Source: Malacoraja senta (taxonomy: Eukaryota). From it: a DNA stretch of 64,000 nucleotides. Position 1 is the first letter of the stretch. Each line of letters opens with the position of its first letter. Location of the stretch: the NCBI GenBank assembly GCA_038087875.1, contig CM075986.1, positions 15,934,001-15,998,000 of the forward strand. Direction: 5' to 3'. The notes beneath the pieces were generated by a model. The model ran no database searches and had not been told where the DNA came from. It saw only the letters and a list, made by a program, of their open reading frames with translations. The position numbers and the translations under genes are program-made. Positions 1-64,000 of this stretch are shown in pieces.

Positions 1-150
1 ACTGTACTCTCTTTTCAAGTGAGAGCTTGATAGGGCTACCAAAGATAGCAGAGTCGGGATAGGGAGAAGGCAGGAACGGGGTACTGATTGTGGATGATCA
101 GCCATGATCACACTCAAAGGGCCGAATGGCTTACTCCTGCACCTATTGTC
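1..150 (+). mobile_element. CR1 LINE 3' end fragment
   Basis: Matches the 3' end of the intact CR1 copy at 19260-19436 (ggggtactgattgtggatgatcagccatgatc...gggccgaatggcttactcctgcacctattgtcta). Confidence 0.85.
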
Positions 151-349
151 TACTCGAGTGACTCACTTGATGATACACAAATCCGTCATGTACAGCTCCT
201 GTCCACTGACCACTAAAGGCCGTTTCACACTGGCGCCTTATAGACGTCGCTAAATATGCAGTACGTGTATAATAAAATTACGAATATGAAATTAAACACA
301 ATATTGACTCAAATGCATTTACATATGATTAGCCTATTTATCACTATTT

Positions 350-417
350 CTCTCGGAACCTCTAGTGACCTCTCGCAGAACCCTAGCGTTCCGGGGAACC
401 CCGGTTGAGAAACGCTG
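350..417. mobile_element. hAT (Charlie-like) non-autonomous element terminus
   Basis: Repeated ggaaccc subterminal motifs ending in gttgagaaacgctg (reverse complement cagcgtttctcaac, a typical hAT-Charlie TIR). Other end not identified. Confidence 0.55.
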
Positions 418-570
418 TTATAAAAGTTGAAACCGGCAGAAAGTTGAAACTGCTTCTTCTAATTATTGCATCTGTCAGACAGGGGAATCCCAATTATGAG
501 AGTTTGTCTACGACTGTTGCCCATTGTCCAAACTAGTGGCTCACGTTCTTCAACAACACCATAATAAAGA

Positions 571-974
571 TAATAATAATAATAATAATAACTTTATTTA
601 TAAAGCACTTTAAACAACCACAGTTGCCACAAAGTGCTGTACATGAGAAATCACGAACAAAAAGCTATTACAAACAATTAAAAACCATAAAAAACCGTAA
701 AACGAAGGACTATAAAAAACACACTAAAAATTAAAAGACATTAAAAGCACTAAAAACAGGGGCAATGCCTCAGCCAGTGTCGAAAGCCAAAGAATAAAAA
801 TATGTTTTTAGGGAGGATTTGAAGATGGACAGTGAGGGGGCCTGTCTGATGTGCAGCGGCAAGGTGTTCCAGAGTGCCGGAGCAGCAACAGAAAAAGCTC
901 TATCCCCTCTGAGCTTCCGCTTAGACCTTGGTACCTCAAGGAGCAGCTGATCAGCTGACCTGAGGCACCGGGCG
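571..974 (-). mobile_element. L2-clade LINE, 5'-truncated 3' end with (TAT)n tail
   Basis: Minus strand 973-770 reads ARCLRSADQLLLEVPRSKRKLRGDRAFSVAAPALWNTLPLHIRQAPSLSIFKSSLKTYFYSLAFDTG* (L2 ORF2 C-terminus). 3' stem gcacttt...aaagtgc; tail seen as (aat)n at 571-591. Confidence 0.9.
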
Positions 975-1374
975 TTTATCTTTAAAGATCAGCGATCTGT
1001 ATTGCACAAATCTTTTGGCCATTGCTTGAAAGACTGCAATTGCATGTACTGTTTAAGAAATAACTTAATCCAGCACGGATTGCCAGTGACACAAGCAGAT
1101 GGGTGGGACATGGTTTAGAACCTGCCAAATCTCTTCCAAGGAGTGTTACTATTTCTGTTTTGCACATAAATAGCCTTCCTTGGGGCACGTGGGGTTGCAA
1201 ACAAACACAAAAAAATAATAATTGACTTTTTAGTCTTGTGTCCATATCTTACCTTCAGATATTCTTGGTTTAGCAGAAATAATAATCATTTCACCAGTGG
1301 TGTTTGTTAAATCGCATTAGCTGTGAGGAGGTTATAGTCCACTATCTTGTAGATAAGGTGGAAGCTATGGTGTA

Positions 1375-1990
1375 GTTGCACTGTGGAAACTACAGAGGGG
1401 TCACCCTGCTCTCTGCCTCAAGGAAAGTCATTGCCAAGGACATCCTCAACCACAAGTGTGATTTGGAGTATGAATTATATCCATCCAGGGCCATCCAATC
1501 CATACTTGCATTTGTGTTCACTCAAAGGCTGAGCTCCGAGCATCTGCAATTCATTCACTGAGTGCATAATGACCTTCCAAACAATGCATGGAAGACAAAC
1601 GGCTCTCCGTCCCCATTTCTATACAATGCAACCTTCTAATTATGGCGAGTTCCTTGAAAACATGGACCACTTGTCTTGATATGGCAGTGGCATCTCAGCT
1701 GAGACAGACATTGATGATGAAATTCATCGTTGCCTTCAAAGCACCAGTGCAGCCTTTGTCAATTGAGGGAAAAAAAGGTGCCCATAGTTCAAGACTTCAA
1801 ACCCAGATAAAGCACATGGTCTAACAGTGATTTTGTGCTTTTGAGATCTGGACTGCAGCTACTTTAAGACTTTAGAAAGATGCCACCAATACTGCCTCTG
1901 CAAATTTTCCAAATTCATTGGAAGGTTAAATGATCCAATTCCTAGGCCAAACGCCCCAGCAATGACACTCTTATTGCACTTGTGTCTTCA
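1375..1990 (+). mobile_element. Old degenerate RTE-clade LINE fragment
   Basis: CGNYRGVTLLSASRKVIAK resembles the RT motif NYRGISLLS..GK..A; downstream remnants are heavily interrupted. Confidence 0.6.
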
Positions 1991-2085
1991 TGACAGAACG
2001 TTTCATTGGTATGCCCGGCACCAGACTTTCAATGCAGATACTCCCACTGTGTTACTGAAGTTGCTATTTTCTTTTTAATTTACAG

Positions 2086-2153
2086 TCCATCATATCGGAA
2101 GTCTCGTATGTCCAGAGCGCAGAGCTACCCTGACAACAGACAGCTGTACTTGG
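2086..2153 (+). CDS. MAP3K3: MAP3K3 internal coding exon (68 nt; [23 protein letters not shown])
   Basis: tacag| acceptor, |gtatgt donor; matches MEKK3 [20 protein letters not shown]; phase 2 to 1. Confidence 0.95.
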
Positions 2154-2745
2154 GTATGTTTGCCAGTTATATCCTGAGCTTGCAGCTTTCTGCGCTTCTT
2201 ACCAGGAATGGGGAACACCTTTCATTGTCGCTTTAAAATGTTGCAGCTGTGGATTGAGTAGAACCGGCAGAAAGGGTTAACTGAAGATCAGCGTGATAGT
2301 CTATTACAATATCTATTTCATTTTTGAGAACTTGGCTTATGTTCATTCTAATAAAGTCACAATGGTGAAAATTGAGAATTGGAAGTCACACTGATGTGGG
2401 AGGGTAAGGGGTGTACTATTTTATTTCCAAAAGAGTAGTTAACAACAATTTAGCACAGTAGAGAACTTCACCCCTGTATGCTGTGGCTTTGTGAAAGTAC
2501 TTTCCCGAAACGTTTAATAGGAGATGTCTTGATTTCCGCTACATCTGGCGAGTGCTTTCTATCTTGCGATTACTCGATCCTGGCACTATCATGTGATATG
2601 TTATTTCCCAGCAGGACAGGCTCGGGGCATAATTATTGGCATTGGAAATAAGCATTGAGTTTTCTAGAAGAGTATAGATTTATTGGTAGAATACATTTTA
2701 AATCATAACTTATTCCTGTCTCCATATTCTTTCCTTTTGAATCAG

Positions 2746-2838
2746 ACCGTGAAAATCATGTCCCTGATAAGGCAGGAAAAGGAGGGACCTTTCCCCGACA
2801 TTTCCACATACCTCTTCACCAGAAGGATTATGGTGACG
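2746..2838 (+). CDS. MAP3K3: MAP3K3 internal coding exon (93 nt; DRENHVPDKAGKGGTFPRHFHIPLHQKDYGD)
   Basis: atcag| and |gtgagt; aligns to MEKK3 [31 protein letters not shown]; phase 1 to 1. Confidence 0.93.
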
Positions 2839-4439
2839 GTGAGTACGAAGTAGTGGACTCGTAGTATTTGTAAAACCATGTCTGTAGAATAATTTTACAA
2901 AAGACGCATGCTTACATGTATATGGGTTGAATAACGAGCTTCAGGAATAAAAATAACTCTGAATGAGTTTAACTGCAGAGGTCCCTGTTTCAAATTTAAT
3001 CGACAACACTGATAAACATTCTTTCCACGCTCTAAATCCTTTTTTCCATCTATCCTGTACCTCATTTGGGTATAAGTTGTAGGATATGTAATCGAGCTGC
3101 CCAGCTGCAGATAGAGCAGCACTCCTACCTGAGCTGTTTCAACTGGTTCAGGAAAGCACCAGCAAACCTCATGCCAGAAGACAGCTGGCTATCATGCTCC
3201 AGTGCCCACAGTTATAATTCTGCTGATTCTAGAAATCTATAATAAATAACCAACATTATAGATTAAGCAGTATCCATGGACAACAAAGCACATTGTTTCA
3301 TACCTTCTGACCTATTCATTTTCGTCAAAAAGGATATAAAGCATTTGCCTTAAATGTTGAAATAAAATTATAGATTCCAAGCTCTGAAACGTTTTAATTG
3401 TGCTTTGTTTTACTGCTACAACAACTGAGCTTTACTACCGCCAGAGCTCGTGATCAGAATCTGAATAGATGATTAATTTGAAATAGCAGTTACAGCTATC
3501 CCTGTAACTCTTCCCTTCCTATGTGTGTGTTTTGCTGGTTCATTTAAGAAGGCAGGCACTGGTTATTGATTGGGGACGATCAGCCATGATCACAATGAAT
3601 CGATCGAAGGGCCTCCTGCACCTATTTTCTACGTTTCTATATATAGTGCATCCATTTGCAGGGATTACTAGTGAAATTAAGCTTTCCATTTGTATTTCCC
3701 CATTTGTTGTATTGGGGATGGTGCCAGCCTGTTGGAAGAGAATGTATCTCAGAACTGTTTACATATTTCTCTGAATGGCTGGTCTCGGCCTCTTTCCAAT
3801 TTTGGGAATGGTTCAAATGGAGGTCATGAGGGGAGAGTGGAGAATGCAAAAAAAGCTCACGGACTTGAAACATTAATGTTATTTCTCTTTCAACAACTGC
3901 CTGACCTACTGTGTATTTCTACAATTTTTTTTTTTTGTGAATGGATGCAGTAATTAACGGTTTCTTTTCACAGCTGATTTGTACTAGGGTATTTTCATAT
4001 GGGCATTCAGTCCTTCCCTTAACCATTTCTGCACAGCTTGAACAGGTTATGGAGTTCCCACCCATGCATCTGGTTATCAGGTAATGTTATCAGGAACAGA
4101 GACAATGGTGGATGTTGATGTGCTTCAGCACTACTTTTCACAGCCCCACTGCCCCTCCCCATGATCAGCCAACATATGACTCACCAGATGTTTGAACCTG
4201 AGCTACTTATGTCCTTTCCGTCTCGGGACCATTATAATGTTAATGTTTATTTAATGACTTTCTATTTAAAATGACACATTTTCATTTCCTATTTCCTATA
4301 AATCACTTTCCAGAAAAGAGTTGGTGGATAGTGATCATAAATAAAATCCTTTAGAACTTAATTTAAGAGTGGTGAAACTATTGTAATGCAGTAAAGGAAG
4401 ATTAGTCAGCAGTTCTGAGTTATAATCCTGGCCTTGATT

Positions 4440-4845
4440 ATGGGCTTCTAAGATGAAAAAGAAATTGGATGCATTCCAACAACGCTGCTTGAGGAGGATT
4501 CTGAAGACTAGCTACAGAGACCACAGCACAAACGAGGAGATCTACCGGGAAACTGCAACAAAGCCTCTCAGCCAGGACATAGAGGTACGCAGGATGAAAT
4601 CTGCAGGACATGTACTCAAATGTCACTAGAACGTGCACCTAAGATAGCCATGACATGGCAACCTGACGGAAGAAGGAAAAGAGGCCGACCAAAACTCACA
4701 TGGAGGCGAACATTCCAGAAGGATTTGGAAGCCCGGGACGAAAGCCTAGCGAGGGTGGAAGACTTCGCACATAACCGAACAGAATGACGAAAGCTTGCTG
4801 CCCAATGCACTCAACAGTGTGGGAGGGTCTAAGTAAGACTAAGTT
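4440..4845 (+). mobile_element. RTE-clade LINE 3' end
   Basis: Degenerate frame with KKLDAFQQRCLRRILK...APKIAMTWQPDGRRKRGRPKLTWRRTFQKDL, typical of the RTE C-terminus, ending in a taag-type tail. Confidence 0.85.
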
Positions 4846-5042
4846 AGTGGATTTTAGCTGAGGCTTGAGTTGGCCTCACAATTACTGCTGGTGACTTGTG
4901 AGCATATGAGAAAATTTGGGTGAGGTTAGGATCACGTCCAACTGTCACTGAGGTGAATAATCTGCCATTGTTGTCCCTCAAACATTAAGCGTGAGGCTCC
5001 AGGATGCATCTGGTCATAGGTCTTCCTGTGCAACTTGTATAT

Positions 5043-5220
5043 GCTAACCAAGATGCCTTCCTGAGCTAGTTCCATTTACCTGCATTTGGCCCATTTCGCT
5101 GTAAACTTTCCCTACCCATGAACCTATCCAAATGTCTTCTAAAAGTTGTAATTGTACCTGCCTCAACCACTTCCTCTGGATGCTTGTTCCATATACATAT
5201 CGCTCTCTGTGTGGAAAAAC
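5043..5220 (-). mobile_element. CR1 LINE 3' fragment
   Basis: Reverse complement of the CR1 3' region seen at 7550-7750 and 57610-57830. Confidence 0.75.
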
Positions 5221-5267
5221 TTGGAAAAACAAGGACCACGCTGATAAGTATTTATTTTATCCTTCAG

Positions 5268-5459
5268 GGCGGAGAACCTTCCCAAGAATTCGCCGACAGC
5301 AAGGGAACCTGTTCACTCTCATCCCATCCAGTCGGTCGCTCAGTACAAACGGAGAGAACATGGGTTTAGCAGCTCAGTACTTGGACAGCCGGGGGAGAAT
5401 CCGCAGCGGGGACAGCGAAAACACGCTCTCAGTGCAGGAGAGAAATGTTTCCACTAAAT
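5268..5459 (+). CDS. MAP3K3: MAP3K3 internal coding exon (192 nt; [64 protein letters not shown])
   Basis: ttcag| and |gtaggc; near-identical to the MEKK3-specific linker, which distinguishes it from MAP3K2. Confidence 0.97.
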
Positions 5460-5546
5460 GTAGGCTACTCCTTATTTTGTTTTATATGCTTTGTACACAT
5501 GTTGCCTGCACAGAGTGAGTTCAAGTCTGTTTTACTTTCTATTGGT

Positions 5547-5674
5547 GTAAGAAAGAACTGCAGATGCTGGTAAAATCGAAGGTAGACACAAAATGCTGGA
5601 GTAACTCAGCGGATGAGGCAGTATCTCTGGAGAAGGAATGGGCGACATTTTGGGTCGAGACCCTTCTTCAGACT
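5547..5674 (-). mobile_element. Penelope-derived short repeat with hammerhead-like core
   Basis: gacacaaaatgctggagtaactcagc...gggtcgagacccttcttcagact; family recurs more than ten times in the window. Confidence 0.7.
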
Positions 5675-6609
5675 ATTTACTTTCTATTGGCATGCTTTTG
5701 GTCTTTGAGCACCCTTACATGGATGTGAGCATATCTCTGGGGGTATCAAGAGTAGGTTTGGGTTATGTGAGCACTCCTTTCCATAAAGGGTGATCTAAAG
5801 CAGGAATGGATTAAAATCAGCTTTACAGTTGGAAGAGACCTTTCACGGAATTCTGACAATGCTGTAAAGTCAGTATTTATTGTATTCAGTGTTTGTGCAG
5901 CGATGCAAGATCAGTGCACTTCATCATATTTTCCTGCCTGCTTCCCCATACCTATACAAATTTCTCCTGTTTTTAACATTTTTCCGATGTTGATTCAAAA
6001 GTTATTATGCATGTAATTCCACCACCAGAGTTACGGTGAACTCTGCCCCTGTAACTCCTGATGTAAAATTCTTTAAATATTTTTATTCACAATCTAACGG
6101 CCTCTAGTACTAGCTGCAAGTGTGAATTTTCCTATATTTTTTTACAAACCTTCATAATGTTGCTATTTGGGCTCCTCTTAATTTTTCCTTTTTCAAATTG
6201 AGTGACACTGAGGTTCTGTAAACCCTGCACATGACTGAAGCTGCTTATTTATCTTTGTAATCATAGTGTCTCTCTTCTGCGTCATTCTGCAGGCTCAGCA
6301 TCTTTCCTAAAGTAGGACGTCCAAAATGGGCAGTGTCCCAAATGCAGTCTCATCAATTAATTAAGATAGGTTACAGAGTGCAAAAGTAAAAAATACTAAC
6401 ACAATCCTTTTGTACTCTGTAACTCTGCTGAATAAATTAGATTCCAATTATTTTTTTGATGTCTGAATTTGTGAACCTGTGACCTTTGAGGTTTTACCAT
6501 TCAGTGCATATTTTCCCATTGTTTGTCCATCCAAAGTAATTGTGCTCCCTGTTAAATTTAATTTGTTGTCTATCTGTCTGATCTATCAATCAGATTTTTC
6601 TCGAGAGCA

Positions 6610-6868
6610 AGACACAAAATGCTGGAGTAACTCAGCAGGTCAAGCAGCAGCTTTGTAGAACATGGATTGGTCGCCTTTCTGGTTGGGACCCCTCTTCACT
6701 CTGAAGAAGAGTTCCGACCCGAAAAATCATCTATTCTTGTTCTCCAGAGAAACCAATCTGAAGAAGGTTCCGACCTGCAATGTCACCTGTCCATGTTCTC
6801 CAGAGATGCTGACTCACTGAGTTACTCCAGCATTTTGTCTTTCTTTGCAACATCTGCAGTTCCTACTT
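6610..6868. mobile_element. Penelope-derived repeat, inverted arms with two degenerate ctgaaga cores
   Basis: gacacaaaatgctggagtaactcag at left and ctgagttactccagcattttgtc at right; ctgaagaag occurs twice between them. Confidence 0.7.
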
Positions 6869-7019
6869 ATCATGTATAGTCTTTTCCCCAAGTCTTTTCC
6901 AATAATTTACACATTTGGTTCAACTCTCCCACCCAAGCCACCCACATTTTAGAGCATGAAGAGCAATAACATGAACACTATTCCCAAGGAAGAGTAGTCT
7001 GAAAACCATGCAAAATCTT

Positions 7020-7754
7020 GATTGATTGACCAGATAGGCTGAGGAATGGTTGGAATTTAATACAGAGAAATGTGAGGTGTTGCATTTTTGGAACTCTTAA
7101 CATGGGCAGGACTTACACGGTGAATGGTAGGGCTCTGGGGAGTATTGTAGAGCAGAGGGATCTAAGAGTGCTGGTGCATGGTTCCTTGAAGATGGAGTCA
7201 CAGATAGATAGGGTGGTCAGAAAAGCTTTTGGCACATTGGCTTTCATCAGTCAGAGTATTGAGTTGTGAGGTCATGTTGCGGTTGTATAAGATGCTGGTG
7301 AGGCCATATTTAGAGTATTGTTTTCAGTTCTGGGCACCATGTTAGCTATAGGGAGAGGTTGAGTAAGCTGACTCTACTCCTTGGAGCACAGGATGATGAG
7401 GGGTGATCTTATGGAGGTGTATAAAATCATGAGAGGACTAGATCGGGTAGATGCATATCGTCTCTTGTTCAGAATAGGTGAATCGAGGACCATAGGGTTA
7501 AGGTGAAGGGGAAAAGATTTAATAGGAATCTGAGGGGTAACCTTTTCACACAAAGGGTGGAACAAGCAGCCAGAGGAGGTTGTTGAGGCAGGGACTATCC
7601 TGACGTTTAAGAAACAGGGTGCATGGATAGGACAGGTTTGGACATATATGGACCAAATGCTGGGCAGGTGGGACTAGTGTAGCTTAGACATGTTGGCCGG
7701 TGTGGGCAAGTTGGGCCGAAGGGCCAGTTTCCATGCTGTATCACTCTGACTCTA
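7020..7754 (+). mobile_element. CR1 LINE, 5'-truncated, degenerate
   Basis: EQRDLRVLVHGSLKMESQIDRVVRKAFGTLAFISQSIE; homologous to 57101-57835. Confidence 0.9.
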
Positions 7755-8444
7755 TTTACTGTTCTTGATTTTCATTTAGTTATCTTACCTTATCTTACAA
7801 TGGCCACTTTATATTCTTCCTATTAATGTATTTTACATTTGTCAGACATTATTCGGGAAATAAAAAATTTAGGCATATGAAAGCATTAAGGAAGGCATAG
7901 GAATAATACATCTGGATTTTCAAAACTTTTAAGGTATCATGCATTAGATAAACTGATTTGAAAAAAATACACAGAACTGTTCTAACATTTGAATATGGGT
8001 TGTTTTTTTTAAAGTTGGGAAGCAGTTCCCAATTTGCATCAATAACTCGGATGAAATTTTGCCAAGATTGCTAATGATATATAAAAACTGAACAATTAGA
8101 AGCATAGATAATTTGATTTTGTAGTCCAAAATTCTTAACTATTATTAGTGAGCCTGATCCACTGCCCGGCGACTTTTTTTCCTTGAAATTATGTCATGCA
8201 TCCATTCTTTAACATATCCTTGCTAAGGTCCAAATGGAGTTGTATGCTTCATTGTACTGGCAAAACCCATGTCACACTTGTGATGTACTTTACATTACAT
8301 TCCTTTTTCACCCCATTCTGCATTGAGACTAGCATTGATTATGCTTCCTATTTATATATATATATATATCAGTGTAAATGCAATACATTTATTTCTGATG
8401 TACTTCACATACATCACAGAAGGTAACTTTGACAGAATAAAAGG

Positions 8445-8745
8445 TCTTGGAATCAGAAACGGGCCCTTTGACCCAATCCGTCTATGCTGACCAAATTGCC
8501 TAACTGAGGTAGTCTCAGTCACTTGTACCTTGCGCATATCCCTCCAAACATTTCCTATTCGTGTACCTGCCTTAAGTGTCTTTTAAATGTCATAATTATA
8601 TCTGCCTCAACCACTTCCTCTGGCAGCTCGTTCCATATGTGCACCACCCTATGTGGGGAAAAAACTGCCCCTCAGAGCCCATTTAAAATTCCCCCCTTGT
8701 ATCTTAAATCTATGCTCTCTAGTTTTAGATTCCCCAACCCTGTAT
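8445..8745 (-). mobile_element. CR1 LINE 3' fragment
   Basis: Minus ORF ends VGESKTREHRFKIQGGNFKWALRGSFF. Confidence 0.8.
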
Positions 8746-11700
8746 AAAATCTGCCCTTGTATATCTTGCCAAAATGCAATATTTCTCATTTTCTGAATTA
8801 AACTCCACTGCCTGTCTCCTACCGTCAAGCCAATTTTGTATCCCATTGGCTAGCTTACGCTGGATCCTTTATGGCATAGTTTTTACATGCATCTTTCAAC
8901 TCAAATTAGCAATTACTCACCAAATTATAGTGGTGTATATCCAACAGAACTTTTGTTGAATAACGATGAGCATTCATCTAACACAGATGCAGTGATTCTT
9001 TAACAGGTTCACATCCATCTAAAGTTAAGCTAATTATTAATACACAATGGATATATACTGAACAATCATGTCTAAAGCTATCAAACAATAAATGGGTCAC
9101 ACGCTACTAAATATGAGGATATTCTTGGGCGTGACTTTTCAGATTGTAATGCATCTTCCAGTGAATTACATTTATTTTGCAACCTGCTATTAGAACCGTC
9201 CAGCCTGTGTTAAGATGACTGATCTTTAGTTGCCCTTTCTCCCTGTTTGGCAAGCTTCTGGTCCTCTGGCATAGCAGCTACAGCGAGTGATGTCTGAGTC
9301 TTCTGGTCAGGGCTTCTATTTCCTCAGCATTCTAGGATGCAGGTTACACCCATTTAGGGAAGGAAGGGTGACTGAAGTCAGGATGTGTTTAACAAATAGC
9401 TAGATGCTATAATGATAGACACTAGATTTGGTATTCAGGAAAGGATGAGATCAGGTAAGTTGGGGAGTGTTCTTCAGTTTCACATAGTTTGAGGTTTGAC
9501 CTGGGGTGCTGCTTGGAATTGGATTTTAAGTGGGCCTCTTGGATACTTCCCTCAGAATAGTGGGACCGATTCAAGGCCATGTTATATCTGGCAACAAAAC
9601 GTTTGCCTTAATCTTGTATTCATCATCTGCCAGGTTTTGAAAAGCTTCTGAAAATTGATATGTGATTTCTTAATTTACTGACACCTACAGACTTGCTGAA
9701 GATCAGTGAAAAGTCCCGAGGCAGCTTCATTTGTCTGGCAATGCAATTGGGAAAGAGGAATGCATGCTTCCCAGGATAATGTAACCGGATGAGTGCAGAT
9801 TGTGATGAGGATATTTCGACTCGGCATAAGGATTCTCAGTTGTAGCTTGAGCGAGTGAGCAAAATCTTAACAAATCCAGTTTACTGTGCAAAAGTGTGAG
9901 GAATGATTGCTCATTGGTAGGAGGAATCTAAAATCAGACTATGATCTAAATGGGGAAAGATTTCAGACGTAGAGAAGAACAGAAGTGTTCTTATGCATGA
10001 ATCACAAAAGGTTAGCAGCCAGGTGTTGCAAGTGGTTAGGAGAGCAAATGGCATATTCACCTCAATTGCAAGAGGAATGAGGAAGTATTATTACAGTTGT
10101 ACAGGGTGTTGGGGAGGCCAGACTTAGACTACAGTGGACAATTTTGGTCCTCTTGTTTATGAAAAGGTATACTGATATTGAAGTAGAGTCAAATTTTTGG
10201 GATGAGAGGATTGTCCTTTCACAAGCAGCTAAAGAAATTAAAACTATGTTTTTCAGTATAGAGAATGAAAGGGAATACTGTTGACACACATTAGTTCCTG
10301 TGGAGGGATGTCAAGATGTTACGCTTAATGAGAGGATCTTAAAGAGGACATGTTAAATGATTTTAAACCCGGGTGCAGGGAAGGGAAAAGGAGCAGGGTG
10401 AGTGGGATGGTGGGGGGAATGTTTGCGCTTCTAGGTTGTTGGGGGGGGAGGGGTGAGGGGCAGGAGAAATAAGGGAGTACTTGAGATTGGAGAATTCATG
10501 TCCTTACCATTGGGTTGTATGCTTTCCAAGCAGAATATGCTGTGTTGTTCTTCTTGTTAGCATGGCCTCACTTTGGCAATGGAGGAGACTGAGTGGAAAG
10601 TCGCCCTTCTATCCATACCCCTCTCTGGCTTTGCATTTCACTTGTATTCTTTCCTTACCTCACATCCTTTGGCTCCTTTTCACTCCACCCATCTGCCAAT
10701 CAATCTCCTCACCTGTATCAACTTATTACTTGTCAGACTTTGCTCCACTCTCACCTCTTTTTTCCAGCCGTCTTTCCCCCCCCTCCCCCACCACCCCCCC
10801 CCCCCCCAGTCAGTCTGAAGAAGGGTCCTGATGCAAAATGTCATCTGTCCATTCCCATTGAGATGCCTCCTGACCCATTATGTTCCTCCAGAAATTTGGA
10901 TTTTGTACAAGTTTCCAGCACCTACAATTTCTCGTATTTCCTTACACATCTTTGACTGATGTTTATGAGAGATCATTAGAACTAGAGTTGAAGTTGAGGA
11001 CTGACTAACAGAGTGTGAAAAACAACGTTGATGTCCAAGTAATTTTGTGGGCCAACTTGTTGATAATGACTAAAAAAAAACTTAAATTTGCAACTGCACC
11101 AATACATCTCGGTAATCTGGATTCTCTTCATCCCCATCCCTTCACAGGCTTTCCGTTGTTTTTTCCACCTTTCCTCTTGATTTTAAAACATAGTGGTTTT
11201 TTTCTCATTTCCCAATTTCAATGAAAGGCTGGCAACCTGAAGCAAGAACCCTATTCCTGTCTCCACAGCTGGTGCCTGGCCTAAGTATTTCTGGTATTTT
11301 CAGGCTTTATTTGGGATTTCTGGCAGAGTTACTCATGTTGTTGGAAAAATTTGTTCAGTTCTGTTCAGTGCTTTGGAGAGGTGATTGAATATACACATTG
11401 TGAGTATGACTGGGAGCAGCTGTGAAGAAAGATGAGAACTTTACAGCAAAAACAAACTGCTGGAGAAACCCAGGGAGTCGGGCGACATCTATGGAGGGAA
11501 ATAGACAGACGCGTTTTGGGTCAAGACTCTTCTTCAGACTTGTCTCCAAGAGAACATTTATGTATTTTGCATCAGACATTCAAGAGTTTACATTTATCAG
11601 CCACACTTATAAACGCATCTTGAGATAATTCAGATCACCATTGTTTTTTCCTGACTATTTAAACAAATACAGCCACCTCTCATTTTACGCAGGGGTTACA

Positions 11701-12421
11701 TTTGAAAATCACAGCCTATCTCTAAAACGTGTAAATTAAACATAATTTTACTATTTATGTAAATAGTACAAGTTAGGGGGAAAATCATACCTGTCTACAT
11801 CACACAATAAATAATTCATTTATGACTGCCATTATTCTTTCACCTTATTCATTAATGAACAGTTAATTAAAAAAAAACCTGCAGTAAAGACATCCTTAAT
11901 AAACAATGTTTATTGTTTATTTAAAATCTCTTTTTGAATGTAAATGCAAGCACTTTCGTTGATGACTGGCGACTACTGCTTGCCCAAGATGGCGCAGGTG
12001 GAGGGTTGATGAGGAAGGTTACTGGGAGTGGGGGTCCTCCACATCAGCTGGTGAAATTGGAAGCCAAGGCGAGGGTATAAGTGAATCAGTGGTTGAGGCA
12101 GCAGTAGGCTGAGGTCTGGAGATGCCAGAGGTCGATGGCTGAGATTCATTGCTGCCAGATGTATTAGATTAACTCCTCATACTTTCGAGAAGTATGATGA
12201 CAATGTCTTTTGGGTGGCTTTTATTTCCTTTTCTTGCAGGATTTCTTTGCAACACTACTGTTCGCTTTCGGTTATGCAGTCTTATTGAGAAAGCAGTAAG
12301 CGGCAGTTTGCTGAACGCCATCAATGTTGTACTGCACAGTACCTTGCCAGGCGTAAATTTGAGTGCGTTATTTCAAATATACGACCGTGTAAATAAGGCT
12401 TTGGTATTAATTAAACAATCG

Positions 12422-12714
12422 AGTTTAGTTTAGAGATACAGCGCAGAAACAGGCCCTTCGGCCCACTGAGTCCACGCCAACCAGCGATCCCACACACTTA
12501 TACTATCCTACACATATTAGGGACAATTTACAATTATACCAAGCCAATTAACCTACAAACCTGTATGTCCTTGGAGTGTGGGAGGAAACCGGAGATCCTA
12601 GAGAAAACCCACGCAGGTCAAGGAGAGAAAGTATAAACACCGTGCAGAAAGCACCCGTAGTCAGGATCGAACCCGGATCTCTGGCGCTGTAAGGCAGCAC
12701 TCTACCATGCCACC
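12422..12714 (-). mobile_element. tRNA-headed V-SINE (HE1-like)
   Basis: Minus strand has a tRNA-like head (B-box-like ggttcgatcc), V-domain-like tgcgtgggtttt...ggtttcctcccacactccaa, and a CR1-type 3' end with (taaac)n tail. Confidence 0.8.
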
Positions 12715-14293
12715 CTTCCAAAGTGTTGTTCCAAAAACCATTTATCAAATACATAATATCAGGTTTAATAAGTCTCCTTGAATCCAGACGAAATGAATCA
12801 TAATCATAATAATACTTTATTAGCCAAGTATGTTTTGCAACATACGAGTAATTGCATTTGCCATACAGCCATACCAATAAAAAGCAACAGAACACACAAA
12901 ATACATTTTAACACAAACATCCACCACAGTGACTCCTCTACATTCCTCACTGTGATGGAAGGCGAAAAAAAGTTCAATCTCTTCCTTTCTTTGTCCTCCC
13001 GGGGTCGAGGGCCTCAAGCCTTCCGTTGATGGGACGATCTTGACTCCCGTAGCCGGCGGCTATACTTGAAAAATGTGGCACCTAGGCAGGGTGAGGCGGC
13101 CGATCTCGACATCATAGGGTCTTCCTTGCCGATTGGTGGGTTGAATTTGCCCCTTGCAGCCAGGGATCTGGAACTCTGAGCCGGCACATCTATTCCCAGA
13201 GCTGACTTATGAGGCTGACTTTGCAGGCCAATATCTTGGCTCCTCAGTTGCCTGGGCGGACGGTTCCGGTACTGTTGGACTCCTCTCGGAGGCCATGGCC
13301 TCTGTTGGTCTGGCAAAATGGATAATCCAGAAAGGCATGAACCAAGGATACCAGAAAATCGGTGGTGGATGTATAGTAAATTTAATGGCGGTCCCTGGCT
13401 GTTATTCCAGTTTGATTTATATGCATCATGTTACATGTAGTGCCTTTGACCTTGAAATAAATCACACAATTAACATCTAGCAAATGTACTGAACATTGAA
13501 CAATTTATAACTAGGACTCGGTAATGTTTTAAAATCAATTATACATTTTTTTTCCTCTCACTGTTAAATGTGTTTCTCCTCAAGAAACTCGCAAGATCTT
13601 TGAAATAATTTGAAAATCTCCAGGAAACTCTTTTCAAGGCTTTGCAGAAAGTTAAGGTGCATGGTACTGAACAGATTCCTCCACTTAGAACCAGCATAGA
13701 TTGGATTGGTCAAATGGCCACTGCCTATACCTCAGCAATCTTAGCAAAATGACAAGTTTCTCAGAATTAGTTCTGACTCAAACTGGGTTAATTATCCAAG
13801 TTTGAATTTTTCAGTGTACAGAACTGAAATAAGTGTCTGTTCGTCAATTTACATTAGCAGGGCTTTAGCCTTTGATAAACATGAGAAATAGATATTTCAA
13901 GAATGAAACTGAAATTTGGAACGTCGCCAAATCAATTTATGCTAATTTAAATTCTACGATGAATATGTTTTTGTTAGTCAAAGGAGACATGGCCAATATA
14001 TTGGGTCGGGTAACAAAATAGCCACGATTTCTCTGATTGGTGGAATGTGCCTGAGGGATTAAATTACCTACCTACACGTTTCCTTTTTTCTGACCCCATT
14101 GCCAACACCACATTCTGCACACCCAGTACTTAGCTGTATCATAACAATGTCACGTTCAGAGCTGACATAATTCCTCTAGTGTGAGAGCGACGTGTCTGGA
14201 ACCTCACTTCAAGTTCAGTACACTCTACACTATAATTTACATCATTTTTCAAGGGAGTATATAATTGTTTTACTTGCCTCTTTAAATTTAAAG

Positions 14294-14442
14294 CTCCAGG
14301 TGCACCTACCAACTGGAGGAGAGGAAAGCTGCTTGGACAGGGGGCATTTGGACGCGTCTACCTCTGTTATGACGTGGACACAGGAAGGGAACTTGCTGCA
14401 AAACAAGTTCAGTTTGACCCTGACAGCCTTGAGACCAGCAAG
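14294..14442 (+). CDS. MAP3K3: MAP3K3 kinase exon (149 nt; [50 protein letters not shown])
   Basis: aaag| and |gtaagt; Gly-rich loop GQGAFG and catalytic Lys. Confidence 0.98.
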
Positions 14443-16230
14443 GTAAGTACTGTGATCTGTAATCCTAGTTAATCAATAGAGTAAGGTGCAGTTTAAGACA
14501 CAGATTAATTGTTCAGCCAAAGATTGAAGATTTGATTTAAATCTTTGGCATATTAATAATCTCAAACCCAGAATCCTTGCGGGTCGTAGAGTTGGGATTT
14601 ATTTTCTTTACTTTTTTTTAAAAATTACTGCTGAAATAATCAGTATTATTGTGTTTTCCGTCTCCAATGTTCCTCTTAAACCTCAGTCATGACGCTCCAA
14701 CTAGCTATAATCTCATCATCTTAAATGAAGGCTCGACACAATCTTCTGCTAATTCCCACAGCCCCATCAATTTCTCTGCAGACATCCATGTTCTCTACCT
14801 CAATCGTCACCTCAACAACTCTGCCCGTATTGTTGGCCTTGATACCTCCCCGTAATTGAGCATATATTTCGTACATTCTAAAGGGGGAAAGGTTTATTAA
14901 AATAGCAAGTACCAATCAGTTATCTTTCTGTATAGCTAATAGGACTTGATGTTTCAATGTAATAAGTCGGCACTCTTGCTATTTGCAGTGGGATTGGAGT
15001 GGTGAAAGGTAGGATAGGTACGTCATCGAGGTTATCAGGTGGGCGCCCTCCTTCATCAAATTACCTGTGTCTTGGTACTTGGAAATATGCTGACCATTTT
15101 CATATCAATTCTGCCGACAAGGGAATTGCTTCCTGTCTAGAAGGCAGCATATAGATGATCAAGCAATTGATTAATGGGTTATTTCCCAACAAAAATTAAC
15201 AAAATTAAGTTATATCATAAAGGATTATCCCTAAAGGTTTTGTGGTTTATTTGTACAGTCAGAAGACATTGAAGTTTCCATTTTAATTCGATTGCTATTT
15301 AATTTCTCCAGAATTAGATGATTATGATTTATCAGCCCCCTTGTTGTGTCTTGGGATAACTAATTTATCCTGCTGTTTCCTTTTAAAACTGAGAAAATAT
15401 TTGGCACTTCCTGTGTGAGGGGAAAATGCACTGAGCGTTACATGCAGAGTGTTGGTGAATATAATGAGCTGCCAAGTCAAATGGCTGGATTTATACTTTG
15501 AGCTGAGGTGGCTTTATCTTCTCTGCAAAATCTACTGAGTCTTGTTGGAGCTTGGTTCAATATTTGATAGGCAGCCTCACCTAAGCTCCCAAATGCTCAT
15601 TTACCAGATTGTAATTTCTCTCTATCCACCTTATCTCTCTCTACCCACCCTAATTGTAACGGTTTGTTAAATGTGCACTCCACTTCATTATCAGAGCTTT
15701 CGGGAGGAATGACCATAATATAGACTTTTGCATAAGAAAGAACTGCAAATGCTAATTTAAATCGAAGATAGGCACAAAATGCTGGAGTAACTCAGCAGGA
15801 CAGGCAGCATGTGTAGGAAAGAACTGCATATGGTGGTTTAAATCGAAAGGGAAAAAAAATGCTGGAGTTACTGGACAGGCAGCATTTCTGGAGAGAAGGA
15901 ATGGGTCGACCTGAAACGTCACCCATTCCATGTACACTTTTGCACTGAGTTTGAAAATAGTAGGTAATTTGAAACTAGGGTCTTAAATCAAAACAAAGAA
16001 AATTTCGAAGGTATAGGGTGAGTTGTTTTTGGTAGATTGGGAAATGCCTTAAAAGGTCTAAGGGTGCATGGGGAATGGTAAACATTTGAAGTAATGTATA
16101 ATTGCAAAAATAGAGTAACATTCCTCTGAGGCACGAAAAAACAAAAGGAAAAGTACTCCATCCAAGGGTAATGAGAGAAATTAAACCCCTCTCATTCCTT
16201 TAAACCCTGGTGAATACAGGTCTATACGCC

Positions 16231-16329
16231 AGATAGACACAAAAAGCTGAAGTAACTCAGTGGGTCAGACAGCATCTCTGGAGAAAAGGAATAGGTGACG
16301 TTTCGGGTCGAGGCCCTTCTTCAGACTCA
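16231..16329 (-). mobile_element. Penelope-derived short repeat with minimal hammerhead core
   Basis: Minus strand reads gagt CTGAAGA a gggcctcgaccc GAAA cgtc acct. Confidence 0.7.
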
Positions 16330-17143
16330 GACCCTAGTCTATGCAAAAATTAAAGTGATTTTTTTCCCTAAGGCTTGCACAAACCATTATAGGCCTTGGA
16401 GGTGCACAGTAATACCCCAAATTTCTACCATCATCTGCTGTTTCAACTTTGTATGGTACTTGAAGCACTCTTTTAAAACCACTCTCTGTGACCACACTAG
16501 ATATGAGATCCCGGCCTATATTTTTCTTCACCAGTGTATTTGTTGCACTGCACCTGAACGTATTTTGGGAAATTCTAGAAATTGCAACTTCAGTTACTTT
16601 GGGCTGGTAGTCTACCCAGGTTAACAACTGCCAATGGGGTGGTTATTTTTGTATTGAATTCTGACATTGGTGCTTTGCCAATATCCAAATGTAAGCTTGA
16701 TTTATTTATTTTTTATAAACTCAATAATATTAAAGCTGTGTTGTGATCTACTTTGTCTCTACTTTGGCTTTGCTCCAAAGTCTAATGCTGAAATAATATG
16801 CTAGTGTGTGAAGGATGAAGCAATCTGTTGGACTTCCCTCAAAGTTATATTTGTGCCAAAACATCTACATGTACCAGACCCATTCCCTATGTTACTCATA
16901 ATCTGATCCTCTCAAATTGCTTCAGCACCACTGGTACATCCTGCAAACCTGGGGATATTTTTAGGCATATCAGCAAATATCACATCTCACTTCACTCTTG
17001 GAAGTTTTTCTCTAGTTCATGTGGATATTATTGCTGTTTAACATCCCAAAGAAGTGAAGTTCTTTTGACTACATCATGAACACAACTGGCATAAGGAAGC
17101 GTACAAAGCCTTGACATGATTTCTGCTTGGAATCCCTCACTAG

Positions 17144-17275
17144 GAAGTAAGTGCTTTGGAGTGTGAGATACAGTTACTGAAGAACCTGCAGCATGAGCGG
17201 ATAGTGCAATACTACGGCTGTCTACGGGAAAAAGCAGAGAGGACTCTTTCGATTTTCATGGAGTATATGCCTGGG
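17144..17275 (+). CDS. MAP3K3: MAP3K3 kinase exon (132 nt; [44 protein letters not shown])
   Basis: actag| and |gtgagt; phase 0 to 0. Confidence 0.98.
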
Positions 17276-18536
17276 GTGAGTAAAAAAAATAAAGAGCTTC
17301 TCTTACAATTTCAAATCCATGGCATGTAACATTTGTGAATTGTGTTCATTAGGAAAATTGTGTGTAAAAGCACAAGGTGTGGTAAATAAAATGGTAAAAC
17401 TGCATGTACAAATAGCTATTTGGGATTGCTGTAACAAAGATATTAAAACGTAGCTATAAAGAAAAGTATTGGACTTATAATATTCCTGTAAAGAAATTCT
17501 GGAAAGATGAAGAAAGAAAGAGAATGAACATCCCATCCAGATTCAGATTAGTGTAGTATCATATACACCAGGGTGCAATGAATGTCATTGAAGCTCTTAG
17601 AGTAAATAATATACATTAATGATAAATACAATGAAGAGTACAAACCAGCATAATGGTGCAAGATTGTAGTGCAATCTGAAGTAGTGCAAAAGAATATTAA
17701 ACTACAACTACAGTTATATTAAACAACATAACTGAATGAGGTAAGGTTAAGTGTAAGATATGTGGCAACACCCCCAGGAAACAGTATAAAAAAGCTTTTG
17801 TTTAAGGAGGAACTGTAGATGCTGGAAAATCGAAGGTAGACAAAAATTCTGGAGAAACTCAGTGGGTGAGGCAGCATCTATGGAGCGAAGGAAATAGGCA
17901 ATGTTTCGGGCCGAAACCCTTCTTCAGAAAGAGCTGATTTGTTCAGGAGTTTGATGGCTGTGGGGAAGAAGCTATTCTTAAATCTGGATGACCAGCTTTC
18001 TGAAAAGGACCCGTTAATTCCTTCTCTTTGCTTCCTGTCTGCCAACCAGTTCTCTATCCATGTCAATATCCTACCCTCAATACCATGTGCTCTAATTTTG
18101 CACATTAATCTCTTGTGGGGGATGCACACTAATCTCTTGTGTTTTCCTCAAGATTCACAGTGAAAAAAAGACGTCGTTTTTCCTCAAGATTCTAGCATCT
18201 GCAGTTCCTCTTCTCCACCGTTCTCTCTCATGTTCCCATCAACTCCACCTTAAAAGCATTATTTTGTTTTGCAGCCTTCTACAATTCACTGCAAGGCATA
18301 AATCACATAGAAGTAAAATAAAGCAGTAAAACCCACTGAATCCATAACCGAACCCATAAATTATTTATGAAACATAAAATCATTTTAATCTTTCAAGCGA
18401 TCTCCACATGAAACCTGTAAAATTTGGCACTTTGCCATTGCGATGTGATGTGGGTTTCTTAAACTGAAGAATTGGGAAGGATGGTGGCCAAATCATTTAG
18501 AATGAATAGAATCGCTGCCAATTAATTGGTGATAGG

Positions 18537-19436
18537 GTGAGGAGGATGCTAGGAGACTGCAAGGTGACTTGGATAGGCTGGGTGAGTGGGCAAATGTTTG
18601 GCAGATGCAGTATAATGTGGATAAATGTGAGGTTATCCACTTTGGTAGCAAAAACGGGAAGGCAGACTATTATCTAAATGGTGGCCGATTAGGAAATGGG
18701 GAGATGCAGCGAGACCTGGGTGTCATGGTACACCAGTCATTGAAAGTAGGCATGCAGGTGCAGCAGGCAGTGAAGAAAGCGAATGGTATGTTGGCCTTCA
18801 TAGCAAGAGGATTTGAGTATAGGAGCAGGGAGGTTCTACTGCAGTTGTACAGGGTCTTGGTGAGACCACACCTGGAGTATTGCGTACAGTTTTGGTCTCC
18901 AAATCTGAGGAAGGACATTATAGCCATAGAGGGAGTGCAGAGAAGGTTCACCAGACTGATTCCTGGGATGTCAGGACTTTCATATGAAGAAAGACTGGAT
19001 AGACTTGGCTTATACTCGCTAGAATTTAGGAGATTGAGAGGGGATCTTATAGAAACGTACAAGATTCTTATGGGGTTGGACAGGCTAGATGCAGGAAGAT
19101 TGTTCCCGATGTTGGGGAAGTCCAGGACAAGGGGTCACAGCTTAAGGATAAGGGGAAAATCCTTTAAGACCGAGATGAGGAAAAACTTTTTCACACAGAG
19201 AGTGGTGAATCTCTGGAACTCTCTGCCACAGAGGGTAGTTGAGGCCAGTTCATTGGCTATATTTAAGAGGGAATTAGATGTGGCCCTTGTGGCTAAAGGG
19301 ATCAGGGGGTATGGAGAGAAGGCAGGTACGGGATACTGAGTTGGATGATCAGCCATGATCGTATTGAATGGCGGTGCAGGCTCGAAGGGCCGAATGGCCT
19401 ACTCCTGCACCTAATTTCTATGTATCTATGTATCTA
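18537..19436 (+). mobile_element. Young 5'-truncated CR1 LINE (open ORF2 C-terminus, 18569-19339)
   Basis: 256-aa uninterrupted frame with LVRPHLEYCVQFWSP and FFTQRVVNLWNSLP; (ctatgtat)n tail; candidate TSD tgatagg (18530-18536 / 19437-19443). Confidence 0.95.
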
Positions 19437-20523
19437 TGATAGGATTTGTGGTTTTAATTTACTGAAGCTACAAAAATCACTCTATTTGCTCAACAGTTTC
19501 CAAATTCTTGACTAAACTTGCAGTAGAGTCTCTGCCCATGATCAAACACGGCAGCAACGAGAATCTCTAGAGACATGAACATTGCTGCAAAATAATTCTG
19601 TGGAAAATAGTTACATAATACAAACTAAATGAGTTACACAATACATGCATTATAAAATCAATCTCAGTTATCTACAAGAGGGTTGAAACAACAAGATGTT
19701 CACAGAGAAATAATCCTGTCATCTCCAAATTCAGCTGAGACATTTGGTGTCTTGTGCAGCATTTGTTTTAAGGCAGTTTGTCAAAGAGCCTATCAAGATA
19801 GATGTTTTGCAATAGGTCGGTGTTTTGGAAAAATCTAAATATTTTCTCAGCTCAGCTGCTAATCAATGCTAATTTACTTTTATCATCAAGCTGGAAGTAG
19901 AAAAGCATTTAGCTGTTGGTTCAGACATGAAATCAAAAATTGTTTACTTACAATCTGGATCTACATCTAAATTCAGATCTTCAATCTCAAAAGAAATTCT
20001 ATGGCACTTCACAAGAGGATTACAAAATTTGAAACTGAATGACATACAGGAGTATTATGCAAGAAACCTAAAGTTTCAGCTAGGTAGATTTTATGAATCG
20101 TATTAATTAATAGTGAAGTGTTTAATTGGCATAATCATCAGGAACAGAACAATGAACTTCTTGCAAGCTGCAGATTTATCACACCATATCACAGATAATA
20201 ATACAATAATACAATAAAATTATCAGTTGTACTAACAGACCATAATAGTTTAAACCATAGTACGCAGTGTAACCTACATAAAGTCTATAGTAGTTTGTTG
20301 CTGAGGTGGGGTATTAGGGGACAATGGAAGCAAGATTTAGGAAGGGTAGATTTAGAGAGCTGAAACGTGTAGCTGAAGCCATGTGCACGAATAGTGATTA
20401 ATATCAGGGATCTACGGAGGACCAGAGAGCCCAGACAGACTGAGGAGAAATGCGAGAGCCAAAGCCATGGAGCGATTTGAAAATGATAATGAGAATTTTA
20501 CAATCAATATATTGTTTCAGTAT

Positions 20524-20840
20524 GGGCAGCACCATGGCGCAGCTAGTTGAGATGCTGCCTCATTGTTCCAGCAACTGGATGCGATCCTGAATTTTGCTGC
20601 TGTCTACGCGGACATTCTCCTTATGACCACATGGGTTTCCCTTGGGTGCTCTGATTTCTCTCCAACATTGCAAAGCTGTGCGGGTTGCTAAAATAATTGG
20701 CCGGATGTAAATTGCCTCTGGTGTGTAGGTGAGTGGTGGAATCTCGGGAGTTGATGGGAATGTAATTGGTGCATGGTTGCTGTAAATGAGTGACTGATGG
20801 TCAGCACAGGCATGGTGGGCTGAAAGGCCTTTTGCATGGA
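20524..20840 (+). mobile_element. Degenerate V-SINE
   Basis: ggcagcaccatggcgcagctagt head and atgggtttcccttgggtgctctgatttctctcc core; opposite orientation to 12422-12714. Confidence 0.7.
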
Positions 20841-22472
20841 TATACACATGTACAGCAGATGGTATGTATTGAGATACGGACAGGCGAGTAGTAAATTAGT
20901 TCAAGTTTATTTATGGGGAATGCTTTCTATGAGGCCAGCAGAGAAGCCTCGGAATGACAAAGGCGTTGCAATGCAGCTGCAGATCAGCTGAGGGAAAAAG
21001 TGAATCAGACCGTGTCACAGATATACGAGGAAAATGCTTGGTAACGCTACAGGAATGTTTGTCGAGCAAATGGTATCATTTGGTGCCCCTAACCACAGTT
21101 TATGTTATAAAATATTTATAGCACAGAAATAAACTTTTTGGCCCATCAGATATTCTCACAAGCTTTTTTCCCTTATTTCATTGCATCTTAACAATATATC
21201 CTTCTATCCCTTTCTCCCATGTATATTAATTAGTTTCCCTTTAAATACATTTACACTATTAGTTTGTTACACTTTTTAAATGGATATCCTACTCGACAAT
21301 GCAGTGGTATGCTAAACTGCACTTTGTTCATCTGAATCTGTTCTAATCATGTGCAGCATTTTTAGCAGTGTCATTGTGCGTTTTTTATTTTTTACAAATT
21401 CCAGTTTAGTTGTGTGGTTAGCACTACAACTTCTGCCATTCAACCCCCAGTACAAATTTCATCATTAAATCTGCAGTACAATACTGAAGTACTGGTGTTC
21501 ATGAGATATCAAAGCAGGATGTATCTTTCTGCTGTAAATATAGGATTGCACACTTTAAAGTGGAATAGGACTTTCTCTTGAACTCCTTACAAGGTTTGTT
21601 TCCACAGGGTTACCCCGTCATTGTTTAAAAAATAAATTATACTGCTTTTAGTTTATATAATATTTGTGGGATTATTTTATCCACAAATTGGTTGCCATAT
21701 TTGTTCATATGACAGAGATTTAAAAAGAATCTGCTTGTTATGAGGAAGGGTATGATGGTGACACAGAAGTTAAGTTACCAGACTATTTGTTCAAGAGGCC
21801 CGTTTTCAAATCCTACTGGAGGGAGTGTAGCAAAGATCCACCAGACTTGTTCCAGGAATAGCAGGTTTGCAGTACGAGGAGAGATTTAGTAGACTGGGAC
21901 TATATTGCCCAGAATCTCAAGAATGAGAAGGGATCACATTGAAACATTAAATTATTTTAAGGGGCTTTCCAGACAGGATGTGGGGAAGACATTTCTCCTA
22001 GCTGAGGAATCTAGGACCAGATAGCACAGTTCCAAAACGAGGAATTGAGATGACACTAATTTTCTTACGGACTGAGTTTACAAGAAATGTCCTCATACAG
22101 TAGATGGTGAACCTTTGGAATTCGCTACCCGGGAGTCCTGTGAGGCACAGTTTTGTTCATTGACTGAACTGACAAATGTTTGGACATCAGGGGAATCGAG
22201 CGATATGGGGTTACGGCAGGAAAATTAGGTAGAAGATTAACCATGGTAATTAATGGCCGAACATGCTCGGGTGACCAGGTTGCCTACCCCTCCTATTTTA
22301 TAATTAAGTCAGTGTGTTGGAGCCTAGCATGATTACTTGCACAATAAATGATAATGTTAACCAGATCTTAACCGCAGGGACATGAATTAAGTGCACAATA
22401 TTAAAGGGGAAGTGAACCACAGATTTAAATAAATAAATGTATGATATTTGGTCTGCCTGTTCTCCATTGCAC

Positions 22473-23447
22473 AATAAGCGAGTTTGGTATTCTGAAAAAC
22501 ACAAGGAATCATGGGATTTGTCAAAGGTCACTCGATATAAAGAAAAAACGAACAAAGCGCTGGCAGATTTATGTGTAATAATATATTTAATCTGAGGAAC
22601 AGGGGTGCCAAGTAGCGGTAGAGCGGGGTGTAACAGCGAGACAGAGGGGGCAGATGCGAGTGTGAGACTGGACCGGCGGAGAGACATTATTGGCAGCTGC
22701 GTGCACACATACCCGCGCCTCATCCGCAGCCAGGATCGACCCCGGCGCCGCAAGCGCTGCCGAACCGCCACTGGACTGTCTCCCCCCGTCCGTCTGTGTC
22801 CCATCCTCCCAAGTGGGACGGAGACGTCCAGGGCAATCCTGGACCAACGGGACAGCGGCCCGGAGCAGTGGCCCACAGGCCCACAGACGGCGCGGAGAAG
22901 CACCAACCCCAGCTCAACTCCACCTGCCTGGCGGGCCAACCGACGGAACAGCAGCCCACAGGCCCACAGCCAGCGCGGAGAAGAAGCTCCAAACCCAGCT
23001 CAACTTTGCCTGGACAAGGAGAGAGGCCCGCCGGGGAACGGCCTCCCCCCGGGAGCCGGAGCCAGCACCTCTCCCCCCACCCCCCGCACCGGCTGCAAGC
23101 CCGGCCCGACACCTCCGGCAAGCCCTGAACAGGAACGGGACACCCGGGAGGGGACGGGGACGACCCAGCAGCAACTCAATGGCGCCCACAGTGCCGGAGA
23201 CCCGACCCCGACCTCGCTCACTCACCGAAGCATAAAGCAATAAACACGACAAAATAATCTTAGGTTTTAACAAAGGAACAATAAATACAACTAATTCATA
23301 GTTTGAAAGCAGTATTTTCTTACCTAGAAGAATCAAAGCTGGAAAAAACAGATGAAACGTGTACACAGCTCCACTGCTTCCAGCAATGTTTATCCAGAGT
23401 GACCTTTGACCTGGGCATGTGCAGTCGGAATTACAAACTCGCTTATT
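22473..23447. mobile_element. Unclassified non-autonomous DNA transposon with TIRs and GC/CpG-rich interior
   Basis: Perfect 14-bp inverted ends aataagcgagtttg (22473-22486) / caaactcgcttatt (23434-23447); subterminal gtcaaaggtc / gacctttgac; relative at 26636. Confidence 0.75.
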
Positions 23448-24225
23448 CTGTAGCACTAATTTCTTTCTAAGCAAAATTTGGTAGCCCAACTGCTCCAAGT
23501 CCTTGTGAAGTTAAGTGATCTAACCACAGATTTTGAAAACTTTGTCTTATAGAAGTAGTTCTATGTGTCGAGCTTATGTGTCAAGTTATATAATTATATC
23601 TTTATCATTGAAGCATTTTCAAGTCTTGGCTCAGATCTGATCTTTTTTGGCCTTTAGTACATTTTTGAAATTGGCACTTAATGTTGTTCTTCCAGCTACA
23701 TGTCCATGAATGGCCCTTTCTATCTTGCCAACCAAACAGCTAAACAGAATATCATTGTGGAACCTTCTTGACAGAAGTTCAGATTAAACTGGAATATGCC
23801 AAATATTCTCAATATATTTTTCCTTTCACAATAATTGCTACGATGATAAATAGAGACATCGGTTGCACATTGCCACGTCTTATTATGAGCTCCTAATCAC
23901 ACAGGTCTAAGGGAAACAAGTGGGCATGTGTTTGTTTTCATGGGGAGAAAAAAAGTTTGGGAAATGAGTAATGCTGAATTGCTGCTTTGCAAAATAAGAC
24001 TAGATATTCATGAAAAGGGGGAAATGAGGATTTAAGTGGAGAAATCGTCTCAATTTCTTGTTCTGTTGCGGTTGGGCATTACATCTCCTATGACAGAATT
24101 TGTCCCAGGTCTCGAGCAACTGTGCCAAATGGCCAACCCAAAAATCTTTCCAACTTTTTCCCCAACTCTATTTTAATATAATGAATAGGTTAAAGGGAAA
24201 ATTCTGGTCTCATTTCTGATGATTG

Positions 24226-24905
24226 GTTAAGTTAGGTTAAGTTTATTTTTGTCACATGTACCAAGGTACAGTGAAAAGCTTTATTTTGTATGCTATCCAA
24301 TCAAATCTGACAATACTAAACATAAATATATTCAAGTCTAACTCGTGTACGATAGGCAGAACGAATGAAAAGATAGAGTGCAGAATATAATTAGTTCTAC
24401 AGCAGTTCCAGAGACAAAATCCACAATTAGGTAGCGGAGAATGAAACTACCCCCTCGCTTATGAAAGAACCATTCAAAACCCAGATAACAGAAGAAGCTG
24501 TTTGAGTCTGGTGAATCATGCTTTCAACCTTCTGCCCGGCAGGAGCAGGGAGAAGGAGGAATGACCAGGGTGGGAAAGGTGTTTGATTGTGTCGGCTACT
24601 TTCCAGAGGCAGCATGAAGTATTGATGGAGTCAATGGTGGAGAGTCTGGTCTGCGTCATGAACGGGACTACATCCACTACTCTCTGCAATCTCTTGTGGT
24701 CTTGTGATGAGCTGTGGTGCAACCTGACAGTAAGCTTTCAACGTTGCTTCTGTAAAAGTTTGTAAGAGTCTTTGGAGACATGCCGAATTTCCTCGGTCTC
24801 CAGAGGAAGTAGAGGGGTTAGAGCCGCCTTGGCTGTTGTTTCATTGTGATTGATCCACAACAGATAGTTAGTCAGATTTATACCAAGAAACTTGAAGCAC
24901 TCAAC
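24226..24905 (-). mobile_element. Rex1/Babar LINE 3' end
   Basis: Minus ORF HKRLQRVVD...IKHLSHPGHSSFSLLLPGRRLK matches the Rex1 C-terminal pattern LQRVV...DPSHPGH.LF.LLPSGRR; (taacc/taact)n tail. Confidence 0.85.
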
Positions 24906-25368
24906 TGATTGATTAAATAACTTCCATTTTTTTTAAGCACTAGGAGGTAAAAACCACAATTCATTGCAATATCTGGACTCTTAGCGTCTGGTTTATATTT
25001 TGAAAATGTCACAGCATTTCAGTCAAAACCAGTCTGTTCAGCAAACTGGGGATAAAATTGACAACTCTGACATGTTTGAACATTCTGAAATGTTGGAGCT
25101 GGAATACACGATCAAAATGGTTGCCACTTTAAGTCACTTTCAATATCTCTGCCTTTCAGAGAAATTAAGTTGAGTAGAAGGTCCTTTAACTGGAGAAGTG
25201 GCTTCTGGATTAGCTTTGATGTTTATTTGCTGTCTGGTAGTAGAGTCAAATGCTGATAACATCGTGCTTTTTTTATTTACTGCAAACTTTTAAATAGGCT
25301 GGTAATTTATTTTTTGATCTTGTAAGAAGTGTACACAAGCTACCCCAAAGAGTTACTTAATTATCCTT

Positions 25369-25540
25369 AGATAGACACAAAAAGCTGGAATAACGTTTTA
25401 TTCTTTAGACTGAAGAAGGGTCTCGACCCGAAACGTTACCCTTTCCTTCTCTCCAGAGATGCTGCTTTTCCCAATGAGTTACTCCAGCATTTTGTGTGTA
25501 TCTTCGGTTTAAACCAGCATCTGCAGTTCCTTCCTACACA
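25369..25540 (+). mobile_element. Penelope-derived repeat with intact hammerhead-like core
   Basis: ctgaagaagggtctcgacccgaaacgttacc at 25410-25440 between inverted gacacaaaa / ttttgtgt arms. Confidence 0.7.
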
Positions 25541-26635
25541 TGTATACTAATGATGAATATTCTACAGAAGTTTAAATCGCCAAACCTTCCAATTTATTCC
25601 TTGCTCTCTGATATATGCCCCTCTTCGGTAATGTTGAAATTGGGTTATTATGAGGTGGTGACACGCTTTAAAAACATCCAAATTGCAAGAGGCATTTAAT
25701 GCAGACCACTCAGTAGCTATCTCTCTCCCCCCCCCCTTCATTTCACATGCTGAGAGATTGTAAAAGTTTTCTTCACAGCGAAACAAGGAAGGGTCTCTGA
25801 CCCGAAATGTCACCCATTCCTTCTCTCCAGATATGCTGCCTGTCCCGCTGAGATACTCCAGCATTTTGTATCTATCATTAGTTTACACGTCTCTTATAAA
25901 ACTTATAAAATGCTGCTTTTAGTTCTTTAAAGTTTATTATCTACTTGTTGGAAGGTTAGTGATTTCCAACCCTAATTGCAGCTTTGGCTTTGTACTACAG
26001 CGCTTGTATATCCTAGTGCTGGTGCCACTATGCCTGCCAAGTTCTGCCATGTAATTGCATGTCACGTGACAGGATACTGTGTACAAACTTGTAGTAGATT
26101 CAGCAGACAGGAAGAGTGTTTTACTGAGATATTACACAGGTTAAATCTCCTTGTGTATATAGTGCACACATGATTCCATAATGGCTATAGTAATTCTAAA
26201 CTTGACGCCTTGCTACTCCACTTTGGCTTTTAGCTTGATTCTGCTTAAACTGTCAAAGTTTTGTTATATCCTTGTCTTTTATTTGTAGTGTGTTGCATAT
26301 TTATGATTTCAGTAATTGTACTTGTTTAATTGAACAAGGTCTATTATCTCTGTATTATCACTGTGTCTTTGCACGGATGAATTTATTGTTGAGGAATGGC
26401 TGGTGCAGAATGTTAATGCATAGTAATTTACCTTTGGGATTTGGGTTTGAATCCAGTCAAAAGTGACGCAATGAAAACTTTGAATTTCTGTGGGTTTCTG
26501 TTGACATAAACTGAATTTGGGCATGTTTTATTCAGTTTCTCAACAAAGCACCTGGTTATCCTGCAAGATTTAACCCTAAGCTAGAAATGTCAGTGAAAGT
26601 CTATTGAGATGTGTGGAATAAATAAAGTGAGAAAT

Positions 26636-27098
26636 ATAAGCGAGTTCGGTATTCCGAAAAACGCAAGGAATCATGGGATTTGTCAAAGGTCGTAAGCTAT
26701 AATGGTAAATAGATCTCAGCACTATAGAGTGAGTACACTTTTGGTCCGATTTTTTTTAGTCTTTTTTTTAAGCTTCTATTTGTCATGGCTGATTCAAAGT
26801 ACCAAGATATGAAGATATATGGAAAAAAAAATGCGTGTCATTTACCTTCGCGATCTCGCTCACTCACGGACGCATGAACCAATAAAAACAAGAAATACAT
26901 CGCAGCTTTGTACAAAGGCAAAATAAAAGCAACTAATTAATAGTTTTAAAACAGTATTTCCTTACCTAGAATAATGAAAGATCGAAAATATGGAGGAAAT
27001 AAAGCCCTGGTTACACAAAGCAGCTCAGTGCCGCTCAAGAGGCGGGGGGGAGACCGGGCGAGTGGCGGTTCGCAAGCGCAGCCGAACCGCCACTGGAC
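26636..27098. mobile_element. Second, right-truncated member of the 22473-23447 TIR family
   Basis: Starts ataagcgagttcggtattccgaaaaacgcaaggaatcatgggatttgtcaaaggtc; block 26852-26980 is homologous to 23209-23340. Confidence 0.75.
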
Positions 27099-27340
27099 TT
27101 CAATACCTTCATCCAAATCATTAATATACAACGTGATGAGCAGCGACCCCAGCATCGAACCCTGCGGAACTCCGCTAGTCACTGGCAGCCAACCAGAAAA
27201 AGTCCCCTTTATTGCCAGTCTTTGCCTTCTGCCATCCAGCCAACCTGATATCCATGCTAGTATCTGCCCTTTGATACCATGGGCTCTCATTATCCTTAGC
27301 AGCCTCCCATGTGGCACCTTATCAAAGGCTTTCTGAAAGT
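27099..27340 (-). mobile_element. CR1 RT-domain fragment
   Basis: WLDGRRQRLAIKGTFSGWLPVTSGVPQGSMLGSLLITLYINDLDEGIE. Confidence 0.9.
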
Positions 27341-27429
27341 CTAGGGATACAACTGTTGTTCCTATATTCCATAATAAGTTTGAAACAATCTTCCTGAATC
27401 TAAAAACAAATGATTACTGTTTTCTCTAG

Positions 27430-27591
<162 letters not shown>

Positions 27592-30500
27592 TGATGAAGC
27601 AGGAATTTATTGCTAAACCTTATTATCCTGAGCATGTACTGTTGGATTGATTCCTTTAACTATTAGAACATCGAAGAAGCAAAGAAGTGGCCTAGTAGCC
27701 CCTAGAGGTTGCAAGGTGATCCAGTAATCATCTCATATCCTGTATCTCGTCCACTTTCACACCCAGTGGTTCTCTTTGTGTCCAGAAGTATATCATTGTC
27801 AGTATTTAATGAACGTAATGACTAAACATTCGTAGTGCTCTGAGCTGGAAAATGTTCTCACTCCATAAGATCATAAGTGATAGGAGTAGAATTAGGTCAT
27901 TCGGCCCATCGAGTCTACTCCGCCATTCAATCATGACTGATCTATCTATCCCTCCTCACCCCATTCTCCTGCCTGCTCCCCATAACCTCTGCCACCCTTA
28001 CTAATCAAGAATCTTTATCTATTTCTGAATGACCAGCCCTTTATCATGAGGCTGACTCTATTATAGATTCTCTGGGTAAAATTAGGGAACCCTGGATGAC
28101 AAGAGTTTTTGAGAGTTTGAAGAAGGGAAAAAAAGAAAGCTATGACAGGTACAGACAATTGAAAATGGGGAAGTTCCTTGAGAATGTACTGAAAACAAAA
28201 TTAGGAGGACAAAGAGGAGACATGAAATATCACTAGCAGACAAGATTACGAAGGTATTTTTAGTATGTCGGGACCAAATGATGAGAGTAGGTCCCCTGAG
28301 GAACCAGAGGGTTTCTCTCTCATATGCTCTAATGTATCTTTTAACCAGATATTTTAATCAGCATTTTATCACCATTATCAACTTGGCCTCAACATTTCAG
28401 AAATATTCCCTTCATACGAAACAAAATTGTTTTCTTTCCTTCACAGTTGTCGCAAAGTGCCGTTAACCTGAAATATTAACTCTTTTTCCCTTTTGACGTT
28501 TACTGCCTAACCTGATCAGTTTTTCTAAAATTTTGTTTTTGTTTTGGATTTCCAGCATTATACACTCACTCATAATGTTGATCATTGCCCTTAATTTCAT
28601 GCACTTTAAAGTTGCCTTTTTCCCCTCTGTGCTACACAAACCCATTCTATAACCCATTATTAGTTTAGTATTCTATAATGTTATGACCACATTTCCTTAG
28701 GGGGTCCATATTATGTGTTCACTAATTAACCATTGCAGAGATGAGGTCTATAATAAACTTTTCCCTTGTTGGTTCATGACACATTGTTTCAGAAAAATAT
28801 ACCAAAAGCATTTTATAAAATCAAATTGACATAGCAATGGTGGATTAAAAGCATAACCAAGGAGGAGGGGTGGGAAAAGGGAAAATTTGGAGGGAAGATC
28901 AGAAGTTGGATCAGATCCTCTTCAAATGTCAGGAACCATTCCATGCTTCACCCTGCTGTGTCTGTCACTGTTTGATGGATCTGAATGGCATAACATGTTA
29001 TTGGGTAGTTCAAAAACTTACCATGTTTAAATGGGACTGGAGCCACTAACAGCTTCAACTGGATGCAGGAAACCTCCTTATTTCTTCCAAATATTTGAAC
29101 TGGATCTGTTTTATGACAATTTTACACCACCATGATTATTTTTACTGGCATTTTATTTTGGTTCCATTTGTTAAATTGAATTCAAATTCTCACTCTGACA
29201 TGGTATGTTAATGCACGGCACACACTACATTATATCAGAGTATTATGCCACTTGCTACGTGAATATTTGTTATTTTTAAAACCTTGCATAGTCTGGTGAG
29301 TTTTGCTTGGAATTTGTTTTCTAATTGCTCTTTACTGTAAGTCTTTTGACCTATCAATGAGCACAAACAAACTGGTTATATTACACTGTCAACAACATTT
29401 CATTTCTTATAAACTGGTGTGGTAAGTAGTCCTGCTCCCTCATCCACATTGTCTTCATTGTGATGAAGAGCTTGCATAGGATGCCAAGTCAGTGGATATT
29501 TTTACAGCAGAGATAGATAGATAGATTCTTGGTTAGTACAGGTGTCAGAGGTTATAGGGAGAAGGCAGGAGAATGGGGTTAGGAGGGAGAGATAGATCAG
29601 TCATGATTGATTGGCAGAGCAGACGATGGGCCGAATGGCCTAATTCTACTATTCCATATGATATCCAAAAGGCAGTGCAGTAATCACCAAGAGAACGGTT
29701 ATGAATGGAAGTTCAGTGCTTTGCCACGTCGGACAACATATTTTATTTTGCTCTTTGCTATTTAATATTAAGTTTTTGACCCATTCGTGTCCAACATAAA
29801 AATTAAATATTTGATTATATAGACTCGCGAGTTTAGCAGTTATATTAGCCTATGTGGTTTTGAAGCCGTGTGCAGTAGTCTAGTTTGATAGCGCTTGGTC
29901 TTACTTTCCAGTGGTCGCAAGGTTAGTTTTAGCCATTACTATTGAACAACTTGTGCCACAGGCCATGGTCAGATAATTGGCATTGGATTGAAATTATACA
30001 AAATCTAATTGTTTAACAAATTAAATTACAAAAGTCAATTGAGAATGATCAGCTTAATTGTTTGGTATATAGTCATACCCAAACAAGAAACTATTAAATT
30101 TTTCCAAAAAATATTTTGGATTTCTTATTTCTTTTGTTTGTAATCTGGCTTGGAGCCAGAAGGGAATTACTTAATTGTTAAGTGTTCTTCAGTGAGTTGC
30201 TGTGACCTAGATTGTTTACCAAGCATGGTTTCTAGGAAGAATTTAAAAAATATAATTGTTTGATTGTATTGTGGATAGGATGCGTTCAGTAAGAATGCCA
30301 TTTGGGTCAATAGAGATCTGAAATTTCCCAGATCTTGTCATTTCAACCTCCTTGCATTTATAGAATTAATGCAAGGACTGGTTAAATTAATTCAGGTTCA
30401 TCATCTTATCATAATTTGTGGATTTAAAGGTATAGAAAGCTTTCTTTGTGAGTATCTATGGCTGTGGCTGGATTAAACTGCAATGTTGCTCTTCACTTCC

Positions 30501-31019
30501 TGTTGAACTTCTAGCCACCGCTTGCTGTAACGGTTTATATATTGAAGGATGAGCACTCATATTATGGTCATGTGAAATCTTGGCATACAAATGGGTCATT
30601 TGGCCCATAGTGCCCATGCCGGATAAAATACAGCTATTTAAGTTCATCCCACTTCCTTGATCTGTCTTTCAGTTTGACTCTTCAGTGTTCATGCAGGAAT
30701 TGTTTAAATATTCTAAATGCTTTTACCTCCATCATGCTTTAAAGCAGCAGACTCATAGCCACCGTAGAATAGAAATGTTCTGTCCTCACACCAATTTTAT
30801 TGCCAATTAACAAAAATCAATGCCCTCCAGTTATAGACCTCACTACCAAGGGACCAAAGTCCTTCCTTTTCACCCTGTCGAAGCTTTTAATAAATATATT
30901 AATCTTGATTAGATGGCAAGAGCTCATGCCTATTCAGTCTCTCCTCATGATAATAATGCTGCAGTCCTGCCAATGGGGCAGTGGGGAATTAATGGGCATG
31001 TCAGAGAAAATAAGGTAAA

Positions 31020-31908
31020 AACATAGAAAAATAGGTGCATGAGTAGGCCATTCGACCCTTGATGCAGGAAAAATGTTCCCGATGTTGGGGGAGTCCAGAA
31101 CCAGGGGTCACAGTTTAATAATGGGTCAGACATTTAGGACTGAGATGAGGAAAGACTTTTTCACTCAGAGAGTTGTGAATCTGTGGAATTCTCTGCCACA
31201 GAAGGCATAGGAGGTCAATTCACTGGATGTTTTCAAGGGTTAGATTTAGTTCTTAGGGCTAAAGGAATATGGGGGAAAAAGCAAAAATGGGGTACTGATT
31301 TTAGATGATTAGATGATCAGCATCTAGCCTGTCCAATCCTTGAAGAATTTTATGTTTATCACATCCCATCTCATCCTTCTAAATTCTAGTGAATACAAGC
31401 CCAGTCGACCCATTCTTTCATCATATGTCAGTCCCGCCATCCCAGGAATTAACCTGGTGAACCTACACCGTACTCCCTCAATAGCAATAATGTCCTTCCT
31501 CAAATTAGGAGACCAAAATTGCACACAATACTCCAGGTGCGGTCTCACCAGGGCCTTGTACAATTGCAGTAGGGCCTCCTTGCTCCTAAACTCAAATCCT
31601 CTCATAATGAAAGCTAACATGCCATTAGCTTTCTTCACTGCCTGCTGTACCTGCATGCTTGCTTTCAGTGACTGATGTACAAGCACACCCAGGTCTCGTT
31701 GCACCTCCCCTTTTCCTAATCTGACACCATTCAGATAATAATCATCCTGTTCTTGCCACCAAAGTGGATAACCTCACATTTATCCACATTATTATACTGC
31801 ATCTGCCATGCATCTGCTCACTCACCCAACCTATCCAAGTCACCCTGCACCCTGATAGTATCCTCCTCGCAGCTCCCACTGCCAACCAGCTTTGTGTCAT
31901 CCGCAAAC
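31020..31908 (-). mobile_element. CR1 LINE with an internally inverted segment (~31061-31322)
   Basis: Tail 31020-31060 and RT part 31323-31908 are on the minus strand; the intervening CR1 segment is on the plus strand. Confidence 0.85.
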
Positions 31909-34108
31909 TTGGAGTTGTGGGGAAAAAAGGTTTGGAGGGATATCAGCCAATCGTGGACTAATGTAGATGGGGCATGTTCGGCTGAAGGGCCAGCTTCCAT
32001 GCTGTACGACTCAATGACTTTAAGAAAGGCATTGCTCCGAGAAGACAAGATGGGCCTTGTGATCCTTCCCTACATTGTATCTCTGTCTGCTTTGTTGTCA
32101 CCTTCTCCTATCTAACAATGGCTCATTCTATATTTTCCTTGATCTGCATCTCTTTTGATCTCTTACACTTCCTTATCTCTATAACTCCCTCTCTCCTGAC
32201 GCTCAGTCTGAAGAAGGATCTCGACCCGAAACGTCAGCAATTCCTTCTGTCCAGAGATGCTACCTGTTCCACTGTTACTCCAGTATTTTGTGTCTATCTT
32301 CTATGTGTTGATGAAGTTCTCTAGAATGTATTTTAAAAGTGCTTGCCTAGAGCTTCACGTGCTGCTTTAGGCATAGTAGTGTTGTTGAAGAGCTCAGCAC
32401 CAATGACCATTTTGGTCATTGGCTCTAGGCTGAAACTTGTAATTGTGTTAGAAGCCTCAACACACTAACTATTGGCCATTTTCTTAACAGCGACTCAAGC
32501 GTCCTACCTGGCAGACCAGTCAGTAGATTGGTGACCACAAGACCAGTTGGGTCGGTGCAGTGACGGGAGTGAGGGGGAAGGGGGTGATGGCACGTTGGGA
32601 AGCACAGTGTTATGGGTGGAGCAGAAGTGGATAATTGTTGGAGGGGAATGACATCAACCCCTGTGCCCCGTTACATTTGGAAGAGTGGCTGAAAGCAGGA
32701 AGAAAGCAAAGAGATTTGCTGAGTGATGTGACCGGATAGCTCACTCACATCAGTAGAATGTTTGTTCAAAATATCAGCACCTTCAGAAGAAAACAATTTG
32801 AAGATCAGAAATGCAGTCAAAAGGACTTCCTTAATATATTAATATAACACATCCCCTTTAGTGATATTTAATTGGATTTATTGTTTAGATTGCTAAATTA
32901 TTAAATTTTGTGAGCTACAGAGCAAGTCAGCTGGACCTTTGAAAACCATTGATCAACTGCATTCTAGGCATCCAGATTTGGAGATGTCGGAGAGGAAAGC
33001 ATGTGCAGAACATGTCAGTTGGTGAAGAATGTGCAACATGAATAAGATGGGGAAATGGAAATAGTGTAAAGGCTGGGTAATGTGGCTACGTGGCCAAAGA
33101 AGCAGGAAACTGAAGCAGGAAAATCGTGGCAATGGCAGAGGTCGTGACTGACATCTGAGCCCTTTGTTGGCTTCGAGGTCTGGAAGGGGGAAGAGAAGTG
33201 TGCCCTACTCGCCCTGCCTTTCTGATAATCAGCCTAGAAGTCTGGAGCAGGAAGCCAGTCTTAATCTCTACTTAAGCAAACAAATATTTTTCCTGTGTTT
33301 AAGCTTCTGTGGGGCTGACTGAAAACATTGTGTCCATTTGGTGTTCAGAAAGAAGATCTTGAGAAGGGGTAGAGAGTAAAAGGGAGATTAAAAAAAATAA
33401 AACAACAAAGTAAGTATCCAGGTTCAAACTGAATTGAATGGAGGTATAAATGTTTTCAATTTGGCAACAAACTTGGAAACAGATAGGCAGGTATATTAAA
33501 ACATTATTTGTGTAGACCATGGTTAATTGGCATTAGGAGTCCAGCGGTGCCGCATAGCTGTGCAGAATGGCTTTGGGAAGCAGGCTAAACTCCAAGATAT
33601 TGTGCATTTCCTGCCATGGAAGCCTTGACTAATGCATCAACCGTCAACAATGAGAGATTGAAAGATACGTACACAGAAAACATTTGACCTGTGAAGTACA
33701 GAGGAAGAAGGGGTCGTGTAACAGTATTGCTGACTGAAGAATACAAGGCCATGCATCACACAGAGTTACTGCTAATGACCCAGCCATACTGCAATTGTTC
33801 ATCTTAACCAACATACAAGCCCACTGCTTGTTCAAAGTTCACGTAAAGAACATGCATGAGGGCAAAACATAACTGGCATCCATAGATCCTACATAAACTG
33901 TGAAGGAGTGGACTCGCGTTTAAATAGCGCTTTTCACATCCACAGAATGTTTCCAGTTAGTTGAATTTCAGATATTTGAGTAAACACTAAACCAACTTGA
34001 ACAGAGTACCCCGTCCTTAATGGCCTCTGATTTCACTGGAAAGTATCAACCAGGGCTTTGCCTAACACCCACAATGTTATCTCAAGACCATCTTCTATTT
34101 GCAACTAA

Positions 34109-34806
34109 AGCCCCTGTCCCACTTAGGAAACCTGAACGGAAACCTCTGGTGACCTTGCGCCCCACCCAAGGTTTCCATGAGTCGCCAGAGGTTTTGGTCA
34201 CTCACCTGGAAAGCCATGAGCTGCATCTACTGACCAAAGATCCTACAGGATCTTTGACAGACACGCACACACACACACACACACACACCCCGCCCCAAAA
34301 AAACGGGGGCCAGGGACAGCGGAGGAGCGCTGTCTGCGCGATGAAGGTAAACGCCTGCCACAGTGCATGTTAAGTCCTTTAGAGAGAGAAGGACAGAGAA
34401 GGGGAGAGTGGGGGGGGGGGGGCGGTGTGGGAGAAGGAGTGGAGACAGTTTTAAGAAGTTTAATAAAGTTAGCGGGCATTTTACCTTCCAGCGGATCTTC
34501 TAGGTCCTGAAAACCAAAGATCCTATAGGATCTTTGCTGAAAACTCCAATGAGCCAATCAAAATGGCCGGTCAGCGAAGGAGATTGCCTTCGACTGCCTG
34601 TAAGTAAATAGCAACCCCACTCCACTGGCTTCGACCAAACGGTAACCTATTTTTGGTCGAGGCCGGTTTTGAATTTGTTGAAATAATCGCAGGAACATAG
34701 AAGAAGCCTCGACTATGCGGAAACCACTTTCGACCATTAGGGAGAGTGACCAAAACCTCCAGGAACCTCACGGAAACCTTGGGTGGTGCACAAGGTCTCC
34801 AGAGGT
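34109..34806. mobile_element. PIF/Harbinger-type MITE, right tip lost
   Basis: taa|agcccctgtcccactt start; ~63-bp inverted arms (~34142-34203 vs ~34744-34806). Confidence 0.75.
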
Positions 34807-35506
34807 CTGCCAGGTCTTTAGTAACAGTTTCAGATCCCAGCCCATTAATTCTGTACCAGTTTTCATCTCTATCTCATTAGTTGTCCCATCATCCTGTCCT
34901 CTGCCATGACACATTTAGTTATTTTCCCTGCTGATTTTTTTTAGATTTCTGAGCTACAAGAATACAGGGCGAACATCTATGAAGTATTGGGCAAGATGAG
35001 GAATTAGTAAGAAAAGTATGAAGAGGTTGGTGTCTTTCAGAGTGGATTAATAACCAGCCCATTTGAAATCTATCCCAGCCTATTTCAAAACAGCAAGTGA
35101 AGAAATTGCAGGGATCAGCCCATCTCTTTTCCCTCTGGTATGGCTGCAGTTCTGAAACATGGCATCCTGCCACATGACCTGAGCATGATCATCTTTTGTT
35201 TTTATTTTCAATTCCCAGCGTGCGTGGTATTTTGCTTTTTGCACCTCTGTTCAAAAAGAAGTATAAAAGTGAGGAAGTATAAGCTTGTTAATTACAGATC
35301 AGTTAGGTTTGACTGTGATGGGCAAATTATTGGAATCAGTTCTGAGGAACAGTGCAAACTGCCATTTAGAAAAATACAGATTAATCGGGTGATCAGGAGG
35401 GATTTTTTCTGACTAAATTGATTATTTTTTTTAAAGGCTAATGAAGCAATGCATTTGATGTAATCTACATGCATTTTGGCAAGACCTTCGACTAGGTCCT
35501 GCGTAA

Positions 35507-36017
35507 AGTGGCTGTCGCACTTGGGCGACCTAATCCGCAAGTTCTGGCGAGTTTGCCCTCAACTCATACTCACAGCATGGTCGACATGAGGTCGAAGGAG
35601 GTCTTTGTAACTCTCCTTCATGCTCGAGAGAAGTCCCCGTGTACTCGAGGCCTCAGCTAGGTCACGGCATATTTTTCAACATGTTGAAAAATGCCAGCGA
35701 GTAAAAAAAGGTTGCCATGGAAAAAATCGATACTTTTTTTTATTCGTAGGTTTAGTCGTAGGTAATCGAGGTTAGTCGAAGGTAGTCGTAGATAGTCTTC
35801 ATCATAGTCGAAGGAGATTGAAGGAGGTCGTCTTCACTCTCCACTATTCGGTGTCCAATTTTCCCGAAGTTAGTCGTAGCTAGTCAAAGCTAGTCTTCAA
35901 CATAGTCGAAGGAGGTCGAAGGGGGTCTTCTACATAGTCGAAGGAGGTCTTCAACATTACATTTTTTTCAAACTCTCCTAAACTCGCCAACTAGGTCGCC
36001 CAAGGTGGATGGCCCCT
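35507..36017. mobile_element. PIF/Harbinger-type MITE with TAA TSD
   Basis: taa|agtggctgtcgcacttgggcgaccta ... taggtcgcccaaggtggatggcccct|taa. Confidence 0.85.
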
Positions 36018-37054
36018 TAACAGGCCAGTCAAAAGAGTGAAGATTCAGATTCAGATTCAAAAGTTTATTGTCATTGTGCAGTGTACAAGAACAGAGACAA
36101 CGAAATGCAGTTAGCATCTCACCCAGAAGTGCAAACACAGAATAATGGAACAGTAAATATATATATGCATATACAGTAGCAGTAGTGCAATTTCCGGGGA
36201 GGGAGATCAGTCACTGGGGGAAGGAGCTCCTGAAATTCAAAGGAGAGTCAGCTCAGTGACAGGAAGCAAAGGTTAAGGGTTTAGGGTGTTTATGTAACTG
36301 CAAAGCTTTTGGACTTTGTAATATATTTGAATGATTTTGGCTTCACTGTAGGAGTAAGATAAAGGTTGTGTCTGATACAAAAGTTAGCCTTGTGGTTGAC
36401 AGCAAAGAGACTGGACATCACAGATGATTTAGTTAGTTTACCAGGAAAGTGACAACTTGAGTTTGATTCAGAGAAGCGAGAGGTAATGCATTTGTACAGG
36501 TGCATCAAGACTGAGAGGAAGGCAGGCAGGTTGTGCTAGAACTGTGCACAATACCAGTTAGATTGTGGCCTAAACACTACATTGCAGGAAAGATATGATC
36601 GCGTAGTGAACATGAAGATATTCCCAGCTGTGGAAGACTATAGTTATGAGAAAGGTTTTAGGTTTTTGTTGGGTTTGGCTTTTGAAAATTCTGAGATTTT
36701 CTTTGGATTAGAGGGAAGAATTAATTGATGGGTTGAGGGAGAGTAAAAAGGAAGGACTTCACCTTAGTCGAAGAGGCTAAAGTCCGGAACATAGATTTAA
36801 AGTAATCGGTGGAGGGTTAAAGGAGCATTGAGGAAATCGCTTTTCAGCTAGAGGATGGTTCTGGATCTGGAGCTTACTGCCTGAAAAAGTGACTGAGACT
36901 AATGTCTTCATCACATTTGAAAAGTGCTTGGATACATGTTTGAAGTACCATGACCACTGGGATTCTGTGCAGTTCCTTTCGCTTTCATTCTTGCTGTGAA
37001 AAGGTGAGACCGGTAACTGATACCACAGCACAGCTACATCGGTGCATTGTGTAG

Positions 37055-37330
<276 letters not shown>

Positions 37331-38214
37331 TGAGTAGGATGTGGATTTGCGACTTTCCAGTTTTACAAAGCAGAAACATTTAATCCAACACCACTCTGCC
37401 CAAGCCACTCTCTGAACAGCTTTCAGGCTGTGAATTCATGTAATCCTGTCTTCTCTGTATCATCTAACAATCATCTAAAATCTTTAAAAACAAGACCACA
37501 AAGATGTCTTTCTTGGCTATGATGAAAAATTGTGGCTAAACTGGGGACATGAACACACCTTGTTTCATTTCATTAATGGCTTACAAGCTTCACACAATTC
37601 ATGCCCAGCATAGTGAACATGAAAGAAACAATTGCAACATTCACAATTCTTTAGTTATTTTTATTTGGTTGACAATATTCAGATCAGTTGCTTTTAGACT
37701 GAAATAAAGAATGCAGTTTAGTTTAGTGTGGAGGTACAGCGTGGAAACAGACCCTTCGGCCCACCGAGGAATTGGTCCTCATAACTAACCCCCGGCCCCA
37801 AGATGAACATAGCTGAGAAATATCATTGTTGTCACCCACAAGGAAGAGTACATTTTTTTTTTAAAACATTGCACCTGTGTTAGTCTCAAAACACATCCCC
37901 CGCCCCCTCCCCACCATGAGCTCGAATATTCCTTCGCCCCCTCCACATTTAAATGACCCCTCATGCTTTTGTTCCCTTATCCTGGTGTAGAGGGTGCTTC
38001 ACCACGCCCTCTGTTGTCTCTTGTCACACACCGATCTAAGTACGCTAAAAAATCTTAATGGAGTCTAGGTCACTGATAGTGGAAGCCACCTGCCCATGCA
38101 CAGTCCAGAGCATAAACACTTTGTGGTATATTGAGGGACACTGTTTGCTGGTGAGCAGCTTATTGGAACTAGACTTCTGGCTGAACGGTTTTGGCGAGCT
38201 GACTATTTTCCACA

Positions 38215-39931
38215 TGTGGGTCCCTTGAAGACAGAAACAGGTGAATTTATTATGGGGAACAAGGAAATGGCAGACGAGTTGAACAGGTACTTTGGTGCTG
38301 TCTTCCATAGTGAAGACAGAACCAATCTCCCAGATGTACTAGGGGACAGCGGACCTAGGGTGATGGAGAAACTGAAGGAAATTCACATCAGTCAGGAAAT
38401 GGTGTTGGGTGGACAGATGGGGCTGAAGGCTGATAAATCCCCAGGGCCTGATGGTCTGCATCCCAGGGTACTCGAGGAGGTAACTCTAGAAATCATGGAC
38501 GCATTGGTGATCATTTTCCAATGTTCTATAGATTCTGGATCCGTTTCTGTAGATTGGAGGGTAGCTAATGTTATCCCACTTTTTAAGGAAGGAGGGAGAG
38601 GAAGCAGGGAATTATAGCCTGACATCAGTGGTGGGGAAGATGCTGGAGTCAATTATTAAAGATGTATTAGTGGCGCATTTGGATAGCAGTAACAGGATCG
38701 GTCCAAGTCAGCATGGATTTACGAAGGGGAAATCATGCTTGACTGATCTTCTGGAATTTTTTAAGGATATAACAATTAAATGGACAAGGGAGAGCCAGTG
38801 GATGTGGTGTACCTGGAGTTTCAAAAAACATTTGATAAGGTCTCACGCCGGAGATTAGTGGGCAAAATTAGAGCACATGGTATTGGGAGTAGGGTATTGA
38901 CATGGATAGAAAATTGGTTGGCAGACAGGAAACAAAGAGTAGGGATTAACGGGTCCCTTTCAGAATGGCAGGCAGTGACTAGTGGGGTACTGCAAGGCTC
39001 AGTGCTGGAACCGCAGCTATTTACGATATACATTAATGATTTGGATGAAGGAATTAAAAGTAACATTAGCAAATTTGCAGATGACACAGAGCTGGGAGGC
39101 AGTGTGAACTGTGAAGAGGATGCTATGAGGATACAGGACAGGTTGGGTGAGTCGGCGAATGCATGACAGATGCAGTATAATGTGGATAAATGTGAGATTA
39201 TCCACATTGGTGGCAAGAACAGGAAGGCAGATTATTATCTGAATGGTGTCAGGTTAGGAAAAGGGGAAGTACAACGAGACCTGGGTGTCCTTGTACAGCA
39301 GTCATTGAAAGTAAGCATGCAGGTACAGCAGGCAGTGAAGAAAGCTAATGGCATGTTGGCCTTCATAACAAGAGGAGTTGAGTATAGGAGCAAAGAGGTC
39401 CTTCTGCAGTTGTATAGGGCCCTGGTGAGTCCTCACCTGGAGTATTGTGTGCAGTTTTGGTCTCCTAATTTGAGGAAGGACATTCTTGCTATTGAGGGAG
39501 TGCAGCGTCGGTTCACGAGGTTAATTCCCGGGATGGAACGACTGAGCTTGTATTCACTGGAATTTAGAAGGTTGAGAGTGGATCTTATAGAAACATATAA
39601 AATTATTAAGTGAATGGACGCGTTGATGCAGGAAACAAGTTCCCGATGTTGGGGGAGTCCAGAACCAGCTGCCACAGTTTAAGAATAAGGGGTAGGCCAT
39701 TTAGAACTAAGATGAGGAAAAACGTTTTCACCATGAGAGTTATGAATTTGTGGAATTCTCTGCCTTAAAAAGCAGTGGAGACCAATTCACTGGATGCATT
39801 CAAGAGTTAGGGCTAGCGGAATCAAGGGATATGGGGAGAAGGTAGGAACGGGGTACTGATTGTGGATGATCAGCCATGATCACATTGAATGACGGTGCTG
39901 GCTCGAAGGGCCGAATGGCGTACTCCTTCAC
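38215..39931 (+). mobile_element. CR1 LINE, 1.7 kb, frameshifted RT
   Basis: KSPGPDGLHPRVL, QHGFTKGKSCLT, SGVLQGSVL, KFADDT, HLEYCVQFWSP in several frames; CR1 3' end. Confidence 0.95.
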
Positions 39932-41059
39932 CAGTTCCTTCATCAATACACACAGTCTGTGTATTTATGTAAAATGGTAAATACCAACAATTAAATATCT
40001 GCTGGTCGGGTAATCAGAAGATTCAGGCACAAGAGACTGCAGTTTTCCTCCACTGATGCTGTCTGACCTGCTGAGTTTCTCCATCAGCTCTCCTTATTGC
40101 AAGCAGGAGATTCGGCTCATTGGCACCAGAGCATGGCAACTCTGCATGTTGGTCCCAGAGGAGGACCTACTATCATCCAATACAACTCTTCTACTCTTAA
40201 ATTTATTTTTTTTACCTGTAAATCTAGCGCCGTTTCTAGTTTTTGCTACAATGCAGAGAACTATAATCTGCACTTTATATATTTTCCTTTGAGTTGAGCT
40301 TGATTGTATTTTTGTATAGTATCATCTGATTTGATTGGATCGCATGCAAAACAAAGTTTTTCACTCTACTTCGGTACATGTGACAATTATAAACCCAAAC
40401 TAATCCCATTTTCTGGAGTAGCCCTTGCTTGATTCAAGCCAAACCTCCGATGGCCTAGAGAACGAGACAAAATAGGGTCAACTATTAACAGCCATCAACA
40501 AACACCCTCGTTGGGAAGGCGTCTGTAAGTTAGACCAGATTTCAGAGAGGATGCTTTCCTGATTGTGATTGGATTAAGCAATGATATTCAGTACTTGAAT
40601 GTTCAGTCGCTGCACCGTTTCTTGGTTCACATGAATTACGATTTTGGTGACCAACTGAGAGGTGATTGTATATTTAGCTCCTCAGCTGTCCTGATCAACA
40701 TGTCCTTGTACTTCCCAGTGTTAGAGCAGCACCCTGAGGAACCTCATGTTACTGCAATCAAATAACGGCATGGTTGTTTGGATTTGTAATGTAAAACTCC
40801 TATCTATCGTGCAAGCAATGAGTGTGGTACAGTGGATCATTGTAAATATTATGCAGAAAAGCATTTGCTTTAGTTAACAGGACATTGATTTCAATTTCAG
40901 TAAAACTTGCAGGCCTGAAGAACTTCCCCCATCTTCTCCACTATCTAAGCTAACTTGTTTTTCTCTTTCCCAGTTCTGATGAAAGGTCCCAGACCTGAAA
41001 CATTGTTTCTCTCTCCACCTAATCTGCAGCTTTTTAGCTATTTCTGTTTCATTTATGAC

Positions 41060-41370
41060 TACATGAAAACCAATGGGAAATATTTTTAGAATGCAGTTAC
41101 TTCTGTAATGTAGGAAACACAGCAGCCAATGTGCAGCAAAGCCCCTGATGTTAACCAGGTAATCTGTTTTAATGATGTGGATTAGTTAAGAGATAAATAT
41201 TGAACAGGTTGACCCCGGCTCCTCGTCATGCTAGTGGGGTGGAATATTTTACCTATTCCTGAGAAACCAGGCAGAGCTGAAGGAGAGTGTACACTTGCTC
41301 GTTCTTCCCAGTAAAATTCCAGCCTTTATGTTCAAGTTTCTGGGGAGACTTAAATCCTTAATGTTCTTGA
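41060..41370 (-). mobile_element. Old Deu-domain SINE remnant (SacSINE1/AmnSINE-like)
   Basis: tgtaatgtaggaaacacagcagccaat...gataaatattg pattern recalled from Deu-SINEs; similar remnant at ~46500-46800. Confidence 0.5.
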
Positions 41371-41433
41371 GCTGAACTATCACTATCATCAAGCTCTATA
41401 AACTTAGCAACAATATCAAAAGTATATACAATT

Positions 41434-41757
41434 ACGAGGGGCACAGATAAAGTGAATATTCAGTCTTTTTTCCCCCAGAGGATTCTAAAACTTGAGGGCA
41501 CAGGCTTAAAGTGAGAGGCTTGAAAGGGAAATCAGGCAAATTTCTCACTCGGAGGGTATTCTGTATCTGGAACGAGCTGCTAGAGGAAGCCATAGAAGCG
41601 GATACTATTAGAACTTTCAAAAGATATTTGGACATATGTATGGATAGGAAGGATTTGAAGGGATATGGACCAAATGACACTAGCTCAGAATAACAACTTG
41701 GTCAACATAGATAAATTGGGCCGATGGCCCTGTTTCCACGTTGTATAGCTGTATGAC
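41434..41757 (+). mobile_element. CR1 LINE 3' fragment
   Basis: FLTRRVFCIWNELLEEAIEADTIRTFKRYLD plus CR1 3' UTR. Confidence 0.85.
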
Positions 41758-43659
41758 AATCTGAGGCAGGAGTAGAGATGAGCACGACGGATGTGGGAGA
41801 CTGTTTTTATGTTTATGTTCCATGTAATTCTTTAATTGGGATTTTAAAAAACACACCTGAATCAATAATGCATTGACTTTAAATCAGAATATGTATTGAA
41901 TATTATTTGAAACTACTGTGATATTGCTTCAGATATTTGGACAATTTGAATAAAATGTGCCACAATAGTTGTGATTTGGTGATTGGAATTTTGCCTGGAA
42001 TCAGAATCAAATTGCATGATTAGTCCCTTCACTGCATTTCCTCCACGGTCATGCTAATAATGTTTTGGTACATTGTTGTAGCTTCAGGCTCCACACTGGA
42101 GAAATGACCAGCTGAGCAAACCTGATGTTCCAGTGCTCTTTTAAAGATGTACTGCAGTACTGCTGAGATGTTAAACCATGCCCTCCTATGCCTGTCGAAT
42201 ATGGTTGTAAAAGGATTTCATGTCACTTTTCCCAGAGTTTTACTCGTCTTCTGACCAACATATTTTCCAGTCAAACAAATTGTCTTTTTTATGAAATTTC
42301 CTTTTAAGCAGCCTTATTAGTTCAGTTGTGCCCAAATCAGCCACTTTCTTTTACTTGTTTTACAACTGTTACTACAATTCCAATAGCGGCACATTTGACT
42401 AAATTTCTTTGGAGCACCATGAGAATGTAAATAGCATGAAACAAATACAAAAGCTAAATATTCCCCCTTCTCTGAATAATGTTGATGCAAAGTCAGATAT
42501 ACTGAGCTCAGTTTTGATGGCTTTTATTAAAGTGATTCAATAGTATAGTGAATAATGGGGCGTTATGTGGCATTCCACTTAAATCATTGTAGTCTCGTGT
42601 TACATGTTATTTAATTAATGGGAAGGTCCTGCTTTTAGTTAGATCAGTGATTAATGGTAGCTTTATACATATTCAGTGTGATTGCTTGCAGGAGGCTTTT
42701 AATGTACCTTGATAGCCAGAATATCTATTGGGCAATTGATGCTATTTCATAACACTCCTTTTGTAAATTTGCTACAAATGACCATGTGATGCTGGACACA
42801 GTAATCCACTCCATTCTAACTTCAACACACAGCAGATGTTTGCTGAATAATATAACATGAATTCTGACAAGGTCCATTCTTTCACATGGACTTTTGAACT
42901 TTTCATGGGTTCTTTGAGCAAGAAAATGACATGAACATGACTTGATCTCAGTGATTATTATCTCTATTATTATTATTAAAGGAGGGAGACTGGTGTTTAC
43001 AAAATGCTTTAGCCTGCCTTGTGTGGCCCTTCATTACGCCACACTTATAGAATGTCGAAGGGCGGCAGAAAAGACCCGCGTCCCCAAGATCCGATGTAGT
43101 CTGTGTGATTTCACAATGTGAATGGTCTCTACATTAGGTTGGCTTGTTTTGATCTTATTCCTTGTGTAATGCCTTGGTGGATTGGTAGATTTTCATCAGA
43201 TTTGGATCTGGCAACGAGTCAGGACTAAATGGTGAGCTGGCTATTTATAGGGTGGAATTTTCCTATTTCACAGGCTACAGTCTGGGAGCACAGTAAAGAA
43301 AATAAGGAAATGTGGCAATGAAGGGAATGCAATGCCAAGTGAGTTTGTTATTCCAAATGACATTTGACATGGTGTTTTTGCTGCATTATTAGGAGGAATT
43401 TTCCATGATAGAGAACAGCAGCTCAATGTTCCAGTACACCAGACCAGCCCTGCGCATTCAATTAGATGCAGGCTAACATGCCTGGTTAAAAACATAGTTA
43501 AAAGAAGATAATTTTCTGAAGCTGCAAGGCTTTTAACTGGGTATATAATAACAAGGAACTGCAGATGCTGGTTTACCAAAGAAAGACACAAAATGCTGGA
43601 GTATCTCACTGGGTCAGACAGCATCTCTGGGGGACATGGATAGATAACATTTCAAGTCG

Positions 43660-43859
43660 NNNNNNNNNNNNNNNNNNNNNNNNNNNNNNNNNNNNNNNNN
43701 NNNNNNNNNNNNNNNNNNNNNNNNNNNNNNNNNNNNNNNNNNNNNNNNNNNNNNNNNNNNNNNNNNNNNNNNNNNNNNNNNNNNNNNNNNNNNNNNNNNN
43801 NNNNNNNNNNNNNNNNNNNNNNNNNNNNNNNNNNNNNNNNNNNNNNNNNNNNNNNNNNN
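43660..43859. other. Assembly gap (200 N)
   Basis: Run of exactly 200 N, a typical placeholder for a gap of unknown size. Confidence 0.99.
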
Positions 43860-44399
43860 GTCATTTCCATCACAAATTTGGTCAGTAGATATTTCAGTTG
43901 AAATGTTACGTTAATTCTGAAGTGGGAATGATGGAAACAGCATTTATCAATAATTTTTTTTAATCTGTGCGTACAAACTGGGTATCTTCATTGCTGTTCA
44001 CAACACATACATCTAATCTGAATGTCCGGTAATGTGGCGTTTTGACACCTTTAAACATATTGCCAAAAGAGCATTTGCTGCAGTTATGCCTTTGGCCATC
44101 TCTTGTCAGTTAGTGTAATGTTTAACCTGTCAGATGGGTATAGTCGGTTTTAACAGCTATTATCATAAAATGCCTTTAGAAATTTCTTTGCAACCTGTAT
44201 ATTTTGTTGTGGATAAATTATGTGGGAAGCGAGAGTGTTTATGTACCAATAGCATAACGACCCATGCTATGGCCATGTCATGATAATTTTCGGTCCTTCA
44301 CAGAAAACATGCTTGCATCAATCTGTAGTGTACATGGTTAAGCATATATGTTACAATGGTCCAGGATTTATTGACACAGGTTGATCATACGCTGAATAA

Positions 44400-44738
44400 T
44401 CCAACATTTTTGTTTGGAAGTGGAAAGAATAATAGAAATTGCATTCATTGCAACGTGTAAAAGAGATACTGTATTATCATTTTGCTGCATGTCATTGTGG
44501 TATATATCATGTCTTGATTGGTGAATATGTTTAGTTTGTGACTATTTGAAGCAGAAATAAAATGTGAATGCTTCATTGAGCATAATTCGACTGGTAACTA
44601 CGCAATTCGTCCGTGCACATTATCGCAAGGGTCATGCAAGCCGTCTTAAATGGCCACCTAAACTGTCATTTGGCAACCTAAAAAGCTGCCTAGGCTGCCC
44701 GGCTGGCAACAGGGGAAAAAAGTTAAGTGAGAGCCCTG
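44400..44738. mobile_element. hAT-type element terminus (left boundary uncertain)
   Basis: Repeated ggcaacc/ggccacc subterminal motifs ending gagagccctg (reverse complement cagggctctc). Confidence 0.55.
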
Positions 44739-44831
44739 TCTTGACCTTTCTACCTCATTATTGCACAGTTCCATACACCTGTGTGTGTTTTCTCATTCAA
44801 GCTAATCATAAATTATTCATTCATTACAATA

Positions 44832-45128
44832 GTTTAGTTTAGAGATACTGCGCGGAAACTGGCCCTTTGACCCACCGAGTCCGCACTGACCAACGATCCC
44901 CACACTACCCTACACACACTAGGGACAATTTTACATTAACACCAAGCCAATTAACCTTCAAACCTGTACTCATCGGAGTATGGTAGGAAACAGAAGATCT
45001 TGGAGATAAACCACACAGGTCACGGGGAGGTTGTTCAAACTCCGTACAGACAAGCACCCGTAGTCAGGACCAAACCCAGGTCTCTTGCGCTGTAAGGCAG
45101 CAGCTCTACCACTATGCCACCGTGCTGC
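44832..45128 (-). mobile_element. tRNA-headed V-SINE (HE1-like)
   Basis: Collinear with 12422-12714. Confidence 0.8.
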
Positions 45129-45448
45129 CCCAACACCCCAGCCCCAGCATTTCACGCAGGAATCTTTTATCAAATATGAGGAAAGGAATTTGTGTCCCCC
45201 TCAAACATGTTCCTCCATTCAGTTGGATCATAACTGATCTTAACATTAATTTTTTTGTTCCACCTTTGCTTCAACGGGGGAAAAAACTGCTTATTTCAGT
45301 TGTTAAATTATCAGGAGCGACAGCCTTTTGAAGATGAAATCACGAAAGATGCCGCAAGTGTCTGAAGCACCTCTGATCGGTAGTGTAACGTATTGGTCAG
45401 TATTGTGTTCAGAAAGCTGTGCTTAGTAGCTACCCTGTCAGATGGCTG

Positions 45449-45585
45449 CTGCTTCTTGCGTATGGCGTGCACAGCCTAAAGTTGTAGGTCAACTTGTTTT
45501 ATTTGATCTATTTGTTTGTGCACGTCGGGTTGATTTCATTAGTCGAAACAGGGTGGACCACGCAAAGGTTTCAATCTCCCAACCC
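45449..45585 (-). mobile_element. HDV-like-ribozyme-headed short retroposon, copy 1 (ribozyme degenerate)
   Basis: Flanked by perfect TSD tgtcagatggctg (45436-45448 / 45586-45598); homologous to 56098-56236; gaagcag tail on minus strand. Confidence 0.85.
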
Positions 45586-46926
45586 TGTCAGATGGCTGAA
45601 ATGAGGGTACTGGATGAAACGGTGTAGAGGAAACCTTGACTTGCTAACTTTGCATCTGAAGCTGGAACCGTGCAAAGGCAGCCTTATTTTGTCCATCTTG
45701 TAAACTGTTGGGAGGGGAGGGGGGGAAATAAATAATTTGCTAATGGCACATGCAATCAGCTTGTGATCTAACTTCACCGCAACTTCGGGAAATGGCCTGC
45801 AGTGGCTTTGGATTGTTTGATGTGGAACTAGATCAAGAAAAATGCCATGTTTAATTTCTGATCGTCAGAAGCAGTGATAGAAATAGTTGTCCTATTCGTA
45901 CCTACATTTTGAAGTAGGAAAAATAATAATTCCCATTACACTTCACTATCACCTGAATATAATGCATGTCTAATCTCTAAAAAGGTGAAAACTGAGAGGT
46001 GGTCTGCCTGAGATGTATAAAACGCTGAAAGGGTTTATTAATAGGATGGATTGCAGAGATGTTTATACTTGAGAAAAAATGCAAAACCAGAGTACAAAAT
46101 GTACTCTAAATATAAACAAAAAAATCGACAAAGGAGACCATCAGGAACTTTTGCCACAGAGAATGATGAGAATATAAATTCAGTGTCAATTGGTTGAACA
46201 AATGGCACAGATGCATTTAAGAATAAACTAGATTGCTATGATGGCAAAGGTTAGGAGAATATATTGTTAAAATTACATAAGTCAGTTTGAAGGTGCCTTA
46301 GTGACGGATGAACTTTGCAGATACCAAGTAAATCAATGGCCATTTTCATTATACCTTCTTTGCAAACTTGCAGGCTTTTATTAAATAACATGTGCAAGCT
46401 TTGTGTAGAGTTCAAAACAGTTGTGATTAAACAGCCTCGTTGTTTCACATGAGTTATAAGATCTATGAGGAGACATTGTATTATGCCAAATGTTGAATCA
46501 CAGTCTAAGAAGTGTTGCAGTCAGTTGTCTTCTTGATGTGCGGAAATTGCGGTATCCAATTTGTGTGAAACAAGTTGCTTGCTGAGGGATAAATATTGAC
46601 TCTAGATCACCTGCCTGTGTGCTTTGAATTTGTGCCATCCAATCTTTTGCATCTTTTTGAGAGAACAGGAGGGGTCTTGATGCTCCAAAGGTCAGTATCC
46701 CTCAGTACTGTACTGACTGTCAGTTTGGATTATGTGTTGAATTGTCTATGGGACTTTAAATCACTGCCTACCTCTGGAGAGAACTACCAATAAACTAAGG
46801 TGCAGCTAGATCACTCATGATCTGTTATTAAAATTGAGGTTAATAAAATGTCACTTTAAATCGGTTCCACTATTTGTTGGGTTTGATTTGTGTGATACAT
46901 ATTTTGTTCTTGTGTTTACACGACAG

Positions 46927-47031
46927 GAAGGAGATGCAGAAGGAGAGCCGTTCGATGATGAAGAATTTGAAGGTTATGAGGAAGCAGACAGACCTTCCAG
47001 CAGAAGCAAAGATCCAATTAAAATCGTTAAT
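46927..47031 (+). CDS. CCDC47: CCDC47 coding exon (105 nt; [35 protein letters not shown])
   Basis: gacag| and |gtaagc; matches CCDC47 [19 protein letters not shown]...KDPITIVD. Confidence 0.95.
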
Positions 47032-47375
47032 GTAAGCACCTAGTATTAATGACACTACATTTTATCATCTACTGCTTACAACATTTGGGCATTGCTCCAG
47101 GGTAGCTCAAGAGACAAAACTGCAATTCAGTCCGGAATCAAATTTCAGGAGCTGAGGTGCTCAAGCTGGATTCCCAAGATGTCAGCTCATGTGTACTAGG
47201 ACAGCATGCATGATGGTAGAGATGGGTTGGGGGAGGAATAGCCAGGAATTCTCCTACTGTCGCCACCATGCACCTTTCCCTTTTTCTTCACTGAGCGGAG
47301 TATAAGGTGCTGAGAGCCTGTGGCAGAATGTGTAGTCCAGTGCTGGTGGTAGCAGCAGGATATATACAGCTAGGC

Positions 47376-47660
47376 TTTAGACTTTAGAGATACCGCATGG
47401 AAAAAGGCCCTTCGGCCCACGATGTCCGTGCCAACCAGCGATCACCCTGTACACTAGCACTATCCTACACACAATTTACAGAAGCCAAATAACCTACAAA
47501 CTTGTATATCTTAGGAGTGTGGGAGAAAACGGGAGCACCCAGAGAAAACCACGCGTTCACAGAGAACATATAAATCGTGTACAGACATTACCCATAGTCA
47601 GGATTGAACCCAGGTGTCTGCCGTCGTAAGGCAGCAACTCTACGGCTGCGCCGATGTGCT
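47376..47660 (-). mobile_element. tRNA-headed V-SINE (HE1-like)
   Basis: Collinear with 12422-12714 and 44832-45128. Confidence 0.8.
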
Positions 47661-48216
47661 GTCCACACTGGGCTCGCAGAGGAATTTAGTGCGATGGGGC
47701 ATCTTGGTCTGCATGGATCAGTTGGGCTGAAGGGCCTATTTCCATGCTGTATGATTCTAAACAGCATTGTCCAAGGACAGCAGGTCAAGACCCACACTCC
47801 TAATGCGCAAACTGCAGAAATGACAATACTGAGCCCGAGGGCTAGGCTTCCATGGGAGATTGGGTGAGGGGAGATGTGGGGACAGGGTCCCTTGGAATAT
47901 GGTATTGGAGAAGGCCGTCTTTAAAAATTAAAGGTTAGGTTGTTCAGAAAGTAGCAATCTGTTCATGCAAGCTTAGTTTAGAATAAACCTAAAGACTGGA
48001 GAAGGAACCCTGTCTCAAGTTCTTAGAGCCAAGGAAAGTTTGGAATTTCATGGATTCTTTCAATGCATGCTTGTGTAGTGTACAGAGAATGTAGTTAATT
48101 GAAATGATGATACAAATCCAGTTAGGATCATGCTGCCATAAGGATGCTGTAATTACAATGCTGGATTCATTTAATTTTGTTGAATTAAATCATGTTTATA
48201 ACTGCTTGATTTCCAG

Positions 48217-48391
48217 GTTCCTCATCATCTACAGAACAGCTGGGAGAGCTACTACTTGGAGATTCTGATGGTGACAGGCCTTTTGGCTTACATCATGAAC
48301 TACATCATAGGCAAAAACAAAAACAATAGACTGGCTGCTGCTTGGTTCAACTCTCACAAGGAACTGCTGGAGGGTAACTTTTCCCTAGTTG
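48217..48391 (+). CDS. CCDC47: CCDC47 coding exon (175 nt; [58 protein letters not shown]), includes TM helix
   Basis: tccag| and |gtgagt. Confidence 0.98.
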
Positions 48392-48742
48392 GTGAGTCCC
48401 CGATTCATTGATTATTTTGGGATGTGGTTTATTCCAAAGACGGTGTCTGCGGTCTGTAACCGAGAGTGTTCTCTACCTGCATCTATGATAGTTACAGAGG
48501 TGTTGTTCTACTGGAAACCATATTGACCCTCTGAAGAAAGGTCTCAACCCACATGTTCTCCAGAGATGTTGCCTGATCTGCTGAGTTACTCCAGCGCTTT
48601 GTGTCCCTTTAACTACTAAACTATCTTTACTTTTCAATGTTAGGAATTGCGCTGGAATTTATTTCAAGTTGCAGTGTATAATAGTTTATTTTTAGTTTTG
48701 CACTGTAAGATGCAGCAGCTGATGTAAGTTCTTTATTTGCAG

Positions 48743-48864
48743 GGGATGATGGGGTTAATAAAGAACCCACCAGCACAGGGAAGCTGAACCAGGAAAATGA
48801 GCACATCTACAATCTGTGGTGCTCGGGGAGGGTATGTTGTGAGGGAATGCTAATTCAGCTGAAG
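48743..48864 (+). CDS. CCDC47: CCDC47 coding exon (122 nt; [41 protein letters not shown])
   Basis: tgcag| and |gtgagg. Confidence 0.98.
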
Positions 48865-50268
48865 GTGAGGACACTACTTAAATTTAGCCTCAATAGGGGA
48901 GAGTTAGACAATCTGTGAATAAACCATTGCATATTTTGGATGTTTTAAATGTATATTCTTTCATAATTTTCAAATTAAGAGCTATCTGTTATGTGTTCTA
49001 CCCAGCTCTAAATTTGTGTCATTGACAAACGGGTAAGTGGTGAAGAAAGCTGGCGGAGAGTTGTGCCCTGTACAATGTGTCACCAAATACCCCCTGGCAC
49101 ACTTGGCAAAGGTTAAATGGAGTAATCGCCTTGTATTCTGCCATTAAAATTTGTAAGACAAGTACAGCATGAGAGAAACTAATTATGCACCACATTATCG
49201 CACTCCCCTGACCCCATACTCCTTTATTTCAAATAAATCATAGTTGTGACTTTCTGGTAGTTGGATTAGATATTCATGCATTGGAGTTCAATAAGAAGTT
49301 GGAGTCTGGCAACGGCAGTAATGCCTACACTGTCCTGTTGAGTTGGGACAACCAAAAAATGTATTTGTGATTGCCTACTTTTAATTTACTGGGCCTCTTG
49401 GATAAATCTCAAGTAGCTGCGTACCAGTATATGGCCTTAAAGTGCAGGAAATCATGTGGGAAGCATGTAAAAAAAATAATGGGAAGAATGCTATTTTAGT
49501 GCCAATGTTTGAAAAAGACATGAGGCGGTTCCTTGGTATTCTGTTAAACCCGTGGCATGTTTTGAAGTTGCTAGAACCGAACTGAGCCAGTTTAATATCT
49601 TATTCCTAAGAATGCTGCCACTCTAAAGGCAGTAATTTCTCACTGCTGACCTAAGATGATATCCCTGACATGGGAGGAGGGTTTTCATTTTATCCCTTGG
49701 GGCTGAATTCAGACAGCTGTTAAAAGAAGTCAGCTTCAGTGAAAGGATGGAATGCTAATCAGTCCACTGCTTGTCAGCATGTAGCTCTGCCAGACTACAA
49801 TCAGAGTAGGATCGAGAGATTGTGCACTGCCAATTCTGTATGAAATATCAGTTTGTAATGGAACAAAGAACTGCAAATGCTGCAGTCTGTAATAAGAACA
49901 GGGTACATTGGAGCCAGTATTTTGTCAGCATTTGAAAAAAGAAACCCTTAAGTTTCAGGTAAAATCATGAGTGTTCCATTTCAATCAACTAATGTCTGAA
50001 GCCAGTGGTGCCTAAATTGATAAAGTGAAAATGTGTGCTGCAAAAAGTTGAATAAATTGGGAAGTGATTACACAGGCCACTACCTAAGGATTCCAGTTGT
50101 AAGGATATTTGTGATGTTTGCCTTGAAGGCAATTGCATCTCATTGTTAAAGTAGTACTACTCCCCATTTTCAAATTGTGCAAGGAACTTTGAATGTGGGG
50201 AAGATGCATTTTTTTTCCAAATGAAAATACCTTTATGTAATCTTTTGCCGTTTGGATTTTGTTTTTAG

Positions 50269-50334
50269 TTTTTGAAACGGCAGGATCTCCTGAATGTACT
50301 TGCAAGAATGATGAGACCTGCCAGTGACCAAGTG
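50269..50334 (+). CDS. CCDC47: CCDC47 coding exon (66 nt; [22 protein letters not shown])
   Basis: tttag| and |gtaagc. Confidence 0.97.
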
Positions 50335-52419
50335 GTAAGCATAATATTAATCTTCAATAACATTATTATGGTTTCTCTATAATATCGATCAAAGCAAATT
50401 CAATTCTAAGTTTTCTAGGGTCTCAAAACTTAGAGAAGTTACTGTTGTCAGTTGCTTAGGGAAAAATTGTGAGAAAGGAATTCCATTACAGTAGCTTTTA
50501 AATCAATGCCAACTCTCCATTCACAAAATCTTTCTCCAGATCTCCCAGAGAATAATGATTTCCAAGGCCCATTAGGCTGCAGCGTCCACTGATAATACCT
50601 ATTTTAACCTATTCCCCAACTATTCCAAAATCAAAATCTTGAGGGTATTTAAGTTTCACACTGATCTTTAAAGGTAACAGGATACATTGAAAAGCCTTTG
50701 GGGAGGGTGGAGGATGTGCTTAGGATCCTTATTTTTATTAAGAGGCACGCAGTACCATTGTAGGACAGTTATGTTAAATTATAAATCATTAGCTGAACAA
50801 CACAGTGTTATGTTCGATTCTGGGTATTATAGCATTCACTAGAAAATATGCCACGGTCTTAGAGAAGCAAAAGAGTTAAGAGTGATACTGAGGAGAAAGG
50901 AGCAGATAATTTGGCAGACTGGAGTTATTTTCATTAGAGTAAGTAAAACTGGACATCTGAAGAATTCAAAATCTTCCAATAGTTTCAATACAGTAAATAT
51001 GGAGAGTTATGCCCGAAGGCTGGTTGCTTAAACTGTTTGGTGAAAGCACCAGTAATGGTGTGGAATATTTTTTTCCATGGAGCTACTCAGGTCTCAAATA
51101 CCTCAATTCTCTCATTCCTCCTCCTTTCCTTAACTGACACCCTTCTGACTCCATTTCTTCTCTAGCTTACACTGCCCATCTGCCAATCAATTCTCCTTCT
51201 CCTGTAACTACTTATCACTTGCAAAGCTTTGCCCCGTGCGCACCTCCTCCATCTTTCTCCCGTTAACTGTCGGAAGGAAGGTCCCGATTAAAACGTCATC
51301 TGTCTGTTCCCTCCACAGTCGCTCCCCAACCAACAGGATTTCTCCAACACTTAGCATTTTCTCATGATTCACGCATCTGCAGTCTCTTTCGTCTACATAG
51401 AAACATTCCCTTTGGCCCACAATATCTATGCCAACCACCATGCCTGTCTATATTAATCCCACTTTCCTGCATTCATTCCATTTCACTCTATGCCCTGCTC
51501 ATTCAAGTATCTATCAAAATACCTCATAAAAGTTGTTACAGTTTCTATTTCCACCAGTTCATTCCAGAGTTGTTGTGATCTGCAAGATACCGTCTGAAAG
51601 CATTCGATGATAACCTTAAAACAAATTGGATAAATATGACCCGCATCAGCATTGAATTATTTGTTTCCATGATCAAATTAAATGGCGGTGCTGGCTCGAA
51701 GGGCCGAATTGCCTACTCCTGCACCTATTGTCTATTGTCTATTGTCTATTGTTTGGTTACATGGTTTCTTTATTTTGCACCACTGTAATGTTGCTTCTTT
51801 CTATCCCTATCATAATCACGAAAGATTAATTGTATGACACAGTATGGTGGTAAAGAAGAGATTACATTACATGACCAGTAAATCAGGGTTAAACTAACAA
51901 TCTAGGGGCCCAAATTCAAATCTTATCACTGCAGCTTGTGAAATTTAAATTCAATAAATAACTTGGAATTTGGCAAAACAACAACTCGTCTTAACAATGG
52001 CAAACATAATATCTACTAAATTCTTTTAAAAGCCCATCTGGTTCACCAATATTACTCAGAGGAGGAAACCTGCAGTATTTTGCTTTTTGTTAATCTCATT
52101 ATATTATCTATTTTTGTCCTTGTCCAAGTTTCTGCCTTTTAAAACTCTCAAGCAAGTACTCCATCCCCAATTATTATTCAGCATCAAAGAAATATCTTCC
52201 ATTACTAACGGGCAGTAATTTGTGAAAAGTGTTTCTTCCTGAACAGTCTGATGTGATACATTAATTTTCCAACCCCACATTCTGAATTTCTCCCATCTTT
52301 TTCACCTCAGTTTATTGTGCTCATTTTTGTCTTTCTTTTTTTAATTTTTTTATTTTTTTTAATTCTCATTTTTGTCTTTCAAAAGTAGAAATTAGAGTTT
52401 GTTGTGATTTCTTCTGTAG

Positions 52420-52521
52420 CAAATCAAAGTAACCATGAATGAAGAAGATATGGACACCTATGTATTTGCCATTGGGTCACGGAAGGCCATGGTCCGAATG
52501 CAGAAGGAAATGCAGGATTTG
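52420..52521 (+). CDS. CCDC47: CCDC47 coding exon (102 nt; [34 protein letters not shown])
   Basis: tgtag| and |gtatgt. Confidence 0.98.
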
Positions 52522-54149
52522 GTATGTATTTGCACAAGGAATAATGAACAGTGTCTGACTGCTACCACTAATGAGCAACTTGTTTACTATGGTCTATTCC
52601 CAGGCGATCAGATTCTTACTATTGCAACAAGCATTCTGCTTGGCGTTCTATGCACAACGTAGTACACTATTACTGACATTCGATTGATAGCTTTTAAGCT
52701 TCTGATAAATAGATATATTATCTACACAATCAGTTCTGCAGATGTGGCTCAAAGACTGATAAATTGTGTTAAGTGAATCAATTATGGTCTGAATTTGAGC
52801 AATGAATCTGATCCAGTCACCAAAGGGAAACATAAGGAGGCAAATTAATTGTTGTCTTTATTGTTTGCAGGAGGTTTTTAATACAGGAGCTAAGAGGATA
52901 CCTTTAAACAATTAAGCAGGGCCTTTGTGGCACAAACCTGGAATATTGGCTACATCAAAAAATTGTAGATGCTGGAAATATGTAATATATAAACAGAAAA
53001 CGATGGAAATACTCAGCAGGTCAGGCTACATCTGTGAGAAGAGAAACAGGGTCGACTTTTCAGGTTGAAGTCCTTTGGTTGGAATATTGCACGCTGTTTT
53101 GGTCTTCATATCTCAGATGACATACTTAGCATAGGGAACCAAACTGTTTCCTGCACTCACAGGGCTTTTGTATGAGGAGAGATTGGACCGATCAGACTTG
53201 TATTCACTCCAGTTTAAACGAATGTGAGAAGATCTAATTGAAATGTACAAAATTCTGGTGCAGCTCAACTGGCTGGATGCAAGGAGGATGTTTCACCTTG
53301 CTACAATATCCAGGACCGGCTTCAGAAAGCGGGATAAGACATTGAAGACTGAGGAGAAATTACAGCACTCACAAAGTGGTGAATCTATCTACTTTTCTAG
53401 AGAGATTAGAGTCATTGAATATGTTTAAGAAAGGGTAGATGCATTTCTATGTACAAAATATATCAAGGGAAATAGGGAGAGTGCAAGCATGGTATTAAGC
53501 TATTTTTCTTTTTCTTTTCAGACGTTTTATAAATACTATAGAATCTATATTATTGATTGGCAAAGCAGATGTGGGAGCCTTGATCAGCACTTCTTAACAT
53601 TGTAGCATAACAGGAATTGAGTAGATTCCTGAATACCTGAATGTTTTCCTTTGAATTAGAGAATGGAAATCATTGAGCTAGCTGCCCTTCAATAGTCTCT
53701 GCCACTAAATACAGATCGTAAGCAGGTTAATACATGCAAAGATACATGTTTGACAGGTGGAACCGCTTGCAGAGTTTTCTGTCATACGATAACCATTGCT
53801 GGAAATAAAAATATGGACTGTCTGGCCTTTGATACTAATACTTAAATAAGGGCAGGTGGTGTGAGCATATTCCTGATTATGTGCAATCCCCGATGTTTTT
53901 AGTGGATCGAAAGACATTTGGACAGATAGGAAATAGGATAGGAAATGTTTACAGAGCTGTGGGCCAAAAGCAGGCATATGGGACGAGACCATGCTTGGTT
54001 AGCAAAGACAAGGTGGAACGAAGGGTCTGTTCCCATGCTGGATACCTCAGTAACTCTAATAACTTACTGCTGACCTTCCAATCTTTTAACTGGAGCACTA
54101 TTTCTTGCACATATGGTCACAGTTAGAATACCATCTGCTTTGTTTTCAG

Positions 54150-54260
54150 AGCGAGTTCTGCAGTGATAAGCCCAAGTCAGGGATTAAGTTTGGGCTTCCT
54201 GATTCGCTCTCTATCCTGTCTGAAATGGGTGAGGTCACAGAAGGTATTTTGGACAATAGG
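54150..54260 (+). CDS. CCDC47: CCDC47 coding exon (111 nt; [37 protein letters not shown])
   Basis: ttcag| and |gtgagt. Confidence 0.98.
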
Positions 54261-54931
54261 GTGAGTATGCTGAAATGGGTAATGAGTTGAACTTGTATAA
54301 AAGCTAACAACATTTCTTATCAAACTCGGTCTTAGTTTGAGATTTGTTCCCAGAGCTCAGTTATGCATGTACACGTCTATGTTCAAGTGTGTGTGGAATT
54401 ATTGAATTTTCCATTGACGCTCTGCACAATGACCTGAGATAAGGCTGAAGCCTTTGTGACCATCTTTAGCCAGAAATGTCAATTAGATATTCCATCTCTC
54501 CTTTCTCCTGGGATCTCTACCGTCAGTGAAGCTAATCTTTAAAAATTGAAAAGGCTTTGCAAAGTGAGATAGGAAGAGGTCAGAGGCAGCATCCTCTTGT
54601 TAGAGTGAAAGGCATTGCTGGCAAGATTGGGGGATCTTGGCTGATGAACGATATTGAGGGCGTGGTAAAAAAAAAAGGTGGCAAATGTTAATTATTGGCA
54701 GTTGGGATCCATCAAGTGCCTTGAGGAAAATAGGTGATGTAGGAGTACATTAATGATGGAAACTAGGGCAAATATGGTATATAACTTAAAGACTCAAAAC
54801 ATTCTTTAAGTATGTTAAAAGCAAAAATTTAACTAGGGAGATTGTAGGTCCCTTAACGATTTGTTGTAGTAACCTTTTTTGATGCCCCATGCTGTTTATC
54901 TCTGTGACACGTTTTTTCTTTCTGAACCTAG

Positions 54932-55017
54932 ATGGTGCACTTCCTTTCAAATCACGCCGATAAGATAGAGTCTGTTCATTTCTCGGACCAGTTTTCTGGG
55001 GTGAAAATTATGCAAGA
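54932..55017 (+). CDS. CCDC47: CCDC47 coding exon (86 nt; MVHFLSNHADKIESVHFSDQFSGVKIMQE)
   Basis: cctag| and |gtaagt. Confidence 0.97.
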
Positions 55018-56097
55018 GTAAGTGTCAATAAGATCTGCATGACAAATTGTGCTTAACGTTTTGTAATAATCAATTATTGCTATTGGGAATCCTGCTTCAG
55101 TAAAGATTTTTTTAAAAGAATTTTCATTGAAACACTTTTCTGGGTTAGAATTTGTAGTTTATTTTGCACTGGAGTGGAACAAGATTGTGTATATTATAGC
55201 AAAAAGTAAACTGATTGAACTCGGTGGGCCAGGCAGCATCTGCAGAGAGGAATGGATGGTTGACTTTTTGGGTTGGCACCCTTCATTCAGACTAAAGGAG
55301 TCTAAACTTTAGAGGAGTTTTTGAAGAGGGGATATATACAGTATAAAGAGGCGAGGGGAGAGGGTGAGAACTGGCAAGTGATAGTTTGATCCAGGTGCAA
55401 GGGGAATGAATGACAACTGTTTTCAGAAGGGGAGGGAAGGGCAAAGATAGTGACAGAGGCTGGGAGGTGATAGGTAGAGACAACTGGCTTTATGTGGTGG
55501 AATCTGATAAAGGACAAATAGAACCAAATAAGAGAGGGATGATAGGCTGATGGGAGCAGTGGGTGAGAGTATAGGGTACCCAATGGGAGGATCTGCCAAT
55601 CAATCTCTCCTCACTTGATCCGTCTGTCATGTGCCACCACTTGCCCCACTCCTCTCCTCTTTATATTGGCTATCTTGCCTGTCTCCCCTCTACTCTTTCA
55701 GTCCCGATGAAGACTCCCAACCAGAAGTGCCATTTGTCCATTTTCCTGCACTCATGCACCCTTGAGTTCCTCTACCAATGTATTTTTCGCTCCAGATTCC
55801 AGCATCTGCAGTTTCTTGTGTCTACATTATTTGTATTGGGGCCATGGAAGTGAGATTCGTTTGGAGCCCAGGATTAATAGTTTTTCCAGCCTGTGGGTCT
55901 GGAAATATCTGGCAAACTGTCAGAACACACATTTGCAAAGCTGCCTTCCATGATCTCTGCATCTCTTTATGAACATTTCTGGCCTATGAATATTGCCTCT
56001 TCCTCATAGAATTATTGGTGTCACTAACTTCTTGGTTTAATAATGTATTGGTCCCTACATGATGGCATCCCAGCATGATTTGTTGCTGAGGGTACGG

Positions 56098-56236
56098 ATC
56101 ATCTTCTTCGTGTGTATGGCGTGTACAGCCTAAACTTGTAGACACCAAAACACTTCATCTAAATGTTTGTGCACGTCGGGATGATTGCATTAGTCGAAAC
56201 AGGGTGGACCACGTGAAGGTTGCAATCTCCCACCCC
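56098..56236 (-). mobile_element. HDV-like-ribozyme-headed short retroposon, copy 2
   Basis: Same 5' end and similar length as copy 1; gaagaagatgat tail on minus strand; weak TSD candidate gagggtacgg / gaggccacgg. Confidence 0.85.
56183..56236 (-). ncRNA. Minimal HDV-like (CPEB3-type) self-cleaving ribozyme, 54 nt, predicted
   Basis: GGGGUGG-GA-GAUUGCA-ACC-UUCACGU-GGU-CCACCCU-GUUUCGA-CUAA-UGCAAUC: P1 7 bp with G1-U wobble, P2 7 bp, P3 3 bp, canonical L3, catalytic C in J4/2. Confidence 0.85.
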
Positions 56237-56813
56237 GAGGCCACGGTGCACAGTTCATGCTAATCACATAGTTACAGAGGTCTCTGATACATCCTCTATG
56301 TCTGAAATAGACTGATTAGTGGTACAAACATGGTACCATCTCCTCACATGGTGGAAAAAGTACCTAGGTTCCGAATGACTCCCGGTGAGTGCGCGTGTCA
56401 GACAAGTGCAGCATTGGGCTTGGCTGTAATCCAGCCCATGCTCTTTATTTGGAGATATGAAGTACAGGAGTATGCTGTTTGTCTGAAATCTGCAAGGAAA
56501 CATGCACTCCTTTGCGAACAATAAGATGGAATGAACTTCCTCTGACTAACCTCTAACAAAAGTGGAATATTAAACCCATGCTGGAGCACTTCCAGTGGTG
56601 GCCTCTGAAAATGTTCTTTGAACCAGCTTGTTTCTTCCATGTTTTGGAATGGAGGGCGTAGTGAGGAGGTGGTGGATTTCAAGTGGGCCAAGTTAAAACA
56701 TTTGTTTTAATAGTCATTTTTTAATTCTTTGTCAGTGCAGAATAATTGCAATGCTTAATTTGTTGACTGCCGGTAGTCAAAATTGGTTGAATTTCTCTTC
56801 TTTTGTTATTCAG

Positions 56814-56872
56814 AGAGGGTCAACCCCTCAAGCTGCCTGACACTAAAAAGACACTACTGTTTACATTTAATG
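56814..56872 (+). CDS. CCDC47: CCDC47 coding exon (59 nt; EGQPLKLPDTKKTLLFTFN)
   Basis: ttcag| and |gtaagt. Confidence 0.97.
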
Positions 56873-57100
56873 GTAAGTGTAGGGTAATTTTTATTGCCAT
56901 TGATTCACGTAGCTGGGAGCGAGCCTCCATGCTCCCCTGGATCGGGAGATGATATGCATGCTCGGTGAGTAGTGTGCTTGCATGCCACTGTCAACACAGC
57001 TATGTTGACTGTGACTGACTTGGATCAGCTGAATTTTAGGGTGTCACAGACTCTGAAGATGGCCACCCTGTAAATATAGTAGTATAAAGAACAGATGTAG

Positions 57101-57835
57101 GGAATTGAAGAATGCAGGTGAACAGAGGGATCTTGGAATAACTGTGCACAGTTCCCTGAAAGTGGAATCTCATGTAGATAGGGTGGTAAAGAAAGCTTTT
57201 GGCGTGCTGGCTTTTATAAATCAGAGCATTGAGTATAGAAGTTGGGATGTAATGTTAAAATTGTACAAGGCATTGGTGAGGCCAATTCTGGAGTATGGTG
57301 TACAATTTTGGTCGCCTAATTATAGGAAGGATGTCAACAAAATAGAGAGAGTACAGAGTAGATTTACTGGAATGTTGCCTGGGTTTCAGCAACTAAGTTA
57401 CAGAGAAAGGTTGAACAAGTTAGGGCTTTATTCTTTGGAGCGCAGAAGGTTAAGGGGGGACTTGATAGAGGTCTTTAAAATGATGAGAGGGATAGACAGA
57501 GTTGACGTAGATAAGCTTTTCCCACTGAGAGTAGGGAAGATTCAAACAAGGGGACATGACTTGAGAATTAAGGGACAGAAGTTTAGGGGTAACATGAGGG
57601 GGAACTTCTTTACTCAGAGAGTGGTGGCTGTGTGGAATGAGCTTCCAGTGAAGGTGGTGGAGGCAGGTTCGTTTTTATCATTTAAAAATAAATTGGATAG
57701 TTATATGGACGGGAAAGGAATGGAGGGTTATGGTCTGAGCGCAGGTATATGGGACTAGGGGAGAATACGTGTTCGGCACGGACTAGAAGGGTCGAGATGG
57801 CCTGTTTCCGTGCTGTAATTGTTATATGGTTATAT
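57101..57835 (+). mobile_element. Young 5'-truncated CR1 LINE (open frame 57105-57758)
   Basis: 217-aa uninterrupted ORF2 C-terminus (LVRPILEYGVQFWSP, FFTQRVVAVWNELP); (gttatatg)n tail. Confidence 0.95.
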
Positions 57836-58401
57836 AGATGTCAGGCCCTTAAGAAGCAGCCAGTGTCATCTCATTGAGAGCTGGTACAGAGACAGCACAG
57901 GAGCTGGCCTAAGATTTGCATGTAAAACCCTTAAACAGTGCAGATGTGATCCCCACAGTTGCTATAGCCTTTAACTGAGCAAATGTCTCATCGACCTCTG
58001 GACCTCTCTGCGTAGCCTTCCTGTGAAGCAGAGTAGTCCATGACCCAGCAGTCCTGTTGCTGCACTCCCTTGATAGGTGTTAACAGTTCACACAAAGGCA
58101 TTTTTAACTGTTTCTAGATTTATAATAACATTTTAAAATAGACTAAATGGATTTAAAAATACTACTTTTAGTTTAAATGGTGATTTAACAAAAGCTTCAA
58201 TATTCAGAAAAATAAAGAAAGCATCTTCACTTTATGAACTGCTGGCAAAAATTACACTTCAGTCAGTGATTTAGAAGAATGTGAAAAAATCCCATTGGCC
58301 CTGTCCCGAGGTTAAATTTGACCAATTTCCTTGTCTTATTTTTGTATATGTAACATGATTTATTGTGATTGAGCTTGGGTTGTGTATCTGTTTCTCCGCA
58401 G

Positions 58402-58511
58402 TGCCTGGAATCGGGAACACTTATCCAAAGGACATGGAGTCCTTGCTACCATTAATGAATATGGTTATTTACAGCATTGACAAGGCAAAGAAGTATCGTC
58501 TCAACAGAGAG
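58402..58511 (+). CDS. CCDC47: CCDC47 coding exon (110 nt; [37 protein letters not shown])
   Basis: cgcag| and |gtaaga. Confidence 0.98.
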
Positions 58512-59170
58512 GTAAGAGTACAGTGCATCATCTTTGCTTATGTCTGATTTATCTGCAGATCAATATCAGTCAATGGCCATCTGTTGTACCAATTTTAATG
58601 CAATGAGACAACTAGTAAGATAAATGAACTCAAAACCTTAATTAACACTTAGAAGACATTTGGACAGGTGCCTGGATAGGTAACTTTTACAGGGATATGG
58701 GCAAAACGTAGGCAAGTGGGACTACTGTAGGTGGGGCATCTTGGTCAGCACAGGCAAGTTGAGGCCGAAGGCAAAGAGTGATCATGCTATATCACTGGCC
58801 GACTGGATTAAGGTAAATCCAAATGTGTTTTATAAGTATATTAAGGACAAAAAGAATAACCAGGAAAAGAGTGGGGACCTTTAGGGATAATGGGCAATCT
58901 GTGTGTGCAGCTGGAAAGTGTAGTTGAGATTCAAAATTAATACTTTTCATTGGTATTCACAAAAGAAACAGTTGGCAGTTACAGTGAAAAGGAAAGTGAA
59001 ATGCAAATGTATAAATATAGAAGAGGTATTTGATGTCTTGGTGGTGTTAAAGGTAGATAAACCCACAGGACCAGGTGAGAATTATCCCAGGCTCCCATCA
59101 GTGTAATACATGTGACGAAGAAGGTGGCAGTGTCTGAATCATGTAATCTTCTCCACTACTCCCAAAACAG

Positions 59171-59338
59171 GGTAAGCTGAAAGCTGATAAAAATCGTGCT
59201 CGTGTGGAGGAGAACTTTCTAAAGATGACGCATGCACAGCGTCAGGAAGCTGCTCAGATTCGCAGGGAGGAAAAAAAACGGGCTGAAAAAGAAAGAATTA
59301 TGAATGAGGAGGACCCAGAAAAACAACGCAGGCTTGAG
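59171..59338 (+). CDS. CCDC47: CCDC47 coding exon (168 nt; [56 protein letters not shown])
   Basis: aacag| and |gtacgg; coiled-coil region. Confidence 0.98.
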
Positions 59339-60349
59339 GTACGGAATAATCCTGAGTTGACAATTATGTGATCAGGAACTAACCAGTGGTATCACTTAAT
59401 CCAACCAAGGAATGTCAGCAGCAAGGAGAGTTACATTCTTGGTAGGACGTAAATGACATCTTATGTTGATGTTGCCCATCGATTCTGTGGAGGTTGCATT
59501 ACACAGTTCCTCGTGTCAGTGCTTACAAAGTAGGAGCACGAGCAGCACATTCAGATCCTCAAGCCTGCTCAGCCATTCAATAGGATAATGTCTGATTCAT
59601 TGCAATCCTTCCTCTGCATTTCCGCCAATTCCCTGTGAGAATCTTATCTCCCTCTGCCTTAATAAAAACATTCAAAGAAACTGCTACCCCTGCCGTTTGA
59701 GGAAGCTGTAAAGATGCAACCTTTGATAGAATACAGCTTAACTGCATTAAATAGACAACTATTTTTGAACATTAAAAGCAAGTTCCAAAATCTCCCATGA
59801 GAGGATTTTCCCCACGTTCATTGTATTGAAATCCTTCAACAGAGTCCCCTCTATATCCCTTAACTTCCCCCCTTCCGTGCTACCACTACATTCTTGTTTG
59901 GTCCCCCACTTTAGTGGTTTCCTATATCATGGTGTTGTGGTCATTAGTTTATCCACCCTGCAGCCTTGGTTAATCGCTATTGTCATTTCAGAACTGTTTG
60001 CACATATGCACAGTTGGTTTGCGCACATTGTGATCCCACAAATAATAATGTGGTGATGCTCAGATAAGTTAAGGTTGAGAGAATAACTTTGGTGGGATGT
60101 GGAAGAGGAACTGAGGGAATTCTCACCAAATTGTGGCAACAGATTGAGGAGAAACAGTGCTTTATTTCATCTGAAAGGCTACTTCAGTGCTGTACTACTC
60201 CCCCCAGTATGTGTCCGTCTAGGTATTGAGCTGAAATCTCCATTGTAGAAGAAGACCCCAACTCTCTGTGACATATGCCCAGTTTGTTGCAGGGTTTCAT
60301 TTCTCCCTTGTGTCCCTTGCATGGTTTAATTGTTTCCTATTCCTCACAG

Positions 60350-60430
60350 GAGGCCGCCCTCCGTCGTGAGCAGAAGAAACAAGAGAAGCGGCAGATGAAG
60401 ATGAAACAGATCAAAGTAAAAGCGATGTAG
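60350..60430 (+). CDS. CCDC47: CCDC47 last coding exon (EAALRREQKKQEKRQMKMKQIKVKAM*)
   Basis: cacag| acceptor; conserved C-terminus KMKQIKVKAM then TAG at 60428-60430. Confidence 0.98.
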   Translation, partial: EAALRREQKKQEKRQMKMKQIKVKAM

Positions 60431-61747
60431 AACCACCAAATAACCAAGGGCTGGGAAAGGTGGGCTGCTGTCTGGAGACAGCAGCCCACATCAAATTGAA
60501 ATGTTTGATTTTATTGGAAAAAAAACTCAGGGCACTCAAAAGTTGGTTCTGCAGTTTTTACAACCTGTTCCGAATGCTGTTCTTGGACAATCTTGAGTAG
60601 TTTACTCTTCTTTTCTCTTCATCTACTCTTGTCCTCAATTCTGCATGAAAGTCTTTATATGTTCTATATGGTGCTGAGGTCGGGCATGGAGTTTAAGCTG
60701 ATGGTTTGGGCATTTGTGCCACATAGCAAACAATGGGATTCAGTGCTGTTGTGGATCCCAGTTTAACCCTCTAGTTTACAGCAGACCAAAATTGCAGATG
60801 ATAGATTTATCACACTGGTACATCCTGCATGTTCAGAGTTTTTATTTAATGAAGAACCTCAAACAAGTTTCATTGAATTCGAATGGTCATTAAAGACTCT
60901 TGGCAACACTGAACTGCACGGATTAGTGTGAAAGCTATGTGGTGGCTGTGATCTGTCCCATGCAATATGATTGAGCAATATGAATCCTGTGGAGAATGAG
61001 GCTCCAACCCAGTGACTGAAAGCAATTCTCAGTTGCTGGACTGGTTACTGGGCTCAGTGGTTTGGGCTGTAGTTTTAAATCTCCTATGTTGCTGCACTAG
61101 AGTGGCAATGTCTGCTGGGTTTCTGCACCTGAGCATTTTCATTGTTCTTTGCCTTCTTTACTACTTCATGGCTTCTTCTCACGAATTGCACTCTTGGACA
61201 TCGGGCAAGGACAAGATTATTGTATCTTTGCATTAGCTTAACACATTAAACAGGTGATCAAAACTCCACATTAGTGAGTGGCCAATTTAATTATGAAGAG
61301 TAGACATTGTTCTAGAACAAAACCACGCTTAATCTGTTTCAAAGAGGGACTTTATGTTGGGTGGGGATGAGAATGGAAGGAGTATGGAAAAATGTCATTC
61401 TGGCCAGTTGCTGCAATTTGGACCATGCCTGGCTCCATATATCTGAATCTTTGGTCAGTGAGAAACATCCTCCTTTGTCCATTCAGGTGTCTGGACATCT
61501 CCAGGCCCAAAGCAAGTGGTTTTTACAGTGTCCTGGTGGAATGAACAGGCCACACGCTATCCAAATCCACAGCGGTACATGTTCCTCTTGTCAAAGGCCA
61601 CTGCTCAGCAGCAGTCATGTGATGGGAACTGCAAAATGTACAGGAGGCTGCAGATCTTCAGCTTAAGGCCTTGAAACCTGTCATTTTATTCATCCCTTAA
61701 GTCAAGTTGTTGGGACTGCCCTGTGCATGTGGCCAACAAAGGCAAAC

Positions 61748-61753
61748 AATAAA
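61748..61753 (+). terminator. Candidate CCDC47 polyadenylation signal AATAAA
   Basis: First AATAAA I see after the stop; alternatives are ATTAAA at 61245 and AATAAA at 63862. Usage unknown. Confidence 0.35.
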
Positions 61754-62024
61754 GATATGTATCTCCGGGTGATGGAAAGCATTTGGTTCATGTATTGGCT
61801 ACAGATTTCACGGCACCATCTAACAAAGGTAGCATAGATTTTCAAGAAGTCCAACAAGTGCTTAATATGTGCTCTCTGAATCTAGTCAGTCCCTGGCAGG
61901 CTTTCATATGGATTTATCTGGCATGGGGAAAGAAGCAAGAGGTGAAGAGGTTGGGTCAACAATGCAAGCACTCTTTCCAACACTCAGTTTGCTGCCTTGT
62001 AACATTTACCAGTAATCCCAAAAT

Positions 62025-62184
62025 ACACAAAATGCCGGAGTAACTCAGCGGGACAGGCAGCATCTCTGGGGAGAAGGAATGGGTGACCCCACCATCCGCC
62101 CAGCACCAGACCTCACAGGGTCACCCATTCATTCTCTCCAGAGATGCTGCCTGTTACGCTGAGTTACGCCAGCATTTTGTGTCC
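62025..62184. mobile_element. Palindromic Penelope-derived insertion with 14-bp flanking direct repeat
   Basis: ~65-bp inverted arms; atcccaaaatacac at 62015-62028 and 62185-62198. Confidence 0.75.
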
Positions 62185-64000
62185 ATCCCAAAATACACGT
62201 TAACATTTCCAGTGGCCTAGCATCTTTCCCATTCAAGTATTTTTGGACTTGGCTACAGACTGTGTTAGTGCTAGAAGCGTTAGTGAGCTCTTTGGAGGAT
62301 TATCTGTGAATTCAAGATGAGGCTTACCGAGACGTGTCACCTAACTGAAGAATTGATTTGTCAACCTGCTCCTTAGCTTCAGCCATTAACTCTGCAGCTG
62401 ACATAATCCTGCATCTGAACACCACATGGAGGCCAAAACTTAAACTGCAATATCAGATATTTGCCCCTCGACTGATGAGAATGTAGTGAATAAGTGTTTT
62501 GGAATCCATCCTATGGTACTGCATTCTAGGACAAGCCTCCACAATTGGTTTTAAATGTGGTTTTAAAAGGAGCTTAAACAGTCACTCAGGAGTATTTAGT
62601 ATGCAAAGGATAATGCCAAGCCAATGAGTTTAATACATAATTCCTATAAAGTGGTTAAATGATACATTTTAGTAGAATATTTTAAATCTGCTTTTTGAAA
62701 TGTTAAAATGTTGTACTTTAAATGACATGTCTTCTGACCCCTTTCATCTGAGTAATTCTCTCCTAAACTATATTGCCTTGACATTTTCTTTCTCACACCA
62801 CACACTCCCACCTTATGCCATGTCAAAGTTCCAGATTTCTATTGTTTATATTAATAGGTGCTTCCTGATATCACTTCAAAATTGCCCAATACTCCCTGAA
62901 GCCTGAATTTTGCACATGTTGCTCATGCAATGGTCCTGGTTTTTTATAAAATCAGCAAGAAACTGTTTAACCAAATGCTTAAATATATATTAACCCTGTC
63001 TTCCAGACCAGCCATAATATGGGATTCAGGTGGTATGATGCCAAGCATCAGCCTCTACATTAGAGCAATGAACCAGTTTAATCTTAAGCACCATTGATCG
63101 GTTATGCAATTTAAACTACATGTGCAAGGTATTGTGGTTTTAAAAGGAGCTTAGACAGTCACTCAGGGGTATTAGTATGCAAAGGATAGTACCATATCAA
63201 TGAGTTTGGTATAGTCTCTGTAAAGTGGCTAAATTTGGCCAACAGTAAGACTCAAAAAATAGTCATGAGCCAGACGCTACTGGCTGGCCTTGTGTGCTGG
63301 TACCCACTCTTGAATAGCCCAAGTGGGTTCAGGTTGGGCCTTCAGTGGGTTAGTTCATCTCAAACCCTCGATCGTGGGTTTGTGTGCACAAAGATCCTGG
63401 GAAGGGGGTCAAAAGAGTTGCATCCCAGCAGTGTTAACATGCCCAAGATAGAAGAGGGGGAAATGGGTAGAAAAGTAGTTACATATTCACTTGTATATTG
63501 GACTAGAGCCTGTAAAATTAAATATGATGTTAATGTTACAAAGTAAATTTCCACTTGTACATTTGAGGCGAAAGGAACTTTCCTAAGGATATGAATCCAG
63601 TCCTTGGAATTTACAGCCGCAGGGTACAGCCGTGACTAATCTCTGATCTGGGTGTAAAGCCTAAGCCCTTTGCCACTTTACACTAAAATTGCTTCTCCTG
63701 GTATTTCATGCATTGTATCTGGCATTTTAAATCAATGCTGCAGAGTCACACACGTTTGAAAGAGGGGAGGGTGCAAGCAGAATCTTTATGTTCTTGAGTT
63801 TATTTAAGTAAATTGATAATTATTGAATCTATCATGGTATGTGTGTGGTAAGCATGGACTTAATAAAAAAAACTTTTATATTAGAAAAAAAGCCTTGCGT
63901 TATGTAGTTTTTCTTTGGGTTTGAACTAAATGGATTTCCATCACACCCAAATACAGCAGAAGCTAGAAATAAAAGCAAGAAGCCACAGTATCTCGGGCAA

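What the first reader, a model, noticed from the sequence alone, without database searches (positions are those of the whole stretch)
56098..56236. Intact 54-nt minimal HDV-like ribozyme heading a short retroposon in a CCDC47 intron
Seen (minus strand, 56236 to 56183): P1 GGGGUGG/CCACCCU with G1-U wobble, J1/2 GA, P2 GAUUGCA/UGCAAUC, P3 ACC/GGU, L3 UUCACGU, GU after P1, P4 reduced to a UUCG loop, J4/2 CUAA with the catalytic C at 56193. Established: this is the nested double-pseudoknot order of HDV/CPEB3 ribozymes; L3 and the following GU match my recollection of CPEB3; HDV-like ribozymes process 5' ends of R2 and RTE elements and R2 SIDEs. Inference: a promoterless ribozyme-headed SINE/SIDE family in a vertebrate, which I do not recognise as described. 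Two copies within 11 kb hint at high copy number. Both are antisense to the host gene, as expected if sense copies that cut pre-mRNA are purged (n=2 only).
Basis: partly seen in the sequence, partly recalled or inferred. Interest (0 to 1): 0.92.

Follow-up and report, generated by a model that had tools for sequence, protein, structure and literature searches.

The report
Ribozyme-headed mini-retroposon in CCDC47 intron
A 139-base jumping element, present in very many copies in this cartilaginous fish and its relatives, begins exactly at the cut site of a stripped-down hepatitis-delta-type self-cutting RNA fold; that fold probably lets it trim itself out of host transcripts instead of carrying a promoter, but cutting has not been shown.

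Summary
Minus strand 56236-56183 forms every element of a P4-less HDV-like double pseudoknot: P1 7 bp with G1-U, P2 7 bp, P3 3 bp, 7-nt L3, CUAA after a 5-nt linker. A descriptor of that quality hits once in the window and in 3 of 1000 shuffles.

It heads a 139-nt element flanked by target-site duplications. A decayed second copy lies at 45585-45447. In eight public runs from at least seven related organisms, 61-7274 contigs per run match the head. Their similarity stops exactly at G1, next to unrelated flanks. Rough copy number is 10^4-10^5.

Family variation spares P1, P2, P3, G25, the catalytic C and the two J4/2 adenines. It falls on the linker, the second J4/2 base and changes that keep pairing.

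Region by region the fold matches published phage "theta" minimal HDV-like ribozymes. Its L3 equals that of mouse Cpeb3.

Copy A sits antisense in a CCDC47 intron, as confirmed by Pfam.

Cleavage, RNA 5' ends and the partner LINE remain untested. I found no published description. The design is known from R2 SIDEs and NARTc, so this is a new variant of a known kind. The scan has noted this family many times elsewhere in this genome.

The parts
56098..56236 (-). Copy A: the complete 139-nt retroposon (ribozyme head, conserved linker, variable middle, 3' box, short purine-rich tail)
   Evidence: Similarity to copy B runs from 56236 to about 56103. Flanking duplications bound it. Related contigs begin at 56236 and end near 56098-56103.
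56183..56236 (-). 54-nt P4-less HDV-like ribozyme fold; the predicted cleavage is immediately 5' of G at 56236
   Evidence: All pairs verified. It is the only descriptor hit in the window, and the strict descriptor hits 3 of 1000 shuffles. RF02682 aligns end to end. It matches theta ribozymes region by region.
56230..56236 (-). P1 5' strand GGGGUGG (G1 at 56236)
   Evidence: Pairs with 56201-56207. No family variant at 2% or more.
56221..56227 (-). P2 5' strand GAUUGCA
   Evidence: Forms 7 Watson-Crick pairs with 56183-56189. No family variant at 2% or more.
56208..56220 (-). P3 (ACC/GGU) with L3 UUCACGU
   Evidence: The P3 letters are the same as in the commonest theta ribozymes, and L3 differs from theirs by one base. 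L3 is identical to mouse Cpeb3 at the same distance from the cut site. In the L3 CpG, C24 varies by 5-16% while G25 varies by less than 2%.
56201..56207 (-). P1 3' strand CCACCCU
   Evidence: The family consensus has G at 56205 (U5-G wobble) and copy A has A (U5-A). The C-to-U change at 56206 keeps a G-U pair.
56194..56200 (-). GU (P1.1 partner of L3: C22-G37 pairs, U21/U38 do not) and the 5-nt linker UUCGA that stands in for P4
   Evidence: The linker CpG varies symmetrically by 3-7%, as expected for an unconstrained site. Theta ribozymes have 5-7-nt linkers here.
56190..56193 (-). J4/2 CUAA; candidate catalytic C at 56193
   Evidence: Aligned to CUAA of RF02682 and to the CTAA of theta ribozymes. 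In the family the C and both A's are invariant at the 2% level, while the second base is U, G or A.
56183..56189 (-). P2 3' strand UGCAAUC
56164..56182 (-). Conserved linker after the ribozyme. Together with the ribozyme it forms the 73-nt head shared by nearly all family members.
   Evidence: Summed depth stays in the 10^5-10^6 range down to 56164, then falls about a hundredfold.
56098..56163 (-). Subfamily-specific middle, conserved 3' box (TTTAGGCTGTRCACGCCATAC at 56114-56134) and short tail GAAGAAGATGAT
   Evidence: Only 67% identical between copies A and B, against 92% for the head. The 3' box is found only in the two copies.
56237..56246 (-). 5' target-site duplication of copy A (CCGTGGCCTC)
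56088..56097 (-). 3' target-site duplication of copy A (CCGTACCCTC, 8 of 10)
45447..45585 (-). Copy B: decayed 139-nt copy of the same family (P1 U4/C33 mismatch, P2 tandem G-A/A-G, L3 UUUGCGU)
45583..45596 (-). 5' target-site duplication of copy B (14 bp, perfect). Its last GGG overlaps the element's first three G's, giving microhomology at the 5' junction.
45433..45446 (-). 3' target-site duplication of copy B
48202..59368 (+). Context: the part of the CCDC47 gene that surrounds copy A, with exons inside 48202-48408, 48709-48915, 52420-52659 and 59147-59368
   Evidence: Pfam PF07946 matches with E 2.4e-15, 2.3e-05, 3.4e-06 and 1.9e-11, at successive profile positions 1-49, 55-87, 116-162 and 257-319.

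Best explanation
This is one old copy of a very abundant, promoter-less, non-autonomous non-LTR retroposon of skates and their relatives. Such elements are called bipartite non-autonomous LINEs, or SIDEs.

The first 54 nt are a minimal, P4-less HDV-like self-cleaving ribozyme.

Inferred mechanism:
1. A source copy is transcribed as part of any longer host or read-through transcript.
2. The ribozyme folds co-transcriptionally and cuts immediately 5' of G1. This discards the upstream RNA and leaves an element RNA whose first base is G1.
3. The 3' box and tail are recognised in trans by the reverse transcriptase of a partner LINE.
4. That enzyme copies the RNA to its very 5' end by target-primed reverse transcription, producing 10-14-bp target-site duplications.

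What is shown here: the fold, the duplications, the copy number, the exact 5' boundary, and the pattern of conservation.

What is inferred: catalysis, co-transcription with host genes, and the identity of the partner LINE.

Copy A itself is an old insertion shared with at least one other species. Its ribozyme letters happen to be intact. Copy B is decayed.
For: - **Fold.** All helices and junctions are present and in HDV order. It is the only descriptor hit in the window, and the strict descriptor hits 3 of 1000 shuffles.
- **Position.** The fold's G1 is the first base of the repeat. BLAST similarity between the two copies starts at 56236. In eight runs from organisms A, B, D, F, G, H and one unnamed, similarity of 61-7274 contigs per run stops there. 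The contigs whose unrelated continuation starts exactly at 56236 number 212, 435, 290 and 364, 12 and 13. Their flank consensus agreement is only 0.34-0.42, so these are many different loci.
- **Abundance.** Summed depth over the head is 1.5-4.6 million, against 14-48 in the flanks. This agrees with the local density of about one copy per 30 kb.
- **Retroposition.** Copy B has a perfect 14-bp duplication and copy A an 8/10 duplication, and both have short simple tails.
- **Constraint.** No variant at 2% or more occurs in the P1 5' strand, either P2 strand, the P3 5' strand, G25, C44, A46 or A47. Variation sits at C24, at the linker C41/G42, and at nt45 (U, G or A). It also sits at nt31 and nt32, where every variant still pairs. 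The 73-nt head is shared at about 100 times the depth of this copy's own 3' half, so different subfamilies keep the same head.
- **Kinship of the fold.** Published theta ribozymes have the region lengths 7|2|7|3|7|3|7|2|5-7|4|7 with ACC, ACGT, GGT and CTAA at the same places. Rfam RF02682 aligns end to end. L3 equals mouse Cpeb3.
- **Precedent.** HDV-like ribozymes process the 5' ends of R2, RTE and L1Tc elements and of their internally deleted derivatives (PMC5786205).
Against: - No cleavage assay and no RNA 5'-end data exist. All available runs were served as assembled contigs, so RNA starts could not be read.
- Rfam's curated HDV-type models do not reach their thresholds: nothing at gathering, and 17.5 bits against 44 for the best.
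- P1.1 has only one Watson-Crick pair (C22-G37), with U21/U38 unpaired, and there is no P4. Activity could therefore be weak.
- Nested-fold energy is no better than shuffles, with z-scores of 0.2 to 0.8 for the two heads.
- The variation data are weighted by depth and come from assembled contigs, which drop rare variants. The family is also so uniform that there is no true two-sided covariation.
- The tolerated changes at nt31 and nt32 are also the expected CpG transitions.
- The partner LINE was not seen in this window.
Confidence: 0.75

Rival explanations
1. The head is a structured but non-catalytic module. It could be an internal Pol III or Pol II promoter, or an RNA fold that protects the 5' end or binds the reverse transcriptase. 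On this reading the constant 5' end at G1 reflects transcription initiation, not self-cleavage.
For: Cleavage is untested. P1.1 is weak and P4 is absent. Nucleotides 37-47, GTTTCGACTAA, loosely resemble a B box (my reading). L1Tc's first 77 nt are both a promoter and a ribozyme (PMC3383444), so the two roles need not exclude each other.
Against: ARAGORN finds no tRNA. Rfam finds no tRNA, 5S, 7SL or snRNA, even at E up to 10. I see no A box. The conserved letters are exactly the active-site letters of proven minimal HDV-like ribozymes: ACC, ACGU-GGU, and C-N-A-A with the N free. A promoter would not explain that.
Confidence: 0.14
2. The resemblance is chance: a GC-rich repeat head happens to satisfy an HDV-type descriptor.
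For: A loose descriptor hits in 53 of 200 shuffled windows. Nested-fold energy is unremarkable. Rfam matches are below threshold.
Against: At the observed quality the descriptor hits only 3 of 1000 shuffles. The hit also starts on the very first base of a repeat of thousands of copies. It carries the same active-site letters as theta ribozymes and RF02682 in register. Family variation avoids the paired and catalytic positions.
Confidence: 0.04
3. Copy A has been co-opted at this locus, for example to cut an antisense transcript of CCDC47, and is conserved for that reason rather than as a fossil.
For: The insertion is shared with organism H: an 1804-nt contig spans 56132-56260 with 9 mismatches. 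Its head differs from the family consensus at only 2 of 73 positions, while its 3' half is more diverged.
Against: The head-versus-tail difference is explained by subfamily differences in the 3' half. There is no evidence of an antisense transcript. Thousands of other copies look the same.
Confidence: 0.03

Closest known systems
Minimal (P4-less) HDV-like ribozymes: drz-Mtgn and the theta ribozymes of gut phages (Kienbeck et al. 2024, PMC10879173)
   Same: The region lengths are the same: P1 7, J1/2 2, P2 7, P3 3, L3 7, P3' 3, P1' 7, P1.1 2, linker 5-7, J4/2 4, P2' 7. The letters ACC, ACGT, GGT and CTAA are at the same places. Total length is 54 against 55 nt.
   Different: L3 is UUCACGU, not UCCACGU, and J1/4 is GU, not GG, so P1.1 has one pair instead of two. 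The exact 13-mer core is absent from the stored theta tables, while the core that differs by one base occurs 1439 times. There is no adjacent tRNA. The host is a vertebrate retroposon, not a phage. That paper reports nearly 99% of theta ribozyme and minimal drz sequences in phages, and its eukaryote set was protists, human and mouse.
R2 SIDEs of Drosophila and NARTc/RIME/SIDER of trypanosomatids: non-autonomous elements that keep the 5' HDV-like ribozyme and the 3' end of their LINE
   Same: The design is the same: a ribozyme at the very 5' end, a LINE-type 3' end, no coding capacity, and mobilisation in trans (PMC3414825, PMC3383444, PMC4035085; PMC5786205).
   Different: Those ribozymes have a P4 and are longer (L1TcRz is 77 nt). 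R2 SIDEs are rDNA-specific and low-copy. This family is dispersed, about 139 nt long, present at roughly 10^4-10^5 copies, and found in a vertebrate.
HDV-like ribozymes at the 5' ends of autonomous LINEs (R1, R2, R4, RTE, Ingi/L1Tc, LOA)
   Same: The same proposed role: releasing the element RNA from a co-transcript (PMC5786205).
   Different: This element is non-autonomous and its LINE was not identified here. Vingi, the clade suggested by other notes of this scan, is not on the published list of ribozyme-bearing clades.
Mammalian CPEB3 ribozyme
   Same: L3 is UUCACGU at nt 20-26 from the cut site, confirmed against the mouse primer GTTCACGTCGCGGCC, which lies 18 nt from the cleavage site. 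From memory only, GU also follows P1 in CPEB3 and its P1.1 is weak.
   Different: CPEB3 has a P4, P3 of GCG/CGC, a single conserved locus in a CPEB3 intron, and no mobile-element context. Rfam RF00622 gives no match here.
Rfam RF02682, HDV ribozyme from F. prausnitzii
   Same: It is the best of 4227 families on this stretch, aligned over model positions 1-74 to 56236-56183, with P3 aCC/GGu, L3 ending ACGU, and CUAA in register.
   Different: It scores 17.5 bits against a gathering score of 44. The 20-nt P4 segment of the model is replaced by 5 nt.

Membership tests
HDV-like (delta-like) self-cleaving ribozymes | Nested double-pseudoknot strand order P1-P2-P3-L3-P3'-P1'-(P1.1/P4)-J4/2-P2' | tested here: met
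HDV-like (delta-like) self-cleaving ribozymes | 7-bp P1 that begins with G1 paired to U, with cleavage 5' of G1 | tested here: met
   The pairing is met. The position of the cut is supported only indirectly, by the repeat boundary at G1.
HDV-like (delta-like) self-cleaving ribozymes | 3-bp P3 with a 7-nt L3 that carries the U20/G25 positions | tested here: met
   ACC / UUCACGU / GGU. G25 is invariant at the 2% level although it sits in a CpG whose C varies by 5-16%.
HDV-like (delta-like) self-cleaving ribozymes | Catalytic C as the first base of J4/2, followed by N-A-A | tested here: met
   CUAA. C44, A46 and A47 are invariant, and nt45 is U, G or A in the family. It aligns to the CUAA of RF02682 and of theta ribozymes.
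HDV-like (delta-like) self-cleaving ribozymes | Two-pair P1.1 between L3 and the bases after P1' | tested here: inconclusive
   C22-G37 pairs; U21/U38 do not.
HDV-like (delta-like) self-cleaving ribozymes | Reaches the curated score of an Rfam HDV-type model | tested here: not met
   Nothing at gathering. The best is RF02682 at 17.5 bits against 44. These models include P4 and cannot score pseudoknots.
HDV-like (delta-like) self-cleaving ribozymes | Mg2+-dependent self-cleavage that is abolished by mutating the catalytic C | not testable with these tools
   Needs in vitro transcription.
Theta ribozymes (tRNA-associated minimal drz of phages) | Minimal drz architecture without P4 | tested here: met
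   Region-by-region match.
Theta ribozymes (tRNA-associated minimal drz of phages) | Cleavage site within 5 nt of a tRNA 3' end; phage genome context | tested here: not met
   No tRNA in 45300-56500. The context is a vertebrate intron.
CPEB3 ribozyme | Single conserved copy in a CPEB3 intron, with P4; matches RF00622 | tested here: not met
   The host gene is CCDC47. The sequence is a multi-copy repeat. RF00622 gives no hit. Only L3 is shared.
Non-LTR retroposon made by target-primed reverse transcription (bipartite non-autonomous LINE / SIDE) | Target-site duplications flanking a defined unit with a simple 3' tail | tested here: met
   A perfect 14-bp duplication for copy B and 8 of 10 for copy A.
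Non-LTR retroposon made by target-primed reverse transcription (bipartite non-autonomous LINE / SIDE) | Many dispersed copies at different loci | tested here: met
   Thousands of contigs with unrelated flanks.
Non-LTR retroposon made by target-primed reverse transcription (bipartite non-autonomous LINE / SIDE) | 5' and 3' ends shared with an autonomous LINE | not tested
   No LINE with this head or tail is in the window. Notes of this scan point to a Vingi-type LINE, unchecked here.
Classical SINE (Pol III, small-RNA-derived head) | Head derived from tRNA, 5S, 7SL or snRNA, with an internal promoter | tested here: not met
   ARAGORN finds nothing. No such Rfam family matches, even at E up to 10.

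The most novel reading that the evidence does not exclude
Skates carry on the order of 10^5 copies of a theta-type minimal HDV-like ribozyme. That would make a vertebrate genome, not gut phages, the largest known reservoir of this ribozyme class.

The heads are catalytically active in sense-oriented intronic copies. They therefore shape insertion orientation and pre-mRNA integrity genome-wide.

The same lineage of LINE-borne ribozymes, with the L3 UUCACGU, is also the evolutionary source of the mammalian CPEB3 ribozyme.
Probability: 0.15. Interest if true: 0.9.

Novelty: new variant of a known kind. Interest (0 to 1): 0.7.

Why it matters
Minimal P4-less HDV-like ribozymes have been reported almost only from phages and metagenomes, and their eukaryotic role is open (PMC10879173). 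Here one is the conserved head of a SINE-sized vertebrate retroposon with roughly 10^4-10^5 copies.

If the head is active, several things follow:

- It is a third way, besides Pol III heads and LINE promoters, for a short vertebrate retroposon to obtain a defined 5' end.
- It provides tens of thousands of natural sequence variants of a 54-nt ribozyme.
- It predicts an orientation bias of intact copies in introns that can be tested.
- It offers a candidate link between LINE-borne ribozymes and the CPEB3 ribozyme.
- Compact ribozyme modules of this kind are also of practical interest as 5' modules for retrotransposon-based gene insertion (PMC11331408, PMC13708176).

Tried and rejected
- **Rfam at gathering thresholds over the whole window:** no match at all. 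At E up to 10 over 701 nt: only chance miRNA and lncRNA hits. Only an 81-nt search brought up RF02682, below threshold.
- **Nested-fold thermodynamics:** the minimum-energy fold of copy A's 54 nt reproduces P1 and P3, but z-scores for the heads and whole elements are -0.6 to 0.8. This method cannot see the P2 pseudoknot and does not discriminate.
- **Loose descriptor:** not specific, hitting 53 of 200 shuffles. It was replaced by a strict one.
- **Exact-pattern scan of JGI metagenome contigs for the conserved core, to harvest further copies:** no hit. As a result I had no individual family sequences, and a per-sequence covariation count was not possible. The aggregated variant tables show the helices nearly invariant, so little covariation would be expected anyway.
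- **RNA evidence:** the runs labelled 'RNA?' hold the head in 61-64 contigs, some reading through G1. All runs are served as contigs and two are probably DNA. Neither transcription nor 5' ends can be concluded.
- **Pol III head:** rejected.
- **Partner LINE in the window:** the decayed RT at 38.2-39.6 kb and the CR1-like fragments share nothing with the element.
- **Copy B's P2 changes as compensation:** the two changes produce adjacent G-A/A-G mismatches, not Watson-Crick pairs. With one sequence this is not evidence.
- **Literature searches for a prior description:** none found for HDV-like with SINE or non-autonomous elements, skate, cartilaginous fish, drz-Pmar, Vingi with ribozyme, or skate genera with self-cleaving. 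Repbase and Dfam could not be consulted.

Full report
**Observation**

On the minus strand, 56236-56183 reads G1-GGGUGG | GA | GAUUGCA | ACC | UUCACGU | GGU | CCACCCU | GU | UUCGA | CUAA | UGCAAUC. A script confirmed the following:

- seven P1 pairs, the first being G1-U36
- seven Watson-Crick P2 pairs
- three P3 pairs
- one P1.1 pair (C22-G37)

The strand order is that of HDV-like ribozymes. There is no P4 helix; five nucleotides link P1.1 to J4/2.

**Is it more than chance?**

I wrote an HDV-type descriptor with these requirements: G1 paired to U; a 7-bp P1; a 3-bp P3 with a 6-8-nt loop; P2 directly before P3; G after P1'; a C in J4/2; and up to 80 nt between P1' and P2'. It finds this one site and nothing else on either strand of the window.

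- In its loose form it hits 53 of 200 dinucleotide-preserving shuffles, so the fold alone would not be convincing.
- At the quality actually observed (only the G1-U wobble in P1, Watson-Crick P3, P2 of at least 7 Watson-Crick pairs) it hits 3 of 1000 shuffles.
- Nested-fold energies do not discriminate: z is 0.2 for copy A's head.

The stronger argument is position. The fold begins on the first base of a repeat.

**The element**

BLAST of the region against the window finds one other copy, 45585-45449 on the minus strand. It is 82% identical, and the alignment starts exactly at 56236, which is G1.

- Copy B is flanked by a perfect 14-bp duplication, GCCATCTGACAGGG. Its last three G's overlap the element's first three, giving microhomology at the 5' junction.
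- Copy A is flanked by CCGTGGCCTC / CCGTACCCTC, 8 of 10.
- Both copies are 139 nt long and end in short purine-rich simple tails.

These are the marks of target-primed reverse transcription. Copy B's ribozyme is decayed: a U4/C33 mismatch in P1, two adjacent mismatches in P2, and L3 changed at the P1.1 base.

**The family**

Public runs that hold the locus come from at least eight coded organisms. I laid contigs of eight runs on the element at 80% likeness.

| Measure | Runs X1, X2, X15, X19 | Runs X21, X22, X26, X25 |
|---|---|---|
| Contigs matched per run | 5390, 7274, 3860, 5908 | 594, 504, 61, 64 |
| Contigs whose unrelated continuation starts exactly at 56236 | 212, 435, 290, 364 | 67, 57, 12, 13 |

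- The runs come from organisms A, B, F and H. Those come from organisms D and G and one unnamed source.
- In every run the similarity ends at 56236. Far fewer contigs end at 56235, 56237 or 56238.
- The continuations agree with each other only at 0.34-0.42, so they are different loci.
- Summed depth over the head is 1.5-4.6 million, against 14-48 in the single-copy flanks. This is crude, but it points to 10^4-10^5 copies. That agrees with two copies in this 64-kb window and a third noted 25 kb upstream.
- Depth falls about a hundredfold 3' of nt 73 (56164). The 73-nt head is therefore shared by many subfamilies whose middles and tails differ. Copies A and B are 92% alike in the head and 67% in the rest.
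- An 1804-nt contig of organism H spans 56132-56260 with 9 mismatches, so insertion A predates that species split.

**Conservation pattern**

At a 2% threshold the variant table lists nothing in the P1 5' strand, both P2 strands, the P3 5' strand, G25, G37-U38, C44, A46 or A47. The variants that are listed:

| Position | Change | Share | Reading |
|---|---|---|---|
| nt24 (L3) | C to U | 5-16% | Its CpG partner G25 stays below 2%, an asymmetry that points to constraint on G25 |
| nt31 | C to U | 5-7% | Gives a G6-U pair |
| nt32 | G (consensus) or A (copy A) | G in 49-73% | Both pair with U5 |
| nt41, nt42 (linker) | CpG transitions | 3-7% each | Symmetric, as for a free CpG |
| nt45 (J4/2) | U, or G, or A | G 6-24%, A 2-4% | The second J4/2 base is free |
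| nt29 | U to C | 0.3-2.8% | The only pair-breaking change |

A fixed C, a free second base and two fixed A's in J4/2 is what the HDV active site requires. That requirement is established knowledge for C75/G76/A77/A78 of HDV, recalled from memory rather than tested here.

Caveats:
- Shares are weighted by depth and come from assemblies, which lose rare variants.
- The tolerated helix changes are also CpG transitions.
- There is no two-sided covariation, because the helices barely vary.

**Comparison with known ribozymes**

- Rfam gives nothing at gathering thresholds and nothing relevant at E up to 10 over 701 nt.
- On 81 nt, the best of 4227 families is RF02682, an HDV ribozyme from F. prausnitzii. 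It aligns over the whole model to 56236-56183, with aCC / ...ACGU / GGu and CUAA in register and the 20-nt P4 replaced by 5 nt. The score is 17.5 bits against a threshold of 44, E 0.13.
- The supplementary tables of Kienbeck et al. 2024 give theta ribozymes cut into regions, for example 7|AA|7|ACC|T|CC|ACGT|GGT|7|GG|GTAACG|CTAA|7. The skate head reads 7|GA|7|ACC|T|TC|ACGT|GGT|7|GT|TTCGA|CTAA|7.
- The two differ in one L3 base and its P1.1 partner, and in a linker of 5 nt rather than 6. Five-nucleotide linkers do occur among the published examples.
- The commonest theta core 13-mer occurs 1439 times in those tables. The skate 13-mer does not occur.
- L3 UUCACGU at nt 20-26 equals mouse Cpeb3. 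This was verified from the published primer GTTCACGTCGCGGCC, which lies 18 nt from the cleavage site.

**Context**

Pfam PF07946 (CCDC47) matches plus-strand exons within 48202-48408, 48709-48915, 52420-52659 and 59147-59368, at successive profile positions.

- Copy A therefore lies antisense in a CCDC47 intron.
- Copy B lies upstream of these exons, and its intronic status is open.
- MAP3K3 kinase exons lie at 14.2 and 17.1 kb.
- With two copies, no conclusion about orientation bias is possible.

**Rivals**

- A Pol III-type SINE head is not supported. ARAGORN finds no tRNA and no small-RNA family matches.
- A promoter or protective fold without catalysis cannot be excluded without an assay.
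- Chance is very unlikely, given the boundary, the copy number and the active-site letters.

**Literature**

- Bipartite non-autonomous derivatives are published for RTE, Ingi, Vingi and R2 (PMC5786205; PMC3414825 and PMC3383444).
- Minimal P4-less ribozymes are reported as nearly confined to phages. The eukaryote set searched there was limited to 'complete' genomes, human and mouse (PMC10879173).
- I found no paper linking such a ribozyme to Vingi or to cartilaginous fish. A 2026 preprint on ribozyme discovery does not mention it.
- Dfam and Repbase could not be checked.

**Earlier notes of this scan**

The same family has been noted many times elsewhere in this genome: 71 notes hold the search words. 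Those notes name a Vingi-type LINE as the likely partner.

- I checked and confirm the theta-like architecture and the copy number.
- The partner LINE and the claimed compensating changes were not testable in this window.

**Verdict**

This is a real feature. It is very probably a ribozyme-headed, promoter-less non-autonomous retroposon, and a new variant of a known design. Catalysis, RNA ends and the partner LINE remain to be shown.

Noticed in passing
window 56230-56236 with 56178-56184 (copy A); 45579-45585 with 45527-45533 (copy B): An alternative 7-bp helix can form between nt 1-7 and nt 53-59, competing with P1 and the end of P2. The family consensus has a G4/A56 mismatch there. Copy A has a private A56-to-U change and copy B a private G4-to-U change, and each completes the helix. 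This is probably chance, but it could be an inactive conformer.
   Followed up: partly
window 56169-56176 with 56121-56128 (copy A); the same positions in copy B: A long-range stem, CGUGCACA with UGURCACG of the 3' box, encloses the variable middle of the element. It is perfect in copy B and has one mismatch in copy A. It is a candidate recognition structure for the partner reverse transcriptase.
   Followed up: partly
window 56129-56180 (copy A) and 45475-45529 (copy B), minus strand: The reading frame that starts 2 nt after the ribozyme is open in both copies up to a shared TAG (…LQV* / …LQL*). This fits the lead that the body derives from the C-terminal end of a LINE ORF. It is not significant on its own.
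   Followed up: partly
window 56132-56260: An 1804-nt contig from the most distant holder (organism H) spans the element's 5' junction with 9 mismatches, so insertion A is shared between species and is old.
   Followed up: partly
window 14236-14469 and 17144-17326, plus strand: Protein-kinase exons (Pfam PF00069) lie here. They are consistent with the MAP3K3 gene that a neighbouring note of the scan mentions, placing MAP3K3 and CCDC47 on the same strand.
   Followed up: partly
window 38216-39613 plus strand; also 57057-57755 plus strand and 17881-18147 minus strand: A decayed LINE reverse transcriptase lies at 38.2-39.6 kb (PF00078 hit at 38780-39166). Further LINE-like open frames without a Pfam match lie at the other two sites. 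None shares head or tail with the ribozyme element.
   Followed up: partly
flanks beyond 56236 in related contigs: The flanks 5' of G1 in hundreds of other copies are AT-rich, with A-rich consensus on the plus strand. This suggests an AT-rich target preference.
   Followed up: no
window 56195-56236 in run X1: A few contigs join 56236 to 56195 through 19 other letters, with depth 36-47. This suggests nested or tandem partial copies elsewhere in the genome (table 5c).
   Followed up: no
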